The notes under the pieces: generated by a model
What the model was told of the DNA's origin: nothing
The model's input: only the letters and a program-made list of their open reading frames with translations
Databases searched by the model: none
Part shown: positions 1-64,000 of the stretch, piece by piece
Layout: each line of letters begins with the position of its first letter
Position numbering within the stretch: the first letter of the stretch is position 1
Made by a program: the position numbers and the translations under genes
IMG/VR virus record: IMGVR_UViG_3300042332_001447
Span: 31,774-95,773 of that record
Length of the DNA: 64,000 nucleotides
Strand: one strand, 5' to 3'
Source: a virus

Positions 1-74
1 GAAAATGTTTCAGCCTTACCGAAATTAAACGGCTGAGCTGTAAGGGATGGTACGAATTCAAAAGGAGGTGTCAT
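1..74 (-). CDS. 5' part of a CDS running off the window (MTPPFEFVPSLTAQPFNFGKAETF...)
   Basis: ATG at 74-72 lies immediately after the stop of the 76..1386 gene, and the frame is open to the window edge. Confidence 0.5.
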   Translation of the reverse strand, partial: MTPPFEFVPSLTAQPFNFGKAETF

Positions 75-75
75 C

Positions 76-1386
76 TTAAATTATTTCAGCGTCTGCTATA
101 TAATGATATTGTAAAATTTTACCGTTCGCAATAGGTACCGATGTTGTAATTGTAGAAATTCTCGTTTCTGTGCTCTGTGTACTTGTTACTGTGTAAATAC
201 TACCACCTGTATCTATAAATTTATTAGAAGACGGTGCTGTTCCTGTGGGGTTAAAAACTGTAACTTGCGGAGCTTTAAACTTACGTGTTAAAAAGTTACC
301 ACTAGAGCCGTAAAGCGTATTACTTAAACCTGGTATTGCGTACTGTACAGCTTCAGTGGTTGCAGCTGTACCAGGGGCTTGATCTAAATCGTAGCTTTTT
401 TCGAAATATCTCTGACATAAATCAAGTTCGTAACCTATAGCTCTATACTCAAAAGGTGTTACAGTTACACCTAATTCAAACTGTACCCCAGTTATGTAAA
501 GGGTTTCATCAGCTCCTGCTGATCCTGCTTGTGGAGTATACTGTATAGAAAAACCGATTTCTTTGACATTATTTGCTATACTAACTGTTTGTGTTATTCT
601 TTGCCAGTTAAACGAAACTGGTATTACAGAGCTTGCTTGAGTGTTAATCCCGGTCCATGAATTACCGTGTAAACTCGTTATACCTTGATTTTCACTAACC
701 CCTGTGTATACGTAAGATGTAAGATCTGTACTTGTAAAATCTGTACCTCTTTTAACAAAGAAAGAAAGTGTTGCACTCTTACCACTAAACAGCAAGCAAT
801 CTTTTGCTTCTAGTACATAAATTAATTTCACAGTTTGCGTACTAGTATCTCCAGCTACTCTTTGTATTTTCATACAACTAGTAAAATTATCAGGATCCGA
901 AGGAAACTGCGAGGGAGTAGTTGTATCTTTCGTAACTGTTAAATTTGTTGAACCTGTACCTATCCCGCTACCGCCTCTTGTTACTAAAAAACGATCTGCT
1001 GTAAAATAGTTTGAACTTGTGAATGATGTACCTCTTTGCCATATTTCAAATGCACCGTTAATTACCTTATTTCTATGGCTTAAAGAACCGCCGTCAAATG
1101 CTAATTTACTTGTTGTAACATTGGAGTCTTTTATTTTTGCAGTTTCTACGGCATTATCTCCAAGTTCTATTACAGATACAGATAACGGGTTTAACGATGC
1201 GCTAACAACTCTTGTAGCAGGGTTAAATGTCATCGCTATAGTAGACGTGTTACTTACTCCTATACCGGTGGATGATAATGCACATACAGCATTATCGAGA
1301 TTAGAAAAATTTTGATTAATAATTGCACGGGAATCTCCAATACAATCTGTTCCGTTAATTGATACTGTATAGTTACAAACGCTCAT
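76..1386 (-). CDS. tail fibre / carbohydrate-binding-module-like virion protein
   Basis: N-terminal fibre anchor motif CIGDSRAIINQNF; NKVINGAFEIWQRG...ADRF...GVQFELG..VTPFEYR..ELDLCQRYF block typical of phage fibre CBM-like domains. Confidence 0.7.
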   Translation of the reverse strand: MSVCNYTVSINGTDCIGDSRAIINQNFSNLDNAVCALSSTGIGVSNTSTIAMTFNPATRVVSASLNPLSVSVIELGDNAVETAKIKDSNVTTSKLAFDGGSLSHRNKVINGAFEIWQRGTSFTSSNYFTADRFLVTRGGSGIGTGSTNLTVTKDTTTPSQFPSDPDNFTSCMKIQRVAGDTSTQTVKLIYVLEAKDCLLFSGKSATLSFFVKRGTDFTSTDLTSYVYTGVSENQGITSLHGNSWTGINTQASSVIPVSFNWQRITQTVSIANNVKEIGFSIQYTPQAGSAGADETLYITGVQFELGVTVTPFEYRAIGYELDLCQRYFEKSYDLDQAPGTAATTEAVQYAIPGLSNTLYGSSGNFLTRKFKAPQVTVFNPTGTAPSSNKFIDTGGSIYTVTSTQSTETRISTITTSVPIANGKILQYHYIADAEII

Positions 1387-1392
1387 CAGTTA

Positions 1393-1400
1393 TATTTATA
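1393..1400 (-). promoter_or_regulatory. T4-type late promoter TATAAATA
   Basis: exact TATAAATA 6 nt upstream of the ATG at 1386. Confidence 0.7.
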
Positions 1401-1425
1401 GGTTATCCTTTGAAATTCATTATTT

Positions 1426-2463
1426 TTACTCCTGTATGATAGGATCTCCACCTTCTTGTACTATAGTGTTTCCTTCTTCATCAAAAATACTGTTACCACC
1501 AATGATAGAAACGCTCGATGCATATATACCTGCTCCTAGGACAGGTGGTGGAGTTGCTGCTTGAGGAGCTGCAGAAAGCACTGGTATAGGTACGCCTTCT
1601 GGAGTAAAGTTAGTGCGTAAGTTTGCAAAATTTAAATTTACTTCCCCTGTAGTTGCAGCTTCATGTATTGAAAAACTCGCTAAAAAGTTCGTTTTAACTT
1701 CTTGAATTTGATTTATTTTAACGTTTTCGTTATTTTGTCTATCTTCAAAACTTAAAAAATACGAAACAATATTGTTTTTTGGAATAAATCCTAACGATTT
1801 TGCCTTTGGAGTGACTTCTATTACATTAAAAATATAATTATTAGGTATAGAATTACAAAGCATAGTACCAACTGCTCTTAATATATCATCATTATTATAT
1901 GCTAAGTATCTTACTCCTGCATTAGTCTGTATACTGAAACTGCAAGTATTACCTTGATACGTACATGTAAACCTTTGTCTATATAGATCTGCACCGCTAA
2001 ACGAATCTTCTGATAAATACACAGTGAACGGGTAATTTGGCTCTATCTGTAAATATTCATTATCTATAAGTACCTCGACTTCGGAAGTACCAGGTACTGG
2101 TCGAACGTGTATAAAAGAGGGGGTGTTGCTAATGGTAACTCTTTTGGTTAAAGGCTCTTTAGCTGCAAAAAAAGACGTGGAATTATTAGGTTGTATTAGT
2201 ATTGTACCTGGTATTGTGTTCAGTTGATTTTGTGTTAAGCCTCTAAACACACTACTTAATTCTGTATGAGATGTTAAAACTAAACAGTTACCTCTATTTT
2301 GTACAGTGTCTTGAAAGTTATTAAATGCCTGTAAACTCTCAATACGTAATCCGCCGACATACATTGTGCTCGTTTTGTTAAGCTCTTCGTCATTCTTATA
2401 CTCGTATCTAAGCTTTACAGGTTGTAAAGAGCTTAATGAAGAAATTGTAAGTTGCGGTATCAT
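1426..2463 (-). CDS. hypothetical virion protein
   Basis: 345-aa ORF in the structural cluster; no recognised family. Confidence 0.55.
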   Translation of the reverse strand: MIPQLTISSLSSLQPVKLRYEYKNDEELNKTSTMYVGGLRIESLQAFNNFQDTVQNRGNCLVLTSHTELSSVFRGLTQNQLNTIPGTILIQPNNSTSFFAAKEPLTKRVTISNTPSFIHVRPVPGTSEVEVLIDNEYLQIEPNYPFTVYLSEDSFSGADLYRQRFTCTYQGNTCSFSIQTNAGVRYLAYNNDDILRAVGTMLCNSIPNNYIFNVIEVTPKAKSLGFIPKNNIVSYFLSFEDRQNNENVKINQIQEVKTNFLASFSIHEAATTGEVNLNFANLRTNFTPEGVPIPVLSAAPQAATPPPVLGAGIYASSVSIIGGNSIFDEEGNTIVQEGGDPIIQE

Positions 2464-2482
2464 TAGGTGTATGTATACTTAT

Positions 2483-3496
2483 TTACGGAAATACTACAAG
2501 TCTTATACCACAAAATTCTGCGCTGTAGTTACGCGTACTTACTCCGTTATTAGTACTACCTGTAAAGCTTGTAACATTACCCATATCTATAACCCGTATA
2601 GTAGCCGTGTCACCTACAGAAACTAAGCCTGCATGTACTGCAGCTGTGTTAATATCTGAGTCTGCTGTATATGGATTACTACCCCAGACGTTCCCTGTGC
2701 TAGTACCAGTAACAGTAATAATGAAAGGTATAAATCCGCATGCTCTCGTAGATGGGGTAACAGTCGGGGTCGGGGTGGTTGTTGGTGTGCACGTTGGGGT
2801 AGTTGTGATCGTCGGGGTTATCGTCGGGGTTACTGATGGAGTAGGAGTGTTTGTTGGTGTAACAGTATTAGTTACTGAAGGTGTTATAGTTATTGTAGGG
2901 GTGTTTGTAGGGGTCGGTGTTGGTGTGAGATTTCGTGTAAGAGTTGGAGTTGGTGTTACCGTAGGAGTTGGTACTGGGAAATTGTTCTGTACACTAGTTG
3001 TGTAATTGAACATGGTTGTGCTCGAAGGTAGTATGTAAAAATTACTGATAGAATTTGTTTTTATCAAATCATTAAAATCTACAGATAGGGATGTTAAGGA
3101 ATACGTAGCACTAATGCTATTAATACTAAAAGGCATTACTATATTATATGTATCAACAAAACCGGTAACCGAACATAATTGCTGAGTGAATACTGCTGAT
3201 ATTGACGTATTGACTGGGTATTGGGCTAGAGCTACATAATTAACTATCGTAGAACCTGGTGCAAACGTTGCATTTAACGTAATAGTATTAGGCGGTGTTA
3301 CATACAGTGTACATGTCTTGTTGTATTGCGAAAAAAAGAAATTATACGCACCGTACGGGTATGCAGATGTATTGTAAGTGTGCGGAAGTGTAAATAAGCC
3401 TAGATTTATCGTACTACCACCAGTGAGAGGCGAAAAGGTAACATTTGCGGATTTACCAGTGTAATTAAGAGATTTAAATTTTATCACAGTAGACAT
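2483..3496 (-). CDS. virion adhesin-like protein with Pro/Thr linker and C-terminal LCCL domain
   Basis: (TP)n tract followed by VWGSNPYTADSDINTAAVHAGL, matching the LCCL core motif. Confidence 0.7.
   Translation of the reverse strand: MSTVIKFKSLNYTGKSANVTFSPLTGGSTINLGLFTLPHTYNTSAYPYGAYNFFFSQYNKTCTLYVTPPNTITLNATFAPGSTIVNYVALAQYPVNTSISAVFTQQLCSVTGFVDTYNIVMPFSINSISATYSLTSLSVDFNDLIKTNSISNFYILPSSTTMFNYTTSVQNNFPVPTPTVTPTPTLTRNLTPTPTPTNTPTITITPSVTNTVTPTNTPTPSVTPTITPTITTTPTCTPTTTPTPTVTPSTRACGFIPFIITVTGTSTGNVWGSNPYTADSDINTAAVHAGLVSVGDTATIRVIDMGNVTSFTGSTNNGVSTRNYSAEFCGIRLVVFP
2750..2975 (-). repeat. Pro/Thr (PTPT) coding low-complexity repeat
   Basis: [10 protein letters not shown]... in the translation; boundaries approximate. 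Confidence 0.8.
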
Positions 3497-3502
3497 ATAT
3501 TG

Positions 3503-5701
3503 TTATATATTTACACTCCAGCCTCTACTTGCTAGTGTTAGTATATCTGCTGCTGCTGTTGTACTCGCAGTAGATGAACCTGGGTTACCAAACAGGCTTA
3601 GTGTTCCGTTATTTTTGTTAAATACGACAAGTTTTTGTATAATATCTACAATATCAATTGATTGCATCGCGCAACCATGAGCTGCAATACTCGTGAGATT
3701 ACTACAGCCGGTTATATCTAGACTCGTTAAAGAGGTATTAAAATAAGCGGTTATATTTTGTAGTGCTGAGCAGTTAGTTACGTTTAGAGTTGTTAAGTTA
3801 GCTGATACGTAGCACTCGATACTTGTAAGTGAAGGTGAATTGGAGTGATTGACTGTTTGCCAACCGAACGGAGCTGTTCGTGCTTTAATGAGATTGTTCA
3901 TCCCTGCAAAATTACCAGTAGCTAAGTTACCAGGAGAGAGGGGTAGAAAAATTTCAGTAATACCGTTTACATTATTTGTCAGTATTTGAGTGTTTCTATA
4001 CCACACATCAGTGCCTGGTGTTCTTGTAAAGTTACTGTTTAATGTAAGATTTAACGGGGCGTTATCTACGATTACCGTGCCAGCTCGGTTTGACGGAGTC
4101 GGGGTAGGGGTTATAGTTGCAGTCGGGGTTATTGTAGGAGTGATTGTTGGGGTTGGGGTTGGGGTAATTAGTGGGTTTAATTCAAAATCCAGATCGCATA
4201 GAGGTGGCGGAGTCGGTGTACGGGTAGGTGTTGGCGTAGGTGTCGGCGGAATACAAAGAGGTACGTCACAAGATGTGTTAGCTTGAGGTGGTGGATAGCC
4301 GGTACCTGGGTTACCCTGATACACTAACGGTAAGTTATTTACACAGTTACTTAAAGCGTTCGGTGGGGTAATGTGAGTTGATGTTCCGCTATTGCTTATA
4401 CTAGGTATATTAGGATCTTCAGATCTTACAAACCCGACACTATTCTCTACCTGTACAGTGTATACTACGTCATTGTTCTTATTTCTAGCTCCTAATAAAC
4501 GGGAGACAGGCTTTGTAATAACGCTACCTGTATTGACTACATTCACTGTTTTTGGTACTTGAGGATTAATAGGTCCTAATACAGTAGAGCTTGAATTACG
4601 AGAATCTGTATTACAGCTATGAGCTGTAATCGATGGGAAAAACATATGATAGCTATTAGCAGAGCGTATGTAGTTATGAACTACATCATAGTTTCTTGGA
4701 TCATTTACATCATTAGGAAATATATCCGTGTATGCAAAATACTGTGGATCAGGTGCTGCGTGTCTAGATACTGTTAGAAGCGGAGTTTCATCTCCAAGAT
4801 CCCATACTATTTTTTCAAAAGGAAAGCTACCAGGTACACTATATCTTGCAGTAATATGCGCGCTTAAAGGAGCTGTGCCGTGAGTCGGTGATGATAGTAT
4901 ACAAACTTTTGCAGTTGGTAGAATTTCTTTTACCTCTATTAAAAATGTCTGTAAATTAGTCTGCGTTGTAATATCTGATACCTCTTCAAATTTAAAACCT
5001 GTAGGAGTCTCACAATCAACAGCGGGTGGTTCATATTTCCATAATTTGGAAAATTCAGCAGACGGGTAAGTTTTATCCCATTTAACAGGGTTTCTACCGA
5101 CTTCTTTAAGCTCAGTCCAGCTCCAATCTTTACAATGTGTTTGTAAGCACGCAGTTTGGTTGTCCCAAGTTCTTGCTACTCTCCCGTTGAGTATACACGA
5201 AGCATCATCCCATGATACTCTGTTTTTTATATCAACAGCGTTGCACGTGATTTTATCCCAGTACCATAAAATATCAAAACTACCTATACACGGGTTACCT
5301 TCTTCTATAAAATTCTGCTTACGTTTAACTTCGTACTGAGTTAGCTTTACTGTGTAAATTCCTGGCATTACATATATATGGTCGATGTAATGATTCGGGC
5401 AGCTTACTCTTACTATATTAGTATCATCGTTATAGTAGTCTCCAAAATCCCATTCAAAATACGTTGATGTTCCATTTACAGGCGGATTTGCTTGAGATGT
5501 ACTATGAAACTGTACAATCAAGCCAGGGGAATAACCAGAGGTATAACTAGTAGTTAGATAAGCAGGTGTTATAGGAGCTCTATTAACTGAACTCGGTATA
5601 GAAGAAGGAAATGAACAGGATTGAACATTAGGTACACCATGATCCCAAGAGTATGTATTAAATACTGTTGAACTCGATACTATGGTAAACCCTGTTGTCA
5701 T
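3503..5701 (-). CDS. virion protein with PKD-like domains, Trp/Cys-rich segment, Pro/Thr linker and C-terminal leucine-rich repeats
   Basis: FEWDFGD...HIYVMPGIYTVKL and VWDLGD PKD motifs; LTTLNVTNCSALQNI / LTSLDITGCSNLTSI LRR units. Confidence 0.7.
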   Translation of the reverse strand: MTTGFTIVSSSTVFNTYSWDHGVPNVQSCSFPSSIPSSVNRAPITPAYLTTSYTSGYSPGLIVQFHSTSQANPPVNGTSTYFEWDFGDYYNDDTNIVRVSCPNHYIDHIYVMPGIYTVKLTQYEVKRKQNFIEEGNPCIGSFDILWYWDKITCNAVDIKNRVSWDDASCILNGRVARTWDNQTACLQTHCKDWSWTELKEVGRNPVKWDKTYPSAEFSKLWKYEPPAVDCETPTGFKFEEVSDITTQTNLQTFLIEVKEILPTAKVCILSSPTHGTAPLSAHITARYSVPGSFPFEKIVWDLGDETPLLTVSRHAAPDPQYFAYTDIFPNDVNDPRNYDVVHNYIRSANSYHMFFPSITAHSCNTDSRNSSSTVLGPINPQVPKTVNVVNTGSVITKPVSRLLGARNKNNDVVYTVQVENSVGFVRSEDPNIPSISNSGTSTHITPPNALSNCVNNLPLVYQGNPGTGYPPPQANTSCDVPLCIPPTPTPTPTRTPTPPPLCDLDFELNPLITPTPTPTITPTITPTATITPTPTPSNRAGTVIVDNAPLNLTLNSNFTRTPGTDVWYRNTQILTNNVNGITEIFLPLSPGNLATGNFAGMNNLIKARTAPFGWQTVNHSNSPSLTSIECYVSANLTTLNVTNCSALQNITAYFNTSLTSLDITGCSNLTSIAAHGCAMQSIDIVDIIQKLVVFNKNNGTLSLFGNPGSSTASTTAAADILTLASRGWSVNI
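4090..4250 (-). repeat. Pro/Thr coding repeat
   Basis: [15 protein letters not shown] and TPTPTPTITPT tracts; boundaries approximate. Confidence 0.75.
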
Positions 5702-5710
5702 GTATTACTA

Positions 5711-5718
5711 TTTATATA
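5711..5718 (-). promoter_or_regulatory. late promoter TATAAATA
   Basis: exact motif 9 nt upstream of the ATG at 5701. Confidence 0.65.
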
Positions 5719-5743
5719 AATCTTATCTTTGAAAGCTATATAT

Positions 5744-5992
5744 TTATAATTCTTTTTTTAAAAGAAAGCTTTGAAATTCTTCTTCAGAGATTTCTTGAGC
5801 ACCAGCTTTAATGAACCCCTCTGCAATCTCAGGCATTGCTGCAATGAGAACGTTACCTTGTTCATCCATTGGGGCATCAGTTACTGGAGCAAACCAAGTC
5901 TCAGCTTCATTGGAAGGATATCCAGAAGCTTTATCCATTGTGTCTCTAATTGTTTCGTATGTTACTGAATTAGTTTTGAAGTATTTGTTCAT
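5744..5992 (-). CDS. small acidic hypothetical protein, possibly a fibre partner or chaperone
   Basis: 82 aa; ATGA overlap with the upstream fibre gene. Confidence 0.55.
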
Positions 5993-8900
5993 ATGTTTTG
6001 GTATAGTCTTGTAATTTCAGCTTGTGTTAAATTTCTGTTGTAGTAAAGAATTTTGCTAATACTTCCTGTAAAATAATTTGTAAAATATGTAAAATTTCTA
6101 TATCTGCCAATTTCTGCTGTAGTATAGGTAGTTGTATCAGAGACAGTATAATTAGCATTAGTTACGGTTTGAAACTGTCCATTAACGCATAAAACTCCTG
6201 ATAACGTTCCTGTCGTACTTGGAGCAACGTAACTCACTGCACAAAAGTTCATTCTATTGGCACTTAAGGATGCAGCAGACGTCAAAGTGTATTCATAAGG
6301 ATGAGCACTGTGTGTGTTTGCAGTGTATTGAAGTTTATTGCTTCCTACTTGAATCGTTCCGTTGCCAGTACTAGTTGAGGTACGCTCATTTGAAATGAGA
6401 GCTCGACCATTTCCACTAGTCATGACAACAAACGTGCCGTTTGAACCTCTGCCCATATTCAACGAAAGATTGTTAATAGAGTCAAAAAAACTCGTCGAAC
6501 CGTTAAAGAACAGAGCACCTCCGCTCTTAGTTGGTCTGTTGTTAACGGTTCCTTGAATTGCATGTCTATTGTTTCCAGACTTATCAGCCCAGCGAGCAAC
6601 AGCAGAACCATCAGCAGTCACCAAAGAACCACCAGCAGTTGCATCAAAGAGAGTAGAGCTATCAGAAGCATCAAGCCAGAGTTGGAGACCAGAAATAGTA
6701 AGAGGAACTGGTGTAAGAAAGTTTTCAGCGTTCCGAGTAGGTATAAAAATTGTAGGAGACTTTATTCTATTTAAAGTGTTACCAATTAAATCTGAAGCTG
6801 TACCCGAAGGTGCAATATACTGATTGTCCGTAGATCTGTTTAAGTAATTTTTAAATAAAATAAACGAGGTTAGTACAACATCTTTATTTAAATTCATATT
6901 ACTATATGTTTTCGGGTATCTAGTAGAACTAAACGTACCGTTATCAAAGCTATATGTTACCGGGGTTGTGTTATTCCATTGTATAACCGGTGGAACTCCA
7001 TCGTCATCTCCGAGTTTAAATATATAACGACCACTTTGTAGTTGATCAGTAACATAACTGCCGACCCAATCTGCCCCGTTCTTCATAGCCCATGAGAGAG
7101 TGCTACCTGGAGCTTGTACAAAGCTGCTTCTACCGAAAATAACAGTACCATCGGTACTACTCAAACTCGGAAGAATAGTGCTGCTGTAATCATCATATGA
7201 ATTAACAGCAGATAGTAAATCTAAGCCTAGAAATAAATGCTGACTTTGAGATGTAAGCTGTACATTTGTTGTTATACCAGAAAGAGTGCAAGATGTATTG
7301 TCTTTACATGTTATACCTGGAACACCGAAACGATCAGTTATTAGCGTACCGTTTCTGGCTATTATAGGTGCTGTATCAACGCTCGTGTATATTATATCAT
7401 CACTATTGCCGCTCTGATCATAAAGTTTAGTTACGTAAACTGTATCTGTACCTGCCCAGCTTATTAAGTCACCACTTAAAACGCTTACTGCAGTAAAATT
7501 AACAGGTGTTATAAGGTCTGTATCTTTTACACATTGAACAACATTTGTCGCTGACCATGATAAATTAAAAAGAGCGTAACAACTAACAACACTATCTGGA
7601 AAACGTGAAACAATATACGCTGGTCCACCGACAAGAACACTATCAGTTAAGCTATTTACATTATAATATCTATTTGCTACAGAAACATTAGCTCTAACAA
7701 TCTGTCCGTTTACAGCACTACCTGGTATCCAATTCGTTGTTGGTGTACTCGTTAAATCTAACCATATCGTGAGTGATGAGCTATCTCCCACTTGCCACGT
7801 CGAAGATACGGGGTAGTATGCGTTACTCCAGGCTGGTATTATATTAATAGCGCTATTACATTCAAAGTAAACACTATTAGAAGTTAATAGAAGCGTGCCA
7901 GTTAATACTGGGGCAGTTGGCGTCGAAGATGTCGAAAAAGCTAAGACACTACTAACTGAATTAACTCCAGCAGCTACATATCTAATAGAGCTTCTGTATA
8001 AGCTTTCACTACTTAAAACAAACACATTATTATTAATATCTCCTACTGTTGTCCAAGTTGGGGTAGTAGCTGACAAAGGTGATACTTGCCATACAGAGCC
8101 TACACTATCTGCAAGACTCCATGTAGAACTACCCGTGAGAGTGTAATAACCTTGAGCATCATAAGCTGTTAATACGGTTAGTGCCCTGGGTATAGGTAGA
8201 TCATACGACCTTATGCTGGAGCTGTTAATTATAGTGCTACCAAAGGGGTTACTTGCAGACACACTGTAGCGTAAAAAGGATGAAAGATCAGATGTTGTTG
8301 TGGTATACGTGAGTCCAGATGCACCTGGTATAGTGCTCCATAGAGTAGGTAACGCTACACTGGCTTTTTGCCAATTTGCACTGAGTGTATCAACATTTAA
8401 CCACGTACCAGTTAATGCAGTTACAGTATCTAGATTTTGTAAATCTGTTGTTGCGGTTATACTTTGTAAGGCAATAGGTGTTTGCTGTATCGTTCTATTC
8501 CACTTACTTTGTAGTATTTTACAGATAGTTATAATTTCTTTATTTGTTAATAAAGAACTTGTAGAAAAATACTCACATATATCACTATCACTAAAGTATT
8601 CAGTGTTATTGAAGGATAGTTTTCCGAATGTATTATAACCTGTTATTGAAGTAAACAAAACAGGTTCGCCGTTTATATTACTGGTTTCAGAAAAAACGCT
8701 GTTGTTAAAAGTAGCAGGGCTACCATCTTGAAATAATATTGCAACTGTATTAATACTGCTATTGTTAAATATATCACTCTCTGTAAGAGTGTTTTGAGTT
8801 TTAATTTTTAACCTACTATCATCTGCATGCCATACCGAAAAAACGGAGTTGTTTTGAGCGTTAGCAAAACCTATATAATTGTTATTTCTTCTATAAACAG

Positions 8901-10098
8901 CAAAGTGTGTACCTTTAGAGTTACCAATTTCATTTTGTAAACTTAAAAATCGATTTGTACCACTAAAACTCAAAGCGTAATTATTGTATATATTTTCTCT
9001 AGATAGAGTCGGTCTTGAACTTAACACTGTTTGAGTTAATGTAAAGTTACCTGTTACTCTATCATTCCATCTTGCTATTCTTTCTCCTATATTATTAGGG
9101 GTAGTTGTACCCTCTATATCTGTAAAATACGTGCTACTATCTTCAGTGCTATACCATGTAGTAAGCTGTGGTATATCTATTGTATTGTTAACGCTTATAT
9201 TCAGTGTATTTGAGTCTACAGTAACCGTGTTCATCATGTTTACACCGGTTACTGTGAATATGAAATTGCAGTTATTAAAATCACTAACATCTACGTTTAA
9301 TACTTGAGATGATAATAATGTCCAGCCGTTTGTATTTGTGCCGCTTACTTTCCAATTATATGTTAGCGCAGGTTCAGGTACACCGCTCCATACCCCGAGA
9401 GTTGACGAGAGATTAAAAACAGAAGTTCTTGTTATAGACGGCGCTGTTACATTAATAACAGAGGCTACATAGGTAGTTGTTGGAGTGGGGGTGTTTGTAG
9501 GTGTAACTGACGTAGTAGGTGTAGGTGTCGGGGGTTCAGGAGTACCTGAGGGTGTCGGAGAGTTAGTGGGAGTGCTCGTGGGAGTTACTGAAGGAGACTG
9601 CGTAATAGTAGGAGTTACCGAAGGTGTTATTGTAAGGGTAACTGAAGGGGTTGGAGTAGAAGTACTAGTAGGTCTCGGTGTTATGGTAGGAGTTACTGTA
9701 GGAGTCGGGGTCTCTGTAGGAGTTGGAGTCGGGGTAGGCGTTGAAGTTTCTGTCGGAGTAACAGTGGGTGTCACAGAGCTCGTTGGTGTTTGAGTGGGAG
9801 TTTCTGTCGGGGTAGGAGTTGGAGTCGGGGTCTCGGGTGTACCAGATGGTGTTAGCGAAGGAGTCGGAGTCTGGGTTGTAGTCGGGGTAGGTGTTACAGG
9901 GTTTACAATTAATTTAACAACCTGCTGTACTGTTACTCCGTTATCTGTAAACAATATAGGTATTTCATATTCTCCAGGTTCTGTCGGAGCTGTACCAGAT
10001 AGAAGGCTAACGTATGCTCCAGGAACGAGCGTGTTAGATTTTTCAATACTAACCCATTCAGGAGAATTAGGATCTAAATTAAAAGGAGTTTGAGACAT
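5989..10098 (-). CDS. large tail fibre/adhesin with Pro/Thr linker, Ig-like and LamG/concanavalin-like domains
   Basis: long PT tract; LQLWLDASD...[14 protein letters not shown] and [20 protein letters not shown] LamG-like motifs. Confidence 0.7.
9475..9900 (-). repeat. long Pro/Thr(/Glu/Ser) coding repeat of about 140 aa
   Basis: [26 protein letters not shown]...; boundaries approximate. Confidence 0.85.
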
Positions 10099-10104
10099 AC
10101 TAGA

Positions 10105-12276
10105 TTATGAAAGAGAAAACTGCTGGGTGGGCGGAGTAAATGTATTAGTGTACCTCGCAAAATCTTTAGTAACTCTAAAATTATCAATATAACCTTTAAA
10201 AGAATTAGTAGCGGTTTTATACGTCCCTATACTCAAAGATGTAGCGATTATAGGATGTTTGTATAGAACATCTGTTGTAAATTTTTGAGAACCATTTAAA
10301 AAGAAAAACATTTGTCCGTTTTTTCTCGTAACAGCGATATGTTGCCACGAACTTACTACGTTTGTTGCATTTACAGGCATGATTACATCATGACCAGTAT
10401 AAGTGCTATTACAAACACGTAACACGTAAGCGCCTACTGCAGGGGTAACGGAAAGCGATAAACCAGTATTAAAATCGCTGTTATAACCTACATCCGTATA
10501 AGATGTTTGAAATATACCAGTTTCTTTTAAGTTATCTACTTCTTCCCATTGTAACCATGTCTCTACTGTAAAGTCTCCGTTAAAAGTGAGCTCATTAATA
10601 TCAAAAGGATTTACTACAATGAAGCTACTCGATCCTGTGAATTTATAACTATTTGCTTGAAATTTTTTAATACTACTTGAATCTTCAACTGTACCGTAGA
10701 TTTTGATGTCGTTCTTTGCACTTTTGTCGTACGCTTGTATATTATCAAAGTTAAGATATAAAGATGTGTTTGATGTTACAGGTGACGCTGTGAGTTGCGG
10801 TGTAAAGGGTTGAAGCCAGTCAGTACTTGCGTTACAAATTACGTTATTTTTAATAGCGGTATTAGAAACTCTAGCACCGGACACATACCCTTTAAAGAAG
10901 TCTACATAATTAGTATTTACCAATTTTGCGCCAATGGTAGAGTAGTAACTATTAACAACATCGTAAGTAAAGTCTGTACTCGGTGACATGACCGGTGCCC
11001 CGTTTAGATACATCATTAACACAGTGTCTCCAGGAGAGTAGGTACCAGGACCGTGATCAAGAATGTTATTTTTAAATATAACACATAATTGAGACCAGGT
11101 ACTATCGCTATAATCGAACCCATCTAATGCAAACATTCTACTGTATAATTCAGTGTTTACTCCTTGATATTCAAATGTTATAAAGTCTGTATTGGTACCT
11201 ATATCTTTCTGTAGACCTATTGTTATACCTGGGGTATTATTACCATCCCCTCCATATGTTGTGAACAGTGTTTGTGTGGGGTTACTACTCGTCAAACCGT
11301 GTGGATTAAACCACATATCTATACTCCAACTACTAACACCGAAATTAAAATTACTTGTCTGTGATATTAAACAGCTACTACCATCTAACAGAACGCTGCC
11401 CCCGTGTATAGATGGAGTGTAGTTCCGTGTTGGTGGATATGGAGCGTAGGGTGTTAATTGAGTACCTTGCACTGAAAGAGATGTATTAAACGTTAAAGGT
11501 ATCTTACCTCCTTGCTGCAAAGTATTTGTAGTGCTGATTATTTTACTATGATCTCGAAATATAGGTCCTTGGAACAATAATAATGTTGTGTTAATATCTG
11601 GTATAAATTTACTTGAACTAAGGTTAAAATTATCTTCTCCGTATCGGGCTATTTTTGAAACACGAAAGTTTGACATATACCCTATAAAAGAAACAGGGAA
11701 AGTACTATCTGTAGAATTAAACCCACCTATTGTCGGTGCTGTATTGCACGTGATATCAATGCTCTTATAAGTATCTGTTATTTTTTTGCCGTTTATATGT
11801 ACAATAAACCGTACACCTCCTTTACGAGTAACAGCTATATGAAACCAATTTGTTGTTAAAGCCTCGGGTATTACACCCACTACGACGCTTTCATTATTGT
11901 GAAAAAGTGTTATAACTGTTTGGGTGCCTACTATATTGTTTCCTTCATTAAGTTTAAGAGTAATATATAAACCGTTATTAGTTTGTTTATCGTAACTTGA
12001 AAAAATACAGTAACCTGTTGTGTCCCCGGTCTGAGAATTTACAGAGTTATACGTATCTATATTAACCCATGTTTCAATTGTAAAATCGTTTCCTCTAAAG
12101 CTAAAGTCGTCGTTTCTTTGGTTTATGTATATAGGTGACGTATTCTTATTAAAACGCATCGACCAATTTTCATAACTATAAGGAGAAACGCTCGATTGAA
12201 CTGGCTGTCCAAATGGTATTACGGAGACACTATTAGGCGACGTATCTCTAAAAACACTATTTGTTATAAGACTCAT
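10105..12276 (-). CDS. virion protein with three LamG-like domains
   Basis: DFTIETW / WFHIAVTR / FIGYMSNFRVS motifs recur three times. Confidence 0.75.
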   Translation of the reverse strand: MSLITNSVFRDTSPNSVSVIPFGQPVQSSVSPYSYENWSMRFNKNTSPIYINQRNDDFSFRGNDFTIETWVNIDTYNSVNSQTGDTTGYCIFSSYDKQTNNGLYITLKLNEGNNIVGTQTVITLFHNNESVVVGVIPEALTTNWFHIAVTRKGGVRFIVHINGKKITDTYKSIDITCNTAPTIGGFNSTDSTFPVSFIGYMSNFRVSKIARYGEDNFNLSSSKFIPDINTTLLLFQGPIFRDHSKIISTTNTLQQGGKIPLTFNTSLSVQGTQLTPYAPYPPTRNYTPSIHGGSVLLDGSSCLISQTSNFNFGVSSWSIDMWFNPHGLTSSNPTQTLFTTYGGDGNNTPGITIGLQKDIGTNTDFITFEYQGVNTELYSRMFALDGFDYSDSTWSQLCVIFKNNILDHGPGTYSPGDTVLMMYLNGAPVMSPSTDFTYDVVNSYYSTIGAKLVNTNYVDFFKGYVSGARVSNTAIKNNVICNASTDWLQPFTPQLTASPVTSNTSLYLNFDNIQAYDKSAKNDIKIYGTVEDSSSIKKFQANSYKFTGSSSFIVVNPFDINELTFNGDFTVETWLQWEEVDNLKETGIFQTSYTDVGYNSDFNTGLSLSVTPAVGAYVLRVCNSTYTGHDVIMPVNATNVVSSWQHIAVTRKNGQMFFFLNGSQKFTTDVLYKHPIIATSLSIGTYKTATNSFKGYIDNFRVTKDFARYTNTFTPPTQQFSLS

Positions 12277-12304
12277 GCATATAATTATGGTAAACTCTCG
12301 AGAA

Positions 12305-12763
12305 CTAAAGCGAAAGAATTAAGCCAGTATACATGTTGTTGTTATATAGATAAGGTGTATTATACGAGTTGAGTAAGAATGACGTACGTGGTTGACGAAG
12401 TAGTATGGATGTATACGTTGGTATTGCTACTTCCTGATTTACCTCAGGGGATTCCGTAACACCGGCTACTGTTAGACTGAACGGTGTACCAGCTATTGCG
12501 GTTATGGTTAGTGGAGTAGTAATGTTTATCGGTACTGCTGCTCCGTTTGGAGTAAACACGCACGCCCTCTCTAAACTGTATATATCTGTTCTTTTTATTC
12601 TTAATTCGATTATATGTTCCTGAGAAAGATTGTTTCTACCTATAAAAGAGTATACTACCTGTTTTTTAAGAGTATCGTAACTTATAACGGGTCTATCAAT
12701 TTCAATGAATTTAAAATTAGCAAGTTGTGCTAAAAGCGTACTGTCATTTGTTATATTTGTCAT
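12305..12763 (-). CDS. hypothetical virion protein
   Basis: 152-aa ORF overlapping the stop of the upstream gene (ATGA). Confidence 0.5.
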   Translation of the reverse strand: MTNITNDSTLLAQLANFKFIEIDRPVISYDTLKKQVVYSFIGRNNLSQEHIIELRIKRTDIYSLERACVFTPNGAAVPINITTPLTITAIAGTPFSLTVAGVTESPEVNQEVAIPTYTSILLRQPRTSFLLNSYNTPYLYNNNMYTGLILSL

Positions 12764-15700
12764 ACAGGGAACACTCTTTCTAAAGTTTCTTTTGAAATAT
12801 CAAGCTCGTAAATAGTTGGTAGTACATTACTTCCACTTAACTCACATACGCTTACTAATACAATTTTTTGTTCTGGAAAAAACCACGTATCTCCAACTAC
12901 AGCTAAAGGTGTACTTGCTAAATTTATTCGTGCAAATTCTCTACTGAGATTAGTAGTCACAGGGCACGGTAATGAGAGTGTGTGAGAACTATCTACAAAA
13001 CTGTAAATATTATCATCCTCGTAGCTGTATATTATTTTTTCAAAAATAACCGTGTTTGTAGTTTCGATATAGAGCGTGTCAAAAAACACATCTATTTTCT
13101 TAATACCATTACCTGTTAAATCAGCATATACACTTAACCCTTTATATGTATCAAAAACAGAATCTAAAGCAATATACGCTGGCTGTACGATTTGAGAATT
13201 TTTTCTTACCCATAATTCCCCGAGAACATTTTTTTGAGAGTAAAAATCAACTCCTGCTATATCTTTAAAAAGAGCGTACTGATTACCAAAAATATCTGTA
13301 GACCAATTATATATTCTTTTTTTTGTATTTTTTAATTGCTGAGAATCAACCCAGTTATCTATATTGAATACCCCTGTGAAGCTTCTCGGGGCATTAAGAG
13401 AATCTATCCACTTTTCATCTCGAGTACCACCCCAGGGGGTTAGCTTACTATTGGTTGTTACAAGCCCGTATTGTTTGTTTTTTACAGATTCTGAACTAGG
13501 TTGATATGGTATAAATTTTTGATATTTTTTAATTGCCTCTCGGTTTACGTTACCTGCAAGTTCCCCGGTAATAAACGAATCTTTTAACCATGTTGCGTTT
13601 TCTTGTAAATCTTTATAAGGCGTTATGTGATCGTGTTTTGACACACTTCTACCTGCAAAATGTACATTAACATCTTCAAAATCACTGGTAAGAGCGCTAG
13701 AGGTTGTACCGAGATTGAATGTATAGTCTTTAGAGTTGTACAAACTCGTACCTAGATTATTAGGTAGAAAGTATCCGCCAGTATCTTTTTGAGCGTATAT
13801 ACTCTCAAGAGTAGGCATACGCGCAACTGTAGGTGTAAATCTATTAGCAAAATGTGCCCATGGACGAGTAGCGTTGTAGCTTATATTTGCTGTATTTTCT
13901 GTAGTAATGGTTTTAAGTACTTGTGGTACAGCTGTTATATTCCATGTAAATGTGTTTATCGCGTTATAATAAATCTCTACAGGTTCGTTGTTAACAATAT
14001 TTGTTAACGTTATAGGCGAAGGACTTGAAAGCGGTATTACTACTAAATCAATGTTATCTCTTAGATTATCAATAACCCCTTGTAGCTTTGTAGTACTCGT
14101 GACTGTGAAATTAAGCGTGCACCATTGTTTTTCGTTAACCTCTATTTTTCTTTCTAGAGGTTGTTTCCATACTAATAGATTGTTATACTTTCTTTCATAT
14201 TCAACATATTGACCTGTCTCAAGCAAGATAGTTGAAATGTCAGGCTGAGTGATAAAATTATATGTGTCGTATACTTTTATCGGTATGCCCCAACTTTCTG
14301 TACCCTTAAAATCAGTTTTATTCGATTTATCTGTATAAGCTTTTGCCCAGAATGGTCTTGCACCTGGAGTTGTTGTAAATTTTTGCGCAAATGAGTTATA
14401 ATCCCAACCGAAGAGATCAGTGTTTAAAATAAACCCTGGAACCGGAGTGTCTATAGCTGTTAAGGATGTTGCTTCCTGTAATAAAGGTACAGCAGTTATA
14501 GAGGGTATATTATTAAAAGTATATAGCCCAGTTGTACCGGGTGTATATATTGCACCTCCAGTAGCGTTAAATGTGAAAGTTGTCTGGTTACCTGTTAACG
14601 CTACTACTGAGACCTTATATTCACCAGTAATAACCGGAGTAAACGAGAATCCAGCTACGTCATTATAAGTTGCTACCGTGCCAGATGGATCGGTTAAACT
14701 CCAGCTCTTAACGCTTAAAATACGATCTCTATTTAAAAGCGGTATCCCTCCAGGTATAATTGCTGCAGCTGCAGCTGGGTCTGTAAAAGAGTTATTAGGG
14801 TACGTTACGTAAACTGTCTGGGTAATATTTGTAATAGGACTGCTAGGGTCTACAATAGTTAAATAGTCGTAGTTAGACCATAGGCTTCCTTTATTTTCTG
14901 TTATTGTTAGTTGTTGAAGGTTATTACCTGTAATCTGGAAAGAAGTCGTACTCGCTTTTTCGTATATAAGTAAGTCTTCTTGATTTAGGATCATATCAGA
15001 AGCGATCCCGGTATTATACCAAACATTATCTACTTTCTTTGCCTTTACCCAGGTTTTTTCTCGAATGTCTGAATATTTGTGTCTTAGCGTGAGAGATGGT
15101 AAATTACTTGTACTATTATCTATAGCTTTTAAGTTCGGTCTATAAAAACAATACGGCTTACCTTTTACCAATCTTGGTATACCGCCAGGTATACCAGATA
15201 TCCACTTACCGTCTCCGAAACCTGTTTTACTGTTCGTTTTATACCATGCAAACGCTAAACTGTTTTTATAGTTATTATTAGCTGTATCTCTCCAATCAAG
15301 AAGTACAAACACGTCTTCAAGTTTTAAAATTCCGGTATCTTCAAAGATAATATCTGCATAGCTGTTATTATCTGTTACTGTTGCTCCTGCGTGACCGAAT
15401 GGCGAGAAATGCACTGCTCCGCAGGTACATTTACTGAAATCTGTATACGTTAAAGTTTTATCTGTTACATACGGACAATCATCTTGATGAGCATAAGTTT
15501 TAAAGACTGTGTTTATATCCGTCTGAGTCGTACCATCCCATATAAATCTCGTGAGGGTACCTGCTTCTCCTATGAGATTTAAACTAGTCTGTCTTGTAAA
15601 TATAAAACCAGATTGTTTTATATTTACGCCTGATAGCCATGCACACTCCGTGGCTTGTTCTTTAGTGTGTTTGTAGTTTGTGATCTTATACACTACATCT

Positions 15701-17325
15701 GCACTAGTTATAGCGTCAGAGGCTGTACTAAAGGGCAATTCTATACTCGTGAGCGATTTTTGATTGCAAATAAAAACATCTTTCGGGTAATAATCTGGAA
15801 AAGTTTCTTCTTTATTAACTCTCTCGTATGGCCAATAAATAACGTTTTCTCCAGGGGCAATCGGTATATCAGTACGGGTAAACCGGTACAGCCAAGCTTG
15901 ATTCGATTCTCCTTTATAGGATGATTCAAACGTATATGGCGGTACTTGCCATGTACGCATCTTATCAGCATTTGTGTAATTGGTACTCGCAAACGCCTTA
16001 CAGTCTATTAAGGAGGTATTATTTATTGCTACCGGTACTACTGTCGTAAGTGTGTGATTGAAATTCCAATACGCATACTCAACACTTTTTTTAAAAGAAT
16101 TATCTAGGTAAAAAAACTCCGAAGTAAAGGTCATAGATGGCCCTGTCCATTCCATATTTTCGCTTGACAGTCCGTAACCTGGATACGGAAAAATAAAGGA
16201 TGTTTTTTTGCTACTATCGATATATGAAATCATATCGACGTCTACGGTGTTATACTGTTTTAGCTGTAACCACGCACCTTCTACTCCGTTCGCTGTCTTA
16301 ACAAAAATAGTATCTGCACCTTCAATACTTACCCCTGCTGTACCTAATGTTTCTATATCCGTAGCTGTTAACGGCTGAGGCACATATCTTGTATCACTAA
16401 TGACCTCAGATCTATAAACTCCCACTGGCCACAAAAAGAAATTATTACCTGTATTAATATCGATACTATAATTCTCTACGTTCTGGGTTTGATTTATTAG
16501 ATCGCTTATGTAGTGATCTTGACCTGCGTATTTTGCTAAATACTCCGTAGCAATATCTAGTCCTGTGTCTGGGTTAAATAAGTCTCCTGTAAGGGTGATA
16601 TTATTAGTAAATAGCCATTCAAGCTCAGGCAAATTAAGATCTTTTGTTTTAAAAAACTTCTTTGTAGTAGAATCATTTAAATCAAAATACGCAGAAACCG
16701 GCATCGTACTACTATGATCAAAATAGCTATGATCATCGTAAATTTCTTCTACCTGGGCAACTAAGGTATCTTTTGTAGCACTTAAATCTGGTATATTTGC
16801 GAAAATATAGGAAGGGATATGTAATGTGTTGTACTCGGATTTTGAGAAGTTACTAAGTACATGTTCCTTTGAATCTAGAATAAACCCTGTACCTGTACCA
16901 CCTATGTTATATTGTAGTTTTGATCTTTTAAGTTTTTTACGTAGTTCAATGTAATATAATGATATTTCTTTTAATTTTTTTGCAAAAAAAGGTATAGCTA
17001 GTAAAACTTCTCGTTCGCTACTAAAATTAATAAAATTATACCATTTTTCTTTTTCTTCTTGCGTAAAAAAGACCTGTAACTGTTTTAATAATGATAAATA
17101 GCGAACTTTAAGATCATTAGTTTTTTCATTTATAAAAGTATCTTTTTTCGCTGTATACCAATCGGTGAGGTATTGATTGTATAGCGTGTACTCTTGACCC
17201 GGTATAATACCAACTCTCGTATTAACCCAATCTTTAAACGACAAAGGATCTTCTATATCGTGAGCTTTTGCCGTTGTGCTTATCGGGGCTGCATAAATTG
17301 AGAGATGTTGTTTATTAGTTTCCAC
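12760..17325 (-). CDS. large baseplate/tail structural protein (1521 aa)
   Basis: long ORF with GTG start, downstream of the baseplate wedge genes; family not recognised. Confidence 0.6.
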   Translation of the reverse strand: METNKQHLSIYAAPISTTAKAHDIEDPLSFKDWVNTRVGIIPGQEYTLYNQYLTDWYTAKKDTFINEKTNDLKVRYLSLLKQLQVFFTQEEKEKWYNFINFSSEREVLLAIPFFAKKLKEISLYYIELRKKLKRSKLQYNIGGTGTGFILDSKEHVLSNFSKSEYNTLHIPSYIFANIPDLSATKDTLVAQVEEIYDDHSYFDHSSTMPVSAYFDLNDSTTKKFFKTKDLNLPELEWLFTNNITLTGDLFNPDTGLDIATEYLAKYAGQDHYISDLINQTQNVENYSIDINTGNNFFLWPVGVYRSEVISDTRYVPQPLTATDIETLGTAGVSIEGADTIFVKTANGVEGAWLQLKQYNTVDVDMISYIDSSKKTSFIFPYPGYGLSSENMEWTGPSMTFTSEFFYLDNSFKKSVEYAYWNFNHTLTTVVPVAINNTSLIDCKAFASTNYTNADKMRTWQVPPYTFESSYKGESNQAWLYRFTRTDIPIAPGENVIYWPYERVNKEETFPDYYPKDVFICNQKSLTSIELPFSTASDAITSADVVYKITNYKHTKEQATECAWLSGVNIKQSGFIFTRQTSLNLIGEAGTLTRFIWDGTTQTDINTVFKTYAHQDDCPYVTDKTLTYTDFSKCTCGAVHFSPFGHAGATVTDNNSYADIIFEDTGILKLEDVFVLLDWRDTANNNYKNSLAFAWYKTNSKTGFGDGKWISGIPGGIPRLVKGKPYCFYRPNLKAIDNSTSNLPSLTLRHKYSDIREKTWVKAKKVDNVWYNTGIASDMILNQEDLLIYEKASTTSFQITGNNLQQLTITENKGSLWSNYDYLTIVDPSSPITNITQTVYVTYPNNSFTDPAAAAAIIPGGIPLLNRDRILSVKSWSLTDPSGTVATYNDVAGFSFTPVITGEYKVSVVALTGNQTTFTFNATGGAIYTPGTTGLYTFNNIPSITAVPLLQEATSLTAIDTPVPGFILNTDLFGWDYNSFAQKFTTTPGARPFWAKAYTDKSNKTDFKGTESWGIPIKVYDTYNFITQPDISTILLETGQYVEYERKYNNLLVWKQPLERKIEVNEKQWCTLNFTVTSTTKLQGVIDNLRDNIDLVVIPLSSPSPITLTNIVNNEPVEIYYNAINTFTWNITAVPQVLKTITTENTANISYNATRPWAHFANRFTPTVARMPTLESIYAQKDTGGYFLPNNLGTSLYNSKDYTFNLGTTSSALTSDFEDVNVHFAGRSVSKHDHITPYKDLQENATWLKDSFITGELAGNVNREAIKKYQKFIPYQPSSESVKNKQYGLVTTNSKLTPWGGTRDEKWIDSLNAPRSFTGVFNIDNWVDSQQLKNTKKRIYNWSTDIFGNQYALFKDIAGVDFYSQKNVLGELWVRKNSQIVQPAYIALDSVFDTYKGLSVYADLTGNGIKKIDVFFDTLYIETTNTVIFEKIIYSYEDDNIYSFVDSSHTLSLPCPVTTNLSREFARINLASTPLAVVGDTWFFPEQKIVLVSVCELSGSNVLPTIYELDISKETLERVFPV

Positions 17326-17338
17326 GCTATATAAGTAT

Positions 17339-20300
17339 TTAAGTGTCGGGGAATAAATTTTTTGTTATAAGGTAATTAAAAGTGTTTTCTACAACTCCGG
17401 TTTCGCTATACCAATCTCTTTTACTAGATAAATTATAGCTTAAAGCAGTGTATTCATTATTCCAATCTATTATATTTTCTATGTATACTGCATTACCTTC
17501 TATTTCTGTAGACGGGTAGACGGGAACGTAATCATAAAATAAATAATTTACTGTTATTGGTTGTGCAAACCCTGTTCCGTCTAACGCTGTTAGCGGGTAT
17601 ACAGTTAGTCCTGATAATAACGGTATAGTTATTAGTGTGTAATCTGAACTAAATTTATTTTGTAAAAATATTTTCTTCCCCGCAGTTAATATAGCGGTTT
17701 CTGTGTTTAGAATTTTTCCAACACTCTTTGAGATAATAGGTATTGAATCTTTAACTCCGCGTATCTTTTCTTTAGGTACAGAAAAGAGGTCTAAAGCTTT
17801 TTTAATTTCTGCTGGAAGAGCGTGGGTGTATTCTATATTTTCTACATCTGTAGCGTTACAGTGAGATATAAGCTGCTCGACAGAACAAACGTCTAAATCC
17901 GCGTGCTGCGGTACAAAGCGAGCTATCCTTTCGTAAATCTTTTCACCTAAATCTTCGTTTACACTTGGTACACTATTACCTACAACTGCTCCAAAAAAAT
18001 CATCAAATAAAAAATCATTACTTTTTAAGTGCTCAGGTAACGCCAGATCTTTATATTCTTTTGCCGTGTTAAAATTTTCATCTACTGTTTTTACTCTAAA
18101 ACTGCTATTAAAATCGTACACAGTAAAAGGATCTGATACACCTGTTAAAAAAGCATCATCTGCTCCATATTTCTGTAACCACCTATTACCTGACCAATCA
18201 CCAGTGGCTTGAGCTGATTTGTAATATGGACTAGATAAAACAGTTGTTATTGCAGTTGTAATGTTAGGAGCGTAACCTATGATAGAATCTGGTAAGATCT
18301 TTATTTGTTTGCCTGTTAAGGTTGCTATAGTTGTCGAGTCCGTGGTGAGTAAGTGAACTATATTTTTTTGAGAATCTATTACCCAGAGTCTATTGAGAGC
18401 GTCTATTGTGAGACCGCCTAGCTCTTCATCTTCGGAAATGTATAGATCTATATTAGGGTTAGGTATAGGTATCTGTTTAAAACTATCTAATATTCCGTTT
18501 GACGTTAACGTCCAGGAAGAAGTCGCATACGTAGTTGAGTCTATATAACCTAATTCTCTAAACCCGTGTGTAAACCACGCATTTGCATCTTTATCTAGCA
18601 TTATATAACTCGGTCTCGAAAACCCGGTTATAGTGTTTACAAGAGTGCCGTCACTCTTGTAGTATTGTATATTACCCCCCGTTGGAGTGGAGTGCATGGT
18701 GTTTGTCACCCATACTCCATTGGACGGAGAAACAGCAACTCCTACAGGTATGCTGTTTATCGGTAAGTCGATTTTATATAACACGCTACCGAACTGATCG
18801 TATTTAAAAAGAGCACTACATAAGGGCTGAGCGTAAGTTACCCATATGTTGTTAAGTTTATCTGTTTCTGCAACTGGGGGTTTAAAAAGCCACTCATCTT
18901 CCTGTATAATATTGTACCCGTCATTCGGGCATGCAGCTAAAAGATAATTAAAATCTTTATCAAATTTAAGCACAGATACTGAATTAAAAAGCGTAATCCA
19001 TATATTGTAGTTTTTATCTATACTCAAATAACTAGGAGTTAACGCAATATCTTCCTGATAACCTATAGCTAGCGTACTACCGGTGCTTGTAACTATACCT
19101 GAACCGTTAGAGAGTGTTAGTCCGCCGCTTGATATTCTTAATTTTAAAGCACTAAGTAGAACTCCAGAGCTATTATATTTATAAATCGTATCACTCTCTG
19201 CATCTGCAGCTAATAGGTCTTGCTCTCTTATATCAACTGCTAAACCATAGACACCTGAAAAACCAGTGAGATTATAATTTTCTGTGCTCGTGGAGGATAT
19301 AAGCGGTACTCTTGTTGTAAGCATCGCACCATCAACCAAAGATCCGTTATTTTTTGCAGCTTTTATTGCGGAACAACTCTCTGTGTACGGTACAACCGTA
19401 ACTCTATGAAGAGTGTTCGATTCAGGGTTCGATACCCATGTGTAGGTTGGTATACTGTAACCAAACGGTTTGGAGAATTTTGTAGCTGTTAAATTTAGAT
19501 TAGAGGTTACTGTTGCAATAACCGCGGTATTAGTTACGGGTTCTAAAGGTATAATATCTGCATAAACATATCCGCCTGTATACGAGCCGTTTGCATCTGT
19601 AGATTGAAAATGTATAGATGGTTGAACAACTTTATACGCAGAAGCTGGTACTCCTTGTAAGGACAAATCAACACTCGTTTTCAACCCTCTAGCGTTTGTG
19701 CCTGGGTGAGAGTATAAAATACCAGATTGACCAGCAGATAACTGTACTTGATCTGTTAAGTGACTGTGAGATGTTATTAATACCGGTATTTTTTTATTAA
19801 CCCATTTTACAGGGTGTACCTTATCTAAATAGTTACCAGTGACTTTGAGATAATCAGGTGGCACTGGGTTAACCTGCCATAATATAGTGGTGTATGTAAC
19901 TTTACTGTTAGCAAAGCTAGGGTATATATACCTCGGAGAATCAGTAGGATTGTAGAAACTTGACGGTAAGAGTGTTAGAGTGAGCATTAGTGCACAATCT
20001 CCGTTAAGAGGATCGACGCCTAGATCATCTATATAATAAAATTCTGCAGTACCTGTAGATCCTACTATCTTAGAATTACAATAAACAGGTGTCGTTTTGA
20101 CAGGTAATTCAGTTATTATTTGATGATTTGAATCTGTGAATCTCCAAGTAGGAACTAAAAATTCCCATTTTTTGGAAACAAAATTATACGGGGTAGAGTT
20201 TGAATTAGAGGAAAATAACTGTATATGTAGAGTATCGCTAATTTGGGCAGAAGTAACTGAAACTACAAACGGTTTCGTAGTTGGTATACCTGGTTTAGAG

Positions 20301-20599
20301 AATGTCGGGGGTATTTGAGTAATTTCTATTAAATCTCTAATAAAATAATCCGCGGTAACGGATAAAACACTCGTACTCTGTTGCCCGCTTGAGTCTGTAG
20401 CTTGTAACTGTACGTTGTAGATGCCCGGGTAGGTGTAGGTATGAGTAACCGCATTGGTGTTATACGTAACATTACCGTCTCCGAGGTCCCAAAAATAGTT
20501 AACAACTGGTAGAGTGCTTACCGTTGTATCTGTAAACACAAAATCAGTACAACCAACAATACCTGTAGTAAAATTTGCACTAAAGTTAGCAGCAATCAT
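17339..20599 (-). CDS. baseplate-associated protein with N-terminal PKD domain and NHL/Vgb-like beta-propeller
   Basis: YFWDLGDG...THTYTYPGIYNV PKD motif; repeated xxDxxxNxWxT propeller blades; occupies the gp7 position after gp6. Confidence 0.65.
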   Translation of the reverse strand: MIAANFSANFTTGIVGCTDFVFTDTTVSTLPVVNYFWDLGDGNVTYNTNAVTHTYTYPGIYNVQLQATDSSGQQSTSVLSVTADYFIRDLIEITQIPPTFSKPGIPTTKPFVVSVTSAQISDTLHIQLFSSNSNSTPYNFVSKKWEFLVPTWRFTDSNHQIITELPVKTTPVYCNSKIVGSTGTAEFYYIDDLGVDPLNGDCALMLTLTLLPSSFYNPTDSPRYIYPSFANSKVTYTTILWQVNPVPPDYLKVTGNYLDKVHPVKWVNKKIPVLITSHSHLTDQVQLSAGQSGILYSHPGTNARGLKTSVDLSLQGVPASAYKVVQPSIHFQSTDANGSYTGGYVYADIIPLEPVTNTAVIATVTSNLNLTATKFSKPFGYSIPTYTWVSNPESNTLHRVTVVPYTESCSAIKAAKNNGSLVDGAMLTTRVPLISSTSTENYNLTGFSGVYGLAVDIREQDLLAADAESDTIYKYNSSGVLLSALKLRISSGGLTLSNGSGIVTSTGSTLAIGYQEDIALTPSYLSIDKNYNIWITLFNSVSVLKFDKDFNYLLAACPNDGYNIIQEDEWLFKPPVAETDKLNNIWVTYAQPLCSALFKYDQFGSVLYKIDLPINSIPVGVAVSPSNGVWVTNTMHSTPTGGNIQYYKSDGTLVNTITGFSRPSYIMLDKDANAWFTHGFRELGYIDSTTYATSSWTLTSNGILDSFKQIPIPNPNIDLYISEDEELGGLTIDALNRLWVIDSQKNIVHLLTTDSTTIATLTGKQIKILPDSIIGYAPNITTAITTVLSSPYYKSAQATGDWSGNRWLQKYGADDAFLTGVSDPFTVYDFNSSFRVKTVDENFNTAKEYKDLALPEHLKSNDFLFDDFFGAVVGNSVPSVNEDLGEKIYERIARFVPQHADLDVCSVEQLISHCNATDVENIEYTHALPAEIKKALDLFSVPKEKIRGVKDSIPIISKSVGKILNTETAILTAGKKIFLQNKFSSDYTLITIPLLSGLTVYPLTALDGTGFAQPITVNYLFYDYVPVYPSTEIEGNAVYIENIIDWNNEYTALSYNLSSKRDWYSETGVVENTFNYLITKNLFPDT

Positions 20600-20601
20600 A
20601 A

Positions 20602-22422
20602 TTAATATTCTACTTGCTCAAAAGAACCAAACGATGAGTTAACCTGTATTCTTGTGTGTAGATTTTCTAAGTCGTGGAAAAACGGGTATTCAAAATATTG
20701 CATTAAAACATCATTTCTTGTTACTTGTATATCATTCTCTGGATAAGACGGGTTCCATATTAAAAACGATACACCATCTACTGATTCACCTGTGTCATCT
20801 CTAACTGTCTTAACTTCACCGACTCCTGGTATGTCCTTTATACCTTGATTTATTTCTCTTAAGTTAATAGTTTGCCCTAACCTTGTATCTACTCTGTTAA
20901 AGTATTTTTTTATAAATTCGACGACATCATTCACGATCATATCATCATTTACTCGTATATTTGGAGATTTACGAATTACAAGTTTACAAATATCTCCATC
21001 AATAGACGCTATATCCGTATCAGATGATTGTACACCAAAGCTTACTGCTTTATATACAGGGTCTACAAACGTTGTTTCAGTAGTAGCCATCTTGGTACTC
21101 AACATAGAGGAAGTTATTAATTCTTTCTGGGCAGGAGTTAAATAGTTGTAATTATTATTAACTGTTGCTCTAGGCACTATAATGAGGTATACATTATTAA
21201 AACTACAACTATCCGCATATAAGACTTGATTAAGAAGCGCTCTATCTGTTGCATAGGGAGCATTTAAACCTATATCATAGAAATATTTCATATAGCCAGA
21301 AGCGTAGGACCAATTATTTACAGCTTTGACATCAGATATTAAATTCGTAAAATTAGCTTTTACAAAAACTTCATAATCGTTTACTGTTACTAGTCTGTAC
21401 TGGCTTCGATAGACTGCTGGTGCAAGTTGCCTTATATCGTCAGCAGTCTCTGGTTCTTTAGGTAAAGTCGAGCTTGCTGCGTTTTTAATTAAAAAGCTTG
21501 GTAATTCGTTAGATTCAAGATATGTGAGCTTTTCGTTATTAACATCATTAATGATACTATCGTACTGTGGTGTATTATATCTTCTAAGCTCAGATGTAGT
21601 AAACTCTTCACCTACCACTCCACTGTCGCCGTCACTTACAAGGTAGTAAATAGCAACTATATCTCCTTCCTTTAAACTCTTACCGTTGATATCGTTACCG
21701 AATTTTAATTCGTATCTTTTATTACTGTTAAATCTTATTTCAAATTTTTCTGCTAAACCATCTTCAAGGTAAAGATTAGTTGTTTTACGGTATTGCTTCC
21801 ACAGTCCAGTTTGGACAGATTTTACATAAACATCAATATTGAAATGATCTACTTTATTGTCTGTGGTGTTTATAATTAAAATTTCATTACCTTCCCCGGT
21901 TGCAACATACTGGGGATATTCTTGATACTGACCTTGAAAAAGAAGTTTAAGTCTTGATAGTTCTAATAGCTCCTCTGTTGTACCGCTAACAGTCTTAACA
22001 ACTGATATATCTTCATTAAATGAATACGCTATACCGTTCATGTTAACAGTGGTATAGCGAGGTATTGCGTAAATACCTTGTGGTAAATTGCTTACTGAAA
22101 CTGAAATAGATAAAGTGGATGTTTGAAAGCCGATGGGGTTATAATCTAGAAGTTTAACAATACGATTCATGTTCTCGTATAATTGACTTTCTGTGAACAT
22201 CGATTCCGTTGATGTTTTGTTGAGATAGTAGATAAGAGTGTGAAAAGAGTAAGCTACTATATCTATAATTGAAGCTAAATTACTACCTATAAAATTTTGA
22301 TCTGTAAAAACTTTTTGTTCGTTGAGTCTACTTACTATTAGCTGTCTTAAAGATAGTGCGTCAAACGCAACGTAACCATCCTTTGGTATACTATAAACGC
22401 TGGAATCTGTTATATTACTCAT
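20602..22422 (-). CDS. gp6: baseplate wedge subunit, T4 gp6-like
   Basis: FTDQNFIGSNLASIIDIVAY, YELKFGNDINGK, ETADDIRQLAP..YRSQYRLVTVNDYE motifs; follows gp25. Confidence 0.85.
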   Translation of the reverse strand: MSNITDSSVYSIPKDGYVAFDALSLRQLIVSRLNEQKVFTDQNFIGSNLASIIDIVAYSFHTLIYYLNKTSTESMFTESQLYENMNRIVKLLDYNPIGFQTSTLSISVSVSNLPQGIYAIPRYTTVNMNGIAYSFNEDISVVKTVSGTTEELLELSRLKLLFQGQYQEYPQYVATGEGNEILIINTTDNKVDHFNIDVYVKSVQTGLWKQYRKTTNLYLEDGLAEKFEIRFNSNKRYELKFGNDINGKSLKEGDIVAIYYLVSDGDSGVVGEEFTTSELRRYNTPQYDSIINDVNNEKLTYLESNELPSFLIKNAASSTLPKEPETADDIRQLAPAVYRSQYRLVTVNDYEVFVKANFTNLISDVKAVNNWSYASGYMKYFYDIGLNAPYATDRALLNQVLYADSCSFNNVYLIIVPRATVNNNYNYLTPAQKELITSSMLSTKMATTETTFVDPVYKAVSFGVQSSDTDIASIDGDICKLVIRKSPNIRVNDDMIVNDVVEFIKKYFNRVDTRLGQTINLREINQGIKDIPGVGEVKTVRDDTGESVDGVSFLIWNPSYPENDIQVTRNDVLMQYFEYPFFHDLENLHTRIQVNSSFGSFEQVEY

Positions 22423-22425
22423 ATA

Positions 22426-22929
22426 TTACTTAGTTAATGTATCTGTAGATAGGGATATAAAGCTTTGCTCTTTCGTATCTATTGCAAAGCTTGATTTTAT
22501 AAATTGACTTAAAATTCTTATAGTGTAGTAAACATCAATTATATATGTATTATCGTCAGGTATTGCTGTAATTTCTATATTTTCAACATTGATTCGTGGT
22601 TCATACTTCTCTATACCATGAAGAATAGCATTACCGATAGCGTCGCCATTAGTCTCGTTAATCTGTACAAAAACATATTTTAAAAGATCTACCCCATATT
22701 CAGGAAATAAAAATCTCTGCCCAGGTCTTGTATTAAAGAGATTTAGTAGGGAGTTTGAAATAGCTTTAGCATCTAAACTTACCTGTATATCTTTACCGGG
22801 TACGGATTTACTAAATCCGCTTTTAAGTGTTTTTTCTAAACCAATATCTAATGACAAATCCTTATACACGTACTGCTTGACACTGTACTGTTCAGAAAGA
22901 TCTTTAAGAGATTTAACTTTGATTGCCAT
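22426..22929 (-). CDS. gp25: baseplate wedge / sheath initiator, gp25-like
   Basis: AISNSLLNLFNTRPGQRFLFPEYG...IEKYEPRI. Confidence 0.9.
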   Translation of the reverse strand: MAIKVKSLKDLSEQYSVKQYVYKDLSLDIGLEKTLKSGFSKSVPGKDIQVSLDAKAISNSLLNLFNTRPGQRFLFPEYGVDLLKYVFVQINETNGDAIGNAILHGIEKYEPRINVENIEITAIPDDNTYIIDVYYTIRILSQFIKSSFAIDTKEQSFISLSTDTLTK

Positions 22930-23019
22930 GTATAATAATTAAGCAAAAAAATTTGAACTGTAAGTAATTTGTTTCGTGAAGTTTGTTGGGTTCTGGCATA
23001 AATATAATACATACGTAAT

Positions 23020-23580
23020 ATGAAAATGAACTTTAATGCCCTATATAATAAAATGCTTTCAGAGCATGTACTGGAAAGAGATCAACAAGGCGGATTTCAA
23101 CTCGGGGATAGAGTCGTTTTCAAAAAAGACTGGCAAAAAAATAACTATTTTGACGGTAAAGGTGCAAGTTTTCTTGAAACTATAAAGAGCTGTAGCTCGC
23201 CAGGGTTTGACTTACCGCTACGTATAAGTTCTTTTACAACATTAAAACCTACTAGTCTTCAAGATGTGGGTTACGGTAAAGTAAGTACTACAGGAATATT
23301 GGTTGATATTGTAATTGAGTACGCTCCAGGGCTCTTCCGCAACCCAATGACTGTTCCTATCGAAGTTCTCGAGAGACAAGATGATGGTATAAATACAGGG
23401 CCACGTGTTGCTAGCTGGACTCGTAAATCGAGAGTTCACAGCCCTGAAGAAATTAAAGCAAAAGGTGCAGAAAATTTTGATGTAAATCTTATAAACAAAA
23501 ATACTGTCTTACCTACAGCTACAAAATCTCGAGACGATACTAAGCCGTCTAAAAACTGGAAACCTTTTCCGACTAAGTGA
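23020..23580 (+). CDS. hypothetical late protein
   Basis: 186-aa ORF preceded by CATAAATA at 22998-23005. Confidence 0.6.
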   Translation: MKMNFNALYNKMLSEHVLERDQQGGFQLGDRVVFKKDWQKNNYFDGKGASFLETIKSCSSPGFDLPLRISSFTTLKPTSLQDVGYGKVSTTGILVDIVIEYAPGLFRNPMTVPIEVLERQDDGINTGPRVASWTRKSRVHSPEEIKAKGAENFDVNLINKNTVLPTATKSRDDTKPSKNWKPFPTK

Positions 23581-23601
23581 ACTACCGATTAACTAAAGAT
23601 C
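23577..23601 (-). mobile_element. scar of the IS605-like mini-element right end
   Basis: gtgaactaccgattaactaaagatc matches 34541-34565 at 22 of 25 positions. Confidence 0.65.
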
Positions 23602-23631
23602 TCCTAATCTCTGAGAGTAGGCTTTCTTATT

Positions 23632-24324
23632 TTAACTTATTTTCCAAAATTCAGCCTGTCCACCTAAACTCGTTAAAACGGTGTTTGTGTTGCTAGCTTT
23701 TTGCTGTACTCCGTAAACGGTGCTTGTTGATGTTACTTTTATCGTACCTTCTAGTGTTAAATGATGAGTGGTATGTTGCAATGGTGTATTAGATGCACTC
23801 CCCGCATTTGTCATATTATCAAGCATAGGGGTAAATTTTATAAATTTAACTGCTGTGCCTTCAACAAACTGCACGGTTGTTGTATAGTATAACCCGCTCG
23901 TGTACACTAAGTTATCTTTGAGATGACAGGGAAGATGAATTTTACATTGATATACACCTGTAGATTTAAAGTTAAAATTACCTGATCCTTGATTATTAAT
24001 AAAAGAAATAGATGTTTCTTCTAAACCACTGTACACTCTGTTTTGAAATGTTGTTCCAATACTTACATTTGCTGAAGCTAGATTTTCATAAAGTCTAGCG
24101 TAAGGGTAGCTTCCGAGATTATTCATAACAATAGTATTTAATGCATTTAAACTAGCGGATAGTGAAGAAATTTTTGTTTGTAGTGCTATATCAGTAGCAT
24201 CAAAATGATTAAAGTTTGCATTAATAACATCTAAAGAATCTCCCATGCACCATTCTTGATAAATTCTATACGGTACATTAGGATATGGAGTTGAAGGTAG
24301 GACTGTCGTGTTAAAAAGAGCCAT
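23632..24324 (-). CDS. short fibre-like virion protein
   Basis: CMGDSLDVINANF anchor motif shared with 76..1386, followed by a coiled-coil-like segment. Confidence 0.55.
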   Translation of the reverse strand: MALFNTTVLPSTPYPNVPYRIYQEWCMGDSLDVINANFNHFDATDIALQTKISSLSASLNALNTIVMNNLGSYPYARLYENLASANVSIGTTFQNRVYSGLEETSISFINNQGSGNFNFKSTGVYQCKIHLPCHLKDNLVYTSGLYYTTTVQFVEGTAVKFIKFTPMLDNMTNAGSASNTPLQHTTHHLTLEGTIKVTSTSTVYGVQQKASNTNTVLTSLGGQAEFWKIS

Positions 24325-24343
24325 AAGAATTTATATATTATAT

Positions 24344-24865
24344 TTATTCGTTAATTTCTGTTATGGATGTGTCTATAACTTGTATATCCTCTAATTGATC
24401 TACTTTTTGTACAATATCATCTTGTATTAGTGCTTTAAACATCTCACTCCTTGAAGCTATAACTACATTAGTATTATTAACAGTGTTTGTACCTGGTAAC
24501 AGAGCTGCAACTTCTTTTCTATTTTCAAGCTCCATTATTTTAAGTTCTTTTGTAGCTTCGTTTTTCTTTTTAAGTAAAACCATTTTATTTAAAGCTTCTA
24601 TAGCTCCTGTTGTAGAGGTAATCAAACTCGCTAAAGCATCTATTTCATCGGGGTTTTGACCCTGTACTATATAATCTCTTAAATCAGATACAGAATCTAG
24701 CCCTGCATTAATTAATGCTTCAGAGCTTTTAATGACAAAGTCAGTTACGTTGTCTTCGGTTATCTCGGTTTTTCTTGTTTCTCTGGTTCTAGGAACCGTA
24801 ATAGGTGGAAAGTTAAACCCTGAAAGCTCGTCGAGTAAAGTATCTAAACCATCATTCTCTGTCAT
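24344..24865 (-). CDS. terminase small subunit, gp16-like
   Basis: helical core plus C-terminal TNTVNNTNVVIASRSEMFKAL resembling T4-like gp16; TATAAGTA 5 nt upstream. Confidence 0.6.
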   Translation of the reverse strand: MTENDGLDTLLDELSGFNFPPITVPRTRETRKTEITEDNVTDFVIKSSEALINAGLDSVSDLRDYIVQGQNPDEIDALASLITSTTGAIEALNKMVLLKKKNEATKELKIMELENRKEVAALLPGTNTVNNTNVVIASRSEMFKALIQDDIVQKVDQLEDIQVIDTSITEINE

Positions 24866-24887
24866 TTAAGTACTTATATCTTTTGAG

Positions 24888-24915
24888 TTGAAAAATCCTC
24901 TCTCTAATGTAATAT
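24888..24915 (+). promoter_or_regulatory. sigma70-like early promoter (TTGAAA-16 nt-TAATAT)
   Basis: upstream of the plus-strand island (small ORF, dut, gp44). Confidence 0.4.
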
Positions 24916-24923
24916 AGTATCGT

Positions 24924-25088
24924 ATGAACATAACTATTCAAACTAGAGAAGGTACGTTTATCGTACCACCTGAAAAACAAGACCAACTCGTTGCTTGGCT
25001 ATCTGCTAACGCAGTAAAAGTAGGGCAACAGACTGTTGGTGAAATTAGAGAACCAAACTTCACTGGTAGACAATTTATTACCGAATAG
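24924..25088 (+). CDS. small hypothetical protein (54 aa, MNITIQTREGTFIVPPEKQ...), absent from the ORF track
   Basis: ATG at 24924 to TAG at 25088; fills the intergenic gap downstream of a promoter-like sequence. Confidence 0.6.
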   Translation: MNITIQTREGTFIVPPEKQDQLVAWLSANAVKVGQQTVGEIREPNFTGRQFITE

Positions 25089-25089
25089 T

Positions 25090-25881
25090 TCATCTATGCT
25101 TTTTTGTTTTCCATATACCTGTTTGCAGATAAGATAGAGCGTTATTTCTTCTCGTTTTAAGCATCTGTTGCACATTAGGGTGTTGGCTTTTTGTTTTTAA
25201 AAAAATTAAAAATTCTTGCTCTGTCATATTTGCTAATTTTAAATCTCCTTTTTTGCCGTTTTGATTACCCTTTAGCTTATCAGATGTAATTCTTCGACCT
25301 TCATTATTTTCTTTTGTTTTACCTAAATGTTGTTTTCTTATTTTTTCATTAATTTGATCGCGATATTTTGTTTGAGTTTCTTTAGAGCGTATAAGAGCAA
25401 TTAACGGCAATCTTTTACCTTTCATTCTTTCACTATGTTCCTTATCAGCTCTAATTCTTATTAAAGATCTGCCTTTTTTGTATTTTGTTTCAGCGCCTCT
25501 CTTTTGAGCTTCTGTGCGCTGATCTCCTTTTAAAAATACTTTGTAGTGAGATATTCTGTATTGTTCTGGGGTATAAATTGCGCTCACAGTTGTCCATTTA
25601 GCATTACCATTAATACGGTTGTAAAATTTTGGGTTATTTGACGCGTTAACTTTATGTAAGTATTTTTCTTCAGCCGTAATAGCTTCTTTTTCTGTTTCAT
25701 AATATCTAACAATAGTTTTTTTAAAAAACTGTATTCCGTACTTTTGTATATCTTCTTTAAGATATTTACTACTACTGTAATAATTACCATTATCTTTTTT
25801 AATTGTTTTATATCCAAAATAAAATTTAGGTCCTGGCAATTTATTATTTCTAACTATAATATAGGTGTATGCTTTCATCAC
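25090..25881 (-). CDS. free-standing GIY-YIG (Seg-like) homing endonuclease
   Basis: YTYII...FYFGYK...YYSSS...IQKYG..FFKKTI...EAITAEE...FYN, then a basic C-terminal DNA-binding region. Confidence 0.8.
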   Translation of the reverse strand: MMKAYTYIIVRNNKLPGPKFYFGYKTIKKDNGNYYSSSKYLKEDIQKYGIQFFKKTIVRYYETEKEAITAEEKYLHKVNASNNPKFYNRINGNAKWTTVSAIYTPEQYRISHYKVFLKGDQRTEAQKRGAETKYKKGRSLIRIRADKEHSERMKGKRLPLIALIRSKETQTKYRDQINEKIRKQHLGKTKENNEGRRITSDKLKGNQNGKKGDLKLANMTEQEFLIFLKTKSQHPNVQQMLKTRRNNALSYLQTGIWKTKKHR

Positions 25882-26351
25882 ATAATACTTATAACACCTC
25901 GGTAGACATTATTAACAATAAAAAACCGTCTATAAAGTTTGCTAAAACTCACAAAGACGCGCATTTACCTTCAAGAGCACATGAAACTGATACAGGTTAC
26001 GATTTATATTGTGTTGAAGATATTACGATAAAATCACGATTTCATGGTGTTGTACCTGTGGGGTTACAAGTTGCAGATATTACTCCGGGGTATTGGTATC
26101 TCATCTTACCAAGAAGCGGTCTTGGGTTTAAACATCAATTACAGCCACATCTTGGCGTTATAGATTCAGGGTATCGGGGTTCTTTAGACGTACAGATTTA
26201 TAATTTTAGTGATAAAGACTATACCTTTATAAAGGGTGACAGAGTTGCACAACTAGCTTTTTATCCTCTTATTAGCATGGAAACTTCATTTATTGAAGAG
26301 GTAATACCTGCTGATAGAGGTAATAAAGGTCTTGGATCATCTGGTAAATGA
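25869..26351 (+). CDS. dut: dUTPase (trimeric)
   Basis: GYDL, PRSGLG, GVIDSGYRG, GDRVAQL, RGNKGLGSSG motifs. Confidence 0.95.
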   Translation: MLSSHNTYNTSVDIINNKKPSIKFAKTHKDAHLPSRAHETDTGYDLYCVEDITIKSRFHGVVPVGLQVADITPGYWYLILPRSGLGFKHQLQPHLGVIDSGYRGSLDVQIYNFSDKDYTFIKGDRVAQLAFYPLISMETSFIEEVIPADRGNKGLGSSGK

Positions 26352-26366
26352 TGGTATAATATATGC

Positions 26367-27296
26367 ATGTTTACTGAACTTTTTGTAGAGCGTTACAGGC
26401 CAAAAAAACTCGAAGACCTTGTCTTAAGTGACGAAGATCTAAATTTTTTTACATCTTTAAAAGATAAAAAAGAAATACCTAATTTACTTTTTGCAGGTTC
26501 CCCTGGTACAGGTAAAACAAGTCTCGCTAAAATTATTGTTAATGATATTTTAAAGTGTCAGTATCTTTATATTAACGCGTCTGATGAGAACGGGATTGAC
26601 ACTATAAGAAATAAAGTTATCGGGTTCTCACAGACTAAGTCCTTTGATGGTGGTATTAAGATAGTACTACTTGATGAGGCAGATTCTATATCACTAGAAG
26701 GATCAAAGGCTCTTCGAAATGTTATCGAGGAATATTCTGAAAATACGAGATTTATATTTACGTGTAACTACCTCTTTAAGATAATACCCGCACTGCAATC
26801 AAGATGTCAGATTTTTAATCTTGTTCCTCCTCTCGATAAAGTCATCGGTAGAGTTGTGTCTATCCTCAAACAAGAAAATATTAATGTACCTGTTGAAGAG
26901 AAGCCTAAATTACTTGAATTAATTCGCTCTGGTTACCCAGATATACGGAGAATTGTAAACGACTTGCAAAAATTTTCTTTTACTGGTACACTACATATTA
27001 GTAGTAATAGAGCGAAGAGTGTCGCTGATAAGGTAATACAAAAACTTAACGATAAAATTAATATTACCGATATACGTAAATATGTTATTGAATCAGAACA
27101 AGATTTCTCAGGGGACTATATGCAACTTCTAAAAGAAATGTTTGAGTGCGTGTATAACCTACCAGATTCCTTTGTTACTAAAGGAATCTGGTTATTAACC
27201 ATATCTGAAGCTCTTTACAGAGATGCAATTGTAATTGATAAAGAAATAAACTGGTTTAGCTGCTGTTTACGTCTTAGCGGCCACAGCATCGTTTAG
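26367..27296 (+). CDS. gp44: clamp loader large subunit, gp44 / RFC-like
   Basis: VERYRP, GSPGTGKT, INASDENGID, LLDEAD, LQSRC. Confidence 0.92.
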   Translation: MFTELFVERYRPKKLEDLVLSDEDLNFFTSLKDKKEIPNLLFAGSPGTGKTSLAKIIVNDILKCQYLYINASDENGIDTIRNKVIGFSQTKSFDGGIKIVLLDEADSISLEGSKALRNVIEEYSENTRFIFTCNYLFKIIPALQSRCQIFNLVPPLDKVIGRVVSILKQENINVPVEEKPKLLELIRSGYPDIRRIVNDLQKFSFTGTLHISSNRAKSVADKVIQKLNDKINITDIRKYVIESEQDFSGDYMQLLKEMFECVYNLPDSFVTKGIWLLTISEALYRDAIVIDKEINWFSCCLRLSGHSIV

Positions 27297-27549
27297 GCGG
27301 AGTAAACTCTGGAGCCGGAGTTGCTACTGTTTCAGTAGCTGGTGCTTGAAAAGTAGTTGTATTTGTAATATTTTGTTGCAGCACTGTTTCATTAGATGTA
27401 TTTTGCAAAAAGCTGTTAACATCTGTAATAGCATCAGAATGACTGCCATATCCTACAGTACGATACACTGCTTGGTTAGAAGTTGTATCATGTACAGTAC
27501 CGAAGAATTGACTGTCAACACGTTCAATAGAAGTAAAATAATTTTTCAT
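27274..27549 (-). CDS. hypothetical protein
   Basis: 91-aa ORF preceded by AATAAATA. Confidence 0.55.
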   Translation of the reverse strand: MKNYFTSIERVDSQFFGTVHDTTSNQAVYRTVGYGSHSDAITDVNSFLQNTSNETVLQQNITNTTTFQAPATETVATPAPEFTPPKRCCGR

Positions 27550-27580
27550 ATAAAATAATATTTATTTCAAGTAATGTGAA

Positions 27581-29323
27581 TTATCTAGCTCTTTCAAAGT
27601 TGTTATCAATTGTACCTACAAACTCTACAGGTAATTTATCGAATCTATGTGTTTTAATAGCTGTAATTTCGTTGTAGTATATCTCTCCTTCAAAAACATG
27701 TTTAATGCTTATAATGAACCATTGTCCGTAAAATTTATCATTATGTGGAGTTTTATCTGCTCCCTCTGTACGATCTATCGCTATAAATCTCCCAATCTCT
27801 CTGCTCGGTAAACCGAGTGTTCTAAAGTGTATACACGCATTATGAAATAGACCGGTGTATAATAGTTTCTTAATACCATCACATTGTCTTAGTATAGGGT
27901 CTTCTCCGTATAGAGAATACGTCGGAGTTAAACTTAAATTGCGTTTATCTTTATCGAGAGTAATTAAGAACAGATCTTCTAAATTTGAATTGTTATTTTT
28001 ATATACCCCTTTAATATATTGTTTAGATATAAACTCTCTTGCTTTTTTAACAGTGTTATTTTCAAATTCAATATTGAATTTTCTTTCAGCGAAATTAAAA
28101 GAGTATACGGGACGAGTACGAAACACGCTAGAGTTTGTTAGAGGGGACATATCTACAAATCTATAATTTGTTATTAAACTATGTCTACCGGATTTTAAAT
28201 CTACTTTAGAAGATTCTCCGTTACTTATTGGAGCATAATGTCTTTTAGTAGCACCGTCACTGTTATCTGCATAGCCTTGTAAGAAGAAATGCTCAATCTG
28301 CATTGGACCTGGAGACTCTTTACTACTACCTGCTTGATTGAAGTACCAAGAAATCGGTTTTAAAGTGAAATAACCAACATCATACGGAGTCGGGCCTTTT
28401 TCTATAGTTAAAAGACTTAGATCATTAATTTGTGTTCCAGCACTTTCTATTTTTGTATTACTTGCATGATACCTATAAACATATGATAGACAATCATAAG
28501 CAGACATGTACGCAGGAGCTGTAAAGAATATACTACTACCACCATCTTCCCACTCTTCTGCTGAACCTACTAATTGTTTCACATTTAAACTTAAATCAGT
28601 AATACTACTCTCTATTATTTCTTTTATAGCAATACCTGTAGGTATAGAGTTATCTTTTTCTGCAAGGGACGCTTTAGATGCAACAGGAGAAAGTGCTGTA
28701 GAGTACTCTATTAAATTAGAGTTCATTTTTTGATACCTTATATCGTAAAAATAAAGCTTTAAGCATTTAATATCAGCTGAAGCTGCTCCAGTAGAGCCTA
28801 CAGGTTTATCTATTTCTTCTACATCATAAATTGCAAATAAATGAGATAGAGACCAAAATTTATCATTTGCATCTACAGTGTAACCTGCATATTGGGCGGT
28901 ACCTTCTTCTTTAAGATTTGAACTATCATCAACTTTAGGTGTAATTTTTATACGGAGTAAATCATCTCCGTCATTACGAAATATGTATCCAAAAAACTGA
29001 GCGGGGTCTCCTTTGCTATTTTTTTTTGAAAGCTCTGCAGGATCGATAACTTTTTTAGTATGAGCAGGTAACGCATCGGTGTGTTGCCCTGTTATATTGT
29101 CTATGCCGCTATCATTTGCATTAGGGCTATACATATATGTTAAAGTACCTCTTGTAACCCAGTCAGAAAGATCACTCTCAATAGATAAGTTAACTATAGA
29201 GTTCGGGTTAATTGGAAACTTTCTTTCAGCAGAATCCCCGTTACTGTTATCTAAATAGATTTCAATAGTGTGACGTAATTGATTGTATTTTGTTTCATAA
29301 ACAAATTGAGATGGTGCTGGCAT
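27581..29323 (-). CDS. baseplate hub protein, gp27-like
   Basis: C-terminal G..R.IG..I...YGQWFIISIKHVF...Y hub-type motif; adjacent to gp53. Confidence 0.55.
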   Translation of the reverse strand: MPAPSQFVYETKYNQLRHTIEIYLDNSNGDSAERKFPINPNSIVNLSIESDLSDWVTRGTLTYMYSPNANDSGIDNITGQHTDALPAHTKKVIDPAELSKKNSKGDPAQFFGYIFRNDGDDLLRIKITPKVDDSSNLKEEGTAQYAGYTVDANDKFWSLSHLFAIYDVEEIDKPVGSTGAASADIKCLKLYFYDIRYQKMNSNLIEYSTALSPVASKASLAEKDNSIPTGIAIKEIIESSITDLSLNVKQLVGSAEEWEDGGSSIFFTAPAYMSAYDCLSYVYRYHASNTKIESAGTQINDLSLLTIEKGPTPYDVGYFTLKPISWYFNQAGSSKESPGPMQIEHFFLQGYADNSDGATKRHYAPISNGESSKVDLKSGRHSLITNYRFVDMSPLTNSSVFRTRPVYSFNFAERKFNIEFENNTVKKAREFISKQYIKGVYKNNNSNLEDLFLITLDKDKRNLSLTPTYSLYGEDPILRQCDGIKKLLYTGLFHNACIHFRTLGLPSREIGRFIAIDRTEGADKTPHNDKFYGQWFIISIKHVFEGEIYYNEITAIKTHRFDKLPVEFVGTIDNNFERAR

Positions 29324-29325
29324 AC

Positions 29326-29679
29326 TTAATTCTCCTGTACTGTAATCTGCTCAATTATAGACTTAACAACCTCAGATTTGAGTAAACGAATCTTTGTGCC
29401 TGTTACTAATTTACCTGTAGGATTTATAATATCGTTAGCACTAACTATTACCCACCAGAGATTTGGTGTACGATAGGCTTTATAAGAAATATAAGGCCAG
29501 GTATCTTCCTCTTGTATAACATATTCATTATAATAACCTTTCGGTAAATTACTCGGTACTACAACTGTTTGTAATATATTATAAAAATATTTTGAATCTT
29601 CATCTGAATACACGTTAAAAATATTTTCAAGATTTTCTACTTTAAGATTTTTTAAATCGTTTATTTGATTCTGCTTCAT
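29326..29679 (-). CDS. gp53: baseplate wedge protein gp53-like (LysM-like); likely start MKQNQ at 29679
   Basis: EDTWPYISYKAYRTPNLWWVIVSANDIINP. Confidence 0.8.
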   Translation of the reverse strand: MKQNQINDLKNLKVENLENIFNVYSDEDSKYFYNILQTVVVPSNLPKGYYNEYVIQEEDTWPYISYKAYRTPNLWWVIVSANDIINPTGKLVTGTKIRLLKSEVVKSIIEQITVQEN

Positions 29680-29680
29680 A

Positions 29681-30652
29681 TTAATCTCCTCTTCCAGGGC
29701 TTTGTAATTTTGTAAAAACTTTAGGATTTTCAATTTGTTGAAATAGGTTTTTACTCGGCATAACCATATCTGTTAAAGTTATAGTTACGTCGTACGCATC
29801 CGGTACAACACAACTCATATTTTTATCTAACAAGGGTAATTTTCTCATATTGCCTTTATTACCTATCGTAATATTTGTAACACAGGATGCATAACTATAA
29901 TGCTGACCTGGTACGAGTACTTCATAGAAAACGGGCGGTAAACTGGTTATTAAATCTCTTTTATTATATAAATTCTGATTTACTAGTAACATACATAGTT
30001 CTCTGTTTAATATCCAGTCATCAGGTGCAAGAGTATTAAAGAGTGAAAATTTTATATCTATACTTCTTTCGCTATGGGATTCCCACATTTTCGGTCTGTC
30101 CGTAGCGCCAACCTTTGGATAACCACCGAGAGTTGCAAGACCGGTACCGAGTGCTTGTTTGAGCATCTCAGCACCCGTACCTAATGCATTTGCAGCTTCA
30201 CTGCCAGCTATTAACCCGGTTAACCCTTTTGCAGCTTTACCTATACCTTCTACCTGATCTAAAGCTGTCCACTGAGCTGTTGTTACCTGAAAATTGATAT
30301 CAGAAAAATAAGGCATGTAATATTTAAACCCTGTAGGATTGTCTTTAGGGAACAAATTTTGATAGGGTTCTAACGGATCGTCTTGACCGAAAAGAGAATA
30401 TTCTAAAGCATTACCCGCACCTCGAGCGTATCTATACGCAGCTCTCTTAAGAGTTCCCTCATTGAATTCATACTCTTTTAATATAACATATGGAGTATCT
30501 TTTCTTGCTTCTTTCGGTGCAAGAGTCCACGGAAAATCGTTCGTTACGTTTATATCGCTACCGTAATCACTAGGGGTATATAGTTTTGCAAGCCCTGCTT
30601 GGCCTTGACTCCAAGTCATACTTTGATCTCTCTCTGCGTATATTTTTTTCAT
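29681..30652 (-). CDS. baseplate tail-tube cap, gp48-like
   Basis: tube-fold-like C-terminus (RSIDIKFSLF...PP.F....C..NI.I); lies next to gp53. Confidence 0.55.
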   Translation of the reverse strand: MKKIYAERDQSMTWSQGQAGLAKLYTPSDYGSDINVTNDFPWTLAPKEARKDTPYVILKEYEFNEGTLKRAAYRYARGAGNALEYSLFGQDDPLEPYQNLFPKDNPTGFKYYMPYFSDINFQVTTAQWTALDQVEGIGKAAKGLTGLIAGSEAANALGTGAEMLKQALGTGLATLGGYPKVGATDRPKMWESHSERSIDIKFSLFNTLAPDDWILNRELCMLLVNQNLYNKRDLITSLPPVFYEVLVPGQHYSYASCVTNITIGNKGNMRKLPLLDKNMSCVVPDAYDVTITLTDMVMPSKNLFQQIENPKVFTKLQSPGRGD

Positions 30653-30660
30653 ATATTATT

Positions 30661-32454
30661 TTAAGCTACTGCAAAATTAGATCTAACTGCTCGAATAGGG
30701 TCAAAGTTGTTACTAGCTATTTGAGACATTGAAGGAGAATTGTTTTGGGCTTGTTGCTGAGGTATAATAAGAGGTTGTATAGAGGGTGTTTTAGAGTTAC
30801 CTAATGCCCCTGCAAGCTTTAGAATAGCCTGTGTCAGATTTGCAATTTGACTATTGGTATTATTTGTGTTAGCTGCAATTGTTTCTAGTATTGCTGAAGA
30901 TTTATCTGTTACTGGTTTAGCGGGTTCCTGAATTGGTGTGAATTTTTGTGCTGGCGTATCAGCTGGTAAGACCGTAGGCGGTGTAGGTGAAATACTAGGT
31001 ACATCTTCAGTCATATTATTTACTTTAGAAACTTCAGGAGATACAGTCTCATTATTAGCGTTATATGCGTCTCGTCCAGCTATTAAAGCATCTAAGCCAA
31101 ATGACGCTGCAGTACCGTAGCCTGGTATAGTACTTGCTGCTCCTGAAGCAAACTCCAGGCCTGCTCCTGCCCAGTCGCCACTTAATGCTCTTTGTGCACC
31201 AGCACCTATTCCAGCAACCAAGCCAACACCCGGTATTTTTTTAAGTAAGGATTTACCTAATGCTTTGGCGCCTACTTTAGCAGTTTCTTTACCAGCAACT
31301 TCTGTACCTGCTTTAACAACCTCTTTATCCATTACTTCTTTTCCAACTGACTTAGTACTAGTCTCTAAAACTTCTTTTGCTCCAACTTTAGTACTTTCTT
31401 TACTAACAGGTTTTGCTTCAGTTTCTAATGCTTCTTTTGTTTCGGTTTTAACTTTCTTTTTATTAGCTGTCTTTGCTTCCGGCTCTGAACCTTCTTTTTT
31501 CACCGGCTTAACATTCTCTTTCTTAGAGGGAGCTGTAGATGTTTTCTTACTAGACGGTTCTTTTGTGGTTGGTCTCGTAGAACTAGGTTTACCTGGTGCA
31601 GGTATCTTAGATTTAAATAAATCTTTTAAATACTTAATACCCACTAGTGTACCTAATATACCTGAGCCTGAACCTGAGCCTTCTTCTTCATTACTTGTTT
31701 TTTTAGCTGCTGTTAAGGATGATCCTACAGCTTTTGATAAACCACTTTCAATTGCAGTTTGTATGTTCTTAAAAACATCGGGGGATATTTTATCTATAGA
31801 TACGCTTTGAATTGATTCTTCATCTTTAATTAAATCTAACTGCTGTTCATTAGATTCGTTATCATTAACTTTAGAGCGTAGCGCTTCGAGTTTATCGTTA
31901 TCTACTTGTACTTCTTCAAGTTTTTTAGAATATTTTTCAAAAGGTTTAAATAATTCTTGCATAATACCTTTTGCATTATCCAGAGGGGTTTTACTCGTAG
32001 CAGATTCTTTTAATTTATTAAAATATGATGTTTTTTCACCATTTGCTGTCTCTCTTTGTTTGAGAAGAGCTTGTGTGATACCTATTAAACCTTTATCTTT
32101 TTCTTTTAAAAGTTGCTGAAAGATATTTTTTGGCTGCTTGTCACTTGATGTAAACTCAACAGGACGTTCTTCAAGAAATTTATTTGATTTTTCTTTAGCA
32201 GGTTCATATTGAGAAACAGCTTCTTCTTTATTTTTTTTAACTTGTTTTTTAGAAATTGCGTTAAAAACATTCTCAACTACACCGCCTTGGGTAGCTGGTT
32301 TTTCGTTTAACTGACCGTACTTTGCATTTATATCCTTAGCTATACTACCAATAAATTTCTGCACTAACTTATTATCTACATCATAAGTAGATAGAACTTC
32401 CATTACAAAGCTATGAAGTTCTTTTTTAGTCTTTTTTGTTAAAGTAGCTGCCAC
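30661..32454 (-). CDS. tape-measure / gp29-like hub protein
   Basis: Lys-rich helical region plus KSLLKKIPGVGLVAG...GDWAGAGLEFASGAASTIPG Gly/Ala membrane-like segment. Confidence 0.55.
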   Translation of the reverse strand: MAATLTKKTKKELHSFVMEVLSTYDVDNKLVQKFIGSIAKDINAKYGQLNEKPATQGGVVENVFNAISKKQVKKNKEEAVSQYEPAKEKSNKFLEERPVEFTSSDKQPKNIFQQLLKEKDKGLIGITQALLKQRETANGEKTSYFNKLKESATSKTPLDNAKGIMQELFKPFEKYSKKLEEVQVDNDKLEALRSKVNDNESNEQQLDLIKDEESIQSVSIDKISPDVFKNIQTAIESGLSKAVGSSLTAAKKTSNEEEGSGSGSGILGTLVGIKYLKDLFKSKIPAPGKPSSTRPTTKEPSSKKTSTAPSKKENVKPVKKEGSEPEAKTANKKKVKTETKEALETEAKPVSKESTKVGAKEVLETSTKSVGKEVMDKEVVKAGTEVAGKETAKVGAKALGKSLLKKIPGVGLVAGIGAGAQRALSGDWAGAGLEFASGAASTIPGYGTAASFGLDALIAGRDAYNANNETVSPEVSKVNNMTEDVPSISPTPPTVLPADTPAQKFTPIQEPAKPVTDKSSAILETIAANTNNTNSQIANLTQAILKLAGALGNSKTPSIQPLIIPQQQAQNNSPSMSQIASNNFDPIRAVRSNFAVA

Positions 32455-32499
32455 ATGATTATTTAATCATGAAACGGGAGATGATTTAACTTTTAATTT

Positions 32500-33324
32500 T
32501 CAAAAGTTAAAAAGAGCTCCTGTGAGCGGTAATTCTTTTGAAAGAATAGCGTGTTTTTCATCACAAACACCGTCATTATTTATAAAAACAGTGGTTAATG
32601 AATTTAAAGGCTGTTTAATTTTTTCTATACTTTTGATAACATCATTAATAACACTAGATGGTATTTGTTTTATTAACTGCAATCTTTCCTCAACAACAAG
32701 TTTATTTGTAGATATACGTTTATCTTTAAATGAGATTACCTGTATATATTTTGTTATTTCTTTTAAAAAGAAATTTTCAACAGTCTTCTCTGGAGACTGA
32801 GTGTTTTCTAATGCTTGAAAGTATTCTTCGAGAAGAACTTCTGTAAATATAGTAGGTATAGAGCACAGTACGTTAATTTCATTACTATTTACAGATAGAG
32901 GTGGTAATGGTAGTAAGTTTTTACAATTTTTCTCAAAATGTTCTGTAAAAGAAACTTCTACTTTATTGGTTTTAAGTTCGTATGTTTCTATCTCTTCTGC
33001 TGTAAAATAAAATGTGTACATATCTGATACACTTACTTGTTTTGTTTTTAATACTAAATAACCGATATCGAACATTGATAGAGCTTTTAAATCGATATCT
33101 GGTGTTAAATTATTTTCATGAATAATAGTTAAAAATGATTTATAAAACTCTGCACTCGTATTACTTGTGTCAACTGTATAGGCTGCTAATATTTTATTAA
33201 ATTGTTCTGTATTTAACTGTTTTAACTGCAAGCTTTGCTGGGCGTGCGGCAAGAAAACATCATATGTTGAATTTTCTGAAAACTGTGTTAAAGCGTTTAA
33301 AAATTCTGAAAATTCTGTATCCAT
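32500..33324 (-). CDS. baseplate hub assembly protein, gp26-like
   Basis: gene position and gp26-like layout; TATAAATA at 33334-33341. Confidence 0.5.
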   Translation of the reverse strand: MDTEFSEFLNALTQFSENSTYDVFLPHAQQSLQLKQLNTEQFNKILAAYTVDTSNTSAEFYKSFLTIIHENNLTPDIDLKALSMFDIGYLVLKTKQVSVSDMYTFYFTAEEIETYELKTNKVEVSFTEHFEKNCKNLLPLPPLSVNSNEINVLCSIPTIFTEVLLEEYFQALENTQSPEKTVENFFLKEITKYIQVISFKDKRISTNKLVVEERLQLIKQIPSSVINDVIKSIEKIKQPLNSLTTVFINNDGVCDEKHAILSKELPLTGALFNF

Positions 33325-33366
33325 ATATTAAACTATTTATACTTGTAACTTAAAAACTCAATGGAG

Positions 33367-34245
33367 TTATAACTGCATTATTGAAGCTTCGTTTGTTTCA
33401 TTAGCTTTTTCAGTTACAAACGTTTTTTCAAGTTGTTTCATAAAAATATTATATTCCCCGGGTGTACAATTTTCTATATAATCTGCTGATATATTGCTAT
33501 GCTTGGACAGCATAAAAATATTTTCATATATTGCTGTTATATCTTCACTAAAAATAATTTTAAAAAGAGATATTATATATTCTGGGGTTATGTTGATAGG
33601 TATTTTTACTCTTTTATCTATTTTAAGATACTCTAATAAATTAACTGGTTCAAGTTTCTTTTTAACAGCATTAAATCTTTCTCTGACACCTAGCGCGGCT
33701 TTTATAGGTAGCTTGTTAAAAACTTCTATTTTTTTCTCATACGATATTTTATTGTAATCTATTTTTCTATGATCGCCTATAATAACACTCTCAATTACAG
33801 AGCAGGGTAAGTACGTAGGAGGTAAACAAAATATATCTTTTAAGACAGGTATTTTAAAGTTAATTGTTATGTCTTTAGTAATATATGCAGTTTGTAGTTC
33901 TTTAAAGTTTAATTTATCAATTGTTTCTGCGAAAAATAAGAGATTTGCCTGAATATTGGTTTGCTTATCATTTACCGTTGCAATAAGATCTACAATATTA
34001 GGGGAACTTAAGCACTTTATTTGAATTAATAGGCAAATAAAATCTAAAAAATTTAAAGATTCTACTCGTTCAAGCTGTAAGTCTGTTTTATTTGCTACAA
34101 AAGAATTAATGTTATCAATAAAATCTGAAGGAGCACTTTCACATAATAATAAATTTTTAAGTATAAACTTTAAATCTCTTACAGAGTATTCAGCAATCAT
34201 AACATTTTTATCTTTAATGTTAATTTTTACACCAAAAGTATTCAT
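33367..34245 (-). CDS. gp26-like protein with C-terminal gp51-like hub assembly chaperone motif
   Basis: IYENIFMLSKHSNISADYIENCTPGEYNIFMKQL. Confidence 0.55.
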   Translation of the reverse strand: MNTFGVKINIKDKNVMIAEYSVRDLKFILKNLLLCESAPSDFIDNINSFVANKTDLQLERVESLNFLDFICLLIQIKCLSSPNIVDLIATVNDKQTNIQANLLFFAETIDKLNFKELQTAYITKDITINFKIPVLKDIFCLPPTYLPCSVIESVIIGDHRKIDYNKISYEKKIEVFNKLPIKAALGVRERFNAVKKKLEPVNLLEYLKIDKRVKIPINITPEYIISLFKIIFSEDITAIYENIFMLSKHSNISADYIENCTPGEYNIFMKQLEKTFVTEKANETNEASIMQL

Positions 34246-34540
34246 AATGATGGCGGAGTAGATGCTTTGTTAATCTGTTCTTTACTCGTTTCCTTTGTTT
34301 GAGGAGCTTTATTTACCAGGGTCTGTTTGAGAATATTATTTACATTTTCTGCTGCTTTTGTATTTCCGTACATAATTGCATTAGCGTTATAATTTTCTAC
34401 AATCGACTGTCTTTGATTATCGTTTAAATTTTTCCACAATTCAGGCTTAACGCCTCGAGGTAACATGGTTGAGGTAGATCTACCTATAGTTATATTATCA
34501 TTCAGCGTTTCTTTTAGTTGTTTGTTTTGTAATTCTTTGA
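34242..34540 (-). pseudogene. detached 3' part of the tail-tube-like gene 34891..35649
   Basis: the frame KELQNKQLKETLNDNITIGRSTST-MLPRG... is open up to the element boundary and fuses in frame when 34541-34907 is removed. Confidence 0.75.
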
Positions 34541-34700
34541 GTGAACTACCGAACGACTAAAGATCGTTCGGCTTCAGAACATAAATGTTCTTTCTTTTTA
34601 GACACTTCATAGCCGCTGCTTTTAAATGAATTTAAAAGTCTTATGTCAGCTCCATGCCTGTAATCGACAGTTCCTGCCGATGAACATCCATAGTATGTTC
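34541..34700 (-). ncRNA. TnpB omegaRNA (reRNA)-like scaffold; predicted guide is the flank 34540-34521
   Basis: multi-hairpin right-end sequence that translates as a tnpB-like tail (SAGTVDYRHG); conserved in the second copy; 5' boundary approximate. Confidence 0.6.
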
Positions 34701-34907
34701 TTTTTGCCTTTGATATACTTGGTATCAGCATCCAAAAGGAAGACGGAGTCTTCCTTGCTACGCCACTGAAAGGTCTTTTCATTATTTGTTTTAGATCTGT
34801 TTCCATTGAAGGGGTCTGTTTATATTTATCTCTTTTATTTATCTTTTGCAAGGCTGAGTTTCATCTGAGTGACTAAAGATCACTCGGCTTTCACTCAGTC
34901 CTGAAAT
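34541..34907 (-). mobile_element. 367-bp non-autonomous IS200/IS605-family element
   Basis: inserted 3' of TTAC; left end AAAG + hairpin CCGAGTGATCTTTAGTCACTCAG; right end GAAG + hairpin CCGAACGATCTTTAGTCGTTCGG-TAG-TTCAC; precise removal restores a reading frame. Confidence 0.85.
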
Positions 34908-35649
34908 GTAAAGCTTTATTGTTTTTGTATAACTGTAAAAGTTTGTTATCCGTAAAGGTGTCAAGAGTGTAGTAATGATATAAAAAACTTACACCTCTTG
35001 TATCAGATCTAATACCTGCTGAATAATTCCACTCCTCAGAGTCAATCTCAATAGGACATGCACCCCAAAACGTATAGTGCTGAGTAACAGTTGGAGGCTC
35101 TTCTGCTGATGTTACACCGAGCTTCCATATAGAAAAATTACATCTATAATTTTCATCTCCCTTTCTAGCTATTAAACCAAGTCTACTAGTAGCTATTACC
35201 CATGCTCTTAACGTATTATCAACAAAACTGATATTAGTATCTAAAAACTGCATCTTCATTGCCGGGTAAACGTCTCTACCCCCGCCAACATAAGAACGTA
35301 AAAACCCGTTCATTTGATCACCTACAGGGTTAACCGTAGTGCTTTCTCCTGGCATTTGTACGGCTTGGACAAACACACATCCTTTACGGGTTTGATAGGT
35401 TTCGTCAACTGTTGCGTTCACACAATCATCTATAACCCATTTACCAGGTTGGGTTGTAGTACCGTATGTTTTTATAGCCTTAACAGGTATAACATCACTT
35501 TTTGCATCAACAGTCTGACCGTTATAGAGTCCTTCAAACTGCAACATCCATTGCGCGCCTTTCGGTATACTACCAGCAGGACTTGCAAGAACTTCATTAA
35601 GAAAATATGGTACTCTACCTGAAAATGGTGTTGCTTGGAACGTAGACAT
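34891..35649 (-). CDS. tail-tube-fold baseplate protein (gp54-like), truncated at the C-terminus by the IS mini-element
   Basis: VQAVQMPGES, F.DTN..F....LRAW, YTFWGACPIEI tube-fold motifs; stop codon is supplied by the element. Confidence 0.65.
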   Translation of the reverse strand: MSTFQATPFSGRVPYFLNEVLASPAGSIPKGAQWMLQFEGLYNGQTVDAKSDVIPVKAIKTYGTTTQPGKWVIDDCVNATVDETYQTRKGCVFVQAVQMPGESTTVNPVGDQMNGFLRSYVGGGRDVYPAMKMQFLDTNISFVDNTLRAWVIATSRLGLIARKGDENYRCNFSIWKLGVTSAEEPPTVTQHYTFWGACPIEIDSEEWNYSAGIRSDTRGVSFLYHYYTLDTFTDNKLLQLYKNNKALHFRTE

Positions 35650-35700
35650 GTTATTTATATTTAAGACTACGTAATATGTACCGCACGGGTAAAGTTACCT

Positions 35701-36282
35701 TTAAAACGGGAACATATTTTTTAACATAGACTTCCAACTAGAGCTTGAACCATTCTGTGTTACTTCCCAATACTGGTACGCCATAGTACACTCTATTTTA
35801 ACGACAGAGCCGTTATCTCCTATATCGTACGTAGCTTGCCCGATGTTGGTTAAATACGCACCGACTAAACGATATTGTCTTATAGGGGCTGCGTTAATGT
35901 CTTTCCCAAGCAGATTAATTACTATACTTTGAGACGCTGGTGGGGTTTTGTATGCTCCTCCTGAAATAGATTCATCAAACACGTTGAATGAAGCGTCTTC
36001 AAGTATCGAGCGTAATTTATACTCTTGATCACATCTGAAGGTAATAGACCAGCTATCAGAATTTGGATAACTAGCTGTACCAGGTACGTTAAACTGAAGA
36101 CCCATAAAAGGTACAGGAATATTAGCTATAGAACGACCAGGGAGAGTTGCTGATTCCATATATACAAGTATATCTGGATCAATTAATGAGCCGAGCTGTT
36201 CGACTCTGTACTGAAACGCTCTTGCGAAATCTTGCTTTTGGGCAGCTGAATAAAATTGTGTTATACCTTGTGGAGTAGCCAT
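35701..36282 (-). CDS. gp19: tail tube protein gp19
   Basis: ARAFQY, SATLPGRSIANIPVPFMG...PG, WSITF, Y.LVGAY..NIG, AYQYW. Confidence 0.88.
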   Translation of the reverse strand: MATPQGITQFYSAAQKQDFARAFQYRVEQLGSLIDPDILVYMESATLPGRSIANIPVPFMGLQFNVPGTASYPNSDSWSITFRCDQEYKLRSILEDASFNVFDESISGGAYKTPPASQSIVINLLGKDINAAPIRQYRLVGAYLTNIGQATYDIGDNGSVVKIECTMAYQYWEVTQNGSSSSWKSMLKNMFPF

Positions 36283-36287
36283 ATTAT

Positions 36288-36295
36288 TATTTATT
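36288..36295 (-). promoter_or_regulatory. late promoter AATAAATA
   Basis: 5 nt upstream of the gp19 ATG. Confidence 0.6.
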
Positions 36296-36337
36296 CAGTC
36301 AATTGTATTTTTTTATTGAAAGTTACAAATATATTTT

Positions 36338-38104
36338 TTACGGAGTATATGTATATACAAAGCTTCCGCAGTCGTATATTTTTCTGTAACCGTTATTATA
36401 CATAATTTGTGTCTCTGTAAGATGTTTGCTAGATTCATCGCATATTTTATGTTTTTGAAACTTAACCCTGTGAAAAAGATTTACTGTATCATTGGTGTAC
36501 CAGTAGTTCGGTGAACTACAATGAGATAATGTAAAGCCTAGTGTGCTATATAAATTACCGTTTGAGTATCTTCTATCAGCATAAGATATGACTTTTTTAG
36601 GTGTATATGTCTTTATAAAAAATTGAAACAGCTTCGATGCACCTCCAACAGTTATCGTATTCAAAGTATTACAAAAACGCAAAAGTTCCATTTCTGGTGC
36701 TTTTGATGTAATTTTTCTAGCGCCAAATGTCATAACAGCTACGAGTTCATCTTTATAATAAAGACCTAAATTTATTTTTGACGCACAATCTCCTTGGATA
36801 TGGTTAGTTACAAGAAATTGTTCTTTAGTGAAATTATCGAGAGCTTTTATATGGCAATTTCTTGCGTATATTTTTCTATCAATAACGCCTAATTTACTTT
36901 TAATAACAGATTCTACAATAGGTCTTTTATCTAACCATTCATTTTCAAAAACATGTATTAGCTGTATATTTTTTTCAAGACATAGCACGGTTTTATTTAA
37001 GTGGCTCTTTTTATTTACACTTTCGAGATACGAGTTGTTGGGGTATGTAGTACCAAAACTATGCCATAAAATACCGTTATATTCAATAGCTAATTGTTTT
37101 TGAGGTACTAAAATATCTAATTCTTTTCCGTTTAAAGTGGTAGTATCGTTCTCAATAATATTGAAACCTAAACTTTCTATAAATGCACATATTACTTTTT
37201 CTTCCCTTGATATCCCTTTATCTCCATAGCACCCCGAGCAATAAATATCTTTCCACCTAGCATTTGTGAGTGTTTTTTTGTGAACTTTTTTACATACATT
37301 GCACTGTAATGTAAAAGTGGTGTTTTTTAAACAACTAATATCTTCACTTAAAACAGTGAAATTTTGTTGTTCTATATTTTCAATAATGTTTTTGGTGAGT
37401 TGTTTTATTCTTTCTTTGTTACTACTATTTTTTCTATAACCGGTTATAAAATTATTAAAAACAGCTTTTTGCCCATTGTTGCTTGAACATAAAGGAGGTT
37501 CTATTTTATACTTTAATAAATAAAACCTCTCGCTCCAATTTACATCTTTCAGGTCTTCAAATTTAAGTAAGTAATGCTCTGTATAATGTAAAAGCGAGCA
37601 CAAAATATCACTATGTGCGGTTTTATCTTTTACGTTAATAAAATTCGATAATCTCCCAGTATCCGTATCACGGATTTTCTTATCAACAAACTCTTCTACA
37701 ATCTCTCTTGAAAGTAACGTGTAATGCGAGCTTCTATAGCGACAGAGTAGTTTTTTATTAATATCTTTAATATTTTCTTTCTTATTAAACGATATTTTTT
37801 TATTTCTTTCTTTGAAGTTTATAACATGTTTACTGTTTTCTCTACCGCTTACAAAAGCATATCTTTTTACGCTCGGTAAAAATTTTAAAGGTTGCTTTGT
37901 AACCTCACATATAGGTAGATGTGTTATATTTTCTCGAATACAAAATACTCTCTCTGAAATTGATCTATCTGCAGGGAGAAAGCTAGTAGCATCTAATATA
38001 TCTCTATATAGCTTAGATGCTCTAAACCACTCTCTACGAATTAGAGCGGTATTTACTTTACCAGTTTTTGTTAAAATACAACGCTTAATATCATCTAAAA
38101 GCAT
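36338..38104 (-). CDS. Hef-like homing endonuclease (Vsr/DUF559-like nuclease plus Mom/GNAT-like C-terminal domain)
   Basis: SREE...ELDILVP..LAIEYNGILWHS; IYARNC...NHIQG...ELLRFC...GGASKL..SYADRRYS; CxxC...CxxC zinc motif. Confidence 0.75.
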   Translation of the reverse strand: MLLDDIKRCILTKTGKVNTALIRREWFRASKLYRDILDATSFLPADRSISERVFCIRENITHLPICEVTKQPLKFLPSVKRYAFVSGRENSKHVINFKERNKKISFNKKENIKDINKKLLCRYRSSHYTLLSREIVEEFVDKKIRDTDTGRLSNFINVKDKTAHSDILCSLLHYTEHYLLKFEDLKDVNWSERFYLLKYKIEPPLCSSNNGQKAVFNNFITGYRKNSSNKERIKQLTKNIIENIEQQNFTVLSEDISCLKNTTFTLQCNVCKKVHKKTLTNARWKDIYCSGCYGDKGISREEKVICAFIESLGFNIIENDTTTLNGKELDILVPQKQLAIEYNGILWHSFGTTYPNNSYLESVNKKSHLNKTVLCLEKNIQLIHVFENEWLDKRPIVESVIKSKLGVIDRKIYARNCHIKALDNFTKEQFLVTNHIQGDCASKINLGLYYKDELVAVMTFGARKITSKAPEMELLRFCNTLNTITVGGASKLFQFFIKTYTPKKVISYADRRYSNGNLYSTLGFTLSHCSSPNYWYTNDTVNLFHRVKFQKHKICDESSKHLTETQIMYNNGYRKIYDCGSFVYTYTP

Positions 38105-38124
38105 ACGATTAATTAATCGTATGC
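38101..38124. repeat. perfect 24-bp palindrome GCATACGATTAATTAATCGTATGC over the endonuclease start codon
   Basis: read directly from the sequence. Confidence 0.9.
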
Positions 38125-38150
38125 GATTAAATTTTCAAGAAGCTTTTATA

Positions 38151-38158
38151 TATAAATA
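38151..38158 (+). promoter_or_regulatory. late promoter TATAAATA
   Basis: exact motif upstream of the 38186 ORF. Confidence 0.55.
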
Positions 38159-38185
38159 TAAAGGACTGTATAATTAAAACTACAT

Positions 38186-40045
38186 ATGGATATAGTTTTA
38201 TGTAGCTTACAAAATAAAGAGCTTATTTTAAGTTTAAGACTTCAACACCCTAAGCATTACGTTAAGTTTATAAAAATGAAACATCAAGTATTATGGAGAG
38301 ATGCGTTATGCTATAATCAAGTGCTCTTTAAAGATACAGACATGTTCACTGCTCCTCATATATTATACAATTGGATATTTAATATACAAATAATACCGCT
38401 CTGCCCAGTTAAGCAGACACCGTTAAAATTCCACGACAGGTTATTTGAATATAGAAAATTTAGCGGCCGTGGGATATTCACTGAAGAGTTTGTTGCATCT
38501 AGAATGAAAACAAGAACAAGGTTTCCAAATTTTAAAGAAAGATTTAAAGCAAAAAGAGAAGAGTATAGCTGGGATGATGAGTATAAGGAGATCGCGAAAA
38601 AAACAATCACTACGCTTTTGCACGAGAAGAATGATAATATAGGTGGCGTATGTGCAATTATAAAAACGACAAAAAATGCAAAGCTTTATTTTTTCTTAAC
38701 AGAAACATATTTCGACGCCAATACTCTTACGGAGTGTATTTACAGGCTTGTGAATGATATTGAAAAACTTCCTTTGTGTCAATATACACAAAAACCTCTA
38801 AAGTTCATAAATTTCAATAAAGGCTATAAATCATATGACGTAACTGCTGTTATTGAGTATAAAGCAAGCAGAAAGAAAGAGAGAATTGCTTTGGGTATTT
38901 TGCTTTCTAAAGAGGAGACACGTAAGAAGTTAAAGGAAATACTAGAGAGTTGCAAGGAAGCTGGAATGAGTGCTAGAAACTTAAAACAAACCGCACTATC
39001 ACACGACCCTAGCGTTGTGTACTCAGTATACGAACATACAAAAACACTTTCAACTCTCACAACTAGATGGGCTGAAAGAGCGTATACACTTCTGCATGAT
39101 TACGATCCATCTGAAAAGAGGCAGCGGTTTATTTCCTTTGAAGATGGTTATTGTGACACATTCACAAGTGTTAATAGTTCTCGAGGTGAGAACGAACTGG
39201 CTGATTGGCTGCAAAGTGTTTGTATTAATAGAGAGATAAGCAGACATGAGAGAATCTTGAATGGTATGGAGATTGATATACTCATTGAAAATAAAATAGG
39301 GTTTGAATATCACGGGGAGTATTTTCATAATTTTGAATTCAAAGGTAAAGATTATCATAAACAAAAAGCTGATTTAGCTCTTTTAAATAACGTAAAACTT
39401 ATTCAAGTCTTTGAAACTGAGTGGTACAATAAGAAAGATATTGTGAAGTCTATTCTATTATCTAAACTCGGTATCATACAACAGAAAATATACGCAAGAG
39501 AGTGCTCTGTGCAAGTATTGGATACAGATATTAAAAACAGTTTTCTACAGGAAAATCATATACAAGGTCAAGATAGAGCTTCGGTTAATTTAGGCCTTAT
39601 GCACAAGGGTAACTTAGTTGCCTGTATGACATTCGGTAGAGGTTACATGGAAAAAGATAATTCAACCGAGTTAGTGCGATTCTGTAATAAGCTCAATACT
39701 ATCGTTGTAGGTGGCGCAAGTAAATTACTTCAGTCATACATAAAGACATACAAACCTTCAAGTATTTTTACGTATGCAGACAGAAGATACTCAAACGATA
39801 GTTCGTTTTACGAGCAACTAGGCTTTACACGAACCGGTCAGACAGTGCCAAATTATTTTTACTTTAAGCCAGCTTTACCACAGTATATGAAGCTCCAGCA
39901 CCGTTATAATTTTGCAAAACATAATCTCAGTAAAAAACTTATGTATTTTGATTCAACACAAACAGAATATCAGAATATGAAAAATAACGGCTATTTTAAA
40001 ATATACGATGCAGGTAGCTACAAATATATTTTAGAGTTAAACTAG
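38186..40045 (+). CDS. second Hef-like homing endonuclease (paralogue of 36338..38104)
   Basis: SRGENEL...EIDILI..IGFEYHGEYFH; IYAREC...NHIQG...ELVRFC...GGASKL..TYADRRYS. Confidence 0.75.
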   Translation: MDIVLCSLQNKELILSLRLQHPKHYVKFIKMKHQVLWRDALCYNQVLFKDTDMFTAPHILYNWIFNIQIIPLCPVKQTPLKFHDRLFEYRKFSGRGIFTEEFVASRMKTRTRFPNFKERFKAKREEYSWDDEYKEIAKKTITTLLHEKNDNIGGVCAIIKTTKNAKLYFFLTETYFDANTLTECIYRLVNDIEKLPLCQYTQKPLKFINFNKGYKSYDVTAVIEYKASRKKERIALGILLSKEETRKKLKEILESCKEAGMSARNLKQTALSHDPSVVYSVYEHTKTLSTLTTRWAERAYTLLHDYDPSEKRQRFISFEDGYCDTFTSVNSSRGENELADWLQSVCINREISRHERILNGMEIDILIENKIGFEYHGEYFHNFEFKGKDYHKQKADLALLNNVKLIQVFETEWYNKKDIVKSILLSKLGIIQQKIYARECSVQVLDTDIKNSFLQENHIQGQDRASVNLGLMHKGNLVACMTFGRGYMEKDNSTELVRFCNKLNTIVVGGASKLLQSYIKTYKPSSIFTYADRRYSNDSSFYEQLGFTRTGQTVPNYFYFKPALPQYMKLQHRYNFAKHNLSKKLMYFDSTQTEYQNMKNNGYFKIYDAGSYKYILELN

Positions 40046-42340
40046 TTCTGAGAAGTTCTGACTCGTGCGAGTTGCAATAAAGTTGATCAAAATAAACTCT
40101 GCTGTACGGACAGGTTTTAAATAAATATCTACGATTAATTCGTTATTATCTATAGTAGCTGGCGTGTTATTTCTATCATCGCAGACTATTAAATAGTCGT
40201 ACACGCCTTCTGTGTTCTTAGCAAGTTCAAATATCGGTGTTATTGTATTAACGAAACGGCTGCGAGTTACAGCTGTGTTAGACTCAAAAACAAAATACTT
40301 TGCTACTCTCAATACAGCTTTTTCAAGCGTCAAGAAAAGTCTTCTAACATTAACTCTATCAAAAGCAGATGGCTTTACTTGTAAGGTCTTTTGACCGAAA
40401 ACTGCATAACCGTCTCCTGTAAAGAAGCATACAGGGTTTACTGATATTGTATATAGGTAGTCTCTTTGCTTTTGATTTGGGTTAAATCCGATGTCGTTAA
40501 TGTTGTTAACAACGCCTCTTGTGAGACCAGCAGGTGCAAACCAAGGATAAGCTACAGCGTCTGTTCTAGCATATATAGCTGCAGCAAAACCGGAAAACGG
40601 AACCCACATTAAATTATCAAGAGAGTTATCGTTAACTCTCACCCAGTTGCCGTATGTTACACTATAATTACTATTTACACCTGCATAGGATTGTTTTAAA
40701 TGAGCGTAAATATCCGTAGTAAAATTTGTTGTCTTTTTAGATAGTGTTTTAACTGCACCATTTACAAAGATATTTCTTAACGGATCTGAAATAAATACAC
40801 AATCCTTACGTACGTAAGTGGCAAAATTATTGAATATGTTGAATATAGTTCTCCAACCACCGTCTATAGTGGCTGGTATAGCTGCAGACGATTGATTTAT
40901 AGAATCATCATATAACTGAGTTACAGTGTCTTTATACGCATTAATTGTACTCAATCCTCCGTCAACTACGATATCAAGATCTATTGTATCTGAGGTTTCA
41001 ACCAAGCGAAGCACACGTTCTACTTTAGTGGGTATATCGCCTAGAAGTTTTTCAACTCCATCGTTATACGAAGGTTTATATACCCCTTTCGGGAAGAGCG
41101 ATTTTGCATCACTACTTAACCTTACATTTTTATTCGGGTTATTATTGGTTAAACTTACCCAATCTGTTCTTAAAGATATTTCAGGGTTTACTAGAACAGT
41201 AATATTAGGAGATTTAGAATTTATAACATTCTCAATAAAATACGATCTAGATTTACCGGCACCGCTTGTCGCTAATTCTTTCTTGGTACTATCCAAGGAA
41301 CCTGCATAAGATTCTGCTAAAGAAATACTGAGTGTTTGTGGTTCATTGTTACTACGGAATACTTTAAACACGTTAACAAGCAAGCTGTCTCTGTAGTAAT
41401 CATCAGCAAAATAATATGTTTGTGTTCTTTCTATGGCTTCAGATACACTGTCTTTCGGGAATGTGTTCTGAGCAGATAAAGCAAACCCTAAGCGAGCTGG
41501 AGGAATCGGGTAAAAGACATTTGCTGCTGTAAGAGAATATATATTTGATACTGAGTCAAAATTGGTCTCAGGTCCAATATTAGCATTGTCAGTAATAGAA
41601 ACGTAATAACCTTCAAAGTTTTGATTGATTACGGTTTGGGAGTCGTTTAGAATTATAATACCTGCAGACATCTGTCTTGTTACTGAAGTAAATGCTGCAG
41701 TACCGATATTGTTAACGACGAGCGCAGTTGTTTCGTATGTTAATGTAGCTGATACAGGTACACCGAAACTATCGGATGAAAAGGTAATTTGAAAGGTATC
41801 ATCAGGATCTACTCCAATGACTGAGCTAATTAAAGTAGGGTCTCCAGCCATACCTGCAGGTACTGTTACTGAAGTTAATACATACCCAATAGATGTACTA
41901 GCACCAGCGACACCGGCTGTAGCACTCCATGAAAAATCTCCTTGTTTAATAGCGTTATATTCACCTTCGTTTAGCGTAATATGAGTAGGTTGATCAATGA
42001 CAAAACCGGAAGTACTTGAAACTACAGGGTATAAGAGTGCACTATATGCTGTTGCAAATTGATCTCCTGCACCTGAACCATAAGGTAGACGAGAAACTAT
42101 AAGACTTGCAGGGGAATTTAAAATTTCTTTACAGGTATTGTGGAAATAACGCTCTGCAGGAGTTGTTGGTTTACCTAAGGTGCTCTCAAGTTCTGAAGTC
42201 GTTGTAATATTTAAAATTACATCTGTAGGTCCTTCTGCAGCAAAGCCGGTTGCAAGCACTCTTGTGCCAACTGGTGTAGCGGGGTTGACTGATAAATCTT
42301 TTTCTGTTATTTGTACGCCGGGTGAATTTATAGAACGCAT
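40037..42340 (-). CDS. gp18: tail sheath protein gp18
   Basis: SPGVQITEKDL, PWFAPAGLTRG, QRDYLY..SVNPV, GQKTL...SAFDRVNVRRLF. Confidence 0.95.
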   Translation of the reverse strand: MRSINSPGVQITEKDLSVNPATPVGTRVLATGFAAEGPTDVILNITTTSELESTLGKPTTPAERYFHNTCKEILNSPASLIVSRLPYGSGAGDQFATAYSALLYPVVSSTSGFVIDQPTHITLNEGEYNAIKQGDFSWSATAGVAGASTSIGYVLTSVTVPAGMAGDPTLISSVIGVDPDDTFQITFSSDSFGVPVSATLTYETTALVVNNIGTAAFTSVTRQMSAGIIILNDSQTVINQNFEGYYVSITDNANIGPETNFDSVSNIYSLTAANVFYPIPPARLGFALSAQNTFPKDSVSEAIERTQTYYFADDYYRDSLLVNVFKVFRSNNEPQTLSISLAESYAGSLDSTKKELATSGAGKSRSYFIENVINSKSPNITVLVNPEISLRTDWVSLTNNNPNKNVRLSSDAKSLFPKGVYKPSYNDGVEKLLGDIPTKVERVLRLVETSDTIDLDIVVDGGLSTINAYKDTVTQLYDDSINQSSAAIPATIDGGWRTIFNIFNNFATYVRKDCVFISDPLRNIFVNGAVKTLSKKTTNFTTDIYAHLKQSYAGVNSNYSVTYGNWVRVNDNSLDNLMWVPFSGFAAAIYARTDAVAYPWFAPAGLTRGVVNNINDIGFNPNQKQRDYLYTISVNPVCFFTGDGYAVFGQKTLQVKPSAFDRVNVRRLFLTLEKAVLRVAKYFVFESNTAVTRSRFVNTITPIFELAKNTEGVYDYLIVCDDRNNTPATIDNNELIVDIYLKPVRTAEFILINFIATRTSQNFSELV

Positions 42341-42398
42341 ATCTTATGTTATTATTTATGCGTTTTTGATAAATTTTTTATGAGTAATAAAAAAATCT

Positions 42399-42992
42399 CT
42401 ATGCGTCGGTCAGATGCTTAACGTCAAATTGACTGTACTGTAATGTGAACTCTGAGTCCATTACACTATTTTCCCTATAGTTATAGTTAATACCGCCTAA
42501 ACTAGTAATAAAACAATAATAATAAACAAACTCTACAACCGGGGCATTATACTCGTTAAGGCCAAAAACTGACACGTTTGTTTGATACTCCACCATATCA
42601 TCACTACCTTTTAATGACCCAGAGCTTCCAGCGTAATTACTCTCTCTAGGTGTATTTAAAACTGATAACCACTTCCACAAATACCAGTAATTATAAAACG
42701 TGTTATCTACAACAAATTTTACATTTAATGGCTCGTAATTAGGTCTCGTGTGACTAGATACATTATAAGTCTGACCACCAAAAGGAACTTGTATGGCTGG
42801 TACTTGTATAGATGGTACTACGGAGCCAAATACGCTAATCTGTAGCGGATCAATATTTAATTTTTTATTATCAAAAATTTTATGTCTTATAAGTTCAGGT
42901 ACATTTAAAACCAATAAAAATTTATCAGTACTCGGTCTATTGAGTACTGATTGCTCTGTTGGGTTCGGACAAATACTTTCAGACATTATCAA
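42399..42992 (-). CDS. gp3: tail completion / sheath stabiliser, gp3-like
   Basis: VPSI...IQVP...YEPLNVKFVVD..FYNYW..WKW...F...FITSLGGI.Y. Confidence 0.65.
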   Translation of the reverse strand: MIMSESICPNPTEQSVLNRPSTDKFLLVLNVPELIRHKIFDNKKLNIDPLQISVFGSVVPSIQVPAIQVPFGGQTYNVSSHTRPNYEPLNVKFVVDNTFYNYWYLWKWLSVLNTPRESNYAGSSGSLKGSDDMVEYQTNVSVFGLNEYNAPVVEFVYYYCFITSLGGINYNYRENSVMDSEFTLQYSQFDVKHLTDA

Positions 42993-42997
42993 TATAC

Positions 42998-44539
42998 TTA
43001 TTGCAAAGGCACGTAACCTAAAGATAATAACTCTTCCATATCTTGATCTGCTTGTACTTCAATTTTAGATAACTCTTCCGGTGTTATTAACCTTTCGTGC
43101 TTACTTTCAGTAAATGTGTTATTAGGATCTGCAATATGGTTCTCAACTAAGTGACCGACTATATACAAATTCGGGTCTTTAGTATCATATCCATTAGATA
43201 AAATTTTTAAAGGTTTTTCCTGAGTATCATGCTCAGCAATTTCAAAATACTGTTGACATATTTCTGACTCTAATATAAACAACGCCCATACAGTTGCCAT
43301 TACTTTATCGTCAGTGTACGTGTCATTTTTCTTGCGATAAGTACCGTTTGGATAACGGATAAACGTTTCAAGTTCTTTAATAGTGTCCATGTCGTTTATG
43401 CTCACTACCTGTAATGTATTCATCCAGTATCGCATATTAGCAACACTTGCAAATCGCATATTATTATGACTCAAGACTCCTAAGTGTCTTGTGTTTGACA
43501 TAGAACCTGTGCTTGATAGCTTTGAACAACTTACTATTTTTTCATACATATGCTTATGAAACATAGTATCTATAACCTGCCCTCCACAGTTATTTCTCTC
43601 TATAAGCAAAGGTGGTTTGCCCCATTGATTGCAAAGAAAGTTTAATTTATTTGCAAAATGATACGGTTCAACGACATTAGTGCTATATACAGCCACTTGC
43701 TTAATATCTGTTAAATCGGTTACATCTAGTACCTGTGCCACTGAAAATGCTCTACCTATGCCTTCTCCTACATCGACTCCTATAACATAGAGACTTTGCG
43801 GTGACGGTTCTTCAAATACTTGATAACAACCTTCTTCACCAGTCCATATAGGTTTTTTATGCTGTTCTTTAAAACGCTCTATAACCGAAGCGCCTATTGC
43901 AGAGTTATTAATATCTGTAAACTGGTTGCCAAATTCTTGTTGAAAACTTTCTTCAGAACCAAGAGCACTTATCATCTGTTTTTTCCACTTATCGGTTCTA
44001 TCTGGTACATCCCACCAATCAATGCGCTCTGCAGTCCACCCGTTTGCGTTCTTTTCAGCCTCGGAATAAATCTCATAAAATTTATTACCGACTCCATTCG
44101 GGGTACTTACCATAAAAATTTTTGTTTTTTTACCTGAAGAAACAATAGGTATAACAGACTTCCAAAATTCTTCAAGAAGATGTGTATTATGTTGTAAGAT
44201 GTTATTTGCAAAATATGTATGCGTGTCTTTTACGTTCTTAATATCATAAACAAAGTCTTTTTTAAATTTGTTAATGCTTATTACTTTTGAAAATCCGCTT
44301 TTTGTTGAAATGTTACGATTTAGACTATTTTTACAAAAAATTCTTTCACCGTTTTCTCCTATAAAAGCGTGAGTACTTGTACACTTAACAGATTCTCCGT
44401 TCTCTGTTACCACAGTGTATAATTGTTTCTTTTTTAGCTTAATAATCCCATCGAAAGATTTCCATCCTTGCGGGGTCTGTATCTCCCAATCCCCTGTGTT
44501 TAGAGCAGTTTGTAAAATATCGTCATATGGTAGTTTCAT
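42998..44539 (-). CDS. terL: terminase large subunit, C-terminal half, preceded by a 118-aa C-intein (44186-44539)
   Basis: ...VYDI..V....YFANNILQHN|T, then VSTPNG, FQQEFG, GVDVGEG, IERNN, DDKVMA nuclease motifs. Confidence 0.9.
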   Translation of the reverse strand: MKLPYDDILQTALNTGDWEIQTPQGWKSFDGIIKLKKKQLYTVVTENGESVKCTSTHAFIGENGERIFCKNSLNRNISTKSGFSKVISINKFKKDFVYDIKNVKDTHTYFANNILQHNTHLLEEFWKSVIPIVSSGKKTKIFMVSTPNGVGNKFYEIYSEAEKNANGWTAERIDWWDVPDRTDKWKKQMISALGSEESFQQEFGNQFTDINNSAIGASVIERFKEQHKKPIWTGEEGCYQVFEEPSPQSLYVIGVDVGEGIGRAFSVAQVLDVTDLTDIKQVAVYSTNVVEPYHFANKLNFLCNQWGKPPLLIERNNCGGQVIDTMFHKHMYEKIVSCSKLSSTGSMSNTRHLGVLSHNNMRFASVANMRYWMNTLQVVSINDMDTIKELETFIRYPNGTYRKKNDTYTDDKVMATVWALFILESEICQQYFEIAEHDTQEKPLKILSNGYDTKDPNLYIVGHLVENHIADPNNTFTESKHERLITPEELSKIEVQADQDMEELLSLGYVPLQ

Positions 44540-44648
44540 TATAAAAATTAAAATCTTTTTCGGTTATAAGTTTGTAGTTGTTGTTATTATTACATTCCTC
44601 AGTGAAAAATTTTATTATTTCTACTCTTGCTTTAACTCTATCAAACAT
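44523..44648 (-). pseudogene. 41-codon mini-ORF between the terL halves, possible endonuclease remnant
   Basis: MFDRVKARVEIIKFFTEECNNNNNYKLITEKDFNFYNETTI; YKLITEKDF resembles the end of TnsA-N/gp4-like nucleases. Confidence 0.35.
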
Positions 44649-44649
44649 A

Positions 44650-45798
44650 TTACACTTCCCTCGTATTAAGATCGACAAACAAATGTTCTAAACTAATTGT
44701 TTTTATTTCTTGAGTGTATTTATTTTTTATAACTACTTCGGAATCTCCAGCCAAGCAATCAATAAACGCTGCTTCGTCTATGCAATTATGAATCAAGATG
44801 TTATTAGCAAAAAAATAACCAGTATCTGTATTAACAACATCATAAACCCGTATTGGAGGGTTATGCTTCTGTTCTGAAACACTAATTACACTATCCTTAC
44901 CAGATGTTGTTAGTAGTACATCGCTTAATTTAACGTTCTTTGCTTCGACCCATTCATCTAATTCGCATACATAAATCTTGTGCTCTGGTGTTACGGAGAT
45001 AGTATTACCGTTTGTAGTTTCGATATTAATAAAGGTATCTGATTCCCCAGTGCATTTTATATCTTGAAAATTAATAAACCCGTTTCGAGATTTTATTTCG
45101 TAGAGTTGTTTATCTTTTATTTGCAAGCAGCTCTCTTCTATAGTCGGTTCAAAAATTTCGTTAGTAATTTTATTTCTAAGCATTAGCTTAGCATCTCCAC
45201 GTACACACAAAATACTTGCCGTATCTCCACGGGCAGCTGTCGATGTTGTTGTGCTAATACCTATACTGGAATCATTATCAAATGTTACACCTGTTTTTCC
45301 GTATTCTTTAACCCCTGGTTTTAAAAAATTAGGTAAAAGCTCGTATGCAAGTCTGATCTTTTTAAAAATTTTAATAGCTGTATTTTCATTATTAGCTACA
45401 ATAAGAGCTCTTTGATCAGCTGAAAAGCATGTGCTCCATAACGTATATACAGTTAGAATTGTTGACTTACCGCATTGTCTAGAAGCTAACAATACCACAA
45501 ACCGGTTATTTGCAAGTGAACGTAATGCCTTTTTTTGTTTAGGGTAAAGCTTAATTGTTTCTTTACCTCTATCAATATTAGTTATAGTAAAATATTTTTC
45601 AGCAAAATAAACTATATCCTCTGTACATCTTTTAAGCTCCTTAACCATCGCGGGTGTCCAGGTAAACTGAGCATCTTCCTTTGGTATTTTTTTATCTCCT
45701 CTATAGTATTGTGCATCATCTACAGGCTCTAATATAATACTATCTGCAGAATGCTCTACAGGTGCGCTTTGAATAGCGTTTTTACGCGGTCTCCCCAT
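44650..45798 (-). CDS. terL: terminase large subunit, N-terminal half, with a contiguous mini-intein (44785-45207) and a terminal 35-aa N-intein (44653-44757)
   Basis: LYPKQ, ASRQCGKS Walker A, IDEAAFI Walker B; CVRGD...ILIHN|C and CLAGDSEV...stop. Confidence 0.9.
   Translation of the reverse strand: MGRPRKNAIQSAPVEHSADSIILEPVDDAQYYRGDKKIPKEDAQFTWTPAMVKELKRCTEDIVYFAEKYFTITNIDRGKETIKLYPKQKKALRSLANNRFVVLLASRQCGKSTILTVYTLWSTCFSADQRALIVANNENTAIKIFKKIRLAYELLPNFLKPGVKEYGKTGVTFDNDSSIGISTTTSTAARGDTASILCVRGDAKLMLRNKITNEIFEPTIEESCLQIKDKQLYEIKSRNGFINFQDIKCTGESDTFINIETTNGNTISVTPEHKIYVCELDEWVEAKNVKLSDVLLTTSGKDSVISVSEQKHNPPIRVYDVVNTDTGYFFANNILIHNCIDEAAFIDCLAGDSEVVIKNKYTQEIKTISLEHLFVDLNTREV
44785..45207 (-). 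mobile_element. contiguous mini-intein (141 aa, no endonuclease) in TerL
   Basis: C1, VTPEHKI block B, VYDV..FFANNILIHN|C. Confidence 0.9.
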
Positions 45799-45800
45799 AC

Positions 45801-46169
45801 CTACTCTCCACCATTCATTATTGAGAGAAACGTTGTTCTTAAATGTTCTATTAAAGAATCTCTAGCTGCTGGAGTAGATGCATGTGAAATGCAGATTTTT
45901 TCACCGTTAATATCGTACCCTAGAATCATAAACGTCTGCAAGTATTCTGCAACGATAGTATCTAAGTGTTGTAGATCGTGTATCTTACTCTGTTTACCTC
46001 TCGATGCTTCATAGAAACGGGTTAGTGCTTGCTCTATGACATCATCTATTTGCTTTTGTACGAAAGGAGCAGTAGTTACCGGTTTTACTGGGTTTACTGA
46101 TTTAACGGGTCCGTTAGTTTTACGTACACGGGGTTTATTTTTTTTCGGTGTTTCACCTTCTGTTGGCAT
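45801..46169 (-). CDS. hypothetical protein
   Basis: 122-aa ORF preceded by CATAAATA. Confidence 0.55.
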   Translation of the reverse strand: MPTEGETPKKNKPRVRKTNGPVKSVNPVKPVTTAPFVQKQIDDVIEQALTRFYEASRGKQSKIHDLQHLDTIVAEYLQTFMILGYDINGEKICISHASTPAARDSLIEHLRTTFLSIMNGGE

Positions 46170-46211
46170 AACTTATGTCAAATATTTATGTAACTTATTC
46201 ACTTAAACAAG

Positions 46212-46556
46212 TTATTTGTTTTTTATGTTTAATTTTTTTTCAGAAGGATAACTCTCGGATTTATTATTAATACCATAACGAACAAGGTGTTCTACTAACA
46301 CTTCAAAAGAATCTGTCTTTAATTTTAGTCGCCCGGGTATAAATTGCCCGCCATCGTATAACTCTAAATACGTTTCTTCAATAAGAGGGTCTTCTACATA
46401 ACATGTACAAAAAACAGACGCATAACCAGGATCAATAATTATTGACCATACCCGAGGGTCTATGTCATTATAATCAGTAAAAAGTTTATAAGCATAGTAA
46501 CCACTATCTCTTAATCGTTTGAGTGTGTATCCTAGAGTTGTGAGTTTATTCGCCAT
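46212..46556 (-). CDS. hypothetical protein
   Basis: 114-aa ORF within the operon. Confidence 0.55.
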   Translation of the reverse strand: MANKLTTLGYTLKRLRDSGYYAYKLFTDYNDIDPRVWSIIIDPGYASVFCTCYVEDPLIEETYLELYDGGQFIPGRLKLKTDSFEVLVEHLVRYGINNKSESYPSEKKLNIKNK

Positions 46557-46569
46557 AATTTTTATTAAT

Positions 46570-47310
46570 CTACTTTACAAGACCTGAAATAATAAATTTC
46601 ACATCTATATATTCATCAACATACTCAATACACGCGATTTTAAGAGTAGCATTAATTTTAACATTAAATGCATGTGTTTTAAGACCTGCTAGCAATCTCA
46701 CACTTTCTAACCCCAATATTATTGGAACTGTAATATCATTACCCGTGTAAGTATCTGCAATCTGGTAACACACATTATTTACATTGTGTCTTTCAAAATC
46801 ATTAAGCTCGGCGTATACTTTTGTATCTTTAGTGGATATGTAAATTTTATCAGATTCTGTCGCTATAGAACTACCCTTTAAAAGTTCTTGTAACTTGTTC
46901 ACGGTTAGCACAAACTCACTATCATAATTAAACTTTTTAATTTTTTCTGGGCTAATAGGGCAGCGAGGCATTACTCCATCTTCAAGTAGAAAATAATTAA
47001 ATTTGAATATATCGTCTTTATATCGTAAATGATTACCATGTATTTCTATTTCAATATCATCTTTTTCTATACAATCTAACAAACGTATAAATTTCTTAAT
47101 ATCTGGTATATTAATATTACTCTTTATATCTGTGCACTCTGCTGCTTTATAGCTAGCGTATAAAACCGCACTACCACCTGCTTGAGATGTGCATATAGTA
47201 TAAAAAATATCTTCTTGTTTTATTATAGATACATTATCTGCTACCTTGCTTATAGGTAGCAGATAATGAGATAAAAAACTATTTTTCTTAAATTTAATTA
47301 TTGAATTCAC
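46570..47310 (-). CDS. gp45: sliding clamp, gp45-like
   Basis: 246 aa; INIPDIKKFIRLLD motif and clamp-like two-domain pattern; gp44 is present in the window. Confidence 0.65.
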   Translation of the reverse strand: MNSIIKFKKNSFLSHYLLPISKVADNVSIIKQEDIFYTICTSQAGGSAVLYASYKAAECTDIKSNINIPDIKKFIRLLDCIEKDDIEIEIHGNHLRYKDDIFKFNYFLLEDGVMPRCPISPEKIKKFNYDSEFVLTVNKLQELLKGSSIATESDKIYISTKDTKVYAELNDFERHNVNNVCYQIADTYTGNDITVPIILGLESVRLLAGLKTHAFNVKINATLKIACIEYVDEYIDVKFIISGLVK

Positions 47311-47732
47311 GTTTTTTGTAATACAGCAACAATAGTATTAAGTGTTTCGTTAATATCAACTAAATTTGTAGATAACTTTTCTAGTACGTCTATTACGCTT
47401 TTATCTAATACACTGCTACTATGTGAAGTGTTATTATATTTTTCATTAAGAGGGAATTGAGGTAATTGAGGCATACTTGCTACAGGCGGCGGTAGAGGAT
47501 ATGCCATTGCAGCCTCTCTATTTAACTGATCAATTATAGCTTGCTGATTTACTACACTACTCTCTGTTTGTATTTGCTGTGCTTGCTGTATGGATGGTAT
47601 AAACGAAATAGGATTTAGTCTATTTGCTGGACCTAGACTTGAAGTCTGAGTCGTATACTGGTCTATAGTATGTAGCTCATTTGCTGCAGATTTAGCTAGA
47701 AAAGCTATTGCTAGTTCATCATCATTAATCAT
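47307..47732 (-). CDS. hypothetical protein
   Basis: 141-aa Gln/Pro-rich ORF. Confidence 0.5.
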   Translation of the reverse strand: MINDDELAIAFLAKSAANELHTIDQYTTQTSSLGPANRLNPISFIPSIQQAQQIQTESSVVNQQAIIDQLNREAAMAYPLPPPVASMPQLPQFPLNEKYNNTSHSSSVLDKSVIDVLEKLSTNLVDINETLNTIVAVLQKT

Positions 47733-47741
47733 AAGTATATA

Positions 47742-48797
47742 TTATCTTATTAGAGATTTATAAACATCAAGCGTTACTCCAGGTTTGAAACCATCTTCTA
47801 CTCCCTTTACTATCACTGACACTGCATCATGAGAGTGTAGAGATTCTAGATGCGAACACACTACCTTGAAGTCTTTAATGCGTTGATCGTTGTTAAGTTT
47901 TTCGTAGAGCAGTCTTGCCGCGTCTTCGACAAATTTGAGATTAGAACCGTTAAGCTCTGCAAACGCTTGCTCGTCCTCTCTCTTAACGATTACTTGAGTC
48001 TCTGTTTTAAGAGCACTCAAACAAATTTCTTGAAGATCTTCGATCCAAAGCATATCTTCAAATAAAACAGATACTCTTGCAACTGATCTCTGGCTATGTG
48101 AAACTACTGCTCTATTTCTATATTTTGATGCATGCTCTCCTAACTCATAGCTGCACGGGCACGCACTACTATACACAAAATCAAAATGTATATATTTTTT
48201 AAAGTTGTTATCTCTCAACCAATCTCCTTCAAGCGTTACTGAGTAGTACTGATACCCTGAATTACCTGAACGCAGTGACTTCTGAACAATGGGGTAAGAA
48301 ATGTTCAGCATAATTCTCGCATCAAAAACATCGAGACGATCTTTATAAGCTTGTAATACGTCTTTAATTTTATCGATGCAAAAAATATGATCTTTAAACT
48401 CGTAAAAAGATCTCATAATACGAGACATATTAATACCTTTCTTGTGAGATTCCAAAGAAACAGTGCCTGTAATGCTTGTTTCTAAATCTAAAAACGAACC
48501 AGTTCTCGTACGATATCTGAGTGGTAGCTTAAAGTTGTTAATACCGACTTGTTGTATGGGTACCGGTGCTCCGCAGATTAGCGAGCTCGGACCATTCTGT
48601 AAATCTGGTAACGACTGCAAATACTTTTCAGTTACTTCTAATTTATCATCATATATTCTAATAGGGGGTATATATGTATCCGCATAAACTGAGGTAGTGC
48701 ATTGCTTGGCTAGCTTATCTTTTTCAGTGTTGTTTGCAAATTCATGTTCATCTTCCAACCAATCGTAGGTGTTTTTATTTGGCATGTTCATACTCAT
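47742..48797 (-). CDS. folE2: GTP cyclohydrolase IB
   Basis: LPDLQ, IQQVGI, KGINMSR, SACPCS, HSQRS, VKREDE, FVEDAAR, ESLHSHDA. Confidence 0.92.
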   Translation of the reverse strand: MSMNMPNKNTYDWLEDEHEFANNTEKDKLAKQCTTSVYADTYIPPIRIYDDKLEVTEKYLQSLPDLQNGPSSLICGAPVPIQQVGINNFKLPLRYRTRTGSFLDLETSITGTVSLESHKKGINMSRIMRSFYEFKDHIFCIDKIKDVLQAYKDRLDVFDARIMLNISYPIVQKSLRSGNSGYQYYSVTLEGDWLRDNNFKKYIHFDFVYSSACPCSYELGEHASKYRNRAVVSHSQRSVARVSVLFEDMLWIEDLQEICLSALKTETQVIVKREDEQAFAELNGSNLKFVEDAARLLYEKLNNDQRIKDFKVVCSHLESLHSHDAVSVIVKGVEDGFKPGVTLDVYKSLIR

Positions 48798-48803
48798 ATA
48801 AAA

Positions 48804-49727
48804 TTACAGACCTGCAAGCAATTCCTTAAGTTTTGCATCTGTATCGTCTTCTGTGACCGGGTCTTTTGCACTCTCTACTCCTTCGAAAATCATATCAAGA
48901 TCTGCGTTCTTAGCTGGTGTCTCAATATCTAGCGTAGGTTTAGCTAGAGCAGCTGTAACATTAGCGGTAGAAATCTCTTCATTAATCTCGTCTTCAGTTT
49001 CTGTGTCTTGGATACAGAAGAAATGTTGATCAATCATACGCTGCAATTCTGCACGTGTCTTCGGCTTAAACATCTTAGTGAGATCAAATACTCCATTATG
49101 AATAGCTTCAATTTTTGCTTCACTGACACCTTCGAGCGCTGTTGGTGAGATAAATTTTGAAGATGCATATGTAACAAAATTACGAGCATTAGCACTACCT
49201 GCTCTTGATTCGCATTTAATACGCAAGCTACAGCCATTAGCTACATCGAAAATTTTCTCTGCTCCAAATTCATCTGCATCATCTCCGTCAATAGCGCTAG
49301 TAATGATCTTAGCAAGTTCTTTACCATAACGAATAATCTTAACCTTACCTTCGTTATCTGAATTAGATGGATCAGAAATAACATACGCATTAACCATCCA
49401 AGCTTCTTTCCGTGTAATAGGTTTCATACGTTCTTTCTCTTCCGTTGTACCGGTGCGGTACGTCTTAATGACGTAATCATCAATAGGGCATCCTTCATTA
49501 TAGGTAGCTGGGCAAAGAGCTGTAACAAACTGCCCTGTGGCAATACTATTCCAGCTATGATGCCAGTAATGATAGATAGACTGTCTAGGTTCAACAATAT
49601 TAGGTACAAGACGAACCACATAGGTTTTTCCTGGTTCGAATTTCATTATTTCTTTATACGGGCTATCATCTTTTTTTGTTGTAAGAGACGCTTTAATTTC
49701 GCTGAATAGGTTTTTTGTTAATGTCAT
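48804..49727 (-). CDS. gp32: single-stranded DNA-binding protein gp32
   Basis: VVRLVP, CP....E.CPI, YVISDPSN.DNEGKVKI..YGK, acidic C-terminal tail. Confidence 0.85.
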   Translation of the reverse strand: MTLTKNLFSEIKASLTTKKDDSPYKEIMKFEPGKTYVVRLVPNIVEPRQSIYHYWHHSWNSIATGQFVTALCPATYNEGCPIDDYVIKTYRTGTTEEKERMKPITRKEAWMVNAYVISDPSNSDNEGKVKIIRYGKELAKIITSAIDGDDADEFGAEKIFDVANGCSLRIKCESRAGSANARNFVTYASSKFISPTALEGVSEAKIEAIHNGVFDLTKMFKPKTRAELQRMIDQHFFCIQDTETEDEINEEISTANVTAALAKPTLDIETPAKNADLDMIFEGVESAKDPVTEDDTDAKLKELLAGL

Positions 49728-49734
49728 ACGTTTA

Positions 49735-50406
49735 TTATTGTATATTGTTATATGTTTTATGCAAGGTTTTATCTACAAAAAATTTTATTTTATTATATGC
49801 TACTGTAAGAAAAGGCTTTAATGCTCTAGAATTGTTATATCTATTTTTATAGTCTAAAAAATTAGAACCAAAATCTCCTAAAAATAAATTTTTCTCGTCT
49901 TGAGGTAGATTAGTGATTATATCATGAATTCCAGGAAACTCCATAAGCACGTAACAGTTTATTTTAGATCTTTTAATATGATATATCCATTCTGGCTCTA
50001 GGCTTGATGTACGAAAATAAGAGTACTCGTCAAGTTGAATTTTATGTTCTAAACAAAATTTAGCTATATAATGTAACGATTCTTCGACTTCTCTCTTACA
50101 ATTATCTGGCTGCTTGTGAGATATTTCTTGTTTGAAGATAGAGTAACTTTTCACAGCTCTCGGGGATGCAAAATATGATAAATCAAAATACTGTACATCT
50201 GTATATAGCTTATACGGAGCTATAAAATATGTGTTTAAATCTATGTCTGGGTATTTTGTAAAAAATATCGATAGTTTTTTTACAAAACGGTAATTTGTGT
50301 CACCCTCAAAACCTGTGAAGTCGTTTCTCTTCTTGAATGGTTTACCTCTAAGAGAGCGTGAAACTGCAAGGTGAGTGTTATAAATTCTTTTTTCTAGTTC
50401 GGTCAT
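49735..50406 (-). CDS. hypothetical protein, possibly a gp59-like helicase loader by position
   Basis: 223 aa, between gp41 and gp32; no firm motif. Confidence 0.45.
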   Translation of the reverse strand: MTELEKRIYNTHLAVSRSLRGKPFKKRNDFTGFEGDTNYRFVKKLSIFFTKYPDIDLNTYFIAPYKLYTDVQYFDLSYFASPRAVKSYSIFKQEISHKQPDNCKREVEESLHYIAKFCLEHKIQLDEYSYFRTSSLEPEWIYHIKRSKINCYVLMEFPGIHDIITNLPQDEKNLFLGDFGSNFLDYKNRYNNSRALKPFLTVAYNKIKFFVDKTLHKTYNNIQ

Positions 50407-50719
50407 TCTTTTTTTTACTAAACGATGAATTAAAAAGTTTTTTAGTATTTTTTGATTTTATTAAATTCGGATAAAGTTGCAACAGTCCTAATAAAGCTTC
50501 ATGCACACTTTGAGAGCCCGTAATGAAAATAAAAAGTTCTCTCATTTCTAAATCTTGTAAAACTGATGTAAATAACCCTGATGCGTTAATTTTTTTGTTA
50601 TTTATGATTGAAAGGAAAGAACCAAAAATTAAAACTCCTTCTATATATTCTTTTGTACAAATTTGCTCCAAAGGATTACCTTGAAACATATATTTTTGAA
50701 GAGTTCTCTCGTTTAACAT
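50378..50719 (-). CDS. hypothetical protein
   Basis: 113-aa ORF. Confidence 0.5.
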   Translation of the reverse strand: MLNERTLQKYMFQGNPLEQICTKEYIEGVLIFGSFLSIINNKKINASGLFTSVLQDLEMRELFIFITGSQSVHEALLGLLQLYPNLIKSKNTKKLFNSSFSKKKNDRTRKKNL

Positions 50720-50761
50720 ATAAGATGTACTTACATGTTAAACGTAACTATTGCAACTCTT

Positions 50762-51283
50762 CTATTTATCAGCTAGAGATTCGAGTACCGATTCCGCAGA
50801 ATTAACTGCAGAGTCAGGTGAATCGCTCGCAAAATAATCAGGATTCGTTTCCTTTAGTGTTAGTGTTTCATATTTTACCTTAAAAGCGCAATGCCCGAAA
50901 TTAGCTCCAAACCGATTTTTCTGCATACCGAGATTAATAATACCTAACTCTTTCTCTTGCTCTTCCTGCCACAAAGAGCATATTACGTCGCATGTAGCCG
51001 CAAGTCCAATTGAATTTTTTGTAAGTATATCATTACAAAAGAATAGACTATCACCTGTAACAGAAATATCTATAGTCTCCATTTCTCCGACAGGTTCTAT
51101 ACTAACGATCTCGTCATTATAATCAATAGACTTATCGGTTATAGCATTTTTCTCTTCTTGTTCTTCAAGAATTTTCGCTGCGACTTCGATGTACTTTTCT
51201 TTGTCTGTTTCTCTATCAGCTAATCCTAGGTTTTGCAGAGCTTCAAACCTATTATTTAAAAAGTGAATAATTTTCTCGTTCAT
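50762..51283 (-). CDS. gp41: replicative helicase gp41, C-terminal fragment, with C-intein (51014-51283)
   Basis: DEIVSIEPVGEMETIDISV...FFCNDILTKN|SIGLAATCD...KNRFG. Confidence 0.88.
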   Translation of the reverse strand: MNEKIIHFLNNRFEALQNLGLADRETDKEKYIEVAAKILEEQEEKNAITDKSIDYNDEIVSIEPVGEMETIDISVTGDSLFFCNDILTKNSIGLAATCDVICSLWQEEQEKELGIINLGMQKNRFGANFGHCAFKVKYETLTLKETNPDYFASDSPDSAVNSAESVLESLADK

Positions 51284-51284
51284 T

Positions 51285-52655
51285 TTAAGAATTCCTTGTG
51301 TTTAGTTTAGCACCAATCTTAAGACCGTCTTCTACAGATAATCTTCCATCAGATGTCGGGAATTTGTGTTTGGAGCTAACTATAATTTCTTTTCCAGACT
51401 TCAATTTAAGTTTATAGCATAATTTAATGTTTCTGTGATGAACTTGCGTAACAGTCTTGTAACCGTCATGTGAAGTGATTTGATCTCCGAATTCAACATC
51501 TCCAATTTTCTTTTTTGTACCGTCTCGAAGAGTTATCATTTGATTAACCTCAATACACTCTGAAATACCCTCCATACCCGGATTAGCAGTATTAAAGGAG
51601 CTCCTCGTTAATTGGCTTGCAGTTACAAAGGGAATGTTGTACTTAAAGGACAACGCTCTAAGTTGCTCCGCTACCTCTTTAACGGACTCGTATGAGTTTA
51701 AGTTTTTAGATGAGGGTTTTAAAAGATTAATATAATCAATAACTACAACCTCTGGTTTAAAACCTCTATGGCCTAATTTTGTTATATAAGCATCAATGTG
51801 TCTAACAGTTATAGTTTTTGGCGGATACTCTTTAATTACAAGTTTACTCTCAAGCTGTCTTTCAACATGCTCTACTTGCTGTTTAAGTTCGTCGGTATAT
51901 ACGCTCAATTGATTATGTGGTATCTGTGTAACCTGTGCACTTATTCTTTTGGCGTACATAAACTCAGACATTTCAAGCGAGATGAGTAAGACGTTGTGGT
52001 TTGCGAGTACCATATTAGCTGCAATATTACCTAAGAAAATACTCTTACCTACGTTAACTTGCCCGACAAGACAAGTTAACGTTTTTGGAAATAACCCGCC
52101 TTCGAGTCTTTCATCTAAAAACTTCCAGCCTGTTGGAAGTGGGTTATAAACAGTCGTTAGCTCTTTTATGTGTCTTTCAATATCTTCGAAATAAAAATAA
52201 CCTAAATCTTCAACTAACGAGATATTGTATACTTTTTCAAATTGAGATAGAGTTTCTTGTAAATCTATTTTACCCGATGTGTATTTTTCTGCAGCTTCAT
52301 TAATAGCTTTTACTAAGCTTCTTTCTTTTAAGAACCTCTCTGTATTTGCAATTAATTCATCTTTATTAAAATTAGTATCAAGTTGCTTTAATTTTAAACC
52401 GACATCTGTAAAAGCTTTTTTTTCATTTTCAGTTGTTAGTCTTGACTTAATTTCTGTTAACGTGGGCGGTGCACCACGCTCTAAGAAAAACGAAATAATA
52501 GAATTAAAAACAATACCTATATTTTTGTCATTAAAATAACTAGGATCGAGATGCTCAATTACGCACGCTAAATATTCTTGATTTAAAAGCGAATTAAGAA
52601 GTATGACATTTTCATAATAATCGAGATCTAATTTACTCGGTTCAGTGTTTGTCAT
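51285..52655 (-). CDS. gp41: replicative helicase gp41 (DnaB-like), N-terminal fragment, ending in a 90-aa N-intein (51288-51557)
   Basis: GQVNVGKS, ISLEMSE, VVIDYINL, TASQLTR, then ISE|CIEVNQMI...SSKHKF. Confidence 0.9.
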   Translation of the reverse strand: MTNTEPSKLDLDYYENVILLNSLLNQEYLACVIEHLDPSYFNDKNIGIVFNSIISFFLERGAPPTLTEIKSRLTTENEKKAFTDVGLKLKQLDTNFNKDELIANTERFLKERSLVKAINEAAEKYTSGKIDLQETLSQFEKVYNISLVEDLGYFYFEDIERHIKELTTVYNPLPTGWKFLDERLEGGLFPKTLTCLVGQVNVGKSIFLGNIAANMVLANHNVLLISLEMSEFMYAKRISAQVTQIPHNQLSVYTDELKQQVEHVERQLESKLVIKEYPPKTITVRHIDAYITKLGHRGFKPEVVVIDYINLLKPSSKNLNSYESVKEVAEQLRALSFKYNIPFVTASQLTRSSFNTANPGMEGISECIEVNQMITLRDGTKKKIGDVEFGDQITSHDGYKTVTQVHHRNIKLCYKLKLKSGKEIIVSSKHKFPTSDGRLSVEDGLKIGAKLNTRNS

Positions 52656-52660
52656 GTGTT

Positions 52661-53377
52661 TCAGATCTCTTCTACTTCTTCTTCAATCTCCTCGACTTTG
52701 GTAGTATTTTCGCCGTAACAAAGCTTTTCTTGTAATGTTTTTTCAAGCTCTGGCATTATCTTCTCCCAGAACGCTGGATCTTTTTCTAGATCTTTTCTAT
52801 ACCCTAGGCTCTCACCTTTATACATTACAGTTCTACCTGGTTTTTCTATAACACTAAACGCTTCTGCAATTTCAAATAACCCGGCATGCTTATCTAGACC
52901 AGATTTAAAATTAAGATATAACTCTGTCTTGAGATAAGAAGGAACGAACCGGTTTTTAACCGTAAGAGCTCCTAGAGTTACACCTGAAACGTTATGTGCA
53001 ATAGCGATAGATTGTTCGTCTGGATTGTCACTAGCTTTTTCGTTCTTAGTGCTAAGCTGCACTAAGACTGAAGCAAGATATATTGGTCCTTTTCCACCGC
53101 TTTGTGTTTTAACTAAAGTAGGAAACATCTCCATACCCTCGTAAATATGGTTACTAAAGAGAATAGGTACCTTAGCCTTGGCTGCCTTGTAAGTAAGTGT
53201 ACGCATCATTGATTTACAGTTATGTGAAACAATACTGCTATCCGTAATACAGAACGTACTATCATCTTCTACACTAATATCAATTAGATCTTCATCAATA
53301 TCAATTTCACTGATATCGTTTATGGTAAGGTACTCGTAATTATCTTCCGCAAAAATAAATTCGTTGTTTGGATTCAT
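52661..53377 (-). CDS. uvsX: UvsX recombinase, C-terminal fragment, with 53-aa C-intein (53219-53377)
   Basis: LIDISVEDDSTFC...IVSHN|CKSMMR, then NHIY, SGGKGPIY, KNRF. Confidence 0.88.
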   Translation of the reverse strand: MNPNNEFIFAEDNYEYLTINDISEIDIDEDLIDISVEDDSTFCITDSSIVSHNCKSMMRTLTYKAAKAKVPILFSNHIYEGMEMFPTLVKTQSGGKGPIYLASVLVQLSTKNEKASDNPDEQSIAIAHNVSGVTLGALTVKNRFVPSYLKTELYLNFKSGLDKHAGLFEIAEAFSVIEKPGRTVMYKGESLGYRKDLEKDPAFWEKIMPELEKTLQEKLCYGENTTKVEEIEEEVEEI

Positions 53378-53454
53378 CGTTTAGAATTGTAGTATAAACT
53401 TCATAAAAATCCATAAATGTTTTTATTGGATGTTTAAGAAATGTTTCCATTCAT
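53340..53454 (-). pseudogene. mini-ORFs (MNGNIS* and 36-aa METFLKHPIK...) between the uvsX halves
   Basis: ATGs at 53454 and 53450 directly after GATAAATA; possibly a decayed inserted gene. Confidence 0.3.
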
Positions 53455-53460
53455 ATATTA

Positions 53461-53468
53461 TATTTATC
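53461..53468 (-). promoter_or_regulatory. late-type promoter GATAAATA upstream of uvsX-C
   Basis: TAAATA core 6 nt before an ATG, the same geometry as the other late promoters here. Confidence 0.45.
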
Positions 53469-53508
53469 AAAACATACATACCAAAACGTTAAAAATAATA
53501 CCAACAAA

Positions 53509-53540
53509 AAACCGGTTGATTTTTAAAAATCAACCGGTTT
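53509..53540 (-). terminator. perfect 32-bp palindrome / intrinsic terminator between the uvsX halves
   Basis: AAACCGGTTGATTTTT-AAAAATCAACCGGTTT followed by a U-rich tract on the minus strand. Confidence 0.65.
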
Positions 53541-53560
53541 AAGTATCAGGATGGTGAGGT

Positions 53561-54397
53561 TTAATTACTCAATTTAACAAGTTTATCTGATGGTTTAATA
53601 TGTTGAGCAACTACATATTGTAGTTGCTTGTTACGCTGAACAAGCATTTTATGATTCTTAGACATAACGATTTGCATACCGTTAACAGTTAGTTTTATAG
53701 CTTTACTATGTTTCGTCTTCCACTTATCTGTTACAGTCTTGTATCTACCAAGATGTGTTAATACTTTATCCCCTGTATTTACGTCTGCAATTCTCTTCAT
53801 ACCGCTTTCGGTTTGCACTAATGTATCCGGGTGCAAGCATGCTTTAGCGCGCTGCCCAACATCTGCTGCATCCTTACCGGCTGATGCATCTCTAACCTCT
53901 TTTGCACTTGCTAGATTACCGAGCGAGTCAATAGCTACAATAAATTTAAGATCAGGGTTTGTTTCTCTCGCTTTAATTACGTTATCAAGGAACACGCACA
54001 TCTGGTTACGGCAATCTTCAATAGTCTCTACTGGATAGTACTTAACTCTCGACGTATCCATTCCTGCTCCTTGTGCGCTTTTCTTATCTACTGCTACCTC
54101 AGAATCCCAAATAACAGGTATATAACCTATCTTCTGAGCGTTAGCCATAATCTTATTCATGATAAGAGTCTTACCAGCCATACTCGGTCCAGCGAACCCT
54201 GTAATACGACCAGAAGGAATACCTTTATAGAGAGATCCTGAAATAATTGCATTTAATGCGTAAGAGCTAGTGTCAATCCATTCATCTGCTGTAGAGAGTG
54301 TTGCAGCATCAAGTACTGCTGCGTCTGGATTGAGATCGTCTACAGATTTAAAAATATCTTTAAGACCGGATAGTTCGTTTTTTGTTTTTGGTGCCAT
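53561..54397 (-). CDS. uvsX: UvsX/RecA recombinase, N-terminal fragment, ending in a 92-aa N-intein (53564-53839)
   Basis: GPSMAGKT, WDSE, IDSLGNL, GQRAKA|CLHPDTLV...SKNHKM. Confidence 0.9.
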   Translation of the reverse strand: MAPKTKNELSGLKDIFKSVDDLNPDAAVLDAATLSTADEWIDTSSYALNAIISGSLYKGIPSGRITGFAGPSMAGKTLIMNKIMANAQKIGYIPVIWDSEVAVDKKSAQGAGMDTSRVKYYPVETIEDCRNQMCVFLDNVIKARETNPDLKFIVAIDSLGNLASAKEVRDASAGKDAADVGQRAKACLHPDTLVQTESGMKRIADVNTGDKVLTHLGRYKTVTDKWKTKHSKAIKLTVNGMQIVMSKNHKMLVQRNKQLQYVVAQHIKPSDKLVKLSN

Positions 54398-54432
54398 ACG
54401 TATATAATATACTATCTAATAAAAATCTCAAC

Positions 54433-54463
54433 AAAAAAGCCGAGCTTTTAGCTCGGCTTTTTT
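54433..54463. terminator. bidirectional intrinsic terminator
   Basis: AAAAAAGCCGAGC-TTTTA-GCTCGGCTTTTTT. Confidence 0.8.
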
Positions 54464-54488
54464 GATCCACGGCATCTATACAAATGTT

Positions 54489-54848
54489 TTATTCGTCATC
54501 AAAAAGTTTAATGACAGCTGGTTGTTCAGGTTGCTGAACAGGTGCTACAGGCGCAAAAAGCTGTTGATATTGAGCATTAAGCTTAAAATCAAACAAGACA
54601 TCTTTACACTGAGTAATTTTATCTTTATTATAAAGCCAAATAGTTGATTCGTTTTTATCAGCTAAAAATTCTTTAAAAAACAAAGGTAGAATTTGTAGCT
54701 GTAGACCGTTTTGCTGTTGAGAGACAGCAACAACTGCTGGGTTCTTAATCGCTAAGTGAGTGTTAGTTGTGTCACCGATAACTAGTTCTCCTAGTACAGT
54801 ACGACCTACTGCATCAAGGAATGTGATAAGGTTATTTTCTTGTTTCAT
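54489..54848 (-). CDS. hypothetical protein
   Basis: 119-aa ORF. Confidence 0.55.
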   Translation of the reverse strand: MKQENNLITFLDAVGRTVLGELVIGDTTNTHLAIKNPAVVAVSQQQNGLQLQILPLFFKEFLADKNESTIWLYNKDKITQCKDVLFDFKLNAQYQQLFAPVAPVQQPEQPAVIKLFDDE

Positions 54849-54887
54849 GTGCTAGATAATTTATAGTTATTTTTTTAATAAATCAAC

Positions 54888-55796
54888 TTACTGTCTCGGC
54901 ATTTTAAAAAACGGCGTTTCCGGGGTTTTCAAAAATGACGGAATCATACTCTCACTACTAGCTCGTACCGGGTTAATATCCAGACTACCACGTCTCACGT
55001 AGAAGCAACCTACAAAGAGTTCTTCTGCCTCATATACTTCTTTTAAGCGAGCGTAAAAACATTCACAAATTTCTTCATGAAAATGGCACTCATTTCTAAA
55101 GCTTATAATATACTTTAAAAGGCTTTCTGGATCAATATTATGTTTTGTCGTAATACTAATATATACATCCCCAGCGTCAGGTTGATTTGTAACTCGGCAA
55201 TTCGAACGAAGCAAACTACTGCAATAGCGCTGATTAATAGCAGCCCCTATATTGTCTTCAGTATTAATAGTTTTCAACAAACTAGGTGTTTCATTATACG
55301 TTTCCGTAACAAGTTTACTATTAATTAAATCGATATTCTTAAACGTTTTAAAAAATACATCACTATCTGTAGACGGGTGTTTAGCAGCTGTAAAAATTTT
55401 AACAACCACATCTGTTTCAAGATAATCAGACAAATCTTTACTCGAGGTATTTTCAATATTTTTAATTACATCTGCTGGCGTTTTACCGAAACGCGACATA
55501 TTAAAAGAGTTAAAATATAGTTTTGCTGACTTAGATTCAACAATATATTTACTACTACATGGATACGTGATCTTAGCAATACCCGTTACTGGTAACCCAG
55601 TATCTGTTAGCGCACTAATCTCCCAGTTATTCCAAATATCAATACCGATAAAAGGTAAATTATCATCCTTAATATTGAGATACTCTCTGTTATTTGCACG
55701 CTTCTCTCTTACGAGGATACTTTTATCATACTGTTTTGGTGCATCAACTCGTTGACCTAATACTTTGCTTATTTCTGTGTTATCTAATTTACTCAT
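54888..55796 (-). CDS. queF: NADPH-dependent preQ0 reductase (two-domain QueF)
   Basis: WNNWEIS, IVESKSAKLYFNS, LLRSNCRVTNQPD, SFR...FHEE. Confidence 0.9.
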   Translation of the reverse strand: MSKLDNTEISKVLGQRVDAPKQYDKSILVREKRANNREYLNIKDDNLPFIGIDIWNNWEISALTDTGLPVTGIAKITYPCSSKYIVESKSAKLYFNSFNMSRFGKTPADVIKNIENTSSKDLSDYLETDVVVKIFTAAKHPSTDSDVFFKTFKNIDLINSKLVTETYNETPSLLKTINTEDNIGAAINQRYCSSLLRSNCRVTNQPDAGDVYISITTKHNIDPESLLKYIISFRNECHFHEEICECFYARLKEVYEAEELFVGCFYVRRGSLDINPVRASSESMIPSFLKTPETPFFKMPRQ

Positions 55797-56311
55797 AAAT
55801 TGTTTTTAATTTGCTCAATTCTATCACTAACAGTTCCTGTTAGTCTTATAATATTAAGATTATAATCTCTAATAATATTTTCAAAATTTATATTTACCGC
55901 GTTAAAAAATTCTCTATTTACAGATCTTTCTCCGTCCTCTACAAGAGGTAATTCCGGTACAATATAAAACAAACGATCGTAGCTATATATCATAGCTTCA
56001 AACATTTTAGTAATAATACTTCTAAAAGGTAGATCTATTTTATCATAAAAATACATACTATACGCAAGACCGTCTAGTGCACTTCGATCTAGTACAACAT
56101 TATTTCCTTGATTTAGTCTCTCATAATGCTTTAACATTACATGTAACTGCGTAACAGTCGTTCCGTTTTCATTAATCGGTATACCTTGTTGTTGTAAGTT
56201 ACGTGTGAGATTAGTTAAAAATAGATAATCTTTAAAGATAGACTCGTCTTTCAGTGCGTTTACTAGTGTACTTTTACCTTGACTTGCTCCACCTGAAATT
56301 GCAATTTTCAT
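55793..56311 (-). CDS. P-loop nucleotide kinase (AAA_28 / dNMP-kinase-like)
   Basis: GGASQGKSTL, VLDRSALD, EDGERS. Confidence 0.7.
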   Translation of the reverse strand: MKIAISGGASQGKSTLVNALKDESIFKDYLFLTNLTRNLQQQGIPINENGTTVTQLHVMLKHYERLNQGNNVVLDRSALDGLAYSMYFYDKIDLPFRSIITKMFEAMIYSYDRLFYIVPELPLVEDGERSVNREFFNAVNINFENIIRDYNLNIIRLTGTVSDRIEQIKNNL

Positions 56312-56315
56312 ATTA

Positions 56316-56852
56316 TTATTTTACCCTCTCTTTTAAAAAATTATACCATAAACCTGAAGCTTTTTTATGTGTTAATGCAATAAGAGTATCTAAGTTTAGT
56401 CCTCGAACGTTAAAGTTTTCCTCTAAAAGAATTTCTCCGCTATCTAATTCTGCTGTACATCTATGTATAGTGTTACCGCCTAAAGATAGTTTCTGTTCGA
56501 ATATCTTTTTTTGAGGATCCTGACCTTTTAAAAATGGGTATGTGGTTAACGGAGCGGGGTGTAGGTTATAAATCTCATAATTTTCACAAATTGTTGCAGG
56601 TATAATACGTAGATATCCGTGTAAGGTAACGACACTACCCTCAGGTATAGCTGTTTCATATTCCTCAATATTTGGTTTTTTTGGTAAAAATAAAATTCTA
56701 TCAAAATACTCGTCAACGAGACCTTTATTAATAGTGTCTATATTATCAATTGACTTATTCGTAATAATGACATCTGGCACTCTCTTGAGAGTTTTAGATA
56801 AATTATATATCTCTGAACCTGTCTGACTAAAGAAGCAACTCCAAATTTTCAC
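56316..56852 (-). CDS. PurN-like formyltransferase
   Basis: FSQTGS, LHGYLRII, IYNLHPAPL..YP.LKG, GNTIH...ELDSGEI. Confidence 0.85.
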   Translation of the reverse strand: MKIWSCFFSQTGSEIYNLSKTLKRVPDVIITNKSIDNIDTINKGLVDEYFDRILFLPKKPNIEEYETAIPEGSVVTLHGYLRIIPATICENYEIYNLHPAPLTTYPFLKGQDPQKKIFEQKLSLGGNTIHRCTAELDSGEILLEENFNVRGLNLDTLIALTHKKASGLWYNFLKERVK

Positions 56853-57679
56853 TTATTAATAATCCTTTTAAACATATTGACGTTATACCACACATCCTTA
56901 ATTTGCTGTGAAGTCAAATCAGCTTCTATATACTCAACAAGCTTTTGAGACCACTTTTCGTCTAATCCATGTTCCTTATAACGCTTACCTAAAATACCAG
57001 CCACTATAGGGTTTGATGTATCAATTGTATCAATATATGTATCTAAGTCAAGATATTTGTAGAACCCGAATTCAACTGGTAAAGAGCAACCAAGGAGATG
57101 TAGTTTCTTTTTTTCTGAAAGTAAACCGTCTTCTTTAAGTCTGAAGAGAACTGCTGCTCTACCTAAAGCAAAGTTCCACCATTTATCTTCTCTTGTTTCA
57201 AAATTAATTCTCTTAGCATACTCTTTACAATCATCGCTAAGATAATAACTGTAGTCAAACGAAATAGCTATCTTATTAACTGCTTCACTGTTTAAAAAAT
57301 ATAAATAAAGATCTCTAATTTCTTCATACGATTTACCCTGGACAACAGCTATACGTTTACCGGGTAAATTATTATATTTTGCTAAGAAACTGTCAAAGTT
57401 TGCTTTTGTTTTTTCAGCTTCTTCTAATACGTCTGGTATAATATACTCTGTGGGGGTTAAATCGTTAATCCATTTTGCAAACTCATCAGGATCGTAAGAC
57501 TCTCCAAGTTCAAAAATACTATTATCTAACAGTACGTGTCTGCCTGAATTAACAGCATTAAAATAATGCTCTCTGTATTTTTCATACAGAGGTAGCAAAT
57601 GTACAAGGCAGTATTCGTAATCGCAAAAAGTGTGTGATATATCGAGAAGAGATATAGGGGTTTCGTGAGAAATTCGCAT
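56849..57679 (-). CDS. TGT-fold (DpdA-like) 7-deazaguanine transglycosylase; likely start MRISHE at 57679
   Basis: LLDNS, IIPDV, AVVQG, LHLLG, IDTIDTSNP motifs in TGT order; neighbours queF. Confidence 0.65.
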   Translation of the reverse strand: MRISHETPISLLDISHTFCDYEYCLVHLLPLYEKYREHYFNAVNSGRHVLLDNSIFELGESYDPDEFAKWINDLTPTEYIIPDVLEEAEKTKANFDSFLAKYNNLPGKRIAVVQGKSYEEIRDLYLYFLNSEAVNKIAISFDYSYYLSDDCKEYAKRINFETREDKWWNFALGRAAVLFRLKEDGLLSEKKKLHLLGCSLPVEFGFYKYLDLDTYIDTIDTSNPIVAGILGKRYKEHGLDEKWSQKLVEYIEADLTSQQIKDVWYNVNMFKRIINK

Positions 57680-57695
57680 AAAGCAATATAATAAA

Positions 57696-60600
57696 TTACA
57701 TTCCAAATAAGTCAAATAAATCTGTCTGTACTTCTCTAGAAAAATTAGGCATTCTCCATTCAATCGCTTCGTAAACACTTTCTACTGGAGCAGCTACTAT
57801 TTTTTCAAACATCTTATCATAATCAATTTTTATAAGATCTCTAAATTCTTTTGGATACTCTGCTACGAAAGCTACTGCATCAAGGTTGTGCGCATTCTTT
57901 ACAGCGTAAAAATACTTTATTTTTTGACCGGAGTTAATTTTTTCATACTTACTTTGTAAGTTGTATTTTTCAAGTAGGAGATTGTATGCAATAGCTGCCT
58001 TTACGTGACAAGGTGTACCTTTTTCAAATTTACTCAATGAAGCAGTTTTACTGTATTTTTCATAATCTTTTACAGCTCTACGAAACGAAGCATCTTGTAT
58101 ATCGAGATGCTTAAACTCCTCGTAAGCTTCTCTAAAGATTGCATTGGTCTGTTTTACATCTTTTGTTAGAAACGCTGTCTCAACAGTCTTTTTAATAAGT
58201 TCTTTTACTTTTTTTGGAGTTGTCGATCTTGCTATCTCCACTCCTACGTATTTAAACTTATTAACTGCTATACCTTCATCATCTAGTACTTGAATAATAT
58301 AGCGCTTTTTCATTAAAAACGCTCCTACTCCTGCTATTGCTTCTCTTTTAAATTCAAATCTCGGATCTATAGAGTTGAGCTCTTCTCTAGCCCATTTAAG
58401 AATCTCTGTATTAACAACCCTATCCAAATCATCCACTACTTCGTGCGCCTCTTTTGATACTACACTAGTCTCGTCTGTTAATTTAATACCGAGTTTTTTG
58501 AGTATAGGGGTAATTGTGATATAACAGGAATTGTGTACAAGTATGTCGTTTGCAAAAAATGTATGCTCTGTTTCGTCTTGCATCTCTAAATCATAAACAT
58601 ACTCATCTTCAAACTCCCCTATGTATTCTACTACAGTAATATCAGTTATTTCGTATTGCTTATTGTCGCATGTATTTTCCCTAACAACTATCATCTTGTC
58701 CGTCTTAATATTAATATCTTTAGGGGACACTCTTATTAGCTTACTGTCTCTAATTACCATACAACCGTGATCCTCGGTCATAATCACCTCTTTACCGTCA
58801 ACCACTATTCTATATTTCTTTTTAGATACTTTATGTCTTATTATATTTTTCACTCTACCTTGAACAACCTGCTCTGTTACTGAATTGTATGTTAATGCTC
58901 GGACATTATTATCTTGAACGTCTATGATTTCGTGTCCATGGTGAGTTATGTTTTTTCTATTATCTTTATAGTTTTCGTATAAAATTTCTATAGATATCTG
59001 GCCTTGATTTGTTCTTATAAGAGTTTCACCAACTACAGAATCGGTATCTCCGTATACGACAACATCTTCCGCTATACCATATTTATTAATAGCATATTGT
59101 CTAAGAATGTCAGATCCAGCTCTTGCAACTGCTTGTCCTGTGAGAGTAATAGATGAGGCATTATCAATATCCATAAACGGCGAATGCTTGTTTCCGAATA
59201 CCCCGAAAATCGAGTTAAGTAGAATCTTTAACGTGTACTGAAGTGTATCGTAATAGATAATAGAATCCTGTGTCTCTTTATCTTTTTTCTTTGAAAGCTC
59301 AAGCTCTTTCATCTTCTTTTTTGCTTCAACTCTCTCCGTATAGATCTTATTAATCAAGTTCGGGCAAACCCCTTTAAACTTCTGTGAATATAATACTCCA
59401 GCTTTAGAAACCGCAATTTTTTCTTTTTTTATAAATTCTTTAAACTTCTCTGTGCTAATACCCGAAACTTTACCGTTAACAAGCTTTATTTCAATTTTTT
59501 CGTCTTTCTCGTAATCACCTGTAACTATCTTTCCAAGCTTTGTCTCTGATGAGATGTTAAGCGTAATAATAACGTTAGGGTATAGTGAGTTTACGTCAAA
59601 GCTTACAATGCTCTCGTGTAAACCTCTGACCGGGTCTCTTACAAAGCCACCGGCTAGTGGGTCTCTAATCTCATCATTAATAAATGTAGGTATTACATAT
59701 TCTTGTTCGCTTGCTTGCAATGACATTGCACCAGTTACAATAGCGATCTTACCTAAAGCTGATTCAAAATTCGTACATCCTTTATATGCCAATAATCTAA
59801 CAATGTTGAGGTAGTTTAATTTCTCATCAAGTTTAATAAGAAGATTTACGTCTTGTATGTTGTAGTCTACAAAATTCTCCCAATCTGTTTCAGCTAAATT
59901 TGAAAGATTGGTGGCGTTAATTGCTAGTTTTCCTTCCTTAAGCTCATACTCAGAAATGTAGTTAAGAGAATATGATTCTCTATCTCCTTTTGAGAATTTT
60001 TTATATAACTCCATATAATCGATACAGCTAATACCGTGTATATTCCACTTACCCGTCTCTTGCCCGAATTCGTTTCTAAACTCTCTATAATGTAATTTTT
60101 TTAGAGGTGATAGCTGATTAATAAAATCATCATTTAATAATTTTCTACCTCTATTGATAATATACGGTATGTCAAAGTTGTTTGAATTCCACCCGACAAA
60201 TACATCTGGTGGATCAGCTTTCCAAAAATTCATGAATTTTTCAAAGAGTTCACTTTCAGAATTACATCTATGATATCTAACGTTAGAGGATTTAGGTGTA
60301 TATTCTTTCTCGACACCCCATGTATCAATCTGATTGTTTAGAGAGTTATAAACCGTTATAAGAATAACGGGGTCCTTAGCTTCCTTAGGAACGGGAAATG
60401 AGGTTGGTGAAAAAGTTTCAATGTCAAAATAGTATACCTTTAAAGGAAACTTACTAAAATCTTTACTATGTACAGTGTCTCTGTACATGTCAATTAAAAA
60501 TTGTTGATCTGGTGGTAAATTTCCGAAAAAACGTTTTCTGCTAGAATCTTTTACAAACTTACTACGCTCAAAGCTATTTCTAAAGACATGCTTCTTAAGA

Positions 60601-60758
60601 GGGGTTTTAAAAATAGATGTGGCATCTTTACCTCTTTCATCTTCTGTATACAAATACGGAGAAAAAGGCATTTCAGTATCAATTCTTACACCTTCTTCAG
60701 ACCACGTACGTAGAAATACAGATCCGTTAAAACTATCATAATAACAATTACGGTACAT
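57696..60758 (-). CDS. gp43: family B DNA polymerase gp43 with intein
   Basis: FDIET, GWNS..FD, YNIQD exonuclease motifs; DVNSLYP, KILLNSIFG, YGDTD|S. Confidence 0.95.
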   Translation of the reverse strand: MYRNCYYDSFNGSVFLRTWSEEGVRIDTEMPFSPYLYTEDERGKDATSIFKTPLKKHVFRNSFERSKFVKDSSRKRFFGNLPPDQQFLIDMYRDTVHSKDFSKFPLKVYYFDIETFSPTSFPVPKEAKDPVILITVYNSLNNQIDTWGVEKEYTPKSSNVRYHRCNSESELFEKFMNFWKADPPDVFVGWNSNNFDIPYIINRGRKLLNDDFINQLSPLKKLHYREFRNEFGQETGKWNIHGISCIDYMELYKKFSKGDRESYSLNYISEYELKEGKLAINATNLSNLAETDWENFVDYNIQDVNLLIKLDEKLNYLNIVRLLAYKGCTNFESALGKIAIVTGAMSLQASEQEYVIPTFINDEIRDPLAGGFVRDPVRGLHESIVSFDVNSLYPNVIITLNISSETKLGKIVTGDYEKDEKIEIKLVNGKVSGISTEKFKEFIKKEKIAVSKAGVLYSQKFKGVCPNLINKIYTERVEAKKKMKELELSKKKDKETQDSIIYYDTLQYTLKILLNSIFGVFGNKHSPFMDIDNASSITLTGQAVARAGSDILRQYAINKYGIAEDVVVYGDTDSVVGETLIRTNQGQISIEILYENYKDNRKNITHHGHEIIDVQDNNVRALTYNSVTEQVVQGRVKNIIRHKVSKKKYRIVVDGKEVIMTEDHGCMVIRDSKLIRVSPKDINIKTDKMIVVRENTCDNKQYEITDITVVEYIGEFEDEYVYDLEMQDETEHTFFANDILVHNSCYITITPILKKLGIKLTDETSVVSKEAHEVVDDLDRVVNTEILKWAREELNSIDPRFEFKREAIAGVGAFLMKKRYIIQVLDDEGIAVNKFKYVGVEIARSTTPKKVKELIKKTVETAFLTKDVKQTNAIFREAYEEFKHLDIQDASFRRAVKDYEKYSKTASLSKFEKGTPCHVKAAIAYNLLLEKYNLQSKYEKINSGQKIKYFYAVKNAHNLDAVAFVAEYPKEFRDLIKIDYDKMFEKIVAAPVESVYEAIEWRMPNFSREVQTDLFDLFGM
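58530..59039 (-). mobile_element. contiguous Ser-initiated mini-intein (170 aa) in polymerase motif C
   Basis: YGDTD|SVVGET...MTEDHG...VYDLEM...FFANDILVHN|SCY. Confidence 0.92.
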
Positions 60759-60796
60759 AATTTATACCGTATATTGTATATTAGATCTACTCTCTA

Positions 60797-62047
60797 TCAA
60801 GCCTTTTTCGGGTTTGTTTCTAGGAGATACTTTCTTTCTGGTGAATTATACGCAGTAAAATACGCTTCTTGATGTTTACCGATATTCTTCTCGTCTTCAA
60901 GCCAATGTCCTTCTGCAAAACCTCTAGATTTTTTACAAAGATCTACATAACGGCTTTGATCTTTAAGTGCGTATTTTACTTGATCGATAAATTCTTCACC
61001 AGTTTTGTATTTTAAGAAAGCATCTTTGTACGTCACCATATCTGGACATACACAAGGTACGCCAAGAGCTCCTGCCTCAAGCAATTTAATATTACTCTTT
61101 GCTCTATTGAAATTGTTATCTTCTAGAGCTGCAAAAGTGAGTTGAGAGCCTGAGTTTGCAACAGCTTCAGGGAACTCAGGTAACTGGACCCAAGGCACAT
61201 ACGAGATCTCACCAGAGTCAATAAATGGTTTTAGTGGTAACGGGTAGCTGCCATAAAATTGCCATTTAAAGTCTTTTCTAGATTTTATAATAGCAGGAAC
61301 AACAGCGGTAAAATCATCTCTTTGATTTGTTCTATTAACAACATCAACGTGTGTACCAGAAGCAAAGATAGAAACTACAGGTTTCTTTTTATTTTTCTCG
61401 TAACCTTTAATTAGCTTATTAATATCATAATACCTATCAAACCACCATTTGAGCAGATAATTGGGTATTACTGTTACATTTTGATTCTTTGTTTTACTCT
61501 TAAAGTAATCTCTCATGTAGTCACATGTAACGGTAACCTCATCGCACATTTCTATAATATCGATAATAGAGTTTCTGATTTCGTCAGAAGTAAACGCATC
61601 TTTATTACGATTAAAATCCGGAATATCTTCTCTAAAGACTATATCATCAATCTCGTAAATAATTTTAAATCCAATTTGTTTTGAGAGTTCTTTTAAAAAT
61701 TTAACAAAATCTCTCTGTACAGGTGTAGCTTGTCTTTGTATTTTTACAGCCTTAAGACCTTGGTAGAACCGTGGGTCTAATACCATTGCAGTAGACTCTA
61801 TAACAACCGCCTTTTGATATAGGTTAAGCATTAAATTAGGCGCCATACACCTATAAAAACTACAACCACCGTAATCCGCTAGATAGTTAAGTGCTCTCGG
61901 TAATCCTTGACCAGGCATCTCCGGAGGGGGGAGTGCATGTCTTGCAGACTGCACTGCGTGTACTGAATTTGGTATAAAGGGCGGTAAACCAATCGGTGCT
62001 CCAACTATAGAATTTAGTCCAGAATGCGTAAATGAATATTCGGTCAT
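60797..62047 (-). CDS. GT-B glycosyltransferase-like protein
   Basis: GCSFYR, YEIDD, VIPN, FNRAKSNIKLLEAGALGVP. Confidence 0.75.
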   Translation of the reverse strand: MTEYSFTHSGLNSIVGAPIGLPPFIPNSVHAVQSARHALPPPEMPGQGLPRALNYLADYGGCSFYRCMAPNLMLNLYQKAVVIESTAMVLDPRFYQGLKAVKIQRQATPVQRDFVKFLKELSKQIGFKIIYEIDDIVFREDIPDFNRNKDAFTSDEIRNSIIDIIEMCDEVTVTCDYMRDYFKSKTKNQNVTVIPNYLLKWWFDRYYDINKLIKGYEKNKKKPVVSIFASGTHVDVVNRTNQRDDFTAVVPAIIKSRKDFKWQFYGSYPLPLKPFIDSGEISYVPWVQLPEFPEAVANSGSQLTFAALEDNNFNRAKSNIKLLEAGALGVPCVCPDMVTYKDAFLKYKTGEEFIDQVKYALKDQSRYVDLCKKSRGFAEGHWLEDEKNIGKHQEAYFTAYNSPERKYLLETNPKKA

Positions 62048-63840
62048 GATAATATATATGTAATACCATTTCGTTTTTCAAGCATAATAGTATTATCTAT
62101 ATTACCTAAGACTACTGAACCTCTATGTGTTATTATATAGCTACTCTCGTTATATAAACTAAAACGCTCTCTTAATATATCTAGAACTAACTCTACCCCT
62201 TTTTCATCTAGCGCCGAGTCAATTAATTCATCATAAAACACTGTACTAAAAACTATATCTCCCTGTAGTCTCTTAATATCTAGAAACGCAAATAAACAAG
62301 CAAGATCTATTCTCTTTCTTTCACCGCCCGAGAAATTAAAATACGACTTTATATTACTTTGTTCATCTGTAATCTCGTCTTCAAAAAACTCATTAAATTT
62401 ACATATACAGTTAGCGTGTAATTTTCCTAGATAATAGGAAAGTCTTGAGTTTAACAAATCAAGCACCTTTTTAACAATATACGATTTTACACCTTCCTCA
62501 GATACAATAAACTTTACATGCTCTAAAACTTGTAATTCTGTATTAAGCTCGTTAACTTTTTGCTCTATGTTTAAAAATTCTTTTTGCGTACTATCAATAA
62601 GAGCTAATAACTGATCATTAGTTTCTAATTTTATTTTAACAATATCCTCGTGATACTGAGTTATAGATTCTTTTATATACTTAATTTTTTCAATTATCTT
62701 GTTATTGTTATCATTGATATCTAAAAGATTTTTTTTCTTTTTACTAAACGTATCTACTTCTGCTTGAGCAGTATTTCTCTCAGATACTATTTTATTAAAT
62801 ACTTCTGTCTGCTGTAATAACTCTATCTCTGTATCTTCAATTTGTTTTTCTAATTGACTTATACGTTCTTCTCTGTGTTTATTATCAACATCATCGTACG
62901 GTCTTGAACACGCCGAACAAACAGCGCCAACTTTTTTAACATCAACTATTTGTTGTTTATAATTCTGTACCTTATCTTTAACACTGTTTATTAAAACTTT
63001 TGTGCTAATGAATTTTTCATCATTCGTTTGTTTTAAAGTAATAAGAGTGTTAATTTTAGTATCAATAAGAGAGAGCGCTTTCTCCGGTACTTTTTTAAGA
63101 TGAGTGTTTAATTGCTTTATAGTTAATTCATGCTTGTTTATCTTATCTTTTATGTCTTCTTCTCTTTTAATTTTACTCTGTTCAAAATATTCAAGTTGTG
63201 TTTTATTATTCGTAATTGTATTTGTTAAGCTCGTTTGCTTTGCAAAAAATACTTCATAATCTTTTTTTGTATCATTATACTCTTCTCGTACTTGCTGAAG
63301 CATTTTAGAAAAAACTTCTAAATTTAAAACATTTTCGATATACTTTCGTTTATCTATTTTACTCTGAGCCATAAACGGCACTGTATTATTTACCGTCATC
63401 ACTACAGAGTTTTGAAACACATCGCTCGTTGCTCTTATTATGTTTTGAATAAGTTCGTTTGTTTTCGGTAAAGTAGAGAGTGTTATATCTTCATCATTTT
63501 TAAATAATTGACACTTTGTAGGTGCTATGCTTCTTTTAATAACATATCTGTCTACTACGTTATTATGTACTAAATCGAAGTGTAAAGTAACCTCACAATT
63601 CTTTTTATTGCTAGAATTAACAATAAATTCTTTACTGAGCTCCCGTATTGTTGTGCCGTAGAGTGCGAAGTGTAGAGCTTCTGTTATTGTAGATTTCCCT
63701 ACACCGTTTTTTGAGTCTTCTTTATCTCTATTAATCCCTGTAATTGCATTAATACCTCTTAGAAAAGATATTTCTGAAACATTGTTACCAAAGGAAAGAA
63801 AATTTTTAATTACGAGGTCTTTGAATACAATTATTTTCAC
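62044..63840 (-). CDS. gp46: recombination endonuclease subunit gp46 (SbcC/Rad50-like)
   Basis: KNFLSFGN, NGVGKS, CSAC zinc hook, FSGGE, FYDE, ITH. Confidence 0.92.
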   Translation of the reverse strand: MKIIVFKDLVIKNFLSFGNNVSEISFLRGINAITGINRDKEDSKNGVGKSTITEALHFALYGTTIRELSKEFIVNSSNKKNCEVTLHFDLVHNNVVDRYVIKRSIAPTKCQLFKNDEDITLSTLPKTNELIQNIIRATSDVFQNSVVMTVNNTVPFMAQSKIDKRKYIENVLNLEVFSKMLQQVREEYNDTKKDYEVFFAKQTSLTNTITNNKTQLEYFEQSKIKREEDIKDKINKHELTIKQLNTHLKKVPEKALSLIDTKINTLITLKQTNDEKFISTKVLINSVKDKVQNYKQQIVDVKKVGAVCSACSRPYDDVDNKHREERISQLEKQIEDTEIELLQQTEVFNKIVSERNTAQAEVDTFSKKKKNLLDINDNNNKIIEKIKYIKESITQYHEDIVKIKLETNDQLLALIDSTQKEFLNIEQKVNELNTELQVLEHVKFIVSEEGVKSYIVKKVLDLLNSRLSYYLGKLHANCICKFNEFFEDEITDEQSNIKSYFNFSGGERKRIDLACLFAFLDIKRLQGDIVFSTVFYDELIDSALDEKGVELVLDILRERFSLYNESSYIITHRGSVVLGNIDNTIMLEKRNGITYILS

Positions 63841-63873
63841 GTGTACACTTTATTTGATTACTTACCTGCTTTC

Positions 63874-64000
63874 GTGAACTACCGAACGACTAAAGATCGT
63901 TCGGCTTCAGAACATAAATGTTCTTTCTTTTTAGACACTTCATCGCCGCTGCTTTTAAATTGCTTTAATAGTCTTATATCAGCTCCATGCCTGTAATCGA
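63874..64000 (-). mobile_element. second copy of the IS605-like right end / omegaRNA scaffold, continuing beyond the window
   Basis: near-identical to 34541-34667, with differences mostly in one AT-rich hairpin. Confidence 0.85.

Follow-up and report, generated by a model that had tools for sequence, protein, structure and literature searches.

A protein-free IS200/IS605 mini-transposon with an omegaRNA-type scaffold interrupts a tail gene of a T4-like lake phage

We wanted to define what interrupts the tail gene of this virus and whether the interrupting DNA could serve as a mobile source of guide RNA for a TnpB nuclease. The window, that is, the whole stretch of 64,000 nucleotides that was analysed, corresponds to bases 31774-95773 of a 95.8-kb IMG/VR virus record (G000) estimated to be 45% complete. 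Direct reading gave an insert of 367 bp on the minus strand, at window positions 34541-34907, with boundaries exact to the base; it follows TTAC and ends in TCAC, precisely as a preliminary description of this DNA had claimed. On the minus strand, the left flank ends in ...AAAGCTTTAC, the element starts with ATTTCAGG and ends with ...GGTAGTTCAC, and the right flank starts with TCAAAGAATTAC. The start of the element adjoins TTAC and its last 4 nt are TCAC, so that the tail gene reads ...AAT AAA GCT TTA C, then the element, then TC AAA GAA TTA CAA. Removing the element restores the frame, as had been proposed, with a 361-codon open frame (...YKNNKAL/LKELQNKQ...) running over the joint. The insertion lies directly 3' of the tetranucleotide (TTAC/element/TCAAAG), with a target-site duplication of 0, terminal inverted repeats of 0 and unduplicated flanks. 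Both ends carry subterminal imperfect palindromes, on one strand, with a 4-nt guide before each, and their stems covary in other copies. The element and its ends are the following:

34541-34907, minus strand: whole non-autonomous IS200/IS605 mini-element (PATE) of 367 bp, by direct reading (100% self-match), with full-length copies at 92% and at 90-93% identity elsewhere in the phage.
34908-34911, minus strand: TTAC target, the left cleavage tetranucleotide and presumed TnpB TAM, by direct reading; it belongs to the flank, outside the element.
34865-34891, minus strand: left end, with guide AAAG at 34888-34891 and a hairpin with loop TCTTTAG at 34865-34887.
34541-34575, minus strand: right end, with guide GAAG at 34572-34575, a hairpin at 34549-34571 and the terminal TCAC at 34541-34544.

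The left end consists of AAAG and then the hairpin CCGAGTGA-TCTTTAG-TCACTCAG, with one C.A mismatch, while the right end consists of GAAG, the perfect hairpin CCGAACGA-TCTTTAG-TCGTTCGG and then TAGTTCAC. The TTAC cut lies 20 nt from the left hairpin and the right cut 8 nt past the right hairpin. As judged from these letters, the element keeps all that TnpA requires, namely the cleavage tetranucleotides TTAC and TCAC, the subterminal hairpins and the guide tetranucleotides. The base-by-base pairing map of TCAC with GAAG is one that we take to be that of Barabas et al. 2008. In IS608 from Helicobacter pylori, an AAAG guide at the foot of the left hairpin recognises the TTAC cleavage site 19 nt further 5', and the right hairpin has its guide on the 5' side and the cleavage site recognised by this guide on the 3' side (PMC3201880). 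The tetranucleotides at the hairpin feet of the mini-element, AAAG and GAAG, fit this cleavage-site/guide scheme, in line with the earlier claim. The mini-element is like IS608 in its TTAC site, its AAAG guide, its one-strand hairpins at both ends and the lack of target duplication, but it differs by its right site TCAC with guide GAAG (TCAA in IS608), by its left distance of 20 nt (19 in IS608) and by the absence of tnpA and tnpB.

No transposase gene is encoded within the element. Its longest internal ORF (101 aa) has no Pfam match, and the sole match of this ORF to the phage's own TnpB covers 32 residues at 56% identity (TnpB residues 370-401), past the catalytic domains; a tnpB-like tail, with neither TnpA nor TnpB, is what had been noticed at first. 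The left and right ends are respectively 88% and 75% identical to the ends of a tnpB element of the same record (G000:20907-22288), and in a second tnpB element the left stem has a different sequence with complementarity kept. The insert is a protein-free IS200/IS605 mini-transposon (PATE), an internally deleted derivative of an IS605-family tnpB element; its ends are intact, with hairpins and tetranucleotides read directly, and the identification is secure. The PATEs of Haloquadratum are reportedly another described set of IS200/IS605-family PATEs. An identity as a group I or group II intron or as an IStron found no support in the Rfam scan.

The preliminary description also placed a TnpB guide-RNA scaffold in the insert. 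The modules concerned, on the 3' side of the element and in its flank, are the following:

34738-34754, minus strand: internal hairpin GGAAGAC-TCC-GTCTTCC followed by TTTT, with variants in other copies and uncalled by the consensus terminator scan.
34682-34700, minus strand: hairpin H1, found in mini-elements only, just 5' of the scaffold common to tnpB elements, with three compensated stem versions.
34541-34680, minus strand: omegaRNA-type scaffold according to model R1, with SL1, a long-range helix, a central hairpin, hairpin H5 and the right-end hairpin.
34521-34540, minus strand: right flank, putative guide of 16-20 nt (TCAAAGAATTACAAAACAAA); the position is read directly, and the guide role is suggested by the published omegaRNA architecture.

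That a scaffold is present was borne out, the 3' 140 nt being omegaRNA-type both by a covariance model, R1, built from 31 tnpB-linked right ends (113 positions), and by covariation. R1 aligned from model position 1 to 113, its full length, with 34541-34680 of the mini-element, ending at 34541, and scored 87.3 bits (E 1.7e-18). Sequence identity between the final ~141 nt of the mini-element and the 3' terminus of the G000 tnpB element is 75%. Across 14 phage copies, a seven-helix structure had 95.8% of its cells paired, a percentage flattered by the structure having been drawn from the same 14 sequences, and 15 pairs changed on both sides, compensatory changes that are not flattered in this way. 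None of 500 shuffles was as good, slid controls reached 30-42%, and the fold z-score of the scaffold region against shuffles was -4.7. The H1 stem exists in three fully compensated versions (GAACAT/ATGTTC, GAAACT/AGTTTC and CTAGTT/AACTAG); since H1 is present in mini-copies only, this indicates that the structure has been maintained within the mini lineage itself. Recombination with different tnpB elements may have brought in part of the covariation among the copies, as exemplified by copy G2_b, whose right-end stem is of the L203 type.

Over positions 33500-36000, Rfam models gave only noise (E above 0.6, far below gathering scores). The 35-nt right-end motif GAAGCC-N6-TCTTTAG-N6-GGTAGTTCAC occurs in at least 120 prokaryote-genome stretches and at least 114 viral-contig stretches, and among the matches listed, 79 of 236 have a full tnpB directly upstream. 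With its 6-bp stem left free, the motif was found in tnpB elements of archaea (Methanosarcina, Methanogenium), Bacteroidota (Sphingobacterium among the genomes), Proteobacteria, Chloroflexota, a Rickettsia endosymbiont and many viral contigs (L034-L264). It is a very conserved scaffold terminus with no Rfam family. Compared with most relatives sharing it, the phage scaffold has an extra hairpin, H5. Other genomes also have mini-elements of this superfamily, as does one further viral contig, in which the element is 74% identical and keeps the same modules. Assigning a host by the right-end motif was tried and given up, as the motif is too widespread and, among the matches listed, no cellular copy is close to those of the phage.

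Besides the 367-bp element, four contigs of one metagenome contain 13 copies, complete or truncated, along with two tnpB elements that share its ends, showing that the insert is not a chance occurrence. Altogether, 7 internal mini-copies (one without a left end) and 7 copies cut at contig ends amount to about 11 elements, accompanied by a few degenerate solo ends. The record that contains the window also holds a second full copy (92% identical), a right-end fragment at each contig end and the complete tnpB element. The sister contigs, of 57.7, 33.5 and 9.1 kb (estimated to be 27%, 13% and 5% complete), are viral and come from the same metagenome. As nearly every contig end lies within a copy, we infer that a single ~210-kb genome, broken up at the repeats, gave rise to all four contigs, and the host genome would roughly be that of a ~210-kb T4-like lake phage. 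Two further traces of the family lie in the window:

63874-64000, minus strand: right end and scaffold of another copy, cut by the contig and window end, 95% identical to element positions 241-367 (R1 62.3 bits, E 1e-12), with flank GAAAGCAGGTAAG.
23577-23676, minus strand: isolated, degenerate right end (...GATCTTTAGTTAATCGGTAGTTCAC), which R1 matches only weakly (13.6 bits, E 0.21); probably a decayed element.

Ten left junctions could be read besides that of the 367-bp element, at TTAC (6-7), TTAT (3) and CTAC (1), whereas all 13 further copies end in GTTCAC, and every right flank is different. The copies are mosaic, with H1, the internal hairpin and the central scaffold hairpin combined differently from one copy to another, which suggests frequent recombination or gene conversion among them. 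Conservation along the element is fairly even (0.83-0.91). In the second full copy, copy B (G000:C1:14787-15152, L002:1501-1866), the left end is a perfect palindrome with a 19-bp stem and an inverted loop (CTAAAGA); as the AAAG guide is missing, this copy is probably not excisable by TnpA, and its scaffold is intact. All ends of the four sister contigs were found inside copies, these repeats having fragmented the assembly.

The tnpB element at G000:20907-22288 lies outside the window, starts after TTAC and ends in GGTAGTTCAC. Its 413-aa ORF, at G000:21031-22272, has the domains HTH_OrfB_IS605, OrfB_IS605 and Cas12f1-like_TNB, shows the D/E/D motifs GVDLG, ALESLN and HDRDINAA, and matches the ISDra2 TnpB structures 8h1j and 8exa over nearly its full length (E 7e-79). 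A second intact tnpB, with a 419-aa ORF, is located on sister contig G001. The objection that a cognate TnpB might be lacking falls away, since an intact ISDra2-like TnpB of 413 aa is encoded in the same record by an element with the same left and right ends. The ISDra2 TnpB and its omegaRNA are reportedly the subject of Karvelis et al. 2021. The system is like ISDra2 in that the phage TnpB aligns almost over its full length and the scaffold overlaps the tnpB 3' end and stops at the right boundary, with the flank as putative guide; unlike that of ISDra2, the predicted TAM is TTAC-like and not TTGAT. Concerning the transposase, no Y1 TnpA (PF01797) was found in G000-G003, about 196 kb or about 90% of the estimated genome.

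The genes around the insertion are the following:

34909-35649, minus strand: N-terminal 247 codons of a tail-tube-like gene, the ORF entering the element by 5 codons before a stop.
34245-34538, minus strand: last 98 codons of the tail-tube-like gene, cut off from it by the insert and forming a C-terminal extension with repeats, 88% identical to residues 235-333 of P0009.
36338-38104, minus strand: 588-aa homing/HNH-endonuclease-like ORF upstream of the tail tube gene (phrog_3339, E 1e-103; phrog_559).

The interrupted protein has 73 homologues, most of them of 240-270 aa with an end near the insertion point, and a longer C-terminal extension is present in few. This indicates that the insertion spares the conserved 247-residue core, to which 5 foreign codons are added, and severs only the variable, repeat-containing tail; it is probably tolerated because this core is intact. 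PF23849 (Phage_TTP_2) is assigned to the interrupted gene by the precomputed annotation of the collection only, and our own profile scans failed to reproduce it. The neighbourhood is a T4-type tail and baseplate module, in which the tail tube gene (phrog_45) adjoins the interrupted gene and further genes encode baseplate hub-like proteins (phrog_150, Pfam T4_baseplate) and a large protein with a peptidase-like region. The 588-aa endonuclease-like ORF is another selfish element in this tail module.

In the preliminary description, co-infecting relatives were expected to carry an empty allele in which TTAC is followed by TCAAAGAATTAC.... This allele was not found, as the two uninterrupted relatives, P0009 and L033, hold 99 extra codons between the flanks. 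P0009 is the closest uninterrupted allele, 99% identical over the shared N-part; after ...NNKAL it continues with 99 residues and then with LKELQNKQLKETLN.... L033 (Ga0114976_10041099), the sole return of the metagenome scan, is a second and more divergent one, with 99% identity over the N-part and DNA that is 94.8% identical up to the C of TTAC and then continues with CAAATAGTGC...; its left site is GCTTTAC/CAAATAG and its equivalent of the right flank is AAC CTG CTT, with no TTAC. The 99 extra codons mean that the element replaces 297 bp relative to both alleles. A search for the missing codons in G000 and in stretches of G001-G003 found none. The loss may have come from a TTAC-to-TTAC microhomology deletion before insertion, from recombination of two copies, one having entered each site (the copies being visibly mosaic), or from an element-mediated adjacent deletion, each of which is possible, and less likely from an assembly collapse. 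Neither blastn among deposited phages nor a search of IMG/VR with the N-terminal protein gave a match, and the best homologue of the tail gene in contigs G004-G006 and G008 was a 29% match. In L033 (positions 847-2000), the C-terminal extension has at least 3 copies of a ~50-residue repeat (...PELWKNLNDNQRQ...AAEN..NN.LK), after which the frame breaks and more repeat matches follow in another frame, the region being hypervariable among relatives.

The guide TCAAAGAATTACAAAACAAA had no other TAM-adjacent match in 1.95 Mb of sequence, and the guides of 13 copies gave, in the same 1.95 Mb, only chance matches with 2 mismatches and no TAM. No promoter was found inside the element, all sigma-70-like sites being outside it, and no terminator was called inside it by the consensus scan. 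As a promoter-type signal, GATAAATA was rejected because it is not enriched (6 in the window versus 7.5 expected). A single weak RNA run contained nothing matching the stretch. The stretch is present in lake-water metagenomes (Logan contigs). Three runs, each from a different study (2020-2024) and one of them possibly the source sample, yielded Logan contigs that match both flank-element junctions with 0 differences; the junctions were seen singly, with no contig over the whole element. From the right flank, the contigs extend 29 nt into the right end, and on the other side they continue from the left end to the left flank. Flank depths were 20.3 and 20.1. Inside the element, the summed depth was 15-70 times as high as in the flanks, which fits a family with many copies. 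The flank-to-flank joint of an empty site was in no contig of the three lake runs, and contigs cannot show absence. A 327-bp skip joint from 34563 to 34891, seen in two runs, was taken for a repeat artefact, since its short side is only 23 nt and the joint lies between two similar hairpins.

What could the element do in this phage? Protein-free PATE-like elements with the ends of resident tnpB or iscB elements often encode omegaRNAs for use in trans by a TnpB encoded elsewhere, and TnpB cuts the vacated donor site so that the transposon is restored by recombination (Meers et al. 2023). The phage element is like the PATEs of Geobacillus stearothermophilus, related to ISGst1/ISGst5 (Meers et al. 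2023), in having no protein gene and the ends of resident tnpB elements, and in being small and multi-copy with an omegaRNA module kept for a TnpB encoded elsewhere. It is unlike known PATEs in residing in a lytic-type T4-like phage genome and not in a chromosome, at about 11 copies per ~200 kb, one of them inside a structural gene whose closest relatives have at that junction 297 bp that this phage does not. The best-supported reading is that the element would supply the phage TnpB with a guide in trans, for its own retention or for homing, and we regard as probable an origin as a PATE spread by TnpA in trans, with scaffold and flank bound by this TnpB. The TnpA that would have spread the copies in trans could be encoded by the host or in the missing ~10% of the phage genome, and it would place them in single-stranded DNA on the 3' side of TTAC-like sites. 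The element lies in the orientation of the tail gene and would be transcribed together with it; its 3' part together with 16-20 nt of flank would be bound by the phage's TnpB. The predicted target of this complex is TTAC plus the adjoining flank sequence (TCAAAGAATTACAAAA), as present at the joint left by excision or in the uninserted allele of a co-infecting genome. After the cut, an occupied copy would serve as template for recombinational repair, by which the element would be restored or spread. RNA-guided retention or homing by the element is thus plausible.

A less probable but still serious alternative is that the mini-elements are recent deletion products once spread by TnpA and now decaying, with a scaffold conserved through youth or exchange and an RNA that is unused. 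Such inert relics would agree with the nearly uniform conservation along the element, with the loss of the AAAG guide in the perfectly palindromic left end of copy B, with degenerate solo right ends such as that at window positions 23577-23601, with the failure to find TnpA in G000-G003 and with the single weak RNA run, which had nothing on the stretch. They accord poorly with the compensatory, non-random substitutions in the seven helices, the mini-specific H1 included, with the two intact tnpB genes with complete catalytic motifs in the same genome and with the 74%-identical mini-element that has the same modules in another viral contig, and we consider this explanation unlikely.

The element could also belong to a system that benefits the phage. 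By analogy with homing systems, a lytic T4-like phage might carry an IS605-derived guide library, with two TnpBs and about a dozen cassettes each directed against its own uninserted locus, so that in mixed infections alleles of competitors would be cut and converted, or excluded, and the 297-bp deletion would be a scar of this. This would be an RNA-guided counterpart of the marker exclusion exerted by T4 homing endonucleases, and we hold it to be distinctly unlikely. Rather improbable, too, is the version in which TnpB and the dispersed guide cassettes are domesticated and kept mainly to cut the uninserted alleles of related competitors infecting the same cell, in an RNA-guided marker exclusion analogous to that of T4 homing endonucleases. 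About 11 cassettes with distinct guides stand beside two TnpBs with no TnpA found, the swarm is specific to this phage, a single element being present in each contig that carries one of the closest TnpB relatives, other homing elements abound in the phage, with a homing-endonuclease-like ORF adjoining, and the insertion allele persists across lake samples. Yet no target allele was found for any guide, in L033 or in the 1.95 Mb, and no close relative genomes appeared among deposited phages, IMG/VR or contigs G004-G006 and G008. Moreover, the guides are plain flanks, as in any IS605 element, and the known selfish retention (Meers et al. 2023) explains the data with no benefit to the phage. Finally, that the 297-bp deletion is only apparent, two element copies, one per TTAC, having been collapsed to one by the assembler, is highly improbable: all phage contig ends lie in copies, so that repeats disturbed the assembly, and public contigs confirm the junctions separately with none across the whole element, but the copies are 7-17% different, enough for individual assembly, the flank depths are equal (20.3 versus 20.1), the missing 99 codons are absent from G000 and the searched stretches of G001-G003, and two insertions within 300 bp would be required.

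Returning to the reading as a guide-bearing PATE served by the phage TnpB, PATEs with omegaRNAs used in trans (Meers et al. 2023) and TnpB-only IS605 elements in T4-like phages (2010) are known already. The element and its proposed mechanism are covered by this published PATE and TnpB work, so that the value of the locus lies in its setting and copy number and not in a new principle. What is unusual is the copy number in one phage, together with two intact nucleases, no visible transposase and a copy inside a structural gene. Guide-RNA-bearing mini-transposons can therefore multiply in a large virulent-type phage genome beside intact TnpB genes, with no visible transposase. Because single-stranded DNA is abundant during phage replication and recombination-dependent repair is very active, this is a natural test setting, suited to two questions: TnpB/omegaRNA retention and homing between co-infecting viral genomes, and the function of trans-acting guide cassettes.

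Other phages carry related genes. ISCaje1-4 are TnpB-only IS200/IS605 elements described in 2010 in the T4-like Campylobacter phages CP220 and CPt10 (PMC2853527). In the parts of that source available to us, they are like the present elements in the lack of tnpA and in their T4-like carriers, with sites that differ between related genomes, but they encode tnpB at one to few per genome, and those parts do not mention a swarm of protein-free guide-bearing derivatives. Phage-borne tnpB has also been discussed for cyanophage A-1(L). Another phage, G007 (335 kb, 96% complete), carries several tnpB elements of the same type as those described here. This phage, which has the same right-end motif, also encodes a 137-aa Y1 TnpA (L265, G007:C1:316244-316606), showing that autonomous IS200/IS605 machinery can be phage-borne.

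Follow-up and report, generated by a model that had tools for sequence, protein, structure and literature searches.

How does a phage make its packaging motor, its replicative helicase and its recombinase when the gene for each is broken in two? The question is raised by a window of 64,000 nt (the whole stretch analysed, to which all positions refer) from the 96-kb IMG/VR record IMGVR_UViG_3300042332_001447, which belongs to an uncultured freshwater T4-like myovirus. Genes fractured by split inteins have been known since 2009 (Dassa, London, Stoddard, Schueler-Furman and Pietrokovski; PMC2677866). We consider it highly probable that such fractured-gene elements invaded three core genes of this phage, that their endonucleases were later lost, and that all three pairs of halves are joined by trans-splicing.

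Three genes in six open reading frames

An earlier note on this DNA had read terL, gp41 and uvsX as two ORFs apiece, and all six ORFs were found where it had placed them, on the minus strand. They and their parts are as follows (hyphens within motifs mark splice junctions).

44650..45798, minus strand: terL N-half ORF, 382 aa (N-extein 1-197, cis mini-intein A, 9-aa extein, N-half of split intein B)
44785..45207, minus strand: TerL cis mini-intein A, complete, 141 aa (Cys1; block B TPEH; ends IHN-C)
44758..44784, minus strand: 9-residue extein CIDEAAFID that separates intein A from split intein B (acidic part of Walker B)
44653..44757, minus strand: short N-half of TerL split intein B, 35 aa (Cys1 is Cys348), with 43-47% identity to the short N-halves of L011 and L163-L165
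42998..44539, minus strand: terL C-half ORF, 513 aa (long C-half of intein B, then Thr+1 and C-extein)
44186-44539, minus strand: long C-half of TerL split intein B, residues 1-118 of terL-C (block B TSTH; ends QHN)
51285..52655, minus strand: gp41 helicase N-half ORF, 456 aa
51288-51557, minus strand: gp41 N-intein, residues 367-456, 90 aa (Cys1; block B SSKH)
50762..51283, minus strand: gp41 C-half ORF, 173 aa (57-aa N-extension, C-intein core, Ser+1, C-extein)
51113-51283, minus strand: helical N-terminal extension of gp41-C, 57 aa, conserved
51014-51112, minus strand: gp41 C-intein core, 33 aa, ends TKN (90 aa with the extension)
53561..54397, minus strand: uvsX N-half ORF, 278 aa
53564-53839, minus strand: UvsX N-intein, residues 187-278, 92 aa (Cys1; block B SKNH)
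52661..53377, minus strand: uvsX C-half ORF, 238 aa (C-intein, then Cys+1 and C-extein)
53219-53377, minus strand: UvsX C-intein, residues 1-53 of uvsX-C, ends SHN

The anatomy is the same in each pair and agrees with the earlier description: the first ORF ends in an N-intein that begins with Cys (Cys348, Cys367 and Cys187 for terL, gp41 and uvsX, respectively), and the second opens with a C-intein that ends HN-T, KN-S or HN-C in the same order. The host parts are recognisable on both sides of the break. Residues 32-200 of terL-N (2O0H/3CPE, E 7e-31) and 124-352 of terL-C match T4 gp17, residues 17-367 of gp41-N match T4 gp41 (8DUE, E 1.4e-27), and residues 26-184 of uvsX-N and 51-202 of uvsX-C align with residues 17-175 and 175-314, respectively, of the phage UvsX 9GBG.

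Removal of the intein parts restores continuous host proteins, as had been claimed, and the resulting junctions AAFID-THLLEE, GISE-SIGLAA and QRAKA-CKSMMR match uninterrupted alleles of related contigs. These alleles align without a break at the exact junction in three TerL loci (L008, L009 and L010), in 68 of 70 cases for gp41 and in 59 of 60 for UvsX, and they read CIDEAAFID[V/A/P]HLLEEFW, MEGISE-SIGLAA and GQRAKA-[I/T/L/M]KSMMR, respectively. By this comparison with intein-free relatives, the predicted intein boundaries are fixed to the residue, and Cys1 of all three split inteins directly follows the last residue shared with the uninterrupted alleles. Only the intein-bearing alleles of TerL and UvsX have acquired a nucleophile at +1, where T replaces V/A/P and C replaces I/T/L/M, respectively. 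Four other public UvsX C-halves share the SHN-CKS junction.

TerL carries a second intein. Mini-intein A, which lies 9 residues upstream of split intein B, sits inside Walker B at ASIL-CIDE and is recognised by two profiles (PF14890, 5.9e-8; PT-HINT, cut-off 27.7 bits, score 28.0). The TerL of L008, which is 95-98% identical, lacks it, and a strain of about 92% identity (run X4) has it; the 9-mer CIDEAAFID between the two inteins is identical in the uninterrupted TerL of L008 and L010. In total, the record holds at least six inteins, three of them cis.

Intein identity and the missing endonucleases

The motifs, as read from the translations, retain every catalytic position (Cys1, block B His, block F Asp and terminal Asn), and each of the three split inteins combines the terminal Asn with a nucleophile at +1. 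Block B takes the form SSKH in the gp41 N-half and SKNH in the UvsX N-half, and TSTH in the C-half of TerL-B, where it is expected for an atypical split. The penultimate residue of the gp41 intein is Lys and not the usual His; TKN-S is found in the window, in L081, L083 and L044, and in the cultured Shigella phage ESh36, so that the Lys is kept in all five alleles seen, one of which comes from a propagated Tequatrovirus.

A HINT profile search also favoured the intein reading, with Hint_2 scoring 28.6 bits on uvsX-N against a cut-off of 28.4. PF14890 gave 1.4e-6 on TerL-C and 0.007 on gp41-N, both under its cut-off; most single-half Pfam intein scores fall below the curated cut-offs, as expected of half-domains. 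Comparison with solved structures related residues 6-118 of terL-C to the consensus atypical split intein CatC (6DSL_B, E 9e-9), and residues 378-451 of gp41-N (E 1.4e-11) and the gp41 C-intein core (to residues 96-128, E 8e-4) to the gp41-1 intein 6QAZ, to which the split-intein halves gave a further match at E 1.3e-4. Between the gp41 halves and those of L081, L083 and L044, pN is 0.15-0.22 and pS, which is near saturation, 0.65-0.87; as judged from these rates, purifying selection acts on the gp41 halves.

The complex model of the two UvsX halves scored 0.82, compared with 0.00 for the best control. Of 78 solved complexes, 51 reach this mark; of 108 mismatched pairs, 2 do. The partners had a pLDDT of 76 or more, and the runs had 94% or more of their contacts in common. 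The model supports pairing of the UvsX halves, although the score may owe something to solved split inteins that the model had already learned. The three pairs may be mutually orthogonal, as the earlier note had proposed: at only 18-28% identity to one another, they are unlikely to cross-react. However, the gp41 and UvsX pairs are charged in the same sense (IntN +7 and +11, IntC -6 and -15, respectively).

The gaps between the halves (110 nt in terL, 1 nt in gp41 and 183 nt in uvsX) contain no intact endonuclease gene, in agreement with the earlier note, and harbour the following features.

44523..44648, minus strand: 41-codon mini-ORF, relic of the homing-endonuclease gene, with a GAGGGA Shine-Dalgarno sequence (terL)
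53540-53509, minus strand: terminator-like hairpin, 14-bp stem and T-tract, consensus match only (uvsX)
53484-53457, minus strand: promoter-like TTGGTA-16-TATAAT after the hairpin, consensus match only (uvsX)

Related split-intein loci keep a nuclease gene of 356-403 aa in the gap. The same TerL split intein in L011 encloses an ORF for a 403-aa TnsA-like nuclease, the gp41 split intein is accompanied by a nuclease gene in L081 (368-aa ORF), L083 and ESh36, and the same UvsX split intein in L082 has a 356-aa ORF in its gap. The endonuclease genes have thus been lost from all three loci of the window. In terL, the loss left a scar. The mini-ORF begins 1 nt past the stop of terL-N and extends over the start of terL-C; its N-terminal part resembles residues 8-24 and its C-terminal part residues 386-400 of the L011 nuclease, and neither match was attained in any of 500 shuffles. 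By this alignment, the 41 codons correspond to the first and last codons of the nuclease gene, left by an internal deletion. Neither the terL mini-intein nor the relic had been described in the earlier note.

Probable trans-splicing and its alternatives

Cassettes composed of a split intein and a free-standing homing-endonuclease gene would once have invaded the three core genes, and the endonuclease genes would later have been deleted, leaving the split inteins stuck because their loss would destroy the host genes. The half-proteins would be translated separately, the intein halves would associate into a HINT fold, and class-1 splicing would join the exteins into full-length TerL, gp41 and UvsX through a Cys1 thioester, its attack by the Thr, Ser or Cys at +1, and cyclisation of the terminal Asn. 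TerL would require two reactions, namely the removal of intein A in cis within Walker B and of the atypical split intein B in trans. Because all three genes are half-genes that carry split-intein halves, their proteins are most likely joined post-translationally. The proposal of the earlier note that packaging, replication and recombination depend on trans-splicing is the best reading of the sequence because the 96 kb contain one copy of each gene, a count that covers a record about 45% complete, and intact second copies may lie elsewhere in the genome.

It is barely credible, and already largely refuted, that the stops and gaps are assembly or sequencing errors within contiguous inteins. The gp41 halves are parted by a stop and a 1-nt frame change that one indel could mimic, contigs of the source run break at the uvsX hairpin (53509-53539), and the gp41 stop/start junction is unbridged by the listed independent contig pieces. 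However, the terL and uvsX gaps consist of non-intein sequence with the relic, the hairpin and the promoter-like site, the gp41-C extension has its own ATG, and the same split points recur in independent metagenome contigs (L011, L081, L083, L044 and L082) and in ESh36. Read mapping, which the earlier note had wanted across the junctions, agrees with the assembly: the probable source run covers the region about 20-fold with zero differences, and runs X1-X3 contain no indel variants at the three junctions. Identical pieces are present in two other studies, and the strain of about 92% identity (fourth run) carries the uvsX-C start and gap as well as the terL-N stop.

Very unlikely, too, is that the halves are decaying pseudogenes in a defective phage that yield no functional proteins. 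The absence of all three endonuclease genes marks a late stage of the homing cycle and gp41 lacks the penultimate His, yet the catalytic residues are all retained, pN is well under pS in the intein halves, and the exteins are intact with 73-98% identity to relatives. The same sequence, or the strain of about 92% identity, turns up in four or more studies of lake metagenomes, which likewise argues for a replicating phage. Slightly less likely still is that the intein halves merely hold the enzyme halves together without forming a peptide bond. Such assembly has a precedent in the split NrdA of phage Aeh1, a phage enzyme that is reportedly put together from fragments without splicing (PMC3045599), and the Lys in gp41 could slow Asn cyclisation. 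Against it, all three split inteins conserve Cys1, a block B His, a terminal Asn and a +1 nucleophile, and the +1 residues of TerL and UvsX have specifically become Thr and Cys relative to the empty alleles, a change needed only for splicing chemistry.

Expression of the halves and known counterparts

Expression of the halves seems to be arranged for balance. The gp41-C start lies 1 nt after the gp41-N stop, with an AAGGA Shine-Dalgarno sequence inside the upstream ORF; no recognisable Shine-Dalgarno sequence precedes terL-C or uvsX-C. Translation of the 41-codon relic probably feeds terL-C, and uvsX-C follows the terminator-like hairpin with a promoter-like site of its own. The gp41-C extension, with predicted helices at residues 2-18 and 28-46 (pLDDT 73-80), is conserved in L081, L083, L044 and ESh36. 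It is conceivable, if rather unlikely, that the endonuclease-less split inteins, beyond being the scars of parasites, have been put to use as expression logic. With a hairpin and a promoter-like site between them, the uvsX halves may then lie in separate transcription units and give active recombinase only if both are expressed. The terL relic may survive as a mini-ORF whose translational coupling fixes the ratio of the two terminase halves, and the gp41-C extension may serve as an extra module for partner capture or regulation.

The novelty implied by the earlier note was overstated because both an endonuclease-less fractured gp41 (locus gp41-7) and an atypically split terminase intein, with a C-part of 122 aa, were already described in PMC2677866. 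The fractured hosts of that study include gp41 and terminase, and UvsX appears there only as an intact neighbour. As in those fractured genes, packaging and replication genes are encoded here by two ORFs with split-intein halves. In contrast to the definition given there, no free-standing endonuclease gene separates the halves, which resembles the exceptional gp41-7, and three such genes, none with an endonuclease and one with a deletion relic, share a single contig. The three loci are new examples of a known arrangement, and the TerL and gp41 types have precedents. What is new is the rare UvsX split-intein family, the nuclease relic, the cis mini-intein near the TerL split and the number of inteins, six or more on 96 kb. 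These findings leave the current understanding of inteins unchanged.

The atypical TerL inteins AceL-TerL, GOS-TerL and the consensus Cat-TerL (PDB 6DSL) have N-halves of 25-37 aa, C-halves of 104-115 aa and the nucleophile pairs Cys1/Cys+1 or Ser1/Cys+1 (PMC11766414). TerL-B is built like them, with a 35-aa N-half and a 118-aa C-half bearing block B, but it pairs Cys1 with Thr+1, as does L011, and has a cis mini-intein only 9 residues upstream. The gp41 intein shares with gp41-1 (PDB 6QAZ/6RIZ) the canonical split, an N-half of about 88-90 aa and an insertion before Ser+1 of the T4-type helicase gp41. It differs in ending TKN instead of THN and in the conserved 57-aa helical extension of its C-half, which in gp41-1 is about 37 aa; ESh36 belongs to the same TKN/extended sub-family. 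A gene that combines contiguous inteins with a split one is reportedly also found in Trichodesmium erythraeum, in the dnaE described by Liu and Yang in 2003. TerL likewise carries cis- and trans-splicing inteins in one gene, but here only 9 residues separate the two, which lie on either side of the acidic Walker B residues of a phage terminase. No uvsX of a cultured phage contains a close relative of the UvsX N-half; the best matches from cultured phages are inteins of other genes, 29-44% identical.

For the evolution of inteins, these loci cleanly capture how the homing cycle of fractured genes ends, with the endonuclease lost, the deletion scar visible, and the split intein locked in because the host gene could be restored only by precise deletion. 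Protein engineering relies heavily on naturally split inteins and seeks sets that can be used together and do not cross-react (PMC7090010, PMC11766414), and this phage supplies three diverged natural pairs obliged to coexist in one cytoplasm. On offer are an atypical TerL pair with Cys1/Thr+1 and a 35-aa N-half, a relative of gp41-1 whose penultimate His is replaced by Lys and whose C-half is extended, and a UvsX pair that is rare, canonically split and very strongly complementary in charge. The family of the last (insertion QRAKA-C) comprised 5 protein clusters among 5.8 billion in a word-based search of limited sensitivity.

Split genes, junctions and sequence support

Six ORFs, found where the earlier note had placed them and all on the minus strand, encode the halves of terL, gp41 and uvsX:

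42998-44539, minus strand: terL-C ORF; C-intein of 118 aa with a QHN end, then Thr
44650-45798, minus strand: terL-N ORF; N-intein of 35 aa from Cys348
50762-51283, minus strand: gp41-C ORF; 57 extra residues, a C-intein core of 33 aa with a TKN end, then Ser
51285-52655, minus strand: gp41-N ORF; N-intein of 90 aa from Cys367
52661-53377, minus strand: uvsX-C ORF; C-intein of 53 aa with an SHN end, then Cys
53561-54397, minus strand: uvsX-N ORF; N-intein of 92 aa from Cys187

The gaps between the halves measure 110 nt in terL, 1 nt in gp41 and 183 nt in uvsX; as claimed earlier, no intact endonuclease lies between them. Cys1, the block B His, the block F Asp, the terminal Asn and the +1 nucleophile are kept in all three split inteins, and each pair of halves aligns to adjoining stretches of the solved structure of T4 gp17, T4 gp41 or a phage UvsX. 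We assign the three to known intein types: gp41-1 (6QAZ) is matched by both gp41 halves (E 1.4e-11 and 8e-4), the TerL C-half matches CatC, a consensus atypical split intein (6DSL_B, E 9e-9), and the UvsX N-half scores above the Pfam Hint_2 cut-off.

Uninterrupted alleles of all three proteins are present in related IMG/VR contigs. One TerL allele (contig L008), whose exteins are 96-98% identical to those of the window, reads ...ASILCIDEAAFIDVHLLEEFW..., and the position of Thr+1 is Ala in contig L010 and Pro in contig L009. The gp41 sequence ...MEGISE runs directly into SIGLAA... in 68 of 70 related loci, and ...GQRAKA continues straight into [I/T/L/M]KSMMR in 59 of the 60 UvsX loci that cover the sequence on either side of the junction. 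Only the intein-bearing alleles of TerL and UvsX have had their +1 residue changed to a splicing nucleophile. Because the uninterrupted alleles rejoin at the predicted points, the three junction peptides proposed earlier are correct, and we regard the intein boundaries as proven by this sequence comparison.

Coverage of the region in the probable source run is about 20x, and no differences appear there. An identical contig from another study (run X3) spans the terL-C start, identical contigs from run X2 span the gp41 extein/N-intein junction, and run X4 contains a strain of ~92% identity with the terL-N stop, the cis intein described below, and the uvsX-C start and gap, where indels of 18 nt and 21 nt fall in the non-coding part. 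The gp41 stop/start is bridged by none of the independent-run pieces listed (X2, X3); the gp41 split itself is common to the related contigs L081, L083 and L044 and to Shigella phage ESh36. Contig joints were seen in X4 from 44262 to 44700 and in X2 from 52519 to 54659 (side 24).

Endonuclease loss and the TerL inteins

The classical fractured-gene layout occurs at the same sites in remoter relatives, and the nuclease genes of their gaps are absent from all three gaps of the window. In L081 and L083, about 1.1 kb separates the gp41 halves, the L081 gap holding a 368-aa ORF; in ESh36, a cultured Tequatrovirus (ON528746.1, a record flagged UNVERIFIED), an ORF of 333 aa lies between gp41 halves that belong to the same TKN|S sub-family. 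Contig L082 has a 356-aa ORF between its UvsX halves, and the order in contig L011 is TerL-N, a TnsA-like nuclease ORF (403 aa) and TerL-C. An independent case of a gp41 split intein without a nuclease is found in L044, and the endonuclease-less locus gp41-7 was described by Dassa et al. (PMC2677866). In the ESh36 record (L145, 22146-27370), gp41 is annotated as two CDS named 'DNA primase/helicase' and the 333-aa product as hypothetical; its gp41 C-half carries the ...DYNDE...LTKN|S intein seen in the window, with an N-extension that is longer still.

Two further features were found in terL, both overlooked by the earlier note:

44785-45207, minus strand: intein A, a complete cis mini-intein of 141 aa within terL-N, inserted at ASIL|CIDE
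44523-44648, minus strand: relic ORF of 41 codons in the terL gap

In the L011 nuclease, residues 8-24 correspond to the first part of the relic and residues 386-400 to its last part, and neither match was reached in any of 500 shuffles (0/500 each); on this evidence, the relic was left by a deletion inside the nuclease gene. It has a GAGGGA Shine-Dalgarno sequence, starts 1 nt past the terL-N stop and overlaps the start of terL-C, which has no Shine-Dalgarno sequence of its own. The relic would thus deliver ribosomes to terL-C and may have been retained because of this delivery. The contigs of the ~92% identical X4 strain depart from the window at about 44275-44584, a stretch that takes in the relic and the N-terminal region of the TerL C-intein; the strain may have undergone another deletion or may still have the endonuclease.

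The insertion point of intein A places the Walker B acidic residues on a 9-residue extein between intein A and the split intein TerL-B, and TerL would need two reactions, one in cis and one in trans. The 44-aa stretch spanning this 9-mer and the short N-half had no match in the PDB. Block B of TerL-B (TSTH) is located in the C-half; the N-half is short and the C-half long, as in AceL and GOS-TerL. TerL inteins with this atypical split, with an N-half of about 32 aa and a C-half of about 115 aa, occur at other TerL sites in other phages (L163:2128-3888, L164:2251-4011 and L156:5624-5953), and about 1.3 kb separates the halves in L163 and L164.

The gp41 and UvsX inteins and their orthogonality

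The gp41-C ORF has an AAGGA site and starts 1 nt past the gp41-N stop. In its intein, the penultimate His is replaced by Lys, which is conserved in five of five alleles, including that of the propagated phage ESh36. Because synonymous sites were saturated, dN/dS ratios were mostly incomputable and pN was set against pS: the gp41 intein halves gave pN of 0.15-0.22 and pS of 0.65-0.87 (near saturation) against L081, L083 and L044, as under purifying selection, and the 57-aa gp41-C extension gave pN of 0.29-0.36, far below pS. Of an AlphaFold model of gp41-C, built on an alignment of 4 sequences, only residues 1-46 can be used, which form two helices; the rest has pLDDT <50.

The uvsX gap contains a terminator-like hairpin with a 14-bp stem, followed by TTGGTA-16-TATAAT. 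We claim no nuclease relic in this gap: comparison with the L082 nuclease gene gave only a weak 25-nt DNA match around the nuclease start (ATGGAT/ATGGAC) and, at the protein level, nothing significant. The predicted complex of the UvsX halves scored 0.82 and the best control 0.00; the former value is attained by 51 of 78 solved complexes and by 2 of 108 mismatched pairs, with partner pLDDT of at least 76 and contacts agreeing to at least 94% between runs; because split-intein complexes have already been solved, the score speaks for likeness more than proof. A word-based search of limited sensitivity among 5.8 billion proteins recovered only 5 clusters of the family at QRAKA|C, all C-halves, and no close relative of this intein was found in cultured phage uvsX. 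A related UvsX split intein in L082 (3995-6630), with 49-50% identity, is inserted one residue further upstream (QRAK|...HN|CIKSMMR vs QRAKA|...HN|CKSMMR), so that Cys+1 replaces a different native residue; four other public UvsX C-halves have the insertion site of the window, not that of L082.

Identity among the three split inteins is 18-28% and TerL-B differs in split position; their mutual orthogonality, as suggested earlier, is plausible. The N-halves of gp41 and UvsX carry charges of +7 and +11 and their C-halves -6 and -15; because this polarity is common to both, cross-association at the capture step is possible, and an off-target product would most likely come from gp41-N with UvsX-C.

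Every element has precedent: fractured gp41 and terminase genes, a long-C-half terminase intein and an endonuclease-less locus are already known (PMC2677866), and the AceL, GOS and Cat TerL inteins are precedents for TerL-B. What is new is the UvsX split-intein family at QRAKA|C, an atypical TerL member with Cys1/Thr+1, the gp41 TKN sub-family with its extended C-half, the terL-gap relic of a deleted nuclease gene, and the spacing of two inteins by 9 residues in TerL.

The phage and its other inteins and mobile genes

The IMG/VR virus record has 95,773 bases, of which the window is bases 31774-95773, and is about 45% complete according to CheckV; within it, the exteins of terL, gp41 and uvsX are all single-copy. 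Its gene set is T4-like (tail sheath and tube, TerS/TerL, gp32, gp41, UvsX, gp43, gp46-like and others). Megablast of the 11.4-kb region found no match among cultured phages, whose closest gp41 is only about 31% identical to the window helicase; metagenomes of lake water and fresh water, produced by several studies, contain near-identical DNA.

Further inteins and mobile genes are as follows (the L144 positions lie in the record upstream of the window):

58530-59039, minus strand: contiguous mini-intein of 170 aa in YGDTD|S of the DNA polymerase, within the gp43 ORF 57696-60758
L144:2589-4511 (genome 18588-20510): PhoH-like gene with a full-size intein that contains a LAGLIDADG domain
36338-38104, minus strand: large free-standing ORF of 588 aa adjoining the tail sheath gene
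38186-40045, plus strand: large free-standing ORF of 619 aa, divergent from the 588-aa ORF and likewise near the tail sheath gene
L144:5032-6273 (genome 21031-22272): IS605-type TnpB gene (OrfB_IS605 and Cas12f-like TNB domain)

The gp43 and PhoH inteins, too, had gone unnoticed earlier. The gp43 intein has Ser1, a TEDH block B and a VHN|S end, and L044 carries an intein at the same site with 63% identity. In the PhoH-like P-loop protein (640 aa), the intein interrupts GPAGTSK|T; it seemingly begins with Ala, has Trp two residues past the block B His and ends in THN|T, and it may be class 3-like. At least six inteins thus occur on 96 kb, a lower bound because PF14890 alone did not detect the PhoH intein. 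The set in L044 (1-6400) differs from that of the window. L044 has the pol intein and an endonuclease-less gp41 split intein as well, together with cis mini-inteins at two further sites, the UvsX P-loop (GPES|C...NHN|CGKT) and gp41 (QLNR|C...THN|C). Because of the six or more inteins on 96 kb and this different set, we regard the freshwater lineage of the phage as an intein hot spot.

The 588- and 619-aa ORFs have in common a C-terminal region that contains a nuclease-like motif, E-x-D-I-L...E-Y-x-G...H, with weak matches to the Pfam Mom family (1.7e-4) and to the C-terminal end of the nuclease in the L081 gap (E 0.003). Both probably represent homing-endonuclease-like genes sited outside the intein gaps.
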